DNA of 63,735 nucleotides. Source: Octopus sinensis. Its lineage: Eukaryota. This document shows, in pieces, positions 1 through 63,735 of the stretch. The position numbers and the translations under genes are program-made. The notes under the pieces were generated by a model. It saw only the letters and a list, made by a program, of their open reading frames with translations. It did not search any database and was not told the origin of the DNA. Position 1 is the first letter of the stretch. Each line of letters opens with the position of its first letter. The stretch is from positions 1 to 63,735 of the forward strand of contig NW_021833651.1 in the NCBI RefSeq assembly GCF_006345805.1, read 5' to 3'.

Positions 1-105
1 TCCTGTACTCACGTATATATATTTATATATGCATGAATATATACATGTAGATGTAGGTACGTACATATATGTTTGTATGTATGCATATATTTTATTTATT
101 ACACT

Positions 106-160
<55 letters not shown>

Positions 161-224
161 ACGTAACTACATGTGCGCCGTGGACTATTTCTTTCCCTTC
201 TTTAGACTTATCCCTTTCTCCTTT

Positions 225-255
225 CCGATGACGAGCTATGCTCGAAACATTAAAC
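225..255 (+). ncRNA. Degenerate minimal hammerhead-like motif in a Penelope-type repeat relic
   Basis: ccgatga-c-gagc-tat-gctc-gaaa-catta. Stem II is perfect, the core has U4>C and stem I is only ~3 bp. Confidence 0.35.
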
Positions 256-539
256 TCTCTCCTTTCTCCGAGTGTCAAGCTAAATACCTTTCTTGTGCAC
301 GTCCATATGTTCATTTTTGTTTTATCGTTTTCTTTTTTTGCTAAACCTCTAAGTTGCGGAGACGGAAACACACCAACATCGGTTGACAAGTGGCTGGGGT
401 GGGGGTGGGGGACACAGACACACAAACACATATATATATATATATACAGGGAGAGTTTACGAAAAAAACAAAAAACGAAGACAGGTGGTTTACAAAACAA
501 ACAGATGTATTAGTATAACGCTCAGGAATAGAAAAAGTC

Positions 540-575
540 TTTTTACATTTCGAGCCTACGCTCTTCTACAGAAAG
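540..575 (-). ncRNA. Degenerate minimal hammerhead-like motif (same family as 29070-29110)
   Basis: Minus strand cttt-ctgtaga-a-gagc-gtag-gctc-gaaa-tgta-aaaag. Stem II gagc/gctc, stem I cttt/aaag, core A6>U. Confidence 0.35.
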
Positions 576-627
576 GGACACAGAAAAAACAAGGAGAGAA
601 AAAAATGTGTGTAGTGGCTAACGATAT

Positions 628-1085
628 CTCATACCCCATGCCTTTCAAATGCCCCCAATGATAGATGTCAAGAGGGGTCAGATCTCGGGATCTATAAACT
701 GCTTCCTGAAAAGAAATAATAAATTTTACCCATGTATGGAGACCTTTGAAACACGTCTGTTGTGTCCCTTCCTACTGATTATGGCTTCCCGGTCTCCATT
801 GCAGCTGTCCATGTCATGTCTTACAGCATTTACAATGTTCGCAGAGTACTGAGCAACAGTCAAGATGTCGGCATTTTGAAAGCGGGAGCAAATCGTCAGG
901 ATACAGGTGACTTCGTTGCAATATTCAGTTGGTTTTCGGTCTTCCATGTCAGTTAACTTTTTCCCAGCTACAACCGTATGATTATGCTCTCCAACGCCGT
1001 TGACTATTCACTACGACATGAAGCCGTTCCTGGAAAAAAAAAGGAGACATAAGGAATCGTCGTATTTGGTTCGAAAACCCTGTGT
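628..1085 (-). mobile_element. Internally deleted Tc1/mariner transposon relic
   Basis: Minus ORF MEDRKPTEYCNEV...RKGHNRRVS resembles a mariner N-terminal HTH. It is followed by SRDLTPLDIYHWGHLKGMGY, similar to the SPDLNPLD..WG.LK motif, and a TIR-like tacacagggttttcgaacc start. Confidence 0.55.
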
Positions 1086-1394
1086 AAATGTGGCGGCGGG
1101 GTGGATGTGTAGACAAGCATGTATACATACAGATATCTACATACAAACACACACAGGAGCACGAACGCACGCACACACACATATACATACATTAGGGTTG
1201 GGTGGATGGATGGATGGATGGATGGTTGGATGGATGGATGGAGAAATACCCCACCACACAAGGCAGACAGGTGAACAGGCAAACAACCGCATAGAGAGAG
1301 ACAAACAGACAGGTAAACTGATAGACAGACATGCAGACAGACAGACACAGATATATATATATATAGATATATATATTATATATATATATATAGA

Positions 1395-1397
1395 TAT

Positions 1398-1468
<71 letters not shown>
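1395..1468. repeat. (GATA)n microsatellite flanking a Tx1 fragment
   Basis: Direct read. Confidence 0.95.
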
Positions 1469-1469
<1 letters not shown>

Positions 1470-2056
1470 GTTTCTTTATTGGCCACACAGGGCTGCACAC
1501 AGATGGGACAAATTACAAGGTAGAGCTTTTCTTATGGGGGATGAAAAAAAAAGAGTGGCGTAGTTTTCGATCAACAGGGATCGTAAAAGGGAAAAAAGAA
1601 AAAAAAAGGGAAAAAAACAAAAGAAAAGAAAAAGAAAAAAGAAGAGAAAAGAGGAAAAAGAGGGAAAGAGGAAAAAACGATCAATCGGGATCGTGTATCA
1701 CAGTGTCATGATGTACGGTGTAAAGGGGGAAGCAGATAAGGTTTATCCGTGGGAAGAAAAGCCTACGAAAAAGACCACGGTAACCTTAGTCAATATTGTT
1801 ATATGTTACCACATTTGTTTGCAAGTGGGTAACCCTCTGTTTTCAATTTCTGGGTTCATAGGATTATGGCCAAGGTGGCTTCGTCATTCATGCGTCCATC
1901 CTTGCTACATCAACCATCTTTTTTTAAAACTCGCTAGACAAAACTGCCTCTCTACTCTCACTTTCCTTTTCAAGTGGTACTTGAAGAAGATGAGAGATTG
2001 ACCAGAGAGGAAAGTGTTTGTCTCCAATCCTTTCAGACGCGTCCACCAGAGATACA
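1469..2056 (-). mobile_element. 5'-truncated Tx1-like LINE (family B): ORF2 C-terminus plus 3'UTR, inside (GATA)n
   Basis: WWTRLKGLETNTFLSGQSLIFFKYHLKRKVRVERQ aligns with WRTRLEGLVSGTFVSGYGMLKYFRYHLKSKMDLEKR of the Tx1 at 53.5 kb. (GATA)n lies on both sides. Confidence 0.85.
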
Positions 2057-2584
2057 TAATAGATAGATGATAGATAGATAGATATAGATGAATAGATAGA
2101 TAGATAGATAGATAGACAGATAGACAGACAGATAGATAGATAGATAATAGGCAGACAGACAGACAGATAGATGTAAATGTAAACTCGTACACGGCTACAT
2201 AAATCCATAAATAATTACATAGGTAGAGATTGTGTGATGTGAACATAGATGGACGTTATCTGGCGAGTTCCATACATACCAAGATATGTATCTTTCTTTA
2301 TGCATATATGTATACATAAACAATACTATCTTCTTTTTTTAGCAGGTTTTCTTTTTCTTTTATTCGTTTTTTTTTTATTTTTGTGCGTTCCGTATATTTA
2401 TGAGTTACTTGTAGCTGGATTTGGGACAGTAAAATTCTCAAATCCATTCTTAAAATATTTGATAGAAAAGATAAAGCTGCAACACAGTCGTTTTTTCCTG
2501 TCGATCCACCTCACACACACATGCACGTATAATATATATATATATACATACATACATACATACATACATACATACATACATACA

Positions 2585-2615
<31 letters not shown>

Positions 2616-2740
2616 CTACATACATACATACATACATATCTACATATCTACATACATACATACATACATACATACATACATACATGCATGCATGAACGGC
2701 CACACGTTGTTTTTTCTTGCTTGTTCTTGCTTGAATTGAC

Positions 2741-2771
<31 letters not shown>

Positions 2772-3022
2772 AAATATATACATACATATATATATACATA
2801 CATATATATATGTGTATGTATAATATATACATACATATTATACATATATATATATATGTTAATGTATGTATGTATGTATGTATATATACATATATGTGTA
2901 TATATATATATACATATGCATGTATGTATGTATATATTATATATAATAATATATCGAGAGAGAGAGAGAAGAGAGAGAGATGAATATATGTATATATATA
3001 TATATATATATATGCATGTGTG

Positions 3023-3076
<54 letters not shown>

Positions 3077-3444
3077 CAAAAAACACATGATATATAGTTA
3101 CAAACAAACAAAGGAAAGGAAAAGACAGACAACGAAATGTCGTCAAATCCTCGTCACTTATCGTCCGATGGATCGCAGCACTTTCACTTTGTGGTGCTCT
3201 AAGCTAGATGTGTTGGTGTGTGTATGAGTGTGTGTGAGAGAGAGAGAGAGAGAGAAGCTGACGCTTGTGAAGTTCATAAGGCAATCTTTTATTGTGATCA
3301 GCATATTTAAACCTAGTTTAATTTGTATTTTTTTTCTGTTAAAAGTTTGTAAACCAGTGAAGAGGAAGTAAATTTCTAATTTTTATTTATCTATGCATCT
3401 CTTTATCTAACTATATATAGGTATAACGGTAGATACATAGATAT

Positions 3445-4437
3445 GTTTCTTTATTAGCCACACACGGCTGAACACAGAGGGGACAAATTACAAAGTAGAG
3501 CTTTTCTTTTTGGGGAGGAGAAAAAAATAGGGGGTGGGTGGTTTTCGATCAAAACGGATTGTAAAAAGAAATTTTTAATATAAAACAATTTTTAAACGAT
3601 CAATAGGGGTCGTGTATCACAGAAATGTCATGATGTAAAGTGTAAATGGGGAAACGGATAAGGTTTATCCGTGGAAAGAAAAGCCTACAGAAAAGACCAC
3701 GGTAACCTCGGTCAATAATGACACATGTTAACACATTTATTTGCAAGTAAGTAACTCTGTTTCAAATTTTTCTGGGTTCATAGGATTATGCTGAATGTGG
3801 CTTCGTCATTCATACGTGCAATCCTTCTACATTCACCCATCTTTTTTTTAAACATTCGCTTGACAAAACTTGCCTCTCTACTCTCACTTTCCTTTTCAAG
3901 TGATACTTGAAGAAGTTTATGAGAGATTGACCAGAGAGGAAAGTATTTGTCTCTAATCTTTTCAGACACGTCCACCAGATACATTCTTTCGTCATAGCCA
4001 CAAGTATGATGAAAATAGCTCTTCCTTCCTGTTTGAAGGAAGGAGGCGTGACGATATTGACGATAGACTCGGCTGATAAACAGACTCGTCCCACGCATGA
4101 CAGCAGTCGTTCGACATAAGCTCACAGGTCGGAAATGGTTGGACACTGCACGAGTGCGTGCAGAACGGTTTCGTCGCTCTGACCGCATCTCGGGCAGGTC
4201 GGCCCCGTGTTTCTCGAGTCGTGTCTCTAAAGTTTATCCCGAACGGATAGCGCTTATCCCGAACGGGTAGCGTTTCTCGGTAGCACTGCCAGGCCAGGGA
4301 TCTCTGGAAGTTGTCCATAGGTCCCGGCCCGAAAGTCGTCTTGAACAGGCGGGTCAAGTATTCGTCGTTGACGCCCAGGTTCGCCTCGAGATCGTCGTCG
4401 TACCTCCCCTCCACTAATCCCCTATAGAATGCTTTAT
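3445..4437 (-). mobile_element. 5'-truncated Tx1-like LINE (family B), second copy
   Basis: FYRGLVEGRYDDDL...MDNFQRSLAWQCYRETLPVRDK aligns with FYRRMVEAKNDDVL...DNYQKSLTWQCYRNALPVRDK. The 3'UTR is homologous to 1469-1860. Confidence 0.88.
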
Positions 4438-4657
4438 ACACACATACGCACATACATACATACATGCATGCATACATACATACACATACATACATACATA
4501 CATACATACATACATACATACATACATTCAGTGCATTACATTTAGTAACATCAAAGTTTCTACAACAGTGGGTTCCACAAATTTTTTAACAAAGTCACTA
4601 TCAGCGAAATTTCGGAGAACTTTCCTAGTGTGTGCGCTTTTAAACAAATACATCTCA

Positions 4658-4720
<63 letters not shown>

Positions 4721-5023
4721 TCTATATTTATACCACCGAAGGGTATTTCCGCATTCCCATGCTCGGAGCCATTGCCATCGCATATAATAATTAAGTCCGA
4801 CACGTGATATTACTCTGGATCAGAAAAGACATGGGACCTCATAGTGGTTAAGACGTGGTTCCACCCCGCTCAACACCCTGGAACTCCCGAACCAAACACC
4901 AACTACTGGATGCAGTATAAAGTCATACCATCATACCATCATACCCCTACATCATACACATATTAAAGGCGGTGCTCCAGCATGGCCGCAGTCAAATGAC
5001 TGAAACAAGTGGAAAAGTAAAGA

Positions 5024-5052
<29 letters not shown>

Positions 5053-5058
<6 letters not shown>

Positions 5059-5626
5059 TGCATGAAGTAAATAGACACCTTTTATTTTCAAAATTTCTGA
5101 TCTAAGCGTATTAATATGTTTTCAGCTGTGTGGAATTTACGATGTAATTATTCTTGTTCATTCCAGGTGCCATTATATTAAACATTCGCGAAGAGTAACC
5201 ATGCCACGCACAAAAAATTCAGCAGAAGTCAGATTTTCAAGAGGTCGTATTGTTGGGCAATCTGTAGCTGGTCTTAGCCAGGGAAACATTGCCGAAATCT
5301 TCAAATTCCTCTTGGTACTGTTAATAGAATTGTATTGCAATTCAAAAGCCAAGGAAAAGTATCAACAGATTCTACTCCCGATTGACCCGGGCTCTCGGAA
5401 AGGAAGCTTCGCTGTTTGAAGAGAATTGTGGAAAACGAACTCCGTTCGAAGGCTTCTGACATTGCAAACCAGCTAGAAGTTAGTCCAAGGACATGTGTTA
5501 CATATCTGCATAAGCTTGGGTATTATGGACGAGCAGCTAGAAGAAACCCCTCTCCTTCAACCAATTACTAGCAAATAAAAAGACCTCGAAAATTAAAGGT
5601 GTCTATTTACTTCCTGCATGACTGTG
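5053..5626 (+). mobile_element. Internally deleted Tc1-like DNA transposon with both TIRs
   Basis: Left gacatgcatgaagtaaatagacacct and right aggtgtctatttacttcctgcatgactg form inverted repeats in TA context. Frameshifted MPRTK...RGRIVGQSVAGLSQ...YLHKLGYYGRAARR is a Tc1 HTH region. Confidence 0.85.
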
Positions 5627-6486
5627 TATATATACCCAAACACACCCACACACCCACATATGTCTGTGTGTGTATCTATATGTGTTATATATATTATAAT
5701 ATATTATATATATATGTTTTTATATATAATATATATATATATATGTTTATATATATATATATGTTTATATATGTATATATATATATGTGTTTATATATAT
5801 ATATATGTTTTTTATATATATATACATGCATACATATATGTACATTGGTTAGCAAGGCCACCTTTTAACCGACATTTTGAGTGTTGTCGTGCACTCGTTG
5901 TCTTCGAGTTGGTGTCGTACATTCAGCCATTGTACACTCGACTATTGTACACTCATTGTCAGGGCATTTATTCAAAGTCTTTCATGTTTTCAAACAAATA
6001 TATAAGATGTGTGCAGTGATAGCTACAATGTTCATAGTGGCTCGATTGTCAGATGAATGGCGTTAAGACTTCAAAGCTTATGGGCGTCCATGTGTGACGT
6101 AAAGTCTGAGGCTGCAATCACTCCGGTAAATTGTTAAATACACATGTACAAATATATATATACATATGTATATATATATATATATATGTATATATATCCA
6201 CTATATATATATATATATATATATAATATATGTATATATATATGTATATATGTATATATATATATATATATGTGAGAGAGAGAGAGGGAGAGAGAGTTAT
6301 ATTTATATATATTTAGATGTGTTGTATGTAGTGGTATTAAAATGCATATCAATACGTATGATATGTAAGCGTGTGCTTCGGTTTAAAGGGTGTGTATATA
6401 TATATATTATATATATAACATATATATATGCATATATACATGTATGTATATAAATACGTGTGTATATGTATATATATATGTTATAT

Positions 6487-6523
<37 letters not shown>

Positions 6524-6682
6524 ATATGTTTGTATGCGTTTATACACACACACACACAACACACACGTGTGAGTTTGTATTTGTTTCTGCGTACGTGCAT
6601 GTGTGTGTGTGTTTGTGTGTGTGTGCAAGTTTTGTTGTGCTTTAGTTTGTTTTAGCTATCACAGTTAAGGTCATGCTGGAGC

Positions 6683-7155
6683 ACCTGTCATGGCTGTGTG
6701 GTTAAGAAGCTCGCTTTGCAATCACGTGATTTCAGATTCAGCTCCACTGCTCGGCGTTTTGTACACGTGTCTTTTAGTATAACCCCAAGTAAGTCAATGC
6801 CTATTAAGGGAAATTGATCGACGGAAACTGTGTGGAAGCCTGAGTATATATACATGTGTGTATGTGTTCATGTACGTGCGTGCATGTACATGCGTATGTT
6901 TGTGAGTTTTAGTTCTCTCCACTACGAATCGACATCCAGTGTTGGGTCGTTTGCCGTCCCCGTAACTTAGCGGTTCGGTGAAAACAGAAAGATATAAGTA
7001 TCAGACTTAAAACAAAATAACTACAGGGGTCCATTTGTTCGAGTAAACCATTCAAGGTGGTGCCACAGCATGGCCGCAGTCCGTTGACAGAAACATGTAC
7101 AGTATGCGCAGGCGTGGCTGTGTGGTAATAAGCTTGCTTCCCAATCACGTGGTCG
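6683..7155 (+). mobile_element. tRNA-derived SINE pieces (head, 3' part, second head)
   Basis: A-box tggctgtgtgg, gacggaaactg..gaagcc body and gcatggccgcagtc tail, all recurring many times in the window. Confidence 0.75.
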
Positions 7156-7159
7156 GCGA

Positions 7160-7355
7160 AGTCCATATCCTGTTCGATGCACTTCTTGTGTAACTGTCTA
7201 GCAGAAATTACCCTATCTATAGTATTCCTACTACCTCTAAACCCACATTGTGATTCAGGTAGAACCTCATCAGCTATGTGCAGAAGCAACCTATCCAGCA
7301 TTACCCTACAAAGGACCTTTCCAGCCACAGTTAACGGACAGATGCCATGAAAATT
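7160..7355 (-). pseudogene. RTE-like LINE reverse transcriptase fragment
   Basis: DNFHGICPLTVAGKVLCRVMLDRLL...LPESQCGFRGSRNTID...ARQLHKKCIEQ matches RT motifs 0-2 of RTE/BovB-type elements. Confidence 0.85.
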
Positions 7356-7847
7356 ATCACAGACATATACGTGTGAGTCTCTCTGTGTGTGCGAATGTGT
7401 GTGTGTGTGTGTATGCGCGCGAGCCCCTATATGTTCGTGTTGTATGTACGTATGTATACAGGTAAGTAGGTGTATATGAATGAATATATGCATATATATA
7501 TATATAATGTGTGCGCACTCATGGGCGTGCATATATAGATATCTTTTATCTTTTACTGGTTTCAGTCATTGGACTGCAGCCATGCTGGAGCACCTCCTCC
7601 AAGGGTTAAATCGAACAAATCGACTCTAGTACTTATTTTTCATCAGTTTCTTTTGCCGGACCACTACGTTACAGTCGTGTCGAGCATTCGTAGGGACAAA
7701 CACAAAGACACACACGCACATATATGTGTGTATATATACGTATATACATGTGTGTGTATCATGTATGAATGTATATATTTATCTATGTCTATATATATAT
7801 ATTGTTTCGAATTTGTGTAAATGTGTATAGAATAATATATCAGTTGA

Positions 7848-8126
7848 ATAAAGTTAAAACATGGTCTGGTTTTCACGTTTTTTATTATGGTATTTTAACA
7901 TTAAAAAAATATTTTGTAATGCTCATAAAGTTAAATTAGCGCTTTCATACATCTGAAATCATCAGATTTCAAATGTGTTTAACTGTCAGTTAAACACATT
8001 TGAAATCTGATGATTACTCTGTATATGAAAGCGCTAATTTAACTTTATGAGCATTACAAAATATTTTTTTAATGTTAAAATACCATAATAAAAAACGGGA
8101 AACCAGACCACGTTTTTAAACTTTAT
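7848..8126. repeat. ~280-bp near-perfect palindrome (foldback element)
   Basis: Arms of ~138 bp centred on aactg-t-cagtt at 7986, next to (TA)n. Confidence 0.9.
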
Positions 8127-8134
8127 CATATATA

Positions 8135-8181
<47 letters not shown>

Positions 8182-8545
8182 CCAGCATTAATAATGATCA
8201 AGAGAATAAAGATTTTTTCCACATCTATAATTTTTTTAAACAGTTATTTGAAACATTCTTTCGTGGACCTACGCACGTTTCAACTGCATGGGCTACACAC
8301 TGTTAGATATGCAACCTTCCGGTGTTATTTTCGGTACAATTTTATCAAGATCTATTATTTACTGCAGTTCTAAATAGGACGCTCAGATTTACGAAGCGAG
8401 AATAATTACCAGAGTCTAACAACTTATTGTTAAATCGGTTATCACCAAAAGTTCGCTGTGGTTAACCGGCCTTGGAAAACCGATTTACGAAGGAACACGG
8501 TAACCGCCAGAATTATATATCCCTTTGAACTCAATTTTTATTTGC

Positions 8546-8654
8546 CATACATACATACATACATACATACATACATACATACATACATACATACATACGT
8601 ATGTATGTATGTATGTATGTATGTATGTATGTATGTATGTATGTATGTATGTAT
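8546..8654. repeat. Inverted microsatellite (CATA)n-(TATG)n
   Basis: The repeat switches orientation at catac|gtatg (~8597). Confidence 0.9.
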
Positions 8655-9489
8655 GTGTGTATATAGATATATATATATATATGGAACAAAAACGCAATAG
8701 AGGACATTAAAACATTCGGGCAGATAGCCGATACAAAGCCAGACAAGAGAAAGAACAAAAGACGGGACACTCCTGGCTTTCTTTCCTCAGTCAAGTTCCA
8801 GAAGTCACGACCATTTCGGGCAGTTACACTTGAGATGGTTCGATCTGGTTGCCCCCCAAAAAGTCTAAGCTAATATCATTAGACCCTTTTGTAAGAAAGC
8901 TAGAGAATGTGTATGGCAACAAAGACAAAAAGTAACAAACTAACAAACAAAAACGGAGAACATGGTGCACAATTACGAATACAAACAACAAGAAATAACA
9001 ACAGGCGTCTTTCGACTGAGAACGAACCAGCTGGCGTGTATAAAGTGAAAGCCTAAAGGCAGGAACATAGGATATGGACATAAGAGGTGCTGGCGGTCGA
9101 GGCAGAAACGTCGCACTTCTTTCAGTTTCTGTCTACCAAATCCCTTCACAAGGTTTTGGTTGGCCCGTGGTAGTAGTAGACTCTTGCCCAAGGCACCACG
9201 CAGTAAGACTGAACCCGGAACGATGTGGTGGGAAAGCAAACTTCTTGTCACACTGCTACAAAATAGCAGCAATACCCAGTCTTGTCCAAATTCATTAATA
9301 CGTAAAATAAATAGCCACGTGGCCCTTCTATATATTGGATAAACTGCTTTAAAATGATGGCGGCACGCTTCATTTAGTCCGGAGTGTTGTTCATTCGCCA
9401 AGGGTTGTTGGATTCATCTAAATCAGATTTAAGTCGAGAAGTATTTAAAAACTCAAATGAAATTTTGCTCTAATACATCTTTCTTTTAA

Positions 9490-9905
9490 CCGTATGGCTC
9501 CGGGTTCAGTCCCACGGCGTGTCACCTTGGCCAAGAATTTTCTATTATAGCCTCTGGACTATCAAAGCTTTGTAAGTGGATTTAGTAGACGGAAACTGAA
9601 AGAAGCCCGTCATGTATATATATATATATACATGTTTGTGTGTCCGTGCGCGCGAGAGTATGTGTGTGGGGTGTATTTGAGTTGTGTTTGTCCCCCACCA
9701 CAGCTTGATAACCGGTGTTGGTGTCCTTACGTCCCTGAAGCTTAGCGATTCAACAAAAATGCGATAGAATAAATGCCAGGCTTTAACAAAAAATAAAAAA
9801 GGAAGAAGAAGAAATAAATACTGAAATCGATTCGTTCTACTAAACTTCTTCAAGCAGTGACCCAGCATGGCCGCAATATAATGGCTGAAACGAGCAGAAA
9901 AAAGA
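9490..9905 (+). mobile_element. tRNA-derived SINE, near complete
   Basis: B-box ggttcagtcc, family body and gcatggccgca tail. Confidence 0.8.
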
Positions 9906-10232
9906 AAGAAAAATGGAGTATATTCTGGGAAAACAGAGTAAGAATGGCAACAAAAAGAATTTGAAAAATGGAGGGGATAAACCGAAAAATTTTTAAAACG
10001 CAGTTGATTAATTAATCGGTTAAATGTTAACAAATTCACTCGTAATAATCGTTTCAACAACAAATACAAAGAATGAAATTCTGTGGTCCGATAGTCAATG
10101 GCATCGATCCCTGTGTTCAACTGGTACTTATTTTACCGGCCTCGAAAGGAAGGAAGGAAGGCGAAGTCGAACCAAGGCAGAATTTGAGATCAGGACGTAA
10201 AGGCATGACAACAATTCTGCCAGCTCGTCGCC

Positions 10233-10233
<1 letters not shown>

Positions 10234-10287
<54 letters not shown>

Positions 10288-10351
10288 TAATAATAATAAT
10301 AATAATAACAACAACAATAACAACAACAACAACAACAACAATAATAACAAC

Positions 10352-10397
<46 letters not shown>

Positions 10398-10452
10398 CAA
10401 CAATAACAACAACAATAACAACAACAACAACAACAACAACAATAATAATAAC

Positions 10453-10489
<37 letters not shown>

Positions 10490-10490
10490 T
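10234..10490. repeat. (AAT/AAC)n microsatellite between two minus-strand SINEs
   Basis: Direct read. It explains the poly-N and poly-L ORFs. Confidence 0.95.
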
Positions 10491-10904
10491 TAATACTTTC
10501 TACTATAGGCACATCGACCCTAGTACGCAACTGGTACTCACTTATTTCAGCCATCTCGAAAGAAGAATGAAATGTAAAGTCGACCTCGGCGGAATTTGAA
10601 CTCAGAACGTTAAGACTGACGAAATACCGCTTAAGCATTTTCCCAGCGCGCTAATGATTCTGCTAGCTTACCGCCTCAGTAACAACAACAACAACAATGA
10701 AAAAAGGGCATCAGAGCGGTGATGCATATCCTACGCGCAGATAATTTTTTTTCGCAAATTATAGTATGGCTTACAATGCGTTGCTTACCCATGCTTTTTA
10801 ATTGATCTGAATTAAGCTTTGTAAGAGTTTGACTAAACTTGCTTATCGGGAAATTTGTAAGTTTGATTTGGAATTTTTTTATGTATTACTGTTATAGGTA
10901 TTTG

Positions 10905-11135
10905 TGGAGGCGCGTGGCTTAGTGGTTAGGGTGTCAGCATCATGATCGTAAGATTGTGGTTTCGATTCTTGGACCGGGCGACGCGTTGTGTTCTTGAGCA
11001 AAACACTTCATTTCACGTTGCTCCAGTCCACTCAGCTGGCAAAAATGAGTAATGCTGCGATGGAGTGGCGTGCCGTCCAGCTGCGGAACACATACGCCAT
11101 TGAAACCGGGCCCATGAGCCTGGCTAGGCTTTAAA
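10905..11135 (+). mobile_element. tRNA-derived SINE
   Basis: ggaggcgcgtggcttagtggttagggtg (A box) and ggtttcgattc (B box). Confidence 0.8.
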
Positions 11136-11920
11136 AGGGAGCATTTCAAAAAGTTTTTTAATTATAGGTATTTATACTCCGGTGAAATTAAGAAATCAAC
11201 TCGCAAGTAAAGGAAACGCTCGAATCCATCACTGTACACACCCACACTCACGCACACACGCGCGCTCACATATACACACACAGAGTCGTATAACTATGTA
11301 TTTATTAATGTATGTTTGAAGATAATCAAACCAAATTCTCATCGTTTCGAGCAATTCACCCAATGAAAATCCGTTCAGCCATTTTCCAGTAATTTTACAA
11401 ACACAGACAGACAAAGACGAGCGGCTACAATACTCTGCTTTCGCTTGCGCGCACTTGAAATTTTGGGGAAGCAGACTAGTCGATTAGACTGACCCAAATA
11501 CATAACTGGTACTTAATTTATTGACCCGAAAGGCAAAGTCGACCTCGGCGGAATTTGAACTCAAATAATGATAATAATTTTTCCAACATAAATATAGTGA
11601 TATTGGACTCTACCACCGAAGACGTCGTATGAGCGTTCAGCTTTTGCCGAACGACCATCACAAATGATTTTGTTTATGGTGATCAAATGCTCGTGCCGCA
11701 CATTAGCGACGTTGTCTGAACAGGCGCACAGGTGTGCACAGGTGTGCCACGCGTCAGGTATCGAAGTGATCATAGAGCAACGTGAGATGAAGTGTTTTGC
11801 TCAAGAACACTTCATCTCACCACTCGGTCAAGGAATTGAAACCACGCTCTCACGATCGTGATTGCAACACCCCAACCGCAAAAGCTATATGCCCTCACAA
11901 TAATCATAAGAAACGTAACA

Positions 11921-12531
11921 ACCCTTTCTACTATAGACACAAGGCCTGACATTTTGTGGGGAGGAGGATAGTTGATTACATCGACCCCTGTGTTTCAGTG
12001 GTACTTATTTTATCAACCCCGAAAGGATAAAAGGCGAAGTCGACCCTCGGCGGAATTTGAACTCAGAACGTAAGGATGAATGAAATGCCGCTAAGCATTT
12101 TTCCCGGCGTGCTAACGATTCTGCCAGCTCACTGACCTCATAATAAAAGTAATAATAATAATCCTTTCTAATATAGACACAAGGCCTGAAATTTTGTGGG
12201 AAGGAGGCTAGTCGATTAGATTGACCCAGTACGCAACTGATACTTAATTTCTTGATCCGAAAGGATGAAAGGCGAAGTCGACCCTCCGCGGAATTTGAAC
12301 TCAGAACGTAAAGACGGATGGAATGCCGCTAAGCATTTTGCGGCGTGCTAACGATTCTGCCAGCTCACCAATAAAAGCAATAATAATAATCCTTTCTAAT
12401 ATAGACACGAGGCCTGAAATTTTGTGGGAGGGTGATAGTCGATTAGATTGACCCCAGTACGCAACTGGTACTTAATTTATTGATCCGAAAGGATGAAAGG
12501 CAAAGTCGACCTCGGCGGAGTTTGAACTCAA
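11921..12531 (-). mobile_element. Head-to-tail array of three tRNA-SINEs (~235-bp period)
   Basis: The unit cctttcta.tatagacac.aggcctgaa...gtcgacctcggcggaatttgaactca...ctgccagctcac repeats at ~11921, 12150 and 12380. The third copy lacks part of the head. Confidence 0.85.
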
Positions 12532-13481
12532 ATAATAATAATTTTCCCAACATAAACAGAAGGCCAGAAATTTGGAGGGAGTTGTCAGTCAAATTTAATC
12601 AACCCCATTATTTAAATGTCAGCTCACCGCCTCACTCTGAATTCAAGCTTCAGTTAGGAAGGAGCTTCTCACACCTATGACAGAATTTCTCCCTGAGCAA
12701 AAAAAAAACACGAAATCTTAAACATAAGTGTGTACAAACTTTAAACAATTTATAACAGGATGAGGAAAAGAAACGATGAGAGCTCGTGATTATAGATTTA
12801 CAGGATTATAATCGGACTGAAAACACCATTGAGTTAGGGGGAAAAAATGGCCGTCAGGAGAACTACGGCGATTATCAGACGATGTATACTTCAGTTCCAC
12901 CTGGCGGTAGAATTTTCTTTATATTGTCTTTCTTCAAATTTTCTATCTTGTCCAATCTGTTCATGTATTGTGTATTTACATTCTCTACCTTCCTCCTTTG
13001 CCCCACCCCTTCTCTCTCCTCTCTCTCTCTCTCTTATATATATATATATATATATATATCTCCTCTCTCTCTTGCTCTGCACATATGTATGGGTGTGAGT
13101 ATATATATATATATATATAATATATTATATATATATATATATATATACACACACAAATACATATATATACATGTATATGCATACATACACACGTACATGT
13201 ATATATCTATATATACACATATATATATTGATGTATATATATATATATATAATATATATTATATATATATATACATCTCATAACATATAATATATATATA
13301 TCTAAGATATATATATATATATGTATATATATGTATATATATGTTATATATATAATATTATATATATATATATAATATACATCAATATATATACACAGAT
13401 ATATACACATATATATATTGATTATATATATATATATATTATATATATATATAGATATATATCTATAATACATATATATAC

Positions 13482-13526
<45 letters not shown>

Positions 13527-13530
13527 ATCC

Positions 13531-13565
<35 letters not shown>

Positions 13566-14334
13566 TATTATACACATATACACACATTATGTACAGCTGT
13601 AATTCTTTGAACAACCCTGGCTTTACACTAATAGTGTGATTAATTGATTATTTTAACGTGTATAAGGTTCTGTATGTGCAAGTATGTGTGTGTGTATGTG
13701 TATATGTGTATACATTTGTGTTTCTGTAATTGCACGTATGTGTGTGTGCACGTGTGCTTGTGTGCGTGTCTTTATCAACAATCTGTCTTCCCAGATTTCT
13801 TACCTTTCTGTGTCTGTGCGTCGTCCATTAGATTATGTGTTTAAGTGTTTGAATGTTTGATTCTCAGCCTCCTTCTCTCCTTCTCTCCCCCTCTCTCTCT
13901 CCCTCTCCTTTCTCTCTCTCTCTCTCCCTGAACAATCTAAATCTCCTTTCTCTAGCTCTCCTTTTTTTTATTCTTTTCTATCTCTTATTAATCTCTCTCT
14001 ACTCCCACTGTTTCTTCCCTCCTCTCTCTCTCTCTTTGTGCCACTCTGTATATATACATGGTTTTATATATATATATATATATATACATACATATAAATG
14101 TACATATATGTATGTGTGTGTATATATATATATGTGGTTGGTATTTGATATACCTGTATTAGCCTTTGTTTATGTGTGTATATACACATACGTTTGCATA
14201 TGCATGCGCGTGTGTGTATGTGTGTGTATATGTGTGTATGTGTCCCTTTCAGTATTTCTACCTGTCCATCTTCCATCTCTCTCTCTCTCTCAATATCCAC
14301 CATTCTATCCAGCCATGTAGCCGTCTATCTATCA

Positions 14335-14398
<64 letters not shown>

Positions 14399-14403
14399 GT
14401 CTG

Positions 14404-14438
<35 letters not shown>

Positions 14439-14717
14439 GTCTATCTATCTTTCCATCTCTTTCCAGCTTTTCCTATTTCTACCTTTCCATTTTTACCGTT
14501 TGCTAGCAATGTCTTCCTTCATTGTCCAACTTCTCCATCCCCGCTCTCTCTCTCTCCCTCTCTCTCTCTTTCTCACCTTCTCTCTTTTCCTTTCTGTCAC
14601 CATTTCCACTTTCTCTATCTCCGCCACCATCTTCCACCGCCTCCTCACCCCTCTCTCTCTCTCTCTCTCTCTCTCTTTGTCTCACTGTCTCCTCGTTTCC
14701 CTACTTTTCTTATTCTA

Positions 14718-14751
<34 letters not shown>

Positions 14752-15196
14752 ATCTATCTCACTCCCTTCTTTTCCTTCCATCAATCTCTTACATTTATTT
14801 CCTCAACCGATAAATCAATACAATCGATCTGTTTACCTTTAATCTGAAGCAAACACGTTTAGTTTTACACGCAAACTGTCACTGCCTGCGCCGACAGCTC
14901 ATACTGTTTGCAATGGCGGCCGTTCAGCCATGCAGACGTTCAGACTTACAGCCAGTCGCCGCTGCACTTAACTTTGCAAGCTGACGTAGCAAATACATCA
15001 CAGCAGTACATTACTTCCACCACCTCTGTAACACTCCTACCACCACCACAACTGCACACCATCACCGGTGGTTATCTTTCTGTCAGTATGTCTGTCTGCC
15101 TGCCTGCTGGCTTGCCCCGTTATCGTACACAGCCTCTCAAAAAGCTTTTCTCTCTCTTTCTTTCTCACTTTCTCTATTTTTGTACCAATCTCTCTG

Positions 15197-15246
<50 letters not shown>

Positions 15247-15250
15247 ATCC

Positions 15251-15357
<107 letters not shown>

Positions 15358-15409
15358 CATCTATCTCTCTGTCTGTCTGTCTATCTCTATCTATCTATCT
15401 ATCTATCTA

Positions 15410-15440
<31 letters not shown>

Positions 15441-15542
15441 ATATCTATCTATCTATGTATCTATCTATCTCTCTATCTATTTTTATCAGGCTATCTGCAT
15501 CTAATTATCTATCTCTGTCTTTCTCTATCTCCCTCTCGTTTG

Positions 15543-15584
<42 letters not shown>

Positions 15585-16344
15585 CTTCCTTTTCTCTGTT
15601 TCTCTTTCCGTCTCTCTACGCTGCCAATCTTTTCTCTTTCTCAATTTCTCATTCTCTTTCTCTCTCTCTCTCTCTTTCCCATTCTATCTATCTCTCTCAC
15701 ACTCATACACACACACACACTGTCTCAATATTTATCTATGTATTTATATATCTATCACTCTCTCTCTCTCTCTCTCTCTCTGTCACCCACTCTCTACCTA
15801 CCTACCTGTTTGTCTGTTCATATTTCTATCTCTGTCACATACTCTCCCCCTGTCTTTCTTTCTGTCTCTCTGTCTCTTTGTCTGTATCTCCCTCTAGCTC
15901 TATCTATCTATCTATTTATATGCCTATCTCTCTATCCATTTATCTGTTACTCTATCTATTTACCTACCCATCTGTTCCTCTCTTCTCTCTCTCTCTCTCT
16001 CTTCCTCGCTCAATCTCTCTCTTTCTCTCTCCTCTTCCTCTCTCCTCCTTCTCTCTCTCTCTCTCGCTCTCTCACACACACACAGAGTTAATAGTAAGGT
16101 TGTCATTCTAATAACGAATTTACATAGCTAGAGATGAAAAAGAAAAAGAAAGTAAGAGGGTTAGGCTGTAGAAGTGGCGCAAGTTGGGCGGCGGTGACAC
16201 AAAAGACGGCTTAAGTGGGAAGTTAAGGGCATTTCTGAAGGTGGCGCTGGTTTAATTTTTGTCTGCGTGGGTAGAGGATACTTGAGGTAGCCGATATGTC
16301 CGAGTATGTAAGACATGGGAGAAAGTATATGGGTTTCTTATTTT

Positions 16345-16564
16345 ATTTCTTTACTGCCCACAAGGGGCTACACACAGAGATGACAAACAAGGACAGATTA
16401 AGTCGATTATATCGACCCCAGTGCGTAACTGGTGCTTAATTTGTCGACCCCGAAAGGATGAAAGGCAAAGTCGACCTCGGCAGAATTTGAACTCAGAACG
16501 TAGCGGCAGACGAAATACCGCTAAGCATTTCGCCCGGCATACTAACGTTTCTGCCAGCTCACCG

Positions 16565-16565
<1 letters not shown>
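16345..16565 (-). mobile_element. tRNA-SINE with a tail matching the Tx1 family B 3' end
   Basis: Same head and body as the 11.9-kb SINEs, with a tail reading tttctttactgcccacaaggggctacacacagag on the plus strand. Confidence 0.75.
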
Positions 16566-16603
<38 letters not shown>

Positions 16604-16803
16604 CGGATGTATGTGTGTAAGGGGGTATATGTGTGAACTTGGTATAAGGGCGTGTCCAGGTGTGTGAATATGTAGATGCGAATTTGAGTGTGTGTGTGTA
16701 TGTATGAGTGTGAGTACGTGTGTATATATGTGTGTGTGTCTGTGTGTATGTGTTTATGTGTGTGTTTCTGTGTGTGTAATAAAATTCGTGTTATAATGTA
16801 TGC

Positions 16804-16840
<37 letters not shown>

Positions 16841-17249
16841 TACGGATGTGTGTACACATGTGTATGTGTGGATATGTGTGGGTGTGTGGCTGTGCATATG
16901 TACGGGTGTTTGACTACATGGAACAGTGTCTAAATGCGTGCGTGTGTTTGCTTGTTTGTGTGTGTGTGTGTGTGTACGTATGTGTGTGTGCGTGTTTATG
17001 TGTGTACGTGTTTGTGTGCATGTGTATGTGTGCAGGTGTGCGCGTCCGTATGTGTAAGTGTGTGTTTGTTTATGTGCGCGTGTGTTTGTGAGTGCGCGCG
17101 TGTTTATTTGTGTGTGTGTGACTACGTATGTGTGTGTGCGTGTGTGTGTTTTTGTGTGTGCGCGCGTTTATTTGTGAGTGTGTGTATGTGTGTGCGTGTA
17201 TAGATGTATGTATGTTATGTATATTAAATACATATAACTCCAACCAAAC

Positions 17250-17560
17250 GTGTTGTTGTTTGTTCCTTCTCAAACCATTCCTGGCTCATTAGGGCCGGTT
17301 TCCCGGTTTCCTTGGAGCATAGGTACCCCACCTGGACGGGATGCCAGTCCGTCGCAGGTGAGCTGCAAGATGCAGGAGGAAAGAGTGAGAGAAAGTTGTG
17401 GCGAAAGAGTCAGCAGAAGTTTCGTTATTACCGTCTGCCGGAGCCGCATGGAGCTTATGTGTATCGCTCAAAAACACACACATCGCCCGGTCTGAGATTC
17501 GAACCCGCGATCCCTCAACCGCGAGTCCGCTGCTCTAACCATTAGGCCATGTGCCTCCAC
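17250..17560 (-). mobile_element. tRNA-derived SINE, complete
   Basis: Minus strand ggaggcacatggcctaatggttagagc...gggttcgaatc head, cctgcgacggactggcatcccgtccagg body and (AAC)n tail. Confidence 0.85.
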
Positions 17561-17807
17561 AACCAAACGTGTGGGGATCTACTTTCTCTCCCTTCTACAC
17601 TCACCCGTTTAAGTGGAAGTGATGAAGATATGTCTACCCGTACATTATCCACATACATTGATAGCGCTATTCCATTATGAACTCGGCTGCTAAAACAAAA
17701 TGAAGACAGCCGTGAAGGATATACATATATGAAACGACTGTTGAACTTTGAAACCTATCCAACCCACATTCCTAATTATCGTCTGTATGGTTTGTGACAG
17801 ATAAACA

Positions 17808-18230
17808 TACAAGGGTAGACAAAAGTGGGTATACATTTATTTAATACGAGCGGAATATTCTTTTCATTTCTCTGTTTCTTATTTAGGATAAGAATTCTAT
17901 GTTTCTATGTCGTTTCTAACTAATTCTTTCTTTAATAAAGTATTCCTAATTTCAGATATTTATTAATATGGCTGGAAATTTGACCAACGATGAACGAAAG
18001 TGGGTCATTATGAAGCAGTACTGGAAAGCAGGGAATGGGGGGGAAAAGAATGGTTAGAAAGAAATTGACCGAAGAATTTCAAAGACTAGCTCTGTCAAGA
18101 TTAGAAGTTTACACAATCTGTGACGAATATGAGCTGACTGGGTCCATTCCACAATGCACAGAAAAATGGTCGATCGGCCAGTGTTACTAGAGAAGAAAAT
18201 AAAATGCCTGCAGCTCAAGCGTTCACTCAA
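17808..18230 (+). mobile_element. Tc1/mariner-superfamily relic (N-terminal HTH)
   Basis: TIR-like tacaagggtagacaaaagtgggtataca. Frameshifted MAGNLTNDERKWVIMKQYWK...ICDEYELTGSI...GRSASVTREEN. Confidence 0.6.
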
Positions 18231-18273
18231 GTTACTTTCTTATTCATCTTCGTAGACAGACAGACAGACAGAC

Positions 18274-18379
<106 letters not shown>

Positions 18380-18834
18380 ATATAAGATGGGTTTCTACAC
18401 AGTTTTCGTATACTAAATTCTCTCACAAAGGTTTAGTCGCTCAGGTGCCCAAGGTTCAAGGCACCGCATAGCTCTTAAACACACATGGTGTTAGCCATGA
18501 CTACACCTGAGTGGTACATAACCTGTAATATAAATACCAGTTATGTACTGGGATCAATTCAATCATCTCCAAACCGTTTCTCATACAACTCATGGTTTTC
18601 GAACATTTTAAGAATATTCAAAAAACAAACATAATAATAATAATGATAATAAACAATCCTTATTCAGGGACATCAGAGTTGTTCGAGGCCACTCGTCGTT
18701 ATAAGGGGACAAAACCTCCCGCTCAATATATTAATCCTTTGAATGCAGAGAGCAAATGAACCCGCTCAAAACGTTGTTACCTATAAGGGCGGAAGGCAGT
18801 TTTACTCCCATGGCTTTGAAGAAAAAACTCTCCT

Positions 18835-19130
18835 TATAGGCGCAGATATGACTATGTGGTGAGAAGCTCGCTTCTCCAACCACTATACCCTCGGGCCAAC
18901 CAAAGCCTTGTAGGTGAATTTGGGAGACGGAAACTGAAAGAAGCCCATGTACATGTGTTTGTATGTGTGTATCTATGAGTGTGTCTATCGTTGTGTTGCT
19001 TCCCCACCCCCACTGCTCAACAAGCGACGTCGGTTTGTGTACGTCCCCGTAACTTAGAAGTTCGGCGAAAGAAGATCGACGGGATAGATACCAGGCTTTT
19101 AAAAAATAAATACAGCGATATATTTAAAGT
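18835..19130 (+). mobile_element. tRNA-derived SINE
   Basis: ggcgcagatatgactatgtggtgagaag head and family body. Confidence 0.7.
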
Positions 19131-19176
19131 TTTGTTGGTCTTGTTTACACGCAAAACCCTCACAACGAACACGCAT

Positions 19177-19220
<44 letters not shown>

Positions 19221-19313
19221 CATTCTTTGTTCTGTCCTGTACTGTCCATATTGTTCTTCTTAATGTAAACCCACGTGGTTAATAAAGAAATCATCATCAT
19301 CATCATTATCAAA

Positions 19314-19378
<65 letters not shown>

Positions 19379-19397
19379 TATTATTATTATTATTATT

Positions 19398-19942
19398 GAG
19401 TGGGAAAGGAGTGCATGCCATCAAAGTGACACTGGGGTAAAATATACGAAGCCCAATATACCCATCATGACTACCCGTCTGATAAGAGTACACAAGGCAC
19501 ATGCATCACAATCATATGTGCGCGACATAGTGATCTCATATCAAGATAAACAGCGCATGACCTTGCAGGTGGGGCCCAGTTAGAATTTTCTTCAGGTTGA
19601 GTAGCCCATCCCGCTCAAAAGGTCCCTGAATAAGGGTTGTTTAAGGATGTTGAACGAAACACCCATGTTTCCAGGGGTAAATTATTCAAACCCCAAAGAA
19701 TCCCTCTCAACACATGGATATGATGCTCCCCCACTACTTTTGCTCGTGATCAGAGATGCACATATCGTCTGCCACTAAGGGACATGCTCAACTGGTTACG
19801 GTCAAACAACTGACAAGCAAATCTGTGGTATTGAGCAGAATATTTGCTGTAGCCCATCTTTTATACCAAGGCAAAACCATGTACATGATAACACTTCCAA
19901 TCAGTTAAGATCAGCAGCCATGAGAACCACCGCCTGGTACTG

Positions 19943-19946
<4 letters not shown>
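19398..19946 (+). mobile_element. ~550-bp unclassified interspersed repeat in (ATT)n/(ATC)n
   Basis: A near-identical inverted copy lies at 36961-37550. Trinucleotide repeats on both sides. Orientation is arbitrary. Confidence 0.8.
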
Positions 19947-19975
<29 letters not shown>

Positions 19976-19977
19976 TA

Positions 19978-20031
<54 letters not shown>

Positions 20032-20548
20032 CATTGAGTGGATAATTAACACCATTACTTAGTTGACCATGAAATTTAATTACAAAGTCAAAGGGCGAAT
20101 AATTTCAATGGTAGAACTGTCCTTTCTGAACTATAGAATTTATTGACAATACACGGTCGATCCAGGATCTCTATAAAATCAGAAGAACCTGATGAACTTC
20201 GGCTAAAGTTTGCATTAAAATATTTGAATAGATGACAGCAAACTTTGGTCAAAACTCGTAGTGTTTTACAGAAGACGATTAAATATTTGCAGGTCTTCGA
20301 ATGACAGCGGATTTTTTTTTTTTTTCTCAATTCATTTATTTTTGCCTCGCTTGTTTCGAGGATGTGGAGATATGTGAGCGAGTGGTTAGAGTTATTTCGC
20401 TCATTGTTATGCTGTTTTACTTAAATTGTTTTTTTCCAATCGTTAACATTGTAAGCGTGAAAACATGTAGCCTAATGGTTAGAGACGACGAGTTCATTCT
20501 TGTTAGGATGTGAGTTCGATTGCAGCAACTTGCTTTCATTTTTACTCT

Positions 20549-20600
<52 letters not shown>

Positions 20601-20831
20601 ACTCTTTTACTTGTTTCAGTCATTTGACTGTGGCCGTGTTGGAGCACCGCCCAGGACTTATTCTTTGTAAGCCTAGTACTTATTCTATCGGTCTCTTTTG
20701 CCGAAGCGCTAAGTTACGGGGACGTAAACACACAAGCATCGGTTGTCAAGCGATGTTGGGGAACAAACACAGACACACAAACATATACACACATATACAT
20801 ATATATATATATGTATGATATATAATATATA

Positions 20832-20897
<66 letters not shown>

Positions 20898-20899
<2 letters not shown>

Positions 20900-21784
20900 T
20901 ATCAGTAATAAAATAGGGTAAAACTAATTAATTTGGAATAATCAATTAATTTCACCAAGTAGATTTCGGCATGTAAAAGCCTCGTTCGAGGAAAGTTTAA
21001 GTAATACTAAGTAATTAAGGGTTTAGCAATGATTTGCCTCACCACACACCGAATTTAGAAATAGCAGTCAAAGAGTTATAGCTATTCTTTCTACTAAAAG
21101 GGAGATCTCAGTAAAACCACAGCACTTGAAAGGCAAACACAAACATAACTCTTTGACTGCTATTTCTAAATTCGGTGTGTGGTGAGGCAAATCGTTAAGT
21201 AGTATTACTTAAACTTTCCTCGAACGAGGCTTTTACATGCCGAAATCTACTTGGTGAAATTAATTGATTATTCCAAATTAATTAGTTTTACCCTATTTTA
21301 TTACTGATAACCATATTTCATCCCAGTAAATGACCGCAACATCTTGTCTTGGCTACACGCGGGTGGGAAGGGGTTGCTGACACGAACTTTCATTCACACT
21401 TTGAATTTAGTGATACTGGTAACGGTTTTAGCTCGCTCTGATGCTGAGTTGAGATGATGCCTTCTAGTATCTCGAAATTTAATATACAATTATTCATAAT
21501 TGTAGTGTCCTACGCTGATGAGAGAAGAAGTTGGGTAAGACATAATTATCTAATTTTTATGCTTTCCTAAAACTTAATCTCGAAACGTACGTCCGTAGGT
21601 GACTTAAAATTGTATGATAGATTGCCGTCATTTCTTTCTCTCTTGCCTGTTTGTGTTTGCCTTTCAAGTGCTGTGGTTTTACTGAGATCTCCCTTTTAGT
21701 AGAAAGAATAGCTATAACTCTTTGACTGCTATTTCTAAATTCGGTGTGTGGTGAGGCAAATCGTTGCTAAACCCTTAATTACTA
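20898..21784 (+). mobile_element. Penelope-like pseudo-LTR element (inverted plus direct segments) with hammerhead
   Basis: 20898-21080 is inverted at 21150-21312, and 21645-21784 is the reverse complement of ~21005-21140. (TA)n on both sides, canonical HHR inside. Confidence 0.75.
21509..21599 (+). ncRNA. Type I hammerhead ribozyme, canonical core, long stem II
   Basis: cctacg-CTGATGA-gag...ctc-GAAA-cgtacg-TC|cgtagg. Stem I is 6 bp and stem III is palindromic. Confidence 0.85.
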
Positions 21785-21791
21785 TATAGAC

Positions 21792-21874
<83 letters not shown>

Positions 21875-21877
21875 CAG

Positions 21878-22163
21878 TTGTGTCTGGAGAGAGTCATTTT
21901 CTTTTGTGCCTTATAATGAACACATCACCGGTAAAATAAAATTCCACTTATTTCTTATTTTTATTTTCCTAAAATTTTCGTTGCGTCTATTGAAAAGGTT
22001 GAAAATTTTAGGAAAATAAAAATAAGAAATAAGTGAAAATTTTACCGGTGAGTGAGTTACATTATAAGGCACAAAAAGAAAATGACTCTCCCCAGACACA
22101 AAAGAATATGCTTCAACACACGAACTCATATAAAGAATCTTGCAAACCAAATCCAAAAACGAA
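21878..22163. repeat. Foldback element (arms 21878-22101) plus 3' extension; partial copy at 32107-32205
   Basis: ttgtgtctggagagagtcattt...aaatgactctccccagacacaa, with the shared tail tgcttcaacacacgaactcatataaagaatcttgc. Confidence 0.8.
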
Positions 22164-22466
22164 ACGTATGTATATACATATATACATATATACGCGGGCT
22201 TCTTTCAGTTTCCGTCTACCAAATCCACTCAAAAGGCTTTGGTCGGCCCAAGGATATAGTATAAGACACTTGCCCAAGGTGCCACGCAGTGGGACTAAAT
22301 CAGGAACCATGTGCTTCGTAAGCAAGCTACTTACGACACAGCCACTCCTACGCCTATATTTTTATTCTTTCTTTACTTTGCTTAAAGAGGTGAATGTAAG
22401 TGACCTCGTGATTAAGGTGCTGAGTTCCTGATGATTAGTTTGAGAGTTCGACCGTGACAATGGTTT

Positions 22467-22730
22467 TTGTTACCTCTGTCTTAGCGAAGGCGGAGATATT
22501 GTTTTTCGGTCGTGTTTGTTTGTTTGTTTGTCCATAGACAAGATATCTCAAGAGCCGCTGCATGGATTCGGATGAAACTTTCAGGGTTGTTTGGCCTCGT
22601 AACTGGCACAAACTGATTAGATTTAGGGATTGATCCGATACCTGACAAGGATTCTGGATTATCGCGACCTTAACAATGGGACAACAGAGTAACCATAGTG
22701 TGACTCTATGCTTCGGCGAACTCTGAGTAT
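22467..22730 (+). mobile_element. Helentron-associated (HINE/DINE-like) non-autonomous element
   Basis: ttgttacctctgtc...gaaggcggag subterminal hairpin, internal (GTTT)n and ggattcggatgaaactt core. Confidence 0.4.
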
Positions 22731-22864
22731 ATATTAACCCTTTTGCATTCAAACTGGCTATATGTGGCCAAAATATTTTTTCTTGCTTTATGTTGAAAAA
22801 CAGCTAGAGCTGGTCTCTCGCACTTAACCTACAATGTCATTCTGAAAAATATACAATCACATCG

Positions 22865-23042
22865 GCGTAGGCGTGGCTGTGTGGTAAGTAGCTTGCTTCC
22901 CAACCACATGGTTCCGGGTTCAGTCACACTGCGTGGTACCTTGGGCAAGTGTCTTCTACTATAGCTTCGGGCCGACAAATACCTGTCAGTGGCTTTGGTA
23001 GACAGAAACTGAAAGAAGCCCGTCATATATATGTATATTATA

Positions 23043-23079
<37 letters not shown>

Positions 23080-23310
23080 TATATGTGTGTGTATATATGT
23101 TTGTGTGTCTGTGTTTGTCGCCCCCCCCCCAAACATCGCTTGACAACTGATGCTGGTGTGTTTACGTCTCCGTAACTTAGCGGTTCGGCAAAAGAGACCG
23201 ATAGAATAAGTACTAGGCTTACAAAGAATAAGTCCTGGGGTCGATTTGCTCGACTAAAGGCGGTGCTCCAGCATGGCCACAGTCAAATGACTGAAACAAG
23301 TAAAAGAGTA
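22865..23310 (+). mobile_element. tRNA-derived SINE, complete with internal (TA)n
   Basis: ggcgtaggcgtggctgtgtggtaag...ggttcagtc head through the gcatggccacagtcaaatgactgaaacaag tail. Confidence 0.9.
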
Positions 23311-23394
23311 AACGAGTAGACTAAACAATATTACTTCTGAGCAGAAACGGAAGCTGGATCGCCATTTCGGTTTGTTAGTAGGGGACTGATCTCT

Positions 23395-23597
23395 CGCCAC
23401 CACCACCAGCAACATCATTATCATCACCACCACCATCATCAACATCATCATCATCGTCGTCATCGTCGTCAACATCACCGCCGTCATAAGCATCACCACA
23501 ACACCGCCATCAAATATCATCATCAGTATCAGCATCGCCGCCACCACCACCACCACCACCACCACCACCGTCAACATCGCCACAACACGACCATCGA

Positions 23598-23656
<59 letters not shown>

Positions 23657-23847
23657 CCATCAACGTCACCGCCACAAACATCATCGGCACATCAACACTG
23701 TCTTCACACCAACCACCCACCCACACCCGTTACCACCACCCTTACCATACTACCCTCCCCAACATACCATGTCACCACCATACCGCCACTGCCAGCAGCA
23801 CTCCCATCAGCATCAGCACTACCACAACAACTACCCTCACCGACCAC

Positions 23848-23894
<47 letters not shown>

Positions 23895-23940
23895 ACTACT
23901 ACCACCCCTACTAGCACTACTACAACAACTACTACTACTA

Positions 23941-23974
<34 letters not shown>

Positions 23975-25140
23975 AGAAACAACAACAACCACCAATACAC
24001 TCATTACCATCTCTACCATTATCATCATCATCATCATCACCATTACGGCCATCGTTATCATAGATAGATATCCTAAACAACAGCGCCACCATCACCTCCG
24101 ACTTCACTACCAGCGTCAGCGCCATCATATACTGTCATCACTACAACCATCACCATCACCACCACCGCCATTACGACCACCAACGTCATGATGACGATGA
24201 TGATGGTCGTCATCATTATCGTAAACAGCAACACCACCGCAGCCATCTTGACGACAACTACTATCATCACTACCACCACCACCACCACCACCACCACTGC
24301 AACCACTACCACCACCCCCGCCATTAATACCATTGCTATCATCACAACACCGTGGTCAGCGCAACTATTTACTATTAGCATCGCCACCACAACCTCGACC
24401 TGTATCGCCACCACCACCACAATGACCATTATCATTATCTTCATCATCACCATCACCATCGCCGCCACTACCACCATCACCATCATTATCATCATCACCA
24501 TCAAAACGCCGTCACTACCACCATCACCATCATATCACCACCACCATCACCGTCACTACCACCATCACCATCATCATCACCATCGCCATCGCCGCCACTA
24601 CCACCATCATCATCATCACCATCATCATCGCCGCTACTACCACCATCACCATCATCATCATCACCATCGTCGCCACTACCACTATCACCATCGTCATCAT
24701 CACCATCGCCGCTACTGCCACCATCACCATCACCATTATCACCATCATCACCATCGCCGCCACTACCACCATCACCATCATCATCATCACCATCGCCGCT
24801 ACTACCACCATCACCACCATCACTACCATCATCATCATCATCATCATCATCAACATCATCATCATGATCATCACCGTCGCCGCTACTACCACCATCACCG
24901 CCACCACCACCACCACCAGCATTCATTCATCACGACAATCACCGCATAGCTACTACTACTACTACTACTACTACAGCCGCCACCACCGCTGCCACCACCA
25001 TCACCACCACCACCACCAGCATTCATTCATCACGACAATCACCGCCATAGCTACTACTACTACTACTACTACTACTACCACTACTACTACAGCCGCCACC
25101 ACCGACACCGCCGTCACCACCGCCGACGCCGCCTCCGCCA
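23395..25140. repeat. CAC/CAT/CTA trinucleotide low-complexity tract with a ~100-bp internal duplication
   Basis: caccagcattcattcatcacgacaatcaccgc(c)atagctactac occurs at ~24913 and ~25013. Confidence 0.9.
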
Positions 25141-25398
25141 ATAGCCTTTATGTTCAGCCATTAGTACAGCTGTTGTCTGCTGATAATAACTGTCTCTGGC
25201 TCGATGTCCTGTCTCCGGAGAAAATGGAAGGTAAAACGTCGAGATGGAGAGAAAAACAAATAAAACAATTTGCCAAAACCGAAAATTGACTGACAATATA
25301 TAGGAATATCTTATTGATTTCTTCTTCAACAACATCTATAAACACCCTCTTTAATGATATGGATATATATGTAGAGAAATACACACACAAACATATCG

Positions 25399-25429
<31 letters not shown>

Positions 25430-25502
25430 TTCATTGGTTTATAGAATGTAGCCATAGAAACTGCTCAATCCTTGTTTTTTTTGTGTGTGTGAGTAGTTGT
25501 TG

Positions 25503-25534
<32 letters not shown>

Positions 25535-25812
25535 GGTGGTGGTGGCGGTGGTGTTGGTGGTGGCGGCGGTGGTTCTATTCATTGTTTGTTGTTGTTGTTG
25601 TTGTTGTTGCAGTTGTTATTTGTTTTTTACACCTTAAATACAAATGTGCTACATTGCACAATGCTTTGTGCGCATGTGCGCGAATGCGTGCCCCTCTGTA
25701 TGTGGTGGGTGTGTGTGTGTGTGTGTGTGTGTTTGTGTGTGTGTGCATTGCACGCAGTTATATAAGACTATGCAATATGCATACATATGTATGTATATAT
25801 ATATGTATGTAT

Positions 25813-25847
<35 letters not shown>

Positions 25848-26163
25848 CTGTGTGTTGTGTGGATGTGTATGTATATATATGTATATATATATGTGTGTGT
25901 GTGTATAAATATGTATGTATATATGCACGCACGGACACACATGCACTCACACACATATATATACACACATAAATACATATATGTGTGTGCGTGTGTGTGT
26001 GTATGTATGCATTTACACAGTATAACTGAAGAACATGTACAATAAAGATATACACACATGCATACACGTAGATACTTACAGACATACATACATGAAGAGA
26101 GAGAGATAGGGAGAAAGAGAGACAGACAGACAGAGAGACACACAGAGACTGTGACAGACAGGC

Positions 26164-26345
<182 letters not shown>

Positions 26346-26346
26346 G

Positions 26347-26419
<73 letters not shown>

Positions 26420-26774
26420 CATTGATATTAGCTCACCTTCGCAAATAACTATCGCAGCCACCGTCCTCACCATCATTTGACTAGCTCAGTCACTCGTTGG
26501 TTGACTGGGTGGCTGGCCGGTTTGCGAACGAGGGTTCATGAAGGGAGCTGTCCATATCGTATGTATGCCTCACATTGACAAAGCCAATACGAGAAATTCT
26601 GTTCAGATTTTTCTCCATGTATATATGTATGTTTGTGTGCGTCCGTCCTCGTATATGGATATGTCATTAAATATGTATGCACAGATGTATGAATGCGTGT
26701 ATGTGTCTATGCATGTATGTATATATATACATATATATATATATATTATAATATATATATATATATATATATAT

Positions 26775-27069
26775 TACTAAGCAATAAGGTTTAGCAACGA
26801 GTTGCCTTACCAAATACCGAATTTAGAAATAGCAGTCAAGGGTTATAGCTATTTCTTCTACTAAAAAGGGAGATCTTTTTTAGTAGAAGAAATAGCTATA
26901 ACCCTTTGACTGCTTTTCTAAATTCGGTATGTGGTAAGGCAACTCGTTGCTAAACCCTTATTGCTTAGTATTACTTAAATTTTCTCGAATGAGGCTTTTA
27001 CATGCCGAAGACTATTGGGTAATTGATAATTTTTCCAAATTAATTAATTCACCCTTCATTATTACGGAT
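26775..27069. mobile_element. Foldback copy of the 20898 family (palindrome 26775-26970 plus extension)
   Basis: Shares ccgaatttagaaatagcagtcaa and gaggcttttacatgccgaa with 20898-21784. Set in (TA)n. Confidence 0.85.
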
Positions 27070-27497
27070 ATATATATATTATATATATAATAGAAATATT
27101 AAAATTACTAAGTCTCTCTATAGTAGATTACAGCAGCGTTACTGGATATTAGTATGGCGATAATTATTATAATATATTATATTATATTATATATATATAT
27201 ATATATACTATAATATATATATATATACATACAGTGTATAATAAATCACAAAGAAACAGGAAACTATGCTTATGGCTGTTTCTGCTTCTAGATATAGTGC
27301 AGTGAGTTCTGTGTGCTTGTGCACACTTAATGGCTTCTTCGGAGCTTCAAAATTCTATAACCCATAGGATGATGCACAAGCATACAGTTCTGGGTGCACT
27401 GCATTTAAACGGAAACAGCTGTAGGGTAATGATGTTCACTGCATAATCTCCTGTTCCTTTGTCATTTAATTATATGCACACACATACATACATATAT

Positions 27498-27555
<58 letters not shown>

Positions 27556-28368
27556 CAGAGAGAGATTAATGAAACAGTATGAGTTCAAAATAGTATTCTG
27601 TACATCTTAACGTAGATGTGGTGTAAAAAGGTAAAAAGCTGCGATATTCGTCGCGAGAAAGCATCTCGTATAGATGATGTACAGTGCTAAAAAGCATCGC
27701 CGTTGCTAGACACTTTTCGTCTGCAACCTTTTAGCGCTATACGTCTATAAAAGATGCTTTATATTTTAATTATATAAAAATATCTTTAAAACTAAAAAAA
27801 GAATGACACGAGTCAATTGGAAGGACGTTTTCGTATTGTGTGTAAGCGCTTTCATTGTCTGCTATTTTACACGTAAACCGTGTAGCGGAAGTTGTTTTTT
27901 AGTAGCTGTGCTGACTATTACCGGTTTAGTTTCAAATTTAGAATTCTTATGAAGTATAATCTTCTGTCATTCCTAGTTATCATTTGCTTCCTTTACTTTC
28001 AAAAAAGGAAATGTTTTGAATTTTTCATTTTCACAAATACCTAGATGTTCACAACAGGGAACATTTCTAAGACATGGATCTGATTTGTTGTTTATGTACT
28101 CTAACCCATTGGATTCTTCTTTAGCCGATATAATTTTCATTGCAATCTAAGCATGTGATACACTAAATGAGGATTTTTGTTTGCTATTCATATTTGCCGT
28201 TTCTTATCCGCATCATTTCGTTTTCCCCATAAAATGCTTCCAAATAATAATAAAAGAGTGACCGAAAGAAATGAATTCTAAAAGTTATTCTATTCTCTGA
28301 CAAAATGTTCTATTCTGTTTGCCTATTCAACGAAACAAATTTCATTTGCCATCTTGCTTAATACATCC

Positions 28369-28410
<42 letters not shown>

Positions 28411-29515
28411 ATACTTACACATTTATCACTTCTATCATTTTTACTTTATGCATCATTCAGAGATTGCCCTTATCTCTTTATATAGTTAAACGTTAATAAT
28501 GCTAATTTCGACCTACAACAGTGAATTTTGCATCAACTCATAAGTAATAAATTCCTATTAACTTCGATCTTCATAAATATTTCTAGTTACCTCCCCTTGT
28601 CAACTTATCGAATTGGAAGAAGAAGAAGAAGAAGAAGAAGAAGAAGAAGAAGAAGAAGAAGAAGAAGAAGAAGAAGGAAGAAGAGGACGAGGAGGATAAC
28701 GACTACGACTACAGAAGGAGATCGAGGAGGAGGAGGAGGTCTACTTTCTTGGCCTGATGATCAGAATGAAGTGAGGTTAATAATGGCGTGTTCTTCGCGT
28801 TCTTTGCAGTAGGTTACAAAGAGTCAAGCGAATACAATTTTATAACTGACCGAATCGTGAATACCGAGATTACAATTATTCAACGTTTAAGTTCTGATAG
28901 ATTTTCAGAATTTATTTTTCGTCTAATGAAATTGTATGTTGATTTTTAGTCTTTATTTTAACTATTCATTAATCATGTTCTTCTCAACGCTTTTGTGGTA
29001 TACGAAATTTGCCGCGTTGGTGATTTTCTTGTCTCTCACAACGGTATTCCTTTTATCCTTTCTCTACTCCTTTCCTTTCTATACAAGAGCGTAGGCTCGA
29101 AACATCAATAACACTTCCGTTTTTTCTGAGCGTCAAACATCTAGTTTGTTGTCCCCTCGCCTGTCTCTCGCTTTTGGACTTTTTTTCCTTCTCAGTTTGG
29201 GATTCTTATCTTTTTTCTTAACATTCTTCTCAGACCATCTTCATATCTTCTGAGCTACTTTACCACAACTCCATCCGGATTACCATTCGAACTCTATACT
29301 CTTCGGATTTTACTATAATGGGTCTTAATGCACACTGTTGTTGATGTCCCATGGCTGTTTGCTGGCAACTTTTTCCTTCATGTAAGAGTAAAATACCCAA
29401 TCTTTATCCTGTTTCCATGGCTTCACTGCGTTCGAAATATTACTGTCTGGTCTGTATGACACATACATACATACATACATACATACATACATACATACAT
29501 ACATACATACATACA

Positions 29516-29549
<34 letters not shown>

Positions 29550-29559
29550 CATACATACA

Positions 29560-31010
29560 TATATACATGCATAACATAACATAAATAATATATAAACATA
29601 TGCATATATACATATATGTACATACCTACATCTATATGTATATATACATGCATATATGGGTACAGGACACAAAAAAGAAACGCTGAACACAATGAGAAAC
29701 GTAAACATAAAAACAAAAGCACGGAAACGAACCCTCCTTCAAACAACGAAAACACAGAGTACAAGACATACAACGCAAGGAATATTCCCCTTCTTCAGCT
29801 GCCCCTGTTTCTTCTACTCCGCGTTACGAAGGTAAGGGCAATACATACATACATACATACATACATACATACATCAAAAAAATCTCAAATTTTATTTAAT
29901 TTGATCTTCGCGGGAGGAAAGTTTCATTAAAGTCATGTATCGCCTTGACCTTCGAAACGTGGAGTAGATGAAACAAAGGCGACTGAAGAAGGGGAATTTT
30001 CCTTGTTTTGTACGTCCTTGTTTAAGAAAAATGTCCATTTCCTTGGTTTTGTGTTTATGTTTTCGTTTCTCATTGTGTTCGACGTTTTTTTTGTGTCCTG
30101 TACCCATATATGCATGTATATATACATGTAGAGGTAGGTACGTACATATATGTATGTATATATGCATGTGTTTTATTTATTTATTAATTTATTATATGAC
30201 GGAATGCACGCATCCATTTCTAAGTAAGATTGTTCTTAATATTAATAATGATGCGCACTCTTAACCTTTCTCCCCCTCCCTTTCTCAGCCTTCATTCTTT
30301 TGGCTTTCCTTTTCTTCTACCTTACTGTCTCTCCCCCTCTCTCTCTCTCTCTCTCATTCTTCATTCTTTTCTCTACAACCATTCCCTTTTTTTCTCTCCC
30401 TTTCTCTTACACCTCCTCCTCTCTCCCGTCGCGGACACGTGATGAGAAGGCTACTACTGTCTTTCTTCTGGCTACCTTCAAGTAGAGACGGAAGATCTGT
30501 TGCTCCCTCGCCGTTCTCAAAAAATAGCGTTCGTAAAAAATTTTATCTCGTTCGGCTTAACAGCCCTTCTTGTTTGTGTTACTGTTATTCTCCTTGTCCT
30601 GTCTTCTACTGTTTATATTTTGTACTGTTGTTACTGTCCTGTTTTTTGTTACCATTTTTACCTCCGCAAAAAAATCTCAAATTTTATTTAATTTGATCTT
30701 CGCGGGAAGGAAAGTTTCATTAAAGTCATGTATCGCCTTGACCTTCGAAACGTAGATGAAACAAAGGCGACTGAAGAAGGGAAATTTTCCTTGTTTTGTA
30801 TGTCCTGTACTCTACTTTTTCGTTGTTTAAGAAAAATGTCCATTTCCTTGGTTTTGTGTTTATGTTTTCGTTTCTCATTGTGTTCGACGTTTTTTTGGTG
30901 TCCTGTACCCATATATGCATGTATATATACATGTAGAGGTAGGTACGTACATATATGTATGTATATATGCATACGTTTTATTTATTTATTAATTTATTAT
31001 ATGACGAAAC
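29560..31010. mobile_element. Penelope-type repeat cluster: one inverted and two direct ~330-bp copies
   Basis: 29875-30190 closely matches 30665-31010, and 29560-29835 is a diverged inverse. The same family occurs at 1-100. Confidence 0.7.
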
Positions 31011-31371
31011 GCACGCATGTATATTATGATGTTGATGTATTCTGTGGGATTTTTCCCATCTAATATGTACTTGATGTTCATATGTAGTTGGTTAATAAAT
31101 TATGTGAATGGGTATTATCTGGTAGTTGATTATTGATTAAGGTGTATTTCTCCATTTTCTTATTTTGTATTATGAATTTGTAGTAAAACATTTTACCTTC
31201 GCCCATATAATACAATAAATGAATTAATTGCATCGCAATTCTTAACATTTATGTATTAACATTGTTGGGTGCTTTACTGGCAGTATATTGGATATATGTT
31301 ATCCCATGGTGGGTTGCACTCACAACCCCTATCTCAATTTATATATATATATATAATATATATATATAATA

Positions 31372-31451
<80 letters not shown>

Positions 31452-31494
31452 TTACATATAAGACAAAAGGGTACGTGCGCCGCTATATATATTA

Positions 31495-31720
31495 TGTAAA
31501 AAAATACAAACTGGAACAAGAACGCAAAACATTTAGAAGACGATACAAAAAACACGGACGGGGCATTCGAAGCCTCAGATCATCCTCGCAATAATCAGCC
31601 GCAATTGCAAGGATGATCCGGTTCTTGACTGAAGATTGAAGGCTTCGAATGTCCCGTCCGTGTCTTTTGTATCGTCTTCTAAATGTTTTGCGTTCTTGTC
31701 CCAGTTTGTATTTTTTTACA
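31495..31720. repeat. Foldback element; single-arm copy at 62080-62205
   Basis: aaaatacaaactggaacaagaacgc...gcgttcttgtcccagtttgtatttt. Confidence 0.85.
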
Positions 31721-31740
31721 CACACACACATATATATATA

Positions 31741-32092
31741 TTAGAAGGTTTGGAGATGATGCACAGGTATTATATATTAGAAGAAATGAGGTACTCAGAA
31801 ATCCGGATGGTTTTATACTTACAGATATTTATTAGTATCTTACATGTTTTTATACAACATATATCATAAATCGTATATTAGTGCTTTCATTCATTCTAGT
31901 GGAGTTTTCAAACAGATCAATTTGAAGACTCCACTAGAATGAACGAAAGCGCTATTATACGATATATGATATATGTTGTATAAAAACATGTAAGATACTA
32001 ATAAATATCTGTAAATATAAAACCATCCGGATTTCTGAGTACCTCATTTCTTCTAATATATAATACCTGTACATCATCTCCAAACCTTCTAA
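31741..32092. repeat. ~350-bp near-perfect palindrome in (TA)n
   Basis: ttagaaggtttggagatgatg...catcatctccaaaccttctaa, centre ~31917. Confidence 0.92.
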
Positions 32093-32452
32093 TATATATA
32101 TATATCTGTTGTGTCTGGGGAGTTATTTTACTTTTTACGCCTTCTAATGCTTCAACACACGAACTCATATAAAGAATCTTGCAAACCAAATCCAAAAACG
32201 AAATATATATATATACATCTTATATGTTATTATTATTGTTTTTTTTTTTTTGCAATTTACTTAATTTTTGACATTTTATTGTTATTTTAATGTTGATATT
32301 TCTATTATATGTAATTTTCTAGATGGTGTATTTTAATTGTTCATTTTGAATTGATAAAAGGTGGAGGGGTTTTCTAATTTTATATATATATATATATATA
32401 TAATATATATAATATATATGAAAACACACAAATATATGCACACATACATAGG

Positions 32453-32486
<34 letters not shown>

Positions 32487-33019
32487 CATACATACATACA
32501 TACATACATACATACATACATACATACATACATACATACGTACGTACATACATACATACATACATACGTACGTATGTATGTATATCCATCTCTCTCTCTC
32601 TCTCCCATCTGGCTCATCCTTCTCTATCACACAGTTCTAATCACCTGACTGTCCCAATTGAAAGCCCTGATTAACATACATGCGGCACGCGGCACATGGC
32701 ACACGACACACGTCAGTCGTCACACGACATACTGCACAGTAACACAAATCACCCAGACAGATGCGTGGGGGGACAAAAGAGGATGTGTGTGTGTGGAGAG
32801 GGGGGCGGCAGAAGTGGGAAAGAGAAGGTGAAGATGGGGGAGGAGGAGGCTGGTGAGGGGAGGACTGAGGTGAGTAGGAGAGGAGAGGAGAGGAGAGAGG
32901 GAGAGTAAGGAGAGAAAAAGAAGGGGGGGACACTGTTAACCTCCACTTCCACCTCCCATTTTCTCTCCTCTCCTTCTCCTCCCCCCTCCGCTTCTGTTCA
33001 CTGGACCACAACCCGTTTT

Positions 33020-36410
<3,391 letters not shown>

Positions 36411-36882
36411 GTTTCATTTACAGCAGTAGGGACTTGTTTCAAATTTTGGAACTAGGCCAGCAATTTTTTTGAGGGGAGATGTTAAAGGTCTATTGTTACA
36501 TCGACGACATTGCTTCATTGATACTTTATTTTATCGAACCAACCCGGAGAGATGAAAGGCAAAGTTTGACTTTGGCGTGATTTGAACTCGGGACTTGATG
36601 AGTCAGGAAGAAATATCGAAAAGCATTTTATCCAACGCTCAAACGATTTTACCTTTCTATTATGGAGACAAGGCCTGAAGTTTGGTGGAGGGGGCTAGTC
36701 GACTTCGTTGACCCCCCATTACACAACTGGTACTTATTTTCATTGAGTCCGAAAGTATGAAAGGCAAAGTCGACCTCGGCGGAATTTGAACTCATCCACA
36801 AAAGTGATAACACACGCAGCAGTAACCATTCCTAAGGTATTTTTCGATGTTATTATTATTCAGGACACTGCCTGGAATCGAA

Positions 36883-36955
<73 letters not shown>

Positions 36956-36960
36956 TAATA

Positions 36961-37550
36961 ATGTTTTGTCTTGGTATAAAAGAAGGGCTAAAGCAAATAT
37001 TCTGCTCAATACCACAGATGCCCTGATGCAGTACCAGGCAGTGGCTCTCATGGCTTCTGATCTTAACTGATTGGAAGTGTTATCATGTACATTGTTTTGT
37101 CTTGGTATAAAAGATGGGCTCACAGATTTGCTTGTCAGTTGTTTGACCTTAACCAGTTGAGCATGTCCCTTAGTGGCTGACGATATGTGCATCTCTGATC
37201 ACGAGCAGAAGTAGTGGGGGAGCATCATAGCCATGTGTTGAGAGGGATTCTTTGGGGTTTGAATAATTCACCTCTGGAAACATGGGTGGTTCTTTCAACA
37301 TCCTTAAACAACCCTTATTCAGGGACCTTTTGAGCGGGATGGGCTACTCAACCTGAAGAAAATTCTAACTGGGCCCCACCTGCAAGGTCATGTGCTGTTT
37401 ATCTTGATATGAGATCACTATGTCGCGCACATATGGTTGTGATGCATGTGCCTGGTGTACCTTTATCAGACGGGTAGTCATGATGGGTATACTGGGCTTC
37501 GTATATTTTTACCCAGTGTCACTTTGATGGCATGCACTGCTCTCTCACTC
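36961..37550 (-). mobile_element. Second copy of the ~550-bp (AAT)n-associated repeat, internally rearranged
   Basis: Reverse complement of 19398-19946, with (AAT)n on both sides. Confidence 0.8.
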
Positions 37551-37602
<52 letters not shown>

Positions 37603-37801
37603 TGTTTGTGTGTGTGTATGAATAATCTATGTGTGTGTATTTACGCCCCCGTAACTTAGCGGTTCGGCATAAGAAACTGACAGGATAAGTACTAGGCTTA
37701 AAAAATGTCCTGGGGTTGATTTCTTTGATTAAAAAATCCTTTAAGGCGTCGTTCCAGCATGGTCGCAGACAAATGACTGAAACAGAGTAAAAGAATATAT
37801 A

Positions 37802-38183
37802 TCTCTCTATATATAAACGGCAGTTTGTCTGTGCGTGTTTCTGTGTGTCTGTTTGCTTGTACCCTCACCCTGACCACGGCTTTCAACCGATTCTGATGAA
37901 ACTTGACACACACATAGCCCAATGTCATAATTCAAAACTAACGCAGCGAAAATTTTGAAAAGTTCCCCCAGTTCTGAAAAAAATCGATAAATTCGACATG
38001 GAGTCGAGAATCAGAAACACGAACCACAAACTGTCTAGGGGACGCAACTCCACCTTTTTAACTCTCAAAAAAATTTACCATAATTTTTTTTCCATTTTTT
38101 TCTACTTTTTGGCTATAACTCTCTAAAAATGCTTTATAGTTATTTCCCTTACAAACCCGAGCAACGCCGGGCGATACTGCTAG
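37802..38183 (+). mobile_element. Non-autonomous Helitron-like element
   Basis: A|TC start, 3' hairpin cccgagcaacgccggg then CTAG|T, i.e. insertion between A and T. Confidence 0.8.
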
Positions 38184-38419
38184 TATATATATATATGTCT
38201 GTCCACCACCGCTTGACAACCGGTGTCGGTGTGTTTACGTCCCCATAGCTTAGCTGCTCGGGAAAAGAAACTGATAGGATAAATACTAGACTTTAAAAAA
38301 AGTCGTGGGGTCGACTTGTTCGATTAATAACCTTTCAAAGCGATGCTCCAGCATGGCCGCAGTTAAATGACTGAAAAATAAAAATAAAAGGAACCCCAGG
38401 TAATTGACAAATGATGGAT

Positions 38420-38800
38420 GGAAGCACTCCGTCGGTTACGACGACGAGGGTTCCGGTTGATCCGAATCAACGGAACAGCCTGCTCGTGAAATTAACGTGT
38501 AAGTGGCTGAGCACTCCACAGACACGTGTACCCTTAACGTAGTTCTCGGGGATATTCAGCGTGACACAGAGAGTGACAAGGCCGGCCCTTTGAAATACAG
38601 GTACAACAGAAACAGGAAGAAAGAGCGAGAGAAAGTTGTGGTGAAAGAGTACAGCAGGGATCACCACCATCCCCTGCCGGAGCCTCGTGGAGCTTTAGGT
38701 GTTTTCGCTCAATAAACACTCACAACGCCCGGTCTGGGAATCGAAACCGCGATCCTACGACCGCAAGTCCGCTGCCCTAACCACTGGGCCATTGCGCCTC
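38420..38800 (-). mobile_element. tRNA-derived SINE; related copy at 44710-45030
   Basis: Shared gagcactccgtcggttacgacga...gcgtgacacagag block and a minus-strand tRNA head. Confidence 0.8.
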
Positions 38801-38955
38801 CAGAAACTTCTAGTAGCACATACCGATACGCCAACAACCAGGATATTCACTTGTTAAACACTTAACTCTTTGCTTGTCCTGTGTATGACATGTGATACTG
38901 AGAATGTATTCCCCTGGCGTCCACGCATATATCATACATACTCCAATTCTTTTTT

Positions 38956-39434
38956 GGAAAGACTTCCGCCCGTCCCCGCGCCCATTTTCGCTCAAATTTA
39001 TTTAGTATTGTAATTTTTTTTTTTTGCCAAAAAATACCCGTTTTCGGAAAATTGCCAAAAATCGGCATTGTGAAATCCCCCCACCTTCCCCCAACTTCTT
39101 CAAATTTGACTTTTTTCCCCCAACACTAACCCTAAAACCCTAACCCTAAAATCTTAACCCTAAAACCATAACAGTAAGTACAGAAATGTTTTGAAATTTT
39201 TGTCTGAATCATGATGTCCGTATTTTTCTGCATATTTAGAAAAAAAAATTCTTTAAAAAAAATTTTATAAAGATTTTTGTAAGTTTTTTCAGAATCATAA
39301 TCTTCGTATTTCCCCCCATATTTTGAAAAAAAAAATTGTGAAAAAAGGGTGCGGGATGGGGTGGGGTTGTGTCGAAACGGAACATTTTTTAATAGGGTGG
39401 GTTTTTGGGGGTGGGGACGGGCGGAAGTCTTGCC
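38956..39434. mobile_element. MITE with ~22-bp TIRs and internal CCCTAA repeats
   Basis: ggaaagacttccgcccgtcccc...ggggacgggcggaagtcttgcc, with T-runs on both sides. Confidence 0.8.
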
Positions 39435-39705
39435 TTTTTTTTTTCTCAACAACCATAGTAACTTGTGGCTTAGGAAAGGAAAGCTTCGAATTACGCTGAA
39501 TGTACGAAACGAAGGTTGATTAAAAGTTTTAGAACACGCATGCACGTTAGTGCGAAATTTGAAGTTTGAAAACAAGCATGGGCGTTTAGGAGAAACTTAT
39601 TTAAATGCTTTGGACAGGGGGAAGCTTTAGACAGAATCCCAAAATACAAGATCTCCCCTTTTCACCGAGATAGTGATATCAACAAGTTCTGATCAATTTC
39701 CCCAA

Positions 39706-39751
39706 GACACCTGATGAAGGCAGGAGGGTATATCAGCCGAAACGTTGTGTT
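39706..39751 (+). ncRNA. Minimal type I hammerhead ribozyme
   Basis: gacac-CTGATGA-a-ggcag-gagggtatat-cagcc-GAAA-cgtt|gtgtt. One mismatch in stem II, GUU triplet. Confidence 0.7.
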
Positions 39752-40231
39752 AACAACAAACAATATGAGGACAAAAATCTGTCGAATGTAAATAATGAGC
39801 AACTCTGAGTTCTGGAAATCGGAGACTTTCAGTTATTACATATTTCTTTTACACACACACACACACGTGGAGGCACGTGGCTTAGTGGTTAGAGTGTCAG
39901 CATCATGATCATATGCAAATTTAAAAACCTTAACACTTTACTGATAAATACCATTTCTACCGCCATTTTACACTCATCTTGTATTGTGATATTTTTTTAC
40001 CTATAGCTACACATACGCACGCACACACATTCATAGATATACATGAATAAATGTGTGCGTATGTATGTGTGACTTCGTGTGGCCGCGGCGAGTGTATGTG
40101 TGTATGACCAGTGTCTACGCAGCAGACGTCCACCATTATTTCGCACGTTTTCACCAACCTGAAGCTATGAAAGAAGTCACTTGCCCCAAGTACTTCACAA
40201 CGGAATCGAACTATCAAATATTGCTTGGGGA

Positions 40232-41030
40232 TGTTAGTTAGTTAGTTAGTTAATTTTTGGCTCAAAAAGCAAAAAGCAAGGCCATGTAGGGGGACATGGA
40301 GTTATGTTCAGTGTGGTGTTCATGTAAAGACTTCAGGCCACTTGAGGTCAAGGGAGACTTTGAACAAAGCGGTCGTCGGCATCTTCACCATCTCGTATGG
40401 CAGCTTGTTCCACGGATCCGCAACCCGGACGGAGAAAGCACCTCTCCTTCGATTGAGATGAAATCGTCGCAGATAGAGCTTTTCGGAATGACCCCGCAGC
40501 CGACGCTCTGGAGCAGGAGAGAAGAACAGCTCTTTCGAGAGGTTACACTTTCCGCTTATGATGTTGTGAGCGAGAATGAGATCACCACGGCGGCGGCGTT
40601 TTCCTAGAGAATAAAGGTCGAGCGTCTTCAGCCTTTCTTCATAAGACAAATTCTTGAGACCATGAACCATGCGGGTAGCCAGCTTCTGGACTCTTTCGAG
40701 ATGCTGTATGTCTTTGAGGAGATAAGGAGAAGAGGCTTGTTTAAGATGTATGTTTAAGTATTGTTGGATATTCTTGCGATATCAGATCGAATTCTCTCTA
40801 TCCTCTGGTAAGACAACACAACAATGTTTCACTCTTACCATAAGCTGCAAGGCGAAAATTTGATGACAAGATGGAGGGTGGGATTAGTAACGGGATTAAA
40901 TCCAAAACTTGATGGGCATTTCGTTTTATCGATCCTCTGCAAACTGAAAGGTGAAATTCACCACGACTAAGACCCTCGACTGGTAAGGCCAAGAACGCGA
41001 ACAAGGACTGGTACTATAAAGCATTTTGAC
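40232..41030 (-). mobile_element. 5'-truncated CR1/L2-group LINE 3' end with (AACT)n tail
   Basis: LSYEERLKTLDLYSLGKRRRRGDLI...RGHSEKL...AFSVRVADPWNKLP is a typical CR1-type ORF2 C-terminus. Confidence 0.85.
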
Positions 41031-41264
41031 TGGTAGTGCAAAGCATTTTGACTGGTACTCTGATGAGTCCCTCAAGCCGTTACACTAATAACTCCGATAA
41101 TGACAAAATTATGGCAATAATAATCGCTACAAGGAACGGTAGTACTATTAGCGGAGTCTGTCCATGACGAGCGGAGAGCGACGAAATCGTTCTCCACGCG
41201 ATCGTTCGCTAAAAAACAATTATTTATATATATATATTATATATATATATATGTATATATACAC

Positions 41265-41329
<65 letters not shown>

Positions 41330-41448
41330 GAATGTATATATATATATATATGTATATATTACACCAAGTATTAGGGGCTGTGGATCACCAACTAAATTGT
41401 TTTTCTATGTTCATATTTGTATTATATGTATATATATATATATGTATA

Positions 41449-41494
<46 letters not shown>

Positions 41495-41704
41495 ATATTG
41501 TATGTATATATATGTGTGTGTGTGTATATATGTATTTATATGTATATATATATATATATGTGTGTGTGTGTATATATATCTATTTATATGTATATATATA
41601 TATGTGCGTATGTATATATATGCATGCATTTATATGTGTATATATATATGTATATATGTGTGTGTATGTATATGTATGTATTTACATATATGTATATATA
41701 TATA

Positions 41705-43115
41705 TGTTTGAAAGAGTGTTAAGATCAAGGATAGCTGACTTCCTGGAGACCCACAAACTCCTAAATGCAAATCAGCATGGCTTTCGCTGTGGCAGGGCCT
41801 GTCTAACACAGCTCTTACACCACATTGAAGATGTACTCAAAGCCTTGGGAACAGGTTCGAACTCTGACGTCATATATCTTGACTTCAGTAAAGCGTTCGA
41901 CAGGGTAGACCATAATATCCTACTCTCAAAATTGGCAAATGTTGGAATCTGTGGAAAAGTTCTACACTGGATTAAGTATTTCCTGGCGAATAGAACACAT
42001 GTTGTAGTTGATGGAGTCCACTCAAGCCCAGCAAAAGTCACCAGCGGTGTTCCCCAGGGGACTGTCTTGGGTCCGCTACTCTTCATAATTTACATAAACG
42101 ACCTTTCCAGTATCGTACATTACTGCAAAGTGAAAATATTTGCTGATGACACTAAGCTCCAGCAAATCGTCAATGAAGAAGCAGACCGAACTCAACTCCA
42201 GTCTGATCTATATGCTGTGAGTCAATGGGCAGACAGAAACAAAATGCAACTGAATGAGGGAAAATTTGGGCTGATGCATTTTGGAAGAAATTCCTCACTA
42301 AAACAGCCATACTCTCTTCCTTCAGGGGAACCGCTCACAGTCTCTAACAATATCAGAGACCTGGGTGTAATTGTTGATGACGATCTCAGTTGGAGTGCAC
42401 ACATCAACAAGAAGGTCGATATAACTCGTAGGATGAGTTCCTGGATCTTAAGAACTTTCCGGTCCAGAGAACAAGGTGTCATCATACCACTTTTCTCCTC
42501 CTTTGTACGGCCACACCTCGAATATTGCTGCCCACTGTGGTCTCCCCATACAAGACAAAACATCTCCAGGATTGAGTCACCCCAGAGGGCACTCACTAAA
42601 CGAATTGAAGGCATGGCTGCTCTCGATTATTGGGATCGCCTTAAAGCCTTGAAACTTTACTCTCTCCAGCGTCGCCATGAGCGGTACATCATTTGTACGA
42701 TGTGGAGAATATACCGCCAACTTTGCCCAAACGACCTTAACATTAGCTTCAAGGTTCATCCAAGACTGGGACCACGGGCCATACGTCCCCGGCCCAATTC
42801 AAGATCACAGCATACATGTACACTGCAACATAATTTCTTTTCCTCAACAGGCCCTGCCCTATTTAACATTGTCCCGAGGGAGATCAAAGAGGAAAAGGAT
42901 CCCATCAACTTTAAACAGAGTCTGGATAGATTCCTTCAAAGAATACCAGATAAGCCACCCATAATTGGATACAACTCACCCAACAAGAACTCACTACTTG
43001 AATGGACCATAAACAAAACTTGACTTAAACAGGATTCGAATAATCCTATCAGGTGGTTCTATTAAGTTAGACATGGCCTGGACCAATCTTTGGTCGAAAT
43101 ATATCTAAGTTTTAT
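41705..43115 (+). mobile_element. 5'-truncated CR1/L2-group LINE with uninterrupted RT frame (to 43023)
   Basis: NQHGFRCGR, YLDFSKAFDRVDH, SGVPQGTVLGPLLF, FADD and VRPHLEYC motifs. The 3' tail is atctaagtttt x2. Confidence 0.92.
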
Positions 43116-43252
43116 CTAAGTTTTATATATATATATGTTTATATATAGTTATGAATACATATATATATATATGTATATATATCTTTATGGATACAAATAT
43201 ATATGCTTATACATATGTATATATATATATTTATGAATACATATGTATATAT

Positions 43253-43495
43253 AAACACATTAAAACAGAAACTGACCCTATAGGGTTCAAGAAGTCTTTG
43301 GACAGATTCCTTCAAGAAATCCCGGATAAACCCCCTACACCCGGATATGTCTCTGTAAACAATAACTCTCTACTTGAGTGGGCCATAGTGCCCAAATTCT
43401 GACTTGAAAGACTTCACCAGGTGGTGCTATTAAGTTAGACATGGCCTGGGCCAATAATGGCCGAAACCTATCAAAGTATCAAGTATCAAAGTATA
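43253..43495 (+). mobile_element. 3' terminal fragment of a related CR1/L2-group subfamily
   Basis: IKTETDPIGFKKSLDRFLQEIPDKPPTPGYVSVNNNSLLEW, a homologous 3'UTR and a (tatcaaag)n tail. Confidence 0.85.
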
Positions 43496-43933
43496 TATAT
43501 ATATTTATGAATACATATGTATATATATATATATATACATATGTATACATATATATCTATTTATATATGCATTTATATATATGTATATATATATTATGTA
43601 TATGTATGTATATATGTATACATATATATGTATATGTATGTATATATGTATACATATATATGTATATGTATATATGTATACATATATATGTATATGTACG
43701 TATATATGTATACATATATATGTATATGTATGTATATATGTATATGTATGTATATATATATACATATATATGTATATGTATGTATAGGTATATCTATATG
43801 TATATGTATCTCAATATTTATGTATTTATATATGATTATGTATCTATATATCTATGTACGTATTTCTATATATATGTATGTGTATGTATAATTATATATA
43901 TATATGCATATATATATGTATATATGTATATAT

Positions 43934-43971
<38 letters not shown>

Positions 43972-44128
43972 CTATATGTATGTATATATATGTATATATA
44001 TATGTATGTATATATCTATATGTATGTATATATATATATGTATGTATATATCTATATGTATGTATACGTCTATATATATGCTCGTATATGTATATATACA
44101 CGTATGTATATATATAAATGCATATATG

Positions 44129-44192
<64 letters not shown>

Positions 44193-44197
<5 letters not shown>

Positions 44198-46640
44198 CAA
44201 AGCCGAGGTATACCACGTTCACATTTGACTTGTTGAGCAGCTGCTTTAGCACCCGGTCATAATCCCGCAAGAGCTGTGTCAGGCAGCTTCTACCTGGTCA
44301 AAATCGATGCTGGGTGTCAGTCAGCAAGTCATTCTCTTCAAGGAATACAATCAATTTCCTTCGGATCATTCGTTCCATGACTTTGCTGATGTGTGAGGTC
44401 AGAGTGATAGGCCTATATTTTATAGCATCTGCTCTGCTTCCTCTTTATAGATAGGGCATATCATTCCCCTCTTTAGTTTGTCCAGGAGCTTTCCATTTCC
44501 GAGGAAGCTCTGAAAAAGTAGCTACAATAGTTTTACAAGGAATCGTTTGCATGACTTGGGGATTACTTGGAAGCTGAGTTTGAGTGTATATCATTGCTAG
44601 CAGTATATTCTTTTCTTTGATGTTGATGTAATCAATTGCTACTGTCTCCCGTTCAGCTTCTGTAGCGGTAAAGAATTCTACAGGCTTACTAACTTGCTTG
44701 TGCCGTAGGTAGGAGCACTCCGTCGGTTACGACGATGACGGTTCCAGCTGATACGATCAACGGAACAGCTTGCTCGTGAAATTAACGTGCAAGTGACTGA
44801 GCAATCCACAGACACGTGTACCCCTAACGTAGTTCTCAGGGAGATTCAGCGTGACACAGAGTGTGACAAAGCCGGCCCCTTGAAATACAAGTACAACTCA
44901 TTTTTGCCAGCTGAGTGGACTAGAGCAACGTGAAATAAAGTCTCTTGCTGACGAACACAACGCGTCGCCTGGAATTGAACTCACGACCTTACAATCGTGA
45001 GCCGAATGCCCTAACCACTAAGCCACGTACCCTCACGGCATGTGCTAGAGAGGGTGGTAAAGACACTTTTGAACTGCTCATTCATCGTTTTGGAGGGGCA
45101 GCCCTACCCTGCATTACACAGAGGCAGTCTCCTTGGCGTATCTAAAGAAGGTTTAGGGTCTGATTTTATATTTCCTGTGACCGAGGCTTCTCTTTCTGAT
45201 TTTCCTTCTCATGGGAGTGCTCCAGCTGTCTCTTAATCTCCAGTAGTGGTGGTTCCAGGTGGGGTTCCTCGCTGCCGTTGAGTTTTCTTTTGAGACGGTT
45301 TGCAATCTTTGTACTCCATCTCATAAGAACTTTCCTCTCCCTGGGAAATTCGTTTTTATATGCAGTGGCCATTCACTCCGGGATAAAGTTGTAGCATATG
45401 GCTTGCATGAGGGACATGAAAATTTTCAGTTTCATGTCTATGTCAGGTGTAGAGGGACATTGGCACCGGTCCTGTTTGGTGATCTCTTTCTCGGTCTGTT
45501 TTGTGGTAATTCAGATTGGATAGGTTTTGGGTGCTTCTCATAGGCTGCACGTCTGTGGGTTCTTTTAGTCCATACATGGTCAGCTCTATTATGATGTGAT
45601 CCAAGATTAGCGTCGGTGTCACTTTTACATTATGGATGAGATCCACGTTGTTTGTGAAGCAGAGATCAAGTATATTGTTTACCCTGGTTGGTTGGAGTAT
45701 CATTTGCCCCATGTACAATTTGTTGGTGAGGTTGAGCAAGGATTCCACCTGACATTTCTCACATCACGTCATTCCTGAGAGGGAAAAGCCTTTGTTCCAT
45801 TTCACAGAAGGCAGGTTGAAGTCTCCCATCAGAAATACACTGATGTGCTCTACTATTTTAGTTAAGACCGCTTCTATTCTTGCAAGGCAATCTTCGAATA
45901 GGCTTGTGTGATTTGGAGCACCTGATGGGCGATATGTAGTACATATAACTATATCGAGTTGTCTTATATGCGTGTGACATAAGGATCTGGTGCGTGAGAT
46001 CTTCACGGATGTACATTGCGACTCCACTATGGTTCCTGTCTTTTCTATTGCTTCGCAATTCCACACACTTTATTATGTGTATTTCTGCATCCGCGATGTC
46101 GGGTTTTAAGTTTGTTTCAGTGAGTGCTATTCACAAGGCTTCATTGCATGACACTAGGTCTCTCAGGAAGGTAATTTTAGTTCTGTTACTGAGTTGTATT
46201 AGTTCTCTTATATTTTCTAAGTATATCGGTCTGACATCTGTGCTGATGCCAGAGGACCCACCCTGGATCCATTGGTTGTGGCGGACTTGCATGTTGGCAA
46301 GGATGGCTCCGAAGGTTAGCTGTAGCAAAATCTTTTGAGCCATGCACAAATAAAATTATTACTCAGCTGCAACCCTTATGAGGGCTGCTGGGTAGGGCTG
46401 ATATTAGGAGGGAGTGCGCATTACATCGGAGTCTTTTAACTTTGATGTAGGTGATGCACGATTTACTTGGGGGCCCTCCATTGATTTTGCTTCATTTTTA
46501 CTCCTATCGTCACCGTTCTTTCTCTTTTTCTCTTTATTTCTTAATCCTTTATTCGCTCTTTCGCACTTCTGGGCATTGATAGTGGTTGTGGTGGGGTTAT
46601 TAGTGCTGGTGCTTTCTTCCTAGGCAGGTCTCTCGATTTT
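44193..46640 (-). mobile_element. Degraded CR1/L2-group LINE (APE to RT start), interrupted by a SINE at ~44710-45030
   Basis: SGVAMYI, TTYRP, LMGDFNLP and NILDLCFTN (APE); YRPITLTSHISKVMER and RSCLTQLL (RT). Confidence 0.85.
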
Positions 46641-46695
46641 GGTATTTGTTTCAGGTGTGTTCACTTCCGGATCAGAGGGATCAGGGGAACATGGC

Positions 46696-46728
<33 letters not shown>

Positions 46729-46739
46729 CATGCATATAC

Positions 46740-46774
<35 letters not shown>

Positions 46775-46858
46775 TGTATGTATGTATTATTATGTATGTA
46801 TGTATGTATGTATGTATGTATGAATGTATATGTATGTATTATGTGTATATATATATGT

Positions 46859-46900
<42 letters not shown>

Positions 46901-47261
46901 ATTATGTAAATATATATATTATATGCATGTATATATTATATTACGCATGTATATATATATATGCATGTATATATATATATGCATGTATATATGTATGCAT
47001 GTATATGCATGTATATATGATATGCATGTATATATTATATATTATATATTATATTATATATATATATTATATATATATATTATATATATATATATATATG
47101 CATGTATATATATGCATGTATATAATATACATGTATACATAGCATGTATATATGCATGAAAAAACAACAGAAGGACGTGGAACAAGTACTATGCATGTAT
47201 ATATTATTGTGTGTGGTGTGGTGTGAGTGTGTGTGGTGTGTGCATATATATATAATTATAT

Positions 47262-47670
47262 ATAGGCGCAGGAGTGGCTGTGTGGTAAGTAGCTTGCTAA
47301 CCAACCACATGGTTCCGGGTTCAGTCCCACTGCGTGGCATCTTGGGCAAGTGTCTTCTGTATAGCCCCGGGCCGACCAATGCCTTGTGAGTGGATTTGGT
47401 AGACGGAACTGAAAGAAGCCTGTCGTATATATGTATATATATAGGGTGTGTGTGTGTATATGTTTGTGTGTGTGTGTTTTTGTCCCCCTAACTTGCTTAC
47501 AACCGATGCTGCGGTGTTTACGCCCCCCGTCACTTAGCGGTTAGGCAAAAGAGGCCGATAGAATAAGTACTGGGATTACAAAGAATAAGTCCCGGGGTCG
47601 ATTGCTCGACGAAAAAGGCGGTGCTCCCGCATGGCCGCAGTTCAAATGAACTGCAAACAAGTAAAAGAGT
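47262..47670 (+). mobile_element. tRNA-derived SINE, complete
   Basis: ggcgcaggagtggctgtgtggtaag...ggttcagtccc head, body and tail. Confidence 0.9.
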
Positions 47671-47819
47671 ATGTATATATATATATGCATATATATATAT
47701 TTATATATGTATATATATGCATATATATATTTATATATGTATATATATGCATATATATATATTTATATATGTATATATATGCATATATATATATTTATAT
47801 ATGCGTGTATATATATATA

Positions 47820-48539
47820 TAATGGAAATATTAAAATAACTAAGTCTCTCTAAAAGAGAACAGCGGCAGCGTTCCCGGAAAATAATAGTTATCGCCATAC
47901 TAATATGGCATTCTTTATAAAGAAAAAAGCTGTCCACTTATTAGCTCCATGAGGCCATCGCCTTAAGTTAGCTATTTGATACACAAACTGTATCCATATA
48001 ACCTCGGACAAGGGAGGTCAGTCGCTCCACACGCTACTTGACCGGCAGCTACAGACGACGTTTCGGGGTATTGCCCCTTTTCAATGCAGCGTAGCCAGCC
48101 AGTAGGTTCGCTTCCGACAATCTTGTTCGATGGTTTTATTTACCTAGTTTCGGTGGAATACATCCACTTGTTTTCAATAATAGAAATATTAAAATAACTA
48201 AGTCTCTCTAAAAGAGAACAGCGGCAGCGTTCCGGAAAATAATAGTTATCGCCATACTAATATGGCCTTCTTATAAAAATAAGAAACAAGCTGTGTATCA
48301 ATAGCTAACTTAAGGCGATGGCCTCATGGAGCTAATAAGCGGACAGCTTTTTTCTTATTTTTATAAGAATGCCATATTAGTATGGCGATAACTATTATTT
48401 TCCGGGAACGCTGCCGCTGTTCTCTTTTAGAGAGACTTAGTTATTTTAATATTTCTATTATTGAAAACAAGTGGATGTATTCCACCGAAACTAGGTAAAT
48501 AAAACCATCGAACAGAGATTGTCGGAAGCGACACCTACT
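47820..48539. mobile_element. Hammerhead-bearing ~362-bp repeat: ~1.3 inverted monomers (47820-48292), then a direct partial monomer (48293-48539)
   Basis: Matches 53907-54284. Begins in (TA)n. Partial copies at 27077-27150 and 62538-62665. Confidence 0.85.
48048..48090 (-). ncRNA. Type I hammerhead, U3:A8 variant (inverted monomer)
   Basis: Minus strand gctgca-TTGAAAA-gggg-caata-cccc-GAAA-cgtcg-TC|tgtagc. Confidence 0.7.
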
Positions 48540-48756
48540 GATTTTTCCTTGGATTACGTCGGATTATTTTACGCTGTAAGCTGTTATGTTAGTTCGTTCT
48601 GTTCTGGATTTACACGTACAATTTTTGGAGTATTAACTTGTGAAACAAAGTAATTTTCGCCCTTCGGGGTAGAAAATTTCTTTTTATATATGAACTTATA
48701 TTCAGTGTGGATTTGATTTTATCTTGTCTCTTGTGACAAGTCACTTGCATTTTATT

Positions 48757-50247
48757 ATGGATCTTGACTTAACGTCAAATTCTGATTTTCCCGAGATGGG
48801 AGAAGTATATAAAGCAAAAGGATACAAAGGAGAAACAAAGTTTTTCGGAAGCCGTTGGAGGCAATGTTATAGAACTGGAAGTAACAATGGAGGATCTCTT
48901 CAAGTTCAGAAAGTTCATACAAAGGAATGGAGAAGAAACGAGAATAATACCGCCCCCTGACACCTTACAAGCAATCCGTGAGAAGACGGTAATTTATAAG
49001 GTATAAATATTAAGGAAAAAAAGATTGCAGATGTAAGAAATGAATTGGTAGAACGGTGCATGGCACCAATTTGGAACAAGGTTCGCTATGTTGGCCGAGG
49101 AGTGAGAAGCGCTACTATTGAAGCGCATTGAGTCGAGCGCATTTCGAGTCGTAGCATAGCGAAGGAAATTTCAACTCAAACGTTGAAGAGTGCAGACATC
49201 CTGTTGCTGCCCACGTACTTAGGGCGCAGAACAGCTAAGATAACAATAGAGGATATACCAACAGGTTACGATGTAATGTGGGCAGCAACAGCGGTCGTAT
49301 TCGACGTAGAAGAGAATTAAACATTTTAAACATGAGGATGAAAGAGGCAAAATTTTGGAAAGGTCAGCAGCTTGAAATGATCGTTCAAGCTGACAATGCA
49401 ACGCTGGAGAGTTTGCCAGACAGGGTCTTCGTGGGGGATGGACACACTGCGCGGGTATCGGTTGAGGGACGTAGGCCCAGATGTTTCAAATGTGGGCAGA
49501 AGGGTCACGTCCGCTCAGAGTGCAAAAAGAAAAAAACCCGTTAATGCCCCCATTCAAACCGCTGTGGAGAACAAAGCAGACATCACAGCAACAACAAAAG
49601 AGAATACCCGGAAAAAGCAAAATGAAAGTCAAAAGGAGGAAAAGAAAATGAATGGAAAACAAAGCGAAAACGAAAACGAGGTGGAAAATATTTTATCAAA
49701 TGGAAAAGAACTGGAAGTAATGGAATATACGACTGTAACCAACAAAAGGAAGAAATCCAATACCCCGGACTCCCCACCCCAAACAAAAAGAAAAACAAAC
49801 GCAGAAGAACAACAAAAAAATTATCCAATCCCACCCCGCTGGCACTACTTTTGTAGGCCAGCATTTCATTAAACCCCAGCCCCCAACTTTAAAAGGATTC
49901 AAAAAAACCGATAGGTGCATTGCTTATAACACAAAAAACGAGAGAGTAGTTTGGTACATAAAGGCGAAACCAAACATAAAATGTTTCAATCATCGGAAAA
50001 AAACCCGGATTGGAGGTATGCGAAGGTTGGAGAGGAGGAATGGAAGGAGAGACTCTTCCAACTACACGTGAGGGACAACCTGATTAAAGATGTCACACAA
50101 GAGGTGATAGCTGGAAAATTGAATATTAGCCCGGCAGCCACTCCATCCCAGAGCCCGGTGGCAACGCCGGTTAAATGCCCAGCAACAACGGAGAGTGTGG
50201 GGGAAGCAGGCAGACAAAAGCTGCCATGCTCCCTCTCACAACCGTAA
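48757..50247 (+). CDS. Tx1 ORF1 (gag-like, RRM-like region plus CCHC knuckle), ~500 aa, frameshifted as assembled
   Basis: PTYLGRRTAKITIEDIP and RCFKCGQKGHVRSEC. Confidence 0.8.
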
Positions 50248-50271
50248 GTAACAAACTTTCTTCATTCATCG

Positions 50272-53200
50272 ATGATTAAGTTGGGCTGTATAAATGTGCG
50301 TGGAATGGGGTCGAAATGGAAACAGGCTTGCTTGCTGGACGACCTCAGGACACACAGAATAGATGTAGCCATTGTCACCGAGGTCCAAGATGAGAGGAAC
50401 CCAAGCGTTCTCGCATCTTCTCAATGGTTACGAGAAATTTATTTCTCCTAGCCGAGGAGGAAGTGCAGGCGTGGCAGTCCTTATCAGGAAGAACTTGGAC
50501 TTACAGGTAAGTACTGTCTTTATGGACCCAGAAGGTAGGCTGGTTGTCCTCGATGTAACTCACGTAAGTAAGCAGTCCTTCAGGTTGGTAGCTGTTTATG
50601 CTCCTAATGAGGGTAGGCAGACTGGTTTTTATCGGAACTTGGAGCACTTTCTAGTGACGTCTAAAACGGTAGTATTGGTAGGGGATTTCAACACACTATC
50701 GATGCGCGGATAGATAGTGTGGGCTCGTCTGATAGAAGGGGGAATCCTTGCCTTAAGGGTCTACTGACGAGCTTTAATCTAGTAGATCGGTTTCGAATGG
50801 ATGAGCCGAGCATTCCACAGTGGACGTGGAGTAACAATGACGGCTCACGCAGATCGTATATAGATAGGGTATTTGTTAAAGAACGAGATAGGAATAGCAT
50901 TAGCTGTCCACAATTTTGTATTGTGCCTTACACGGATCACAAATTAGTGACGTGTGAGGTACATGTAGATAAATGCCATAGACAGGGACCCGGATACTGG
51001 AAAATGAACAAGTCTATTTTGGCTTGTGAAGCTTTCCGTAACCGGATTATGGAATTAGTCCAGAGGGCATTATGTGGAACCATCATTAATAATAGATGGT
51101 GGATCGCCCTCAAAAGAGCCATCCGTTTGGAGTCCATTAGATTTAGCAACCAGCTAAGTTTAGATAGGACTAGAATAGAGGGCGATTTAGTTAAGAACTT
51201 AGACGAGGCAATGGGATCTGGCTGTGCATCTAGAGTGTTAGCAGAGAGAACGATCTTGTACCGTCACCTCAATGCCAAGCATGAAGGATGTAGAGTCAGA
51301 GCTAAGCTACGTGCAGTGAAACGAGAAGGTATTAATGTTGCCGGATGGGCACGTCGTGTGGAGAGTCAGAAGGGCAAAAAGTCCTCTATTAAGTCTTTAA
51401 CTGACGAACAGGGACGCAAAATCTATGGACAGGAGGAGATACAGAAGGTCTTTCAAAAGCATTTCGCTCGGTTTTGTTGGGGAGGGCGATCCACTCGAGC
51501 GAGGGGAGGACTTACAGAACTTCCTAGCTGGTGGGCCTCGGCTCTCGCCAAGCAGAGCGGAACGCTGTGAAGGACCGATTACTCCCGCGGAGGTAAGAGG
51601 GGTTTTGGCTGAATGCGCCCGGGAAAAGTCGCCGGGACTGGATGGTCTGCCCTATGAGTTTTATTGTTGTATGCCGGACTTGTTCGGGGACATACTGGCA
51701 AGCGTCTACGCAAACTGGCAACAGAATGGGAGGATTCCCAGTTCTGTGAGCCGGGGAGTTGTGACGCTGATCCAGAAAGACCCGAGCAAGGGGGATAATT
51801 TAGTAATTATAGGCCCATAACTCTACTTAATGTAGAGTTAAAGATTTTGGCCAAGGTGTTAGCAGAAAGGTTGAAGGTCGTCATGGAAAAACTTGTCGGA
51901 AAGGCACAGACATGTGCAATCCCAGGCAGGTCGATCGAAGATAATCTTCACCTTCTACGCTACACTATAGACAGGGTTGGGCAATTAGCCGGCAAAGGAG
52001 GGGCATTGGTCCATTTAGACCAAAGTAAAGCATTTGATAGGGTAGATCATCAGTACCTGGCGACGGTTCTCGAAGCGGCTGGGCTAGGTCCTGACTTTCG
52101 CGGGGGTGGATATCAGCTATGTACAGCGGTATCAAGTCCACAGTCCAGATAAACGGTTACTTAACGGAACCGTTTTCGATTAAGCGTTCAGTTCGTCAAG
52201 GATGTCCCTTGTCCCCCTCCTGTACGTTTTGGCTCTTGAGCCATTGCTGCGGAAGTTGGAGACGGTGAGATGCAATCCTAATGAAATCGGATGCGGTAAG
52301 TCTGTTTCTCTGCGTATGCGGATGACGTCACCTTCATCGTGTCCAACGAAGCACAACTAACTCGTGTAGAAGGTGCTCTCCGAAGATACGAAGCGGTGGC
52401 TGGGGCAAAAGTTAACAAGGACAAGTCCACTGGTTGCGCGCCTCGGCACCTGGAGGAACAAGCCGATATCGTCCAGTGTTGTTGGACACTGGACAGATGG
52501 TCCTGTTAAATTGCTTGGAGTTTGGTTTGGTTCAGACTCCCAGACGGAGAAAAATGGAGCGAGGTAGTGACCAAGGTAGAAGCCATAGTTCGGGAGTGGT
52601 CCGGAAGGCATCTTTCCTTGAAAGGGAGGGCGGAGGTGGTACAGGTGTTTATAGCATCTGTAATCACCTATCGCCTGACTGTCGTGCCTTGCCCCGATTT
52701 GTGGCTAAGCAAGTTGGATCGACTCCTTTTCCGCTTTTTGTGGAAGGGAGGAAAGCCACTTGTAAGCGCTCCGTGTGTTGCCAGGAACCACTAAAGGGTG
52801 GGCTGGGGATGCCTTGGTTAATGATGCGCAGGCATGCGCTGAGACTGAGACATCTCTGGTTTCACCTGGAAGGTGATAAGGTGTGGAGTCCGCTGGCAGA
52901 TTTCTTTCTTCCCGCAACCGGACTCTATGGAGAGATTTAAACCCGGTTTCATTAAAAGACGGAACCTGACTTATGGCAGAAAGAGTGCCGACAGGCACTC
53001 TGGCTGATCCACAAGATAGGCAAAGCCGGCTGCGGGAATACCACCTCGACATTTTATAGAAGGATGGTAGAGGCAAAAAATGACGACGTCCTAAGAGGGG
53101 CTCTGGGGTTCGATGAGGATCAACTACTATCCGACCTTTTAAGAAGACTTTCAAGCCGGGGTATTGGACAATTACAAAAATCCCTGACTTGGCAGTGCTA

Positions 53201-53672
53201 TAGGAATGCTCTACCTGTTCGCGATAAGTTATATAGGCATGGAATGTCAGTGCCACCGACATGTCCAAGATGTGGGTTGGACGATGAAACCGTCCAGCAC
53301 GCTTTTGTACATTGTCAGGAGCTGTCAGGCTTAATAAGTTACGTAGAACACGTGTTGTCGCATCTGGGACGAGTACAGCTATCGGCTGGTTCTATAATAA
53401 AGATGATACCGCCAGCTGGACTCTCAAAGGAAGGTGAGGCTTGTTTTCACTGTACGGTGGCAGTACTGAAAGAGTGTGTGTGGAGAACTAGATTGGAAGG
53501 TTTGGTGTCAGGAACCTTTGTCTCTGGATATGGTATGTTAAAATACTTCAGATACCATCTAAAGAGCAAGATGGATTTAGAGAAGAGGAACCTGACACAG
53601 AAAAAGTATGTGAATCGATGGAAGGATGTGATAAAAAAGGTGGGTGTGAGTAACCCTGCTTGGTCATCATGA
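50272..53672 (+). CDS. Tx1 ORF2 (APE endonuclease, RT, C-terminal zinc finger), ~1130 aa, frameshifted as assembled
   Basis: INVRG, VYAPN, VGDFN, YIDR, TDH; KSPGLDGLPYEFY, LDQSKAFDRVDH, VRQGCPLSP, AYADD; CPRC...HAFVHC. Confidence 0.9.
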
Positions 53673-53906
53673 AGGGAGAAAATAGTCTCTGGGCTCTTAG
53701 GCTGTCGGGTAAGAATCCTGACTGTGATATACCTAGCTGGCCAAAATCATTTTTAATTTAAAAAAAAAGGAGAAAAGTAAAGTCTAGTATCATAATCAAT
53801 AATCACATATGTAAATATCAAACGAACAACGTAAACTTTTTGTAATTATGTTTTGTATTGTAATGTACTATCTCTGTAAGATTTTTATAATCATAATAAA
53901 GATTTA

Positions 53907-54284
53907 GGAAGCGACACCTACTGGCTGGCTACGCTGCATTGAAAAGGGGCAATACCCCGAAACGCGTCTGTAGCTGCCGGTCAAGTAGTGTGGAGCGACT
54001 GACCTCCCTTGTTCGAAGGTTTATATGATACAGTTTGTGTATCAAATAGCTAACTTAAGGCGATGGCCTCATGGAGCTAATAAGCGGACAGCTTTTTTCT
54101 TATTTTTATAAGAATGCCATATTAGTATGGCGATAACTATTATTTTCCGGGAACGCTGCCGCTGTTCTCTTTTAGAGAGACTTAGTTATTTTAATATTTT
54201 CTTATATGAAAACAAGTGGATGTATTCCACCGAAACTAGGTAAATAAAACCATCGAACAGAGATTGTCGGAAGCGACACCTACT
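53907..54284 (+). mobile_element. Complete 362-bp hammerhead repeat monomer between the two Tx1 copies
   Basis: Runs from the target 16-mer (53907) to the next target 16-mer (54269), a period of 362. Confidence 0.88.
53933..53974 (+). ncRNA. Type I hammerhead, U3:A8 variant; predicted cleavage after 53968
   Basis: gctgca-TTGAAAA-gggg-caata-cccc-GAAA-cgcg-TC|tgtagc. Stem I is 6 bp, stem III acgcgt is palindromic. Confidence 0.75.
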
Positions 54285-54502
54285 GATTTTTCCTTGGATT
54301 ACGTCGGATTATTTTACGCTGTAAGCTGTTATGTTAGTTCGTTCTGTTCTGGATTTACACGTACAATTTTTGGAGTATTAACTTGTGAAACAAAGTAATT
54401 TTCGCCCTTCGGGGTAGAAAATTTCTTTTTATATATGAACTTTAATTCAGTGTGGATTTAATTTTTATCTTGTCTCTTGTGACAAGTCACTTGCATTTTA
54501 TT

Positions 54503-55983
54503 ATGGATCTTGACTTAACGTCAAATTCTGATTTTCCCGAGATGGGAGAAGTTATAAAGCAAAAGGATACAAAGGAGAAACAAAGTTTTTCGGAAGCCGT
54601 TGGAGGCAATGTTATAGAACTGGAAGTAACAATGGAGGATCTCTTCAAGTTCAGAAAGTTCATACAAAGGAATGGAGAAGAAACGAGAATAATACCGCCC
54701 CCTGACACCTTACAAGCAATCCGTGAGAAGACGGTAATTTATAAGGTATATAATATATTAAGGAAAAAAAGATTGCAGATGTAAGAAATGAATTGGTAGA
54801 ACGGTGCATGGCACCAATTTGGAACAAGGTTCGCTATGTTGGCCGAGGAGTGAGAAGCGCTACTATTGAAGCGCATTTCGAGTCGGCTAGCATAGCGAAG
54901 GAAATTTCAACTCAAACGTTGAAGAGTGCAGACATCCTGTTGCTGCCCACGTACTTAGGGCGCAGAACAGCTAAGATAACAATAGAGGATATACCAACAG
55001 GTTACGATGTAATGTGGGCAGCAACAGCGGTCGTATTCGACGTAGAAGAGAAATTAAACATTTTAAACATGAGGATGAAAGAGGCAAAATTTTGGAAAGG
55101 TCAGCAGCTTGAAATGATCGTTCAAGCTGACAATGCAACGCTGGAGAGTTTGCCAGACAGGGTCTTCGTGGGGGATGGACACACTGCGCGGGTATCGGTG
55201 GAGGGACGTAGGCCCAGATGTTTCAAATGTGGGCAGAAGGGTCACGTCCGCTCAGAGTGCAAAAAGAAAAAAACCCGTTAATGCCCCCATTCAAACCGCT
55301 GTGGAGAACAAAGCAGACATCACAGCAACAACAAAAGAGAATACCCGGAAAAAGCAAAATGAAAGTCAAAAGGAGGAAAAGAAAATGAATGGAAAACAAA
55401 GCGAAAACGAAAACGAGGTGGAAAAAATATTTTATCAAATGGAAAAGAACTGGAAGTAATGGAATATACGACTGTAACCAACAAAAGGAAGAAATCCAAT
55501 ACCCCGGACTCCCCACCCCAAACAAAGAAAAACAAACGCAGAAGAACAAACAAAAAATTATCCAATCCACCCCCGCTGGCACTACTTTTGTAGGCCAGCA
55601 TTTCATTAAACCCCAGCCCCCCACTTAAAAGGATTCAAAAAAACCGATAGGTGCATTGCTTATAACACAAAAAACGAGAGAGTAGTTTGGTACATAAAGG
55701 CGAAACCAAACATAAAATGTTTCAAATCATCGGAAAAAAACCCGGATTGGAGGTATGCGAAGGTTGGAGAGGAGGAATGGAAGGAGAGACTCTTCCAACT
55801 ACACGTGAGGGACAACCTGATTAAAGATGTCACACAAGAGGTGATAGCTGGAAAATTGAATATTAGCCCGGCAGCCACTCCATCCCAGAGCCGGTGGCAA
55901 CGCCGGTTAAATGCCCAGCAACAACGGAGAGTGTGGGGGAGGCAGGCAGACAAAAGCTGCCATGCTCCCTCTCACAACCGTAA
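54503..55983 (+). CDS. Tx1 ORF1, copy 2 (frameshifted as assembled)
   Basis: Same motifs as copy 1. Confidence 0.8.
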
Positions 55984-56007
55984 GTAACAAACTTTCTTCA
56001 TTCATCG

Positions 56008-59000
56008 ATGATTAAGTTGGGCTGTATAAATGTGCGTGGAATGGGGTCGAAATGGAAACAGGCTTGCTTGCTGGACGACCTCAGGACACACAAATAATAA
56101 TGTAGCCATTGTCACCGAGTCCAAGATGAGAGGAACCCAAGCGTTCTCGCATCTTCTCAATGGTTACGAGAAATTTATTTCTCCTAGCCGAGGAGGAAGT
56201 GCAGGCGTGGCAGTCCTTATCAGGAAGAACTTGGACTTACAGGTAAGTACTGTCTTTATGGACCAGAAGGTAGGCTGGTTGTCCTCGATGTAACTCACGT
56301 AAGTAAGCAGTCCTTCAGGTTGGTAGCTGTTTATGCTCCTAATGAGGGTAGGCAGACTGGTTTTTATCGGAACTTGGAGCACTTTCTAGTGACGTCTAAA
56401 ACGGTAGTATTGGTAGGGGATTTCAACACTATCATCGATGCGCGGATAGATAGTGTGGGCTCGTCTGATAGAAGGGGGAATCCTTGCCTTAAGGGTCTAC
56501 TGACGAGCTTTAATCTAGTAGATCGGTTTCGAATGGATGAGCCGAGCATTCCACAGTGGACGTGGAGTAACAATGACGGCTCACGCAGATCGTATATAGA
56601 TAGGGTATTTGTTAAAGAACGAGATAGGAATAGCATTAGCTGTCCACAATTTTGTATTGTGCCTTACACGGATCACAAATTAGTGACGTGTGAGGTACAT
56701 GTAGATAAATGCCATAGACAGGGACCCGGATACTGGAAAATGAACAAGTCTATTTTGGCTTGTGAAGCTTTCCGTAACCGGATTATGGAATTAGTCCAGA
56801 GGGCATTATGTGGAACCATCATTAATAATAGATGGTGGATCGCCCTCAAAAGAGCCATCCGTTTGGAGTCCATTAGATTTAGCAACCAGCTAAGTTTAGA
56901 TAGGACTAGAATAGAGGGCGATTTAGTTAAGAACTTAGACGAGGCAATGGGATCTGGCTGTGCATCTAGAGTGTTAGCAGAGAGAACGATCTTGTACCGT
57001 CACCTCAATGCCAGCATGAAGGATGTAGAGTCAGAGCTAAGCTACGTGCAGTGAAACGAGAAGGTATTAATGTTGCCGGATGGGCACGTCGTGTGGAGAG
57101 TCAGAAGGGCAAAAAGTCCTCTATTAAGTCTTTAACTGACGAACAGGGACGCAAAATCTATGGACAGGAGGAGATACAGAAGGTCTTTCAAAAGCATTTC
57201 GCTCGGTTGTTTGGGGAGGGCGATCCACTCGAGCGAGGGGAGGAACTTACAGAACTTCCTAGCTGGTGGGCCTCGGCTCTCGCCAAGCAGAGCGGAACGC
57301 TGTGAAGGACCGATTACTCCCGCGGAGGTAAGAGGGGTTTTGGCTGAATGCGCCCGGGAAAAGTCGCCGGGACTGGATGGTCTGCCCTATGAGTTTTATT
57401 GTTGTATGCCGGACTTGTTCGGGGACATACTGGCAAGCGTCTACGCAAACTGGCAACAGAATGGGAGGATTCCCAGTTCTGTGAGCCGGGGAGTGTGACG
57501 CTGATCCAGAAAGACCCGAGCAAGGGGGATATATTAGTAATTATAGGCCCATAACTCTACTTAATGTAGAGTTAAAGATTTTGGCCAAGGTGTTAGCAGA
57601 AAGGTTGAAGGTCGTCATGGAAAAACTTGTCGGAAAGGCACGACATGTGCAATCCCAGGCAGGTCGATCGAAGATAATCTTCACCTTCTACGCTACACTA
57701 TAGACAGGGTGGGCAATTAGCCGGCAAAGGAGGGGCATTGGTCCATTTAGACCAAAGTAAAGCATTTGATAGGGTAGATCATCAGTACCTGGCGACGGTT
57801 CTCGAAGCGGCTGGGCTAGGTCCTGACTTTCGCGGGTGGATATCAGCTATGTACAGCGGTATCAAGTCCACAGTCCAGATAAACGGTTACTTAACGGAAC
57901 CGTTTTCGATTAAGCGTTCAGTTCGTCAAGGATGTCCCTTGTCCCCTCTCCTGTACGTTTTGGCTCTTGAGCCATTGCTGCGGAAGTTGGAGACGGTGAG
58001 ATGCAATCCTAATGAAATCGGATGCGGTAAGTCTGTTTCTGTCTGCGTATGCGGATGACGTCACCTTCATCGTGTCCAACGAAGCACAACTAACTCGTGT
58101 AGAAGGTGCTCTCCGAAGATACGAAGCGGTGGCTGGGGCAAAAGTTAACAAGGACAAGTCCACTGGTTTGCGCCTCGGCACCTGGAGGAACAAGCCGATA
58201 TCGTCCAGTGTTGTTGGACACTGGACAGATGGTCCTGTTAAATTGCTTGGAGTTTGGTTTGGTTCAGACTCCCAGACGGAGAAAAATTGGAGCGAGGTAG
58301 TGACCAAGGTAGAAGCCATAGTTTGGGAGTGGTCCGGAAGGCATCTTTCCTTGAAAGGGAGGGCGGAGGTGGTACAGGTGTTTATAGCATCTGTAATCAC
58401 CTATCGCCTGACTGTCGTGCCTTGCCCCGATTTGTGGCTAAGCAAGTTGGATCGACTCCTTTTCCGCTTTTTGTGGAAGGGAGGAAAGCCACTTGTAAGG
58501 CGCTCCGTGTGTTGCCAGGAACCACTAAAGGGTGGGCTGGGGATGCCTTGGTTAATGATGCGCAGGCATGCGCTGAGACTGAGACATCTCTGGTTTCACC
58601 TGGAAGGTGATAAGGTGTGGAGTCCGCTGGCAGATAATTTCTTCCCGCAACCGGACTCTATGGAGAGATTTAAACAGGTTTCATTAAAAGACGGAACCTG
58701 ACTTATGGCAGAAAGAGTGCCGACAGGCACTCTGGCTGATCCACAAGATAGGCAAAGCCGGCTGCGGGAATACCACCCGACATTTTATAGAAGGATGGTA
58801 GAGGCAAAAAATGACGACGTCCTAAGAGGGTCTCTGGGGTTCGATGAGGATCAACTATCCGACCTGTTTAAGAAGACTTTCAAGCGGGGTATTTGGACAA
58901 TTACCAAAAATCCCTGACTTGGCAGTGCTATAGGAATGCTCTACCTGTTCGCGATAAGTTATATAGGCATGGAATGTCAGTGCCACCGACATGTCCAAGA

Positions 59001-59401
59001 TGTGGGTTGGACGATGAAACCGTCCAGCACGCTTTTGTACATTGTCAGGAGCTGTCAGGCTTAATAAGTTACGTAGAACACGTGTTGTCGCATCTGGGAC
59101 GAGTACAGCTATCGGCTGGTTCTATAATAAAGATGATACCGCCAGCTGGACTCTCAAAGGAAGGTGAGGCTTGTTTTCACTGTACGGTGGCAGTACTGAA
59201 AGAGTGTGTGTGGAGAACTAATTGGAAGGTTTGGTGTCAGGATCCTTTGTCTCTGGATATGGTATGTTAAAATACTTCAGATACCATCTAAAGAGCAAGA
59301 TGGATTTAGAGAAGAGGAACCTGACACAGAAAAAGTATGTGAATCGATGGAAGGATGTGATAAAAAAAGTGGGTGTGAGTAACCCTGCTTGGTCATCATG
59401 A
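56008..59401 (+). CDS. Tx1 ORF2, copy 2 (frameshifted as assembled)
   Basis: Same APE, RT and zinc-finger motifs, with indels mostly at different positions from copy 1. Confidence 0.88.
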
Positions 59402-59629
59402 AGGGAAAAAATGTCTCTGGGCTCTTAGGCTGTCGGGTAAGAATCCTGACTGTGATATACCTAGCTGGCCAAAATTTTTAATTTAAAAAAAAGAAAGGGA
59501 AAAGTAAAGTCTAGTATCATAATCAATAATCAACAATAAATATCAAACGAACAACGTAAACTTTTTGTAATTATGTTTTGTATTGTAATGTACTATCTCT
59601 GTAAGATTTTTATAATCATAATAAAGTTT

Positions 59630-62060
59630 CAGTTTCTGTTTTGCGTGTCTGGTGTAATGTTGAAGAGAGGCGGGTCCAATTGAGGTGAATAATGGGTGCC
59701 GTATTGTCGTTATGTGTGCGATTTAATTTTTGTTGTGGATGGATGGCACGTGGTCCAAGTGCCTTGGATTATTTTGAAGGTGTATGCCAAACATCATTCG
59801 GACAGTGCTGATGGAATATTTCCACATCAATACAGATAATGTAGCGTTCACGGCGTCGTTGGAGTGAATACAAGTTCAAACAGCTTCTCTAGTCTACCCC
59901 AGTAGTCACTGTCTGACATGCCATCTATCTTTTTTTCATTGACTTTTGGGGAGCTTCAATTCTCATAATATCTTGTTTTGTGTAGGGAGACCACAGTGGA
60001 CAGCAGTATTCAAGGTGGGGTCGGGCAAAAGTGGAGAAGAGAAGGATAAAGTGTGGGAATCTCTCGACTGGAAGTTCTGAGAATCCAGGAACACATTCTG
60101 TGAGCCATGTCAAATTGCTGCTTATATGTGTAGCCCAGCTTATGTTGTTGTCCACTGTTACTCTCAAGTCTCTGATGTTGTTGGACGCCATGAGAATTTC
60201 CCCAGAAGGAAGGGAGTATGGGAGTTTCAGAGCGTCCTCCCTTCCAAAGTGGATCAGTTCGAATTTTGTCGTTCGTTTAGCAACATGTGGTTCTTTTCCG
60301 CCCATGGACAACAGCCAGTAGGTCTGACTGAAGGCTTATCGGTCATCCACGCCATTGATGACTTCTGGAGCTTGGAATCATCAGCGAAGGTTCTGATGTT
60401 CTGTGTTTGATGGTTGTCAGTAATAATCATTTGTAGATGATGAGAGAGAAGTGGGGCCCAACACAGTGCCTTGTGGGACACCCCACGACGCTGACTTTGG
60501 CTGGGCTGGATTTGACTCCTTCGACTACAACATGTTGAGTTCTGTTAGACAGGAAGCACTTGATCCATTGCAGCAGCTTTCCAGTGACACCAATATTGGA
60601 CAGCTTTCTCAGAAGGATCTTATGATCAACCCGTTCAAAGGCCTTGCTGAAATCAAGGTAGATGACATCAGTGTTGGAACTCTCTCCCAAGGCTCTCAAA
60701 ATGTCATCAAAATGATGCATAGCTGCGTCAGGCAATCTCTTCCATACGGAATCCATGCTGGTTGGAGTTCAGCATATTATGAGTCATACGCGATCACAGC
60801 ACTCTCTCAAATACCTTAATGATATGAGAGGTGAGTGAGATGGACGGTAATTCACGGCAAGCGATTTGTTTCCTTTTTGAAAACTGGGACAACAGACTGG
60901 ATAGAAGGCTTCGGTATATTCCAGCTCTAGTGAGTTCCGCCACAGATTGGCTAGAGGGGGTGCAAGTTGATTTTGACACATCTTCAAGACACAAGCAGGG
61001 AACCTATCGGGACCTACTGCTGAATTATGCTTCATTTCCTTTAAGCGCCAAAGGTTATGTCCGATAAAGTGTATTGGGAGTAACATCACTGATACAGCCC
61101 AGATCAGTCATATCAGGATTGCTGAAAACAGAGCAATATTGTTTCTGCAATATCTCTCCCATGGTTTTGGCATTGTCTTGAAGAGTACCATTTTCATCAA
61201 TCAGAGGGCCAATAGTACAACCAGTGACTCTGTGTTTTTTTGCAAATGAAAAGAACACTTTGGGATTGAGTTTGATCTTTTCAATGGCCCAGGCCTCTTC
61301 AGCTCTTCGCTGACTATTGATGATAGACATCATGTTGTTTGGGAGTTTATGTTTTTTAATCTCTAGCGACGAGATGGCAGTCAGGTTGGTGTGTTGCTGT
61401 TGACAGTATTTCAGCTTGTTGATTTTTTTTGTTAATTCTTTTAATTTTCCTAATGAGATTTTCTATTTCTAGAGATTCGTCACTTAGATTTGTTTGCAGA
61501 TCTTAATGGGGTGTGTTTAGCACATATGTTCGTAATGTGTCTACAAATGACTGCCAGGACTTTTGATGTAGTGGTGTGTATGTGTGCGTGAAGGACCAAT
61601 CGACTTGTGCAAGATCATTATTGATCGCATCCCAGTTTGCATTGTGGAAATCCATAGTGTCAAATGGATGAACAGGAGAGATGACATTTGTTTTGCATTT
61701 TGGCCAGTGAAATCTCAGATCACAGAGAACCATGTCATGATCAGAGAGTAGGTTTTCTCTCCACTGCAATATTGTGGATAGTATCAGTGCGATTGCTGAA
61801 AATTAAGTCTAAGACGTTTTTATGACATCTCGTTGGTTCGAGCACCAGTTGGGACAGGAAGAAATCATCCATGAAGTCAAGAAGCGATTCCACTGCCTCC
61901 CTGTCAGGGGTTGAGAGAGAAGAACCTGGCGGCAGACTGTTTGTAGACCAGTCAACCCCGGGAAGGTTGAAGTCTCCCATCATTAAAATGTTGTCAGGTT
62001 GACACTGCTGAATGAAACACTTTATGTTGTTGAGGCATTCCTTGAAGCAGAGCCCAACTA
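59630..62060 (-). mobile_element. Degraded CR1/L2-group LINE (APE to RT), 3' end missing
   Basis: MGDFNLPGVDW, NVLDLIFSN, SDHDMV, GPDRFP, YLDFSKAFERVDH, FADD and ARPHLEYCCPLWSP. Confidence 0.88.
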
Positions 62061-62202
62061 CTGTTATATATATAAGATTAATCAGCCGAAATTGCGAGGA
62101 TGATCCGGTTCTTGACTAAAGATTGAAGGCTTCGAATGTCCCGTCCGTGTTTTTTGTATCGTCTTCTAAATGTTTTGCGTTCTTGTCCCAGTTTGTATTT
62201 TT

Positions 62203-62246
<44 letters not shown>

Positions 62247-62407
62247 TATCAACACACACGCACACACATACGGATGCACAACTATTAAATGATATTGGAG
62301 GTGCTATACTGTATTCACAAGTTGGCGACGGGGGTAGCAGATGTTGGGTGTGGGTGACTAGGAACCCTTTTCGTCACACACTCACACACACACAACACAC
62401 ACACACA

Positions 62408-62449
<42 letters not shown>

Positions 62450-62492
62450 ATATATATATTATATATATATGTTATATATATGTTTACATATT

Positions 62493-62537
<45 letters not shown>

Positions 62538-62539
<2 letters not shown>

Positions 62540-62658
62540 AGCTCTAAACGGACAGCTTTTTTCTTATTTTTATAAGAATGCCATATTAGTATGGCGATAA
62601 CTATTATTTTCCGGGAACGCTGCCGCTGTTCTCTTTTAGAGAGACTTAGTAATTTTAA

Positions 62659-62665
<7 letters not shown>
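62538..62665 (+). mobile_element. Partial copy of the 362-bp hammerhead repeat in (TA)n
   Basis: ggacagcttttttcttatttttataagaatgcc...gagagacttagt matches 54087-54190. Confidence 0.85.
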
Positions 62666-62702
<37 letters not shown>

Positions 62703-62727
62703 GTATATATATATATATCTATAATAT

Positions 62728-62761
<34 letters not shown>

Positions 62762-62766
62762 GTACA

Positions 62767-62812
<46 letters not shown>

Positions 62813-63735
62813 GATACAATGTTCAGAATACATGAATTTTTGTATCCGGGCCTGTGATGTGTTGACGTGATAAGGGAGGTAAACAGACATCCACCATCAC
62901 CACCACCACCACCACCACCACCACCCACACAACCACTGGCACCATCTCCACCGCCACCGCTACCACCCCCATCACCACCACCGCCACCACCACCACCACC
63001 ACTACTGACGACACAGCATCAGCAATGGCAACGACACGATCGTGCGTTCTTAAGGGTTTCTATGGGATTGCATGTGTGTGTGTGTATGTGTGTGTATGTG
63101 TTTGTGTGTTTTTGTTACTGAGGAATTCTGTCACTGTTCGCATATGTGTGTGTATGTGTGTGTGTGTGTGTGTTGTGACGTGTCAAGGTGAGCAATATTT
63201 GTATGTATGTGTGTGTGTATTTGTGTGTGTGTGTGTCAACAGTGCTTTTTCTTCTCCTTTTCAGCATCCGTCCCGCCTACAGTATAAAACGGCAGCATCG
63301 GAAAACTTTACAGCAGCTGTCGTCACCATGACAACGACGACCTGTCAGGATGTTGCTGGTCGTGATGGCGATGGCGGTGGTGGTGGTGGTGGTGGTGATA
63401 GTGTCGGTAGAGTGGAGGTGACGAAGTTCATGGCGGTGGCGGCGACGTTTCCTGGAGGTAATCGCGGTGGTGATGGTGGAGGCAATAGTTACTGTTGGTG
63501 GTGGAGGAAATGACGTTTCTGAAGATGATGATGATGATTATGAATGATGATGATGATGATGATGATGATGGTAGTGCTGCTGCTGCTGCTGCTGTTTTTG
63601 GAGTTGGATTGGGGGGGGGACATCTACTGAAGTGCTGATGGCCAATGAAGGTGGTTGACAGCGGAGTGTTGTATGTCATAAGATTGTGGTGGAGGCGAAA
63701 GCCAGAGAAGGTGAGGAGGCGACACTGAACATTTT

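Follow-up and report, generated by a model that had tools for sequence, protein, structure and literature searches.

An L1/Tx1-group LINE at the same position of two units of a tandem repeat with a predicted hammerhead ribozyme in Octopus sinensis

Described harbours of LINEs and hammerhead-bearing repeats

LINEs are known from rRNA, snRNA, tRNA and 5S genes, microsatellites, telomeres, satellites and a few transposons, and the target-specific families among them show an endonuclease retuned to a genomic safe harbour. R2 encodes its own 5' HDV-like ribozyme and a restriction-like endonuclease, and in R1/R2-type elements read-through tails pair with the target. Tx1-type LINEs already target other transposons and satellites (PMC4494074): Tx1L sits in the piggyBac-type Tx1D of Xenopus and Tx1-Mar in Mariner-N4_AMi of crocodilians, a target common to Tx1-Mar and SINEU-3, for which a 16-bp duplication was inferred (PMC4494074). 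Keno, Mutsu, Dewa, Kibi and Koshi, of the Tx1 clade, are specific for U2, 5S or tRNA arrays or for microsatellites (PMC4494074).

The locus described here, in Octopus sinensis, shares with Tx1L and Tx1-Mar an APE-type LINE at a fixed position of another repeated element, tandem insertions around the target and the absence of a poly(A) tail, and with the Mariner-N4_AMi target the 16-bp length of the duplication (PMC4494074). The targets of Tx1L and Tx1-Mar, however, are DNA transposons, whereas here the target would be a ribozyme-bearing tandem repeat, and their specificity is shown by hundreds of copies, whereas we describe one locus with a clade assignment at the level of the L1/Tx1 group only. 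A tandem multicopy target is also common to our locus and to Keno, Mutsu, Dewa, Kibi and Koshi, but these occupy host genes or simple repeats and not, as would be the case here, a retroelement with catalytic RNA; Kibi terminates in (TC)n and Koshi in (TTC)n (PMC4494074), and a sister family in our window ends in (ATCT)n. With R2 the locus would have in common a site-specific LINE, a transcribed tandem array and a self-cleaving RNA able to trim the co-transcript (PMC4494074), but the ribozyme of R2 is its own and HDV-like, whereas the hammerhead here belongs to the target and would be borrowed by the LINE. The original prediction regarded the target class as undescribed; this holds for ribozyme repeats, for which we found no published description of a targeting LINE, but not for transposon and satellite targets, which are established (PMC4494074). 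Because Tx1-type LINEs already use the latter, the locus represents at most a new target class.

Metazoan non-LTR retrozymes and the pseudo-LTRs of Penelope-like elements, like the repeat described below, give highly structured RNAs with tandem units in the 170-400 nt range (PMC7229834, PMC4209133, 10.64898/2026.07.22.740005), and the helix III of their type-I hammerhead is palindromic and very short (PMC7229834, PMC4209133). The published metazoan type-I form agrees with ours in its helix I of 6 bp, helix II of 4 bp and helix III of 1 bp, in its small palindromic loop and in U3-A8 (PMC4209133), a core covariation documented in Penelope-like elements (PMC4209133) and reported as a variant in a Penelope-like element of Cercyon (PMC7229834, PMC4209133, 10.64898/2026.07.22.740005). 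Different from these systems, the octopus repeat comprises ~3 units, and Rfam models do not score its motif.

The repeat array and its predicted hammerhead

The window is the whole stretch of DNA analysed, 63,735 nucleotides of contig NW_021833651.1 (forward strand). Its relevant features are:

27090-27165, minus strand: diverged unit fragment (positions ~213-301), ~79% identical, inside (TA)n
47817-48115, minus strand: inverted unit, positions 1-301, containing the unfilled target site (48101-48115)
48040-48100, minus strand: predicted hammerhead of the inverted unit, with a 3-nt loop 3 and predicted cleavage after minus-strand base 48054
48101-48294, minus strand: partial unit (positions 182-378), head-to-tail with the unit at 47817-48115
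48279-48539, plus strand: partial unit (positions ~117-378) that makes an inverted repeat together with 48101-48294 and ends in the 16-mer
48540-53906, plus strand: LINE copy 1, 5367 bp, full length, flanked on both sides by the 16-mer
48757 (start), plus strand: ORF1 of copy 1, with a CCHC knuckle at 49482
50272 to the stop at 53672, plus strand: ORF2 of copy 1, with APE, RT (YADD at 52309) and zf-RVT
53907-53922, plus strand: second 16-mer, making up the 16-bp target-site duplication around copy 1 together with 48524-48539
53907-54284, plus strand: complete unit between the LINE copies (the 362-bp period plus the 16-mer again)
53923-53982, plus strand: predicted type-I hammerhead motif, predicted cleavage after 53968 (GUC)
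54285-59629, plus strand: LINE copy 2, 5345 bp, full length, 3' end complete
59630-62100, minus strand: unrelated LINE (Exo_endo_phos_2 and RT), adjoining copy 2 at 59630
62536-62671, plus strand: isolated unit fragment (positions 165-301), with (AT)n at both edges

The exact 16-mer GGAAGCGACACCTACT occurs three times in the window (48524-48539, 53907-53922 and 54269-54284), where 0.01 occurrences are expected by chance and zero further matches exist at up to two mismatches. The 5' junctions of the two LINE copies are identical, each copy beginning directly 3' of a 16-mer (48524-48539 and 54269-54284), as the original prediction had proposed; its claim of a duplicate at the end of copy 1 is likewise borne out by the exact match at 53907-53922, and its 362-bp monomer by the spacing from 53907 to 54269, which places one repeat unit between the two LINE copies. 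The hammerhead was said to begin 10 nt past the 16-mer, and helix I (GCTGCA) indeed starts at 53933. Across the site the target reads, in succession, AGATTGTC, GGAAGCGACACCTACT and GGCTGGC. These flanks are rejoined in an unfilled site on the minus strand (48115-48085), which reads TGTCGGAAGCGA-ACCTACT followed directly by GGCTGGCTACGCTGC; this empty site had also been foreseen, though its 16-mer lacks one base (48101-48115).

The repeat covers ~2% of the window. On the plus strand the array amounts to 1.7 units with the LINE as its sole interruption, the partial unit at 48279-48539 being the 5' flank of copy 1, and on the minus strand the units at 47817-48115 and 48101-48294 make up 1.3 units with a LINE-free junction, the far end of the inverted unit (position ~301) meeting a (TA)n microsatellite (47670-47821). 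An Rfam match to 'MIR2630', which at 86.8 bits stays below the threshold of 144, and further hairpin matches at 48187-48452 were dismissed as reflecting just the inverted arrangement of two units.

Two of the units carry a complete metazoan type-I hammerhead motif, predicted to be self-cleaving, and this assignment is supported by several features. The motif at 53923-53982 reads GGCUGGC-UAC-GCUGCA / UUGAAAA / GGGG-CAAUA-CCCC / GAAA / C-GC-G / UC and, past the predicted cleavage point, UGUAGC-U-GCCGGUC; it thus has three helices, the CUGANGA...GAAA...UH core with U3-A8 replacing C3-G8, the pair G10.1-C11.1 and an opening at helix I. A descriptor scan returned two matches, both in repeat units, against 0/300 shuffles, and helices I and II recur in minimum-energy folds whether the motif is folded by itself, within the circular unit or in the LINE read-through context. 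The proposed hammerhead is seen by descriptor and fold but not by the Rfam models: no family of any kind attained its gathering score in the whole window, and no hammerhead was returned even at E<=10 in 47800-48560 and 53880-54300; between the two hammerhead copies there is no covariation. The locus would be a cephalopod-lineage example of the U3-A8 hammerhead.

The circular unit folds at -122 kcal/mol (z = -7.7), indicating a strongly structured RNA, and the array consists of tandem repeats with one predicted type-I hammerhead each at a 362-bp period, within the ~170-400 bp of retrozymes. Because of this structure, and because fragments of the unit lie elsewhere in (TA)n, we take the 362-bp unit for a mobile element of the retrozyme kind, related to the repeats with hammerheads known from Penelope-like elements, that has entered (TA)n tracts at several sites of the window; the dispersal of these fragments in (TA)n shows that it moves without the LINE. 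No Penelope reverse transcriptase was found in the window. A tRNA-derived SINE origin of the unit was rejected, ARAGORN detecting no tRNA.

The LINE copies and the question of target specificity

The inserted element belongs, by its domains and by homology, to the L1/Tx1 group of APE-type LINEs, and the prediction of an APE-type LINE holds to that level. ORF2 contains the Pfam domains Exo_endo_phos, RVT_1 and zf-RVT, with the catalytic motifs GDFN, IDRV, TDH and YADD, so that an N-terminal APE and RT are followed by a Cys-rich C-terminus. In a phmmer search against PDB, query residues 6-864 align to residues 12-891 of human L1 ORF2p (E 3.5e-66), whereas the match to R2 proteins is limited to the RT (E ~1e-24), and it is this end-to-end alignment which argues for the L1/Tx1 group. 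The LINE is roughly equidistant from a Ciona 'pol-like' LINE (27%), Chlorella Zepp (25%) and human L1. In the Tx1 clade, ORF1 bears a CCHC zinc knuckle instead of the L1-type Transposase_22 domain; here zf-CCHC was detected at 49482 (copy 1) and 55219 (copy 2), and ORF1 of the LINE gave zero matches to Transposase_22.

The two copies are collinear throughout, with an identity of 98.2-98.3%; the reading frame of copy 1 is interrupted by ~10 indels and copy 2 has a separate set of frameshifts. Between them indels are as numerous as mismatches; we counted 30 small indels, 19 of them altering homopolymer length, and 12 transitions vs 27 transversions, and these differences look mostly like assembly-type noise. 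The 3' side of copy 2, on which the original prediction was silent, shows neither a 16-mer duplicate nor a repeat unit but the unrelated LINE at 59630-62100, which is 68% identical to a paralogue at 41332-43023 and at the junction lacks its ~45 last codons and 3' UTR. Because this LINE is cut short inside its coding region, the junction at 59629/59630 reflects a deletion, a rearrangement or a misjoin; an insertion of the foreign LINE was rejected, as its ~45 C-terminal codons and 3' UTR are gone there. A noisy long-read assembly that misjoined or collapsed 5.4-kb repeats would create such a junction and perhaps also the inverted repeat at 48287, and the indels as numerous as mismatches, the homopolymer-length changes, the excess of transversions and the position of the junction, exactly at the 3' end of one LINE yet within the coding region of the other, fit a partial artefact. 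We nevertheless consider this quite improbable as an explanation of the locus, since copy 1, its flanks, its duplication and the unfilled site are self-consistent and independent of the suspect junction, and inverted partial copies are a known trait of Penelope-type insertions.

For the locus as a whole we lean, with limited confidence, towards a LINE of a target-specific family that inserted into a retrozyme-like repeat by target-primed reverse transcription. In our preferred reading the endonuclease would favour this target, and the two filled units would be two hits of such a family. By the criterion of Kojima, a target-specific LINE has one sequence type in >20% of its flanks over many copies; here the 5' flank is the repeat unit in 2/2 copies and the 3' flank in 1/2, all within one array. 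The idea that the family targets the repeat gains from the same-base insertions and from one clean 16-bp duplication, but is weakened by resting on one locus in which the 3' flank of copy 2 differs. Unequal crossing-over after one insertion gives the same layout of two adjacent copies in one array. A LINE free of any sequence preference may therefore have landed once by chance, the block of LINE plus unit being duplicated afterwards, so that the identical junctions would be identical by descent, and we regard this as a real if doubtful possibility. Mobile elements are often found nested in one another, and such a history is expected to yield the order unit-LINE-unit-LINE, with exactly one unit separating the copies. 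The copies agree at 98-99% and differ in a way that looks like assembly noise; over their final ~70 bp the left unit and the middle unit are identical, compatible with a crossover there; and the relatives at 44% identity, whose flanks are unrelated, likewise occur in tandem arrays. However, the full length of both copies, their poly(A)-less ends (copy 1 terminates in ...AATAAAGATTTA) and a long, precise duplication are traits of target-specific rather than random L1-like insertion; the sister family in the window is microsatellite-specific; a repeat covering ~2% of the window makes a random hit a priori unlikely; and not a base of either ribozyme is lost to the insertion. The differences between the copies resemble assembly noise and the flanking units are too short and too similar, so that these do not tell two separate insertions from one duplicated block.

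Relatives of the LINE bear on the same question. The sister family, found in the window and in Argonauta hians, ends directly in (ATCT)n in 4/4 cases, so that target-specific behaviour does exist in this lineage. The family at 44% identity comprises a spacer-less tandem array and two truncated copies with unrelated flanks, and no hammerhead was found near these nearest relatives (44% family and Argonauta loci). The C-terminal ORF had three matches in the protein database, at <=53% identity, and a stitched APE+RT query had its best match (62%) on a 3-kb contig with little flank. Beyond these, JGI metagenome contigs and IMG/VR, scanned with the ribozyme core as a pattern, gave chance bacterial/phage matches only, a 24-mer of the unit had zero matches in GTDB genome contigs, and a protein-guided scan of GTDB contigs returned one irrelevant bacterial locus and no LINE copy. 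One relative forms head-to-tail arrays of 6821-bp units in which a recognisable spacer is absent, and LINEs such as R2 bear their own 5' ribozyme; by analogy, the 362-bp unit might be the LINE's own ribozyme-bearing terminal region and the locus an array of a 5.73-kb composite, the LINE-free unit junctions being deletions between the 16-bp repeats. We think this most improbable, because the LINE-free unit is found as 1.3 tandem units and as (TA)n fragments at 27.1 kb and 62.5 kb, the 16-bp direct repeat around the coding body looks like a target-site duplication and would have no role in a composite, and none of the relatives has a hammerhead.

Proposed insertion and its possible meaning

In our best account the 5.37-kb LINE entered the repeat via target-primed reverse transcription, with a bottom-strand nick at the left edge of GGAAGCGACACCTACT and a top-strand nick 16 nt further; such staggered nicks give the 16-bp duplication and the poly(A)-less 3' end, both of which are observed. 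Both LINE copies are oriented in the polarity of the ribozyme, and both neighbouring hammerheads are intact and lie on the LINE sense strand, because the LINE went in at the base preceding the hammerhead's outer helix, and the first base of the motif (53923) adjoins this point. The downstream hammerhead would cut read-through transcripts after 53968, giving the RNA a 3' tail with 62 nt of target sequence that could pair with the nicked target, like the read-through tails of R1/R2-type elements.

It is conceivable, though we rate it unlikely, that the LINE exploits the retrozyme, borrowing the promoter, the ribozyme processing and the homing signal of a Penelope-related parasite. As an intact hammerhead lies on either side of the LINE, both on one strand, an array transcript would cut itself to a unit RNA of ~5.73 kb, with unit positions 63-378 ahead of the LINE and positions 1-62 behind it. 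The 62-nt target-derived 3' tail of this RNA would guide priming at a new unit, and its ends would be the same as those circularised by cellular ligases in retrozymes. Such an arrangement would mimic the layout of Penelope elements, pseudo-LTR-ORF-pseudo-LTR. Should the specificity not be borne out, the locus would be nothing more than a common nested insertion, multiplied by unequal crossing-over. If the retrozyme is truly the harbour, one retroelement would live inside another that has a self-cleaving, highly expressed RNA, and nature would have provided, at this locus, a way to test if a foreign ribozyme can serve a LINE in defining the ends of its transcripts.

Two LINE copies at one base of a 362-bp repeat

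The two LINE copies lie within a retrozyme-like repeat of 362-bp period; the copies and the pieces of the repeat in the window are as follows.

48279-48539 (+): partial repeat unit, upstream
48540-53906 (+): LINE copy 1
53907-54284 (+): complete repeat unit, 362-bp period
54285-59629 (+): LINE copy 2
48294-47817 (-): 1.3 repeat units, head-to-tail
Junction of these minus-strand units (-): unfilled site, TGTCGGAAGCGA-ACCTACT joined to GGCTGGCTACGC, the 16-mer minus one base
62536-62671: repeat-unit fragment
27090-27165: repeat-unit fragment, more diverged

The 16-mer GGAAGCGACACCTACT starts at 48524, 53907 and 54269; these three exact occurrences are the only ones in the window, which has no near-matches either, and 0.01 are expected by chance. 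The LINE copies, collinear over 5.35 kb and 98.2-98.3% identical, start directly 3' of the first and third 16-mers, and the second stands directly 3' of copy 1, giving a perfect 16-bp target-site duplication. LINE and ribozyme are on the same strand: after the LINE 3' end comes the 16-mer, and the hammerhead outer helix starts on the very next base. In the upstream unit, the hammerhead precedes the LINE 5' end by about 570 nt, and the cleavage site precedes it by 316 nt. The ribozymes on both sides are undamaged. All coordinates of the original prediction hold, and its observation of two LINE copies at one base of a hammerhead repeat is confirmed.

The terminal bases of the LINE, AAAGATTTA (53897-53906), are similar to AGAGATTGTC (48513-48523), the target sequence immediately 5' of the 16-mer; this leaves room for a true duplication that is longer and imperfect, or for priming of the 3' end by microhomology. 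A near-perfect inverted repeat made of two partial units (48101-48539, centre ~48287, ~195 bp per arm) produces strong sub-threshold Rfam hairpin matches (MIR2630 and others), which are meaningless. Penelope-type insertions typically show an inverted partial copy, and the inverted repeat may be one, or an artefact.

Both LINE copies are split by frameshifts into short ORFs, with breakpoints differing between them; the domains recognised in these ORFs are zf-CCHC (in ORF1), Exo_endo_phos, RVT_1 and zf-RVT. Taking the frame-keeping allele of the two copies at every indel, we reconstructed an ORF2 of ~1130 codons with the APE motifs GDFN, IDRV and TDH and the RT motif YADD. Residues 6 to 864 of the 875-residue APE+RT query align with human L1 ORF2p (E 3.5e-66), whereas R2 proteins match only in the RT core; by its predicted protein, the element is thus a LINE of the L1/Tx1 group. 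Its best named relatives are an Argonauta hians hypothetical protein (47%), a Ciona 'pol-like' LINE (27%) and Chlorella Zepp (25%), with no named Tx1 protein among the protein-search matches. The LINE ends in ...AATAAAGATTTA, without a poly(A) tail.

The copies differ by 39 mismatches (12 transitions, 27 transversions) and 39 indels, 30 of them of 1-2 nt, including 19 homopolymer-length changes; one 14-bp tandem duplication and a few 3-nt indels are also present. Because indels equal mismatches in number, most of the small ones change homopolymer length and transversions are in excess, the assembly probably derives from long reads with light polishing, and frameshifts anywhere in the window are to be distrusted. 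The bulk of the differences looks like assembly noise, which gives no reading of the copies' age or independence, and the real copies may be nearly identical and intact. That assembly artefacts shaped the locus is a minor alternative.

The hammerhead motif and its mobile unit

The two copies of the motif are:

53923-53982 (+): hammerhead motif, predicted cleavage after 53968
48100-48040 (-): second copy of the motif

The motif reads GGCUGGC-UAC-GCUGCA / UUGAAAA / GGGG-CAAUA-CCCC / GAAA / C-GC-G / UC (cleavage) UGUAGC-U-GCCGGUC. Metazoan type-I hammerheads have a helix I of 6 bp, a helix II of 4 bp and a helix III of 1-2 bp with a palindromic loop of 2-4 nt (Cervera and de la Peña, PMC4209133); the motif fits this architecture, its sole core departure being U3-A8 for C3-G8, a covariation known from a Cercyon Penelope-like element and about 1300 further hits (PMC4209133). 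Rfam hammerhead models gave no match at the gathering score, nor at E<=10 when the two stretches around the motif copies were scanned, a miss probably due to the U3-A8 pair and the minimal helix III. A descriptor permitting either core pair matched twice in the window, at these two copies, and in 0/300 dinucleotide shuffles. RNAfold recovered helices I and II in the isolated motif, in the read-through context of the LINE 3' UTR and in the circular 362-nt unit (-122 kcal/mol, z = -7.7 vs shuffles). As the copies differ only in loop 3, they lend zero covariation support; both are putative type-I hammerheads with predicted catalysis.

Three pieces of the unit (27090-27165, 62536-62671 and the inverted unit at 47817) stop near unit position ~301 (...TTTAATATTTCTAT) and there directly abut (TA)n; the unit is thus mobile in its own right and apparently homes to (TA)n microsatellites; that it is instead part of the LINE itself is a minor alternative. 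Animal retrozymes are non-autonomous forms that derive from Penelope-like elements, and the unit fits this published picture (PMC7229834; bioRxiv 10.64898/2026.07.22.740005). No tRNA-like part was found in it. Microsatellites with di-, tri- and tetranucleotide motifs are extraordinarily abundant in the window, which also holds a tandem repeat at 11916-12530 (228-bp period, 2.6 copies, 85% matches).

Target specificity and related LINEs

A sister Tx1-like family, 48% identical to the inserted LINE in the C-terminal part of ORF2, has these copies:

3440-4438 (-) and 1470-2051 (-): window copies, both ending ...AATAAAGAAAC directly against an (ATCT)n-type microsatellite
L011 (Argonauta hians locus) 12480-12800 and 18480-18920: counterparts with the same (ATCT)n ending

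The last ~50 bp of the Argonauta hians copies are 86-91% identical in DNA. With four 3' ends in (ATCT)n, two per species, the LINE lineage has target-specific members, and this family looks like an (ATCT)n-specific lineage common to octopods, which points to an octopod cephalopod as the origin of the window. In a family 44% identical to the inserted LINE (ORF1 718 residues, ORF2 1155), units of 6821 bp with 99.8% mutual identity and no recognisable spacer follow one another head-to-tail on contig ctg88761c of the metagenome assembly ENA ERZ21867824 (L004/L005), which also holds truncated copies with unrelated flanks. None of the relatives' loci examined contains a hammerhead. Another LINE family is represented by an apparently intact 563-codon RVT_1 ORF at 41332-43023 (+), with a C-terminal fragment just downstream (43253-43387, +) and 68% DNA identity to a truncated LINE at 59630-62100.

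For the inserted LINE, we lean slightly towards a sequence-preferring APE endonuclease: both full-length copies (2/2) share one insertion point and lack a poly(A) tail; the duplication is long and exact, and equals in length the 16 bp reported at Mariner-N4_AMi, a target shared by Tx1-Mar (PMC4494074); and the lineage includes the (ATCT)n-specific sister family. However, all of this evidence comes from a single array, whose flanking units are too short and too alike to separate specificity from crossing-over. A chance insertion amplified by unequal crossing-over would give exactly this unit-LINE-unit-LINE order, and we regard it as the weaker, though serious, contender. Copy 2 is complete to 59629, with no duplication or unit 3' of it, and gives way at 59630 to an internal part of an unrelated LINE on the minus strand, which lacks its last ~45 codons and 3' UTR; the junction therefore arose by deletion, by recombination with a copy at another place, or by misjoining. 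A deletion might have begun at the endonuclease nick site, and a recombination would mean that off-target copies exist. Of the predicted site-specific LINE in a hammerhead repeat, the L1/Tx1-group element, the same-base junctions and the 16-bp duplication thus stand, and the proposed specificity is drawn from one array with a foreign 3' flank at copy 2.

Proposed mechanism and place among known targets

Under the sequence-preferring reading, insertion would proceed by target-primed reverse transcription, with a bottom-strand nick where the 16-mer begins on its left side and a top-strand nick 16 nt downstream. LINE read-through transcripts might be cut by the downstream hammerhead, so that their last 62 nt would be target sequence and could pair with a nicked unit, the role that read-through tails have in R1/R2-type elements.

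Known targets of Tx1-clade LINEs are U2, U5, 5S and tRNA genes, microsatellites, satellites, a piggyBac derivative, a Mariner family and LTR retrotransposons (PMC4494074, PMC4640811). A search of the published literature gave no paper that connects a LINE of this kind with a hammerhead repeat, a retrozyme or a Penelope pseudo-LTR. The target-specific interpretation is partly supported; if confirmed, it would add a new target class for an already known kind of target-specific LINE, and only a possible use of the target's ribozyme by the LINE would go beyond that.
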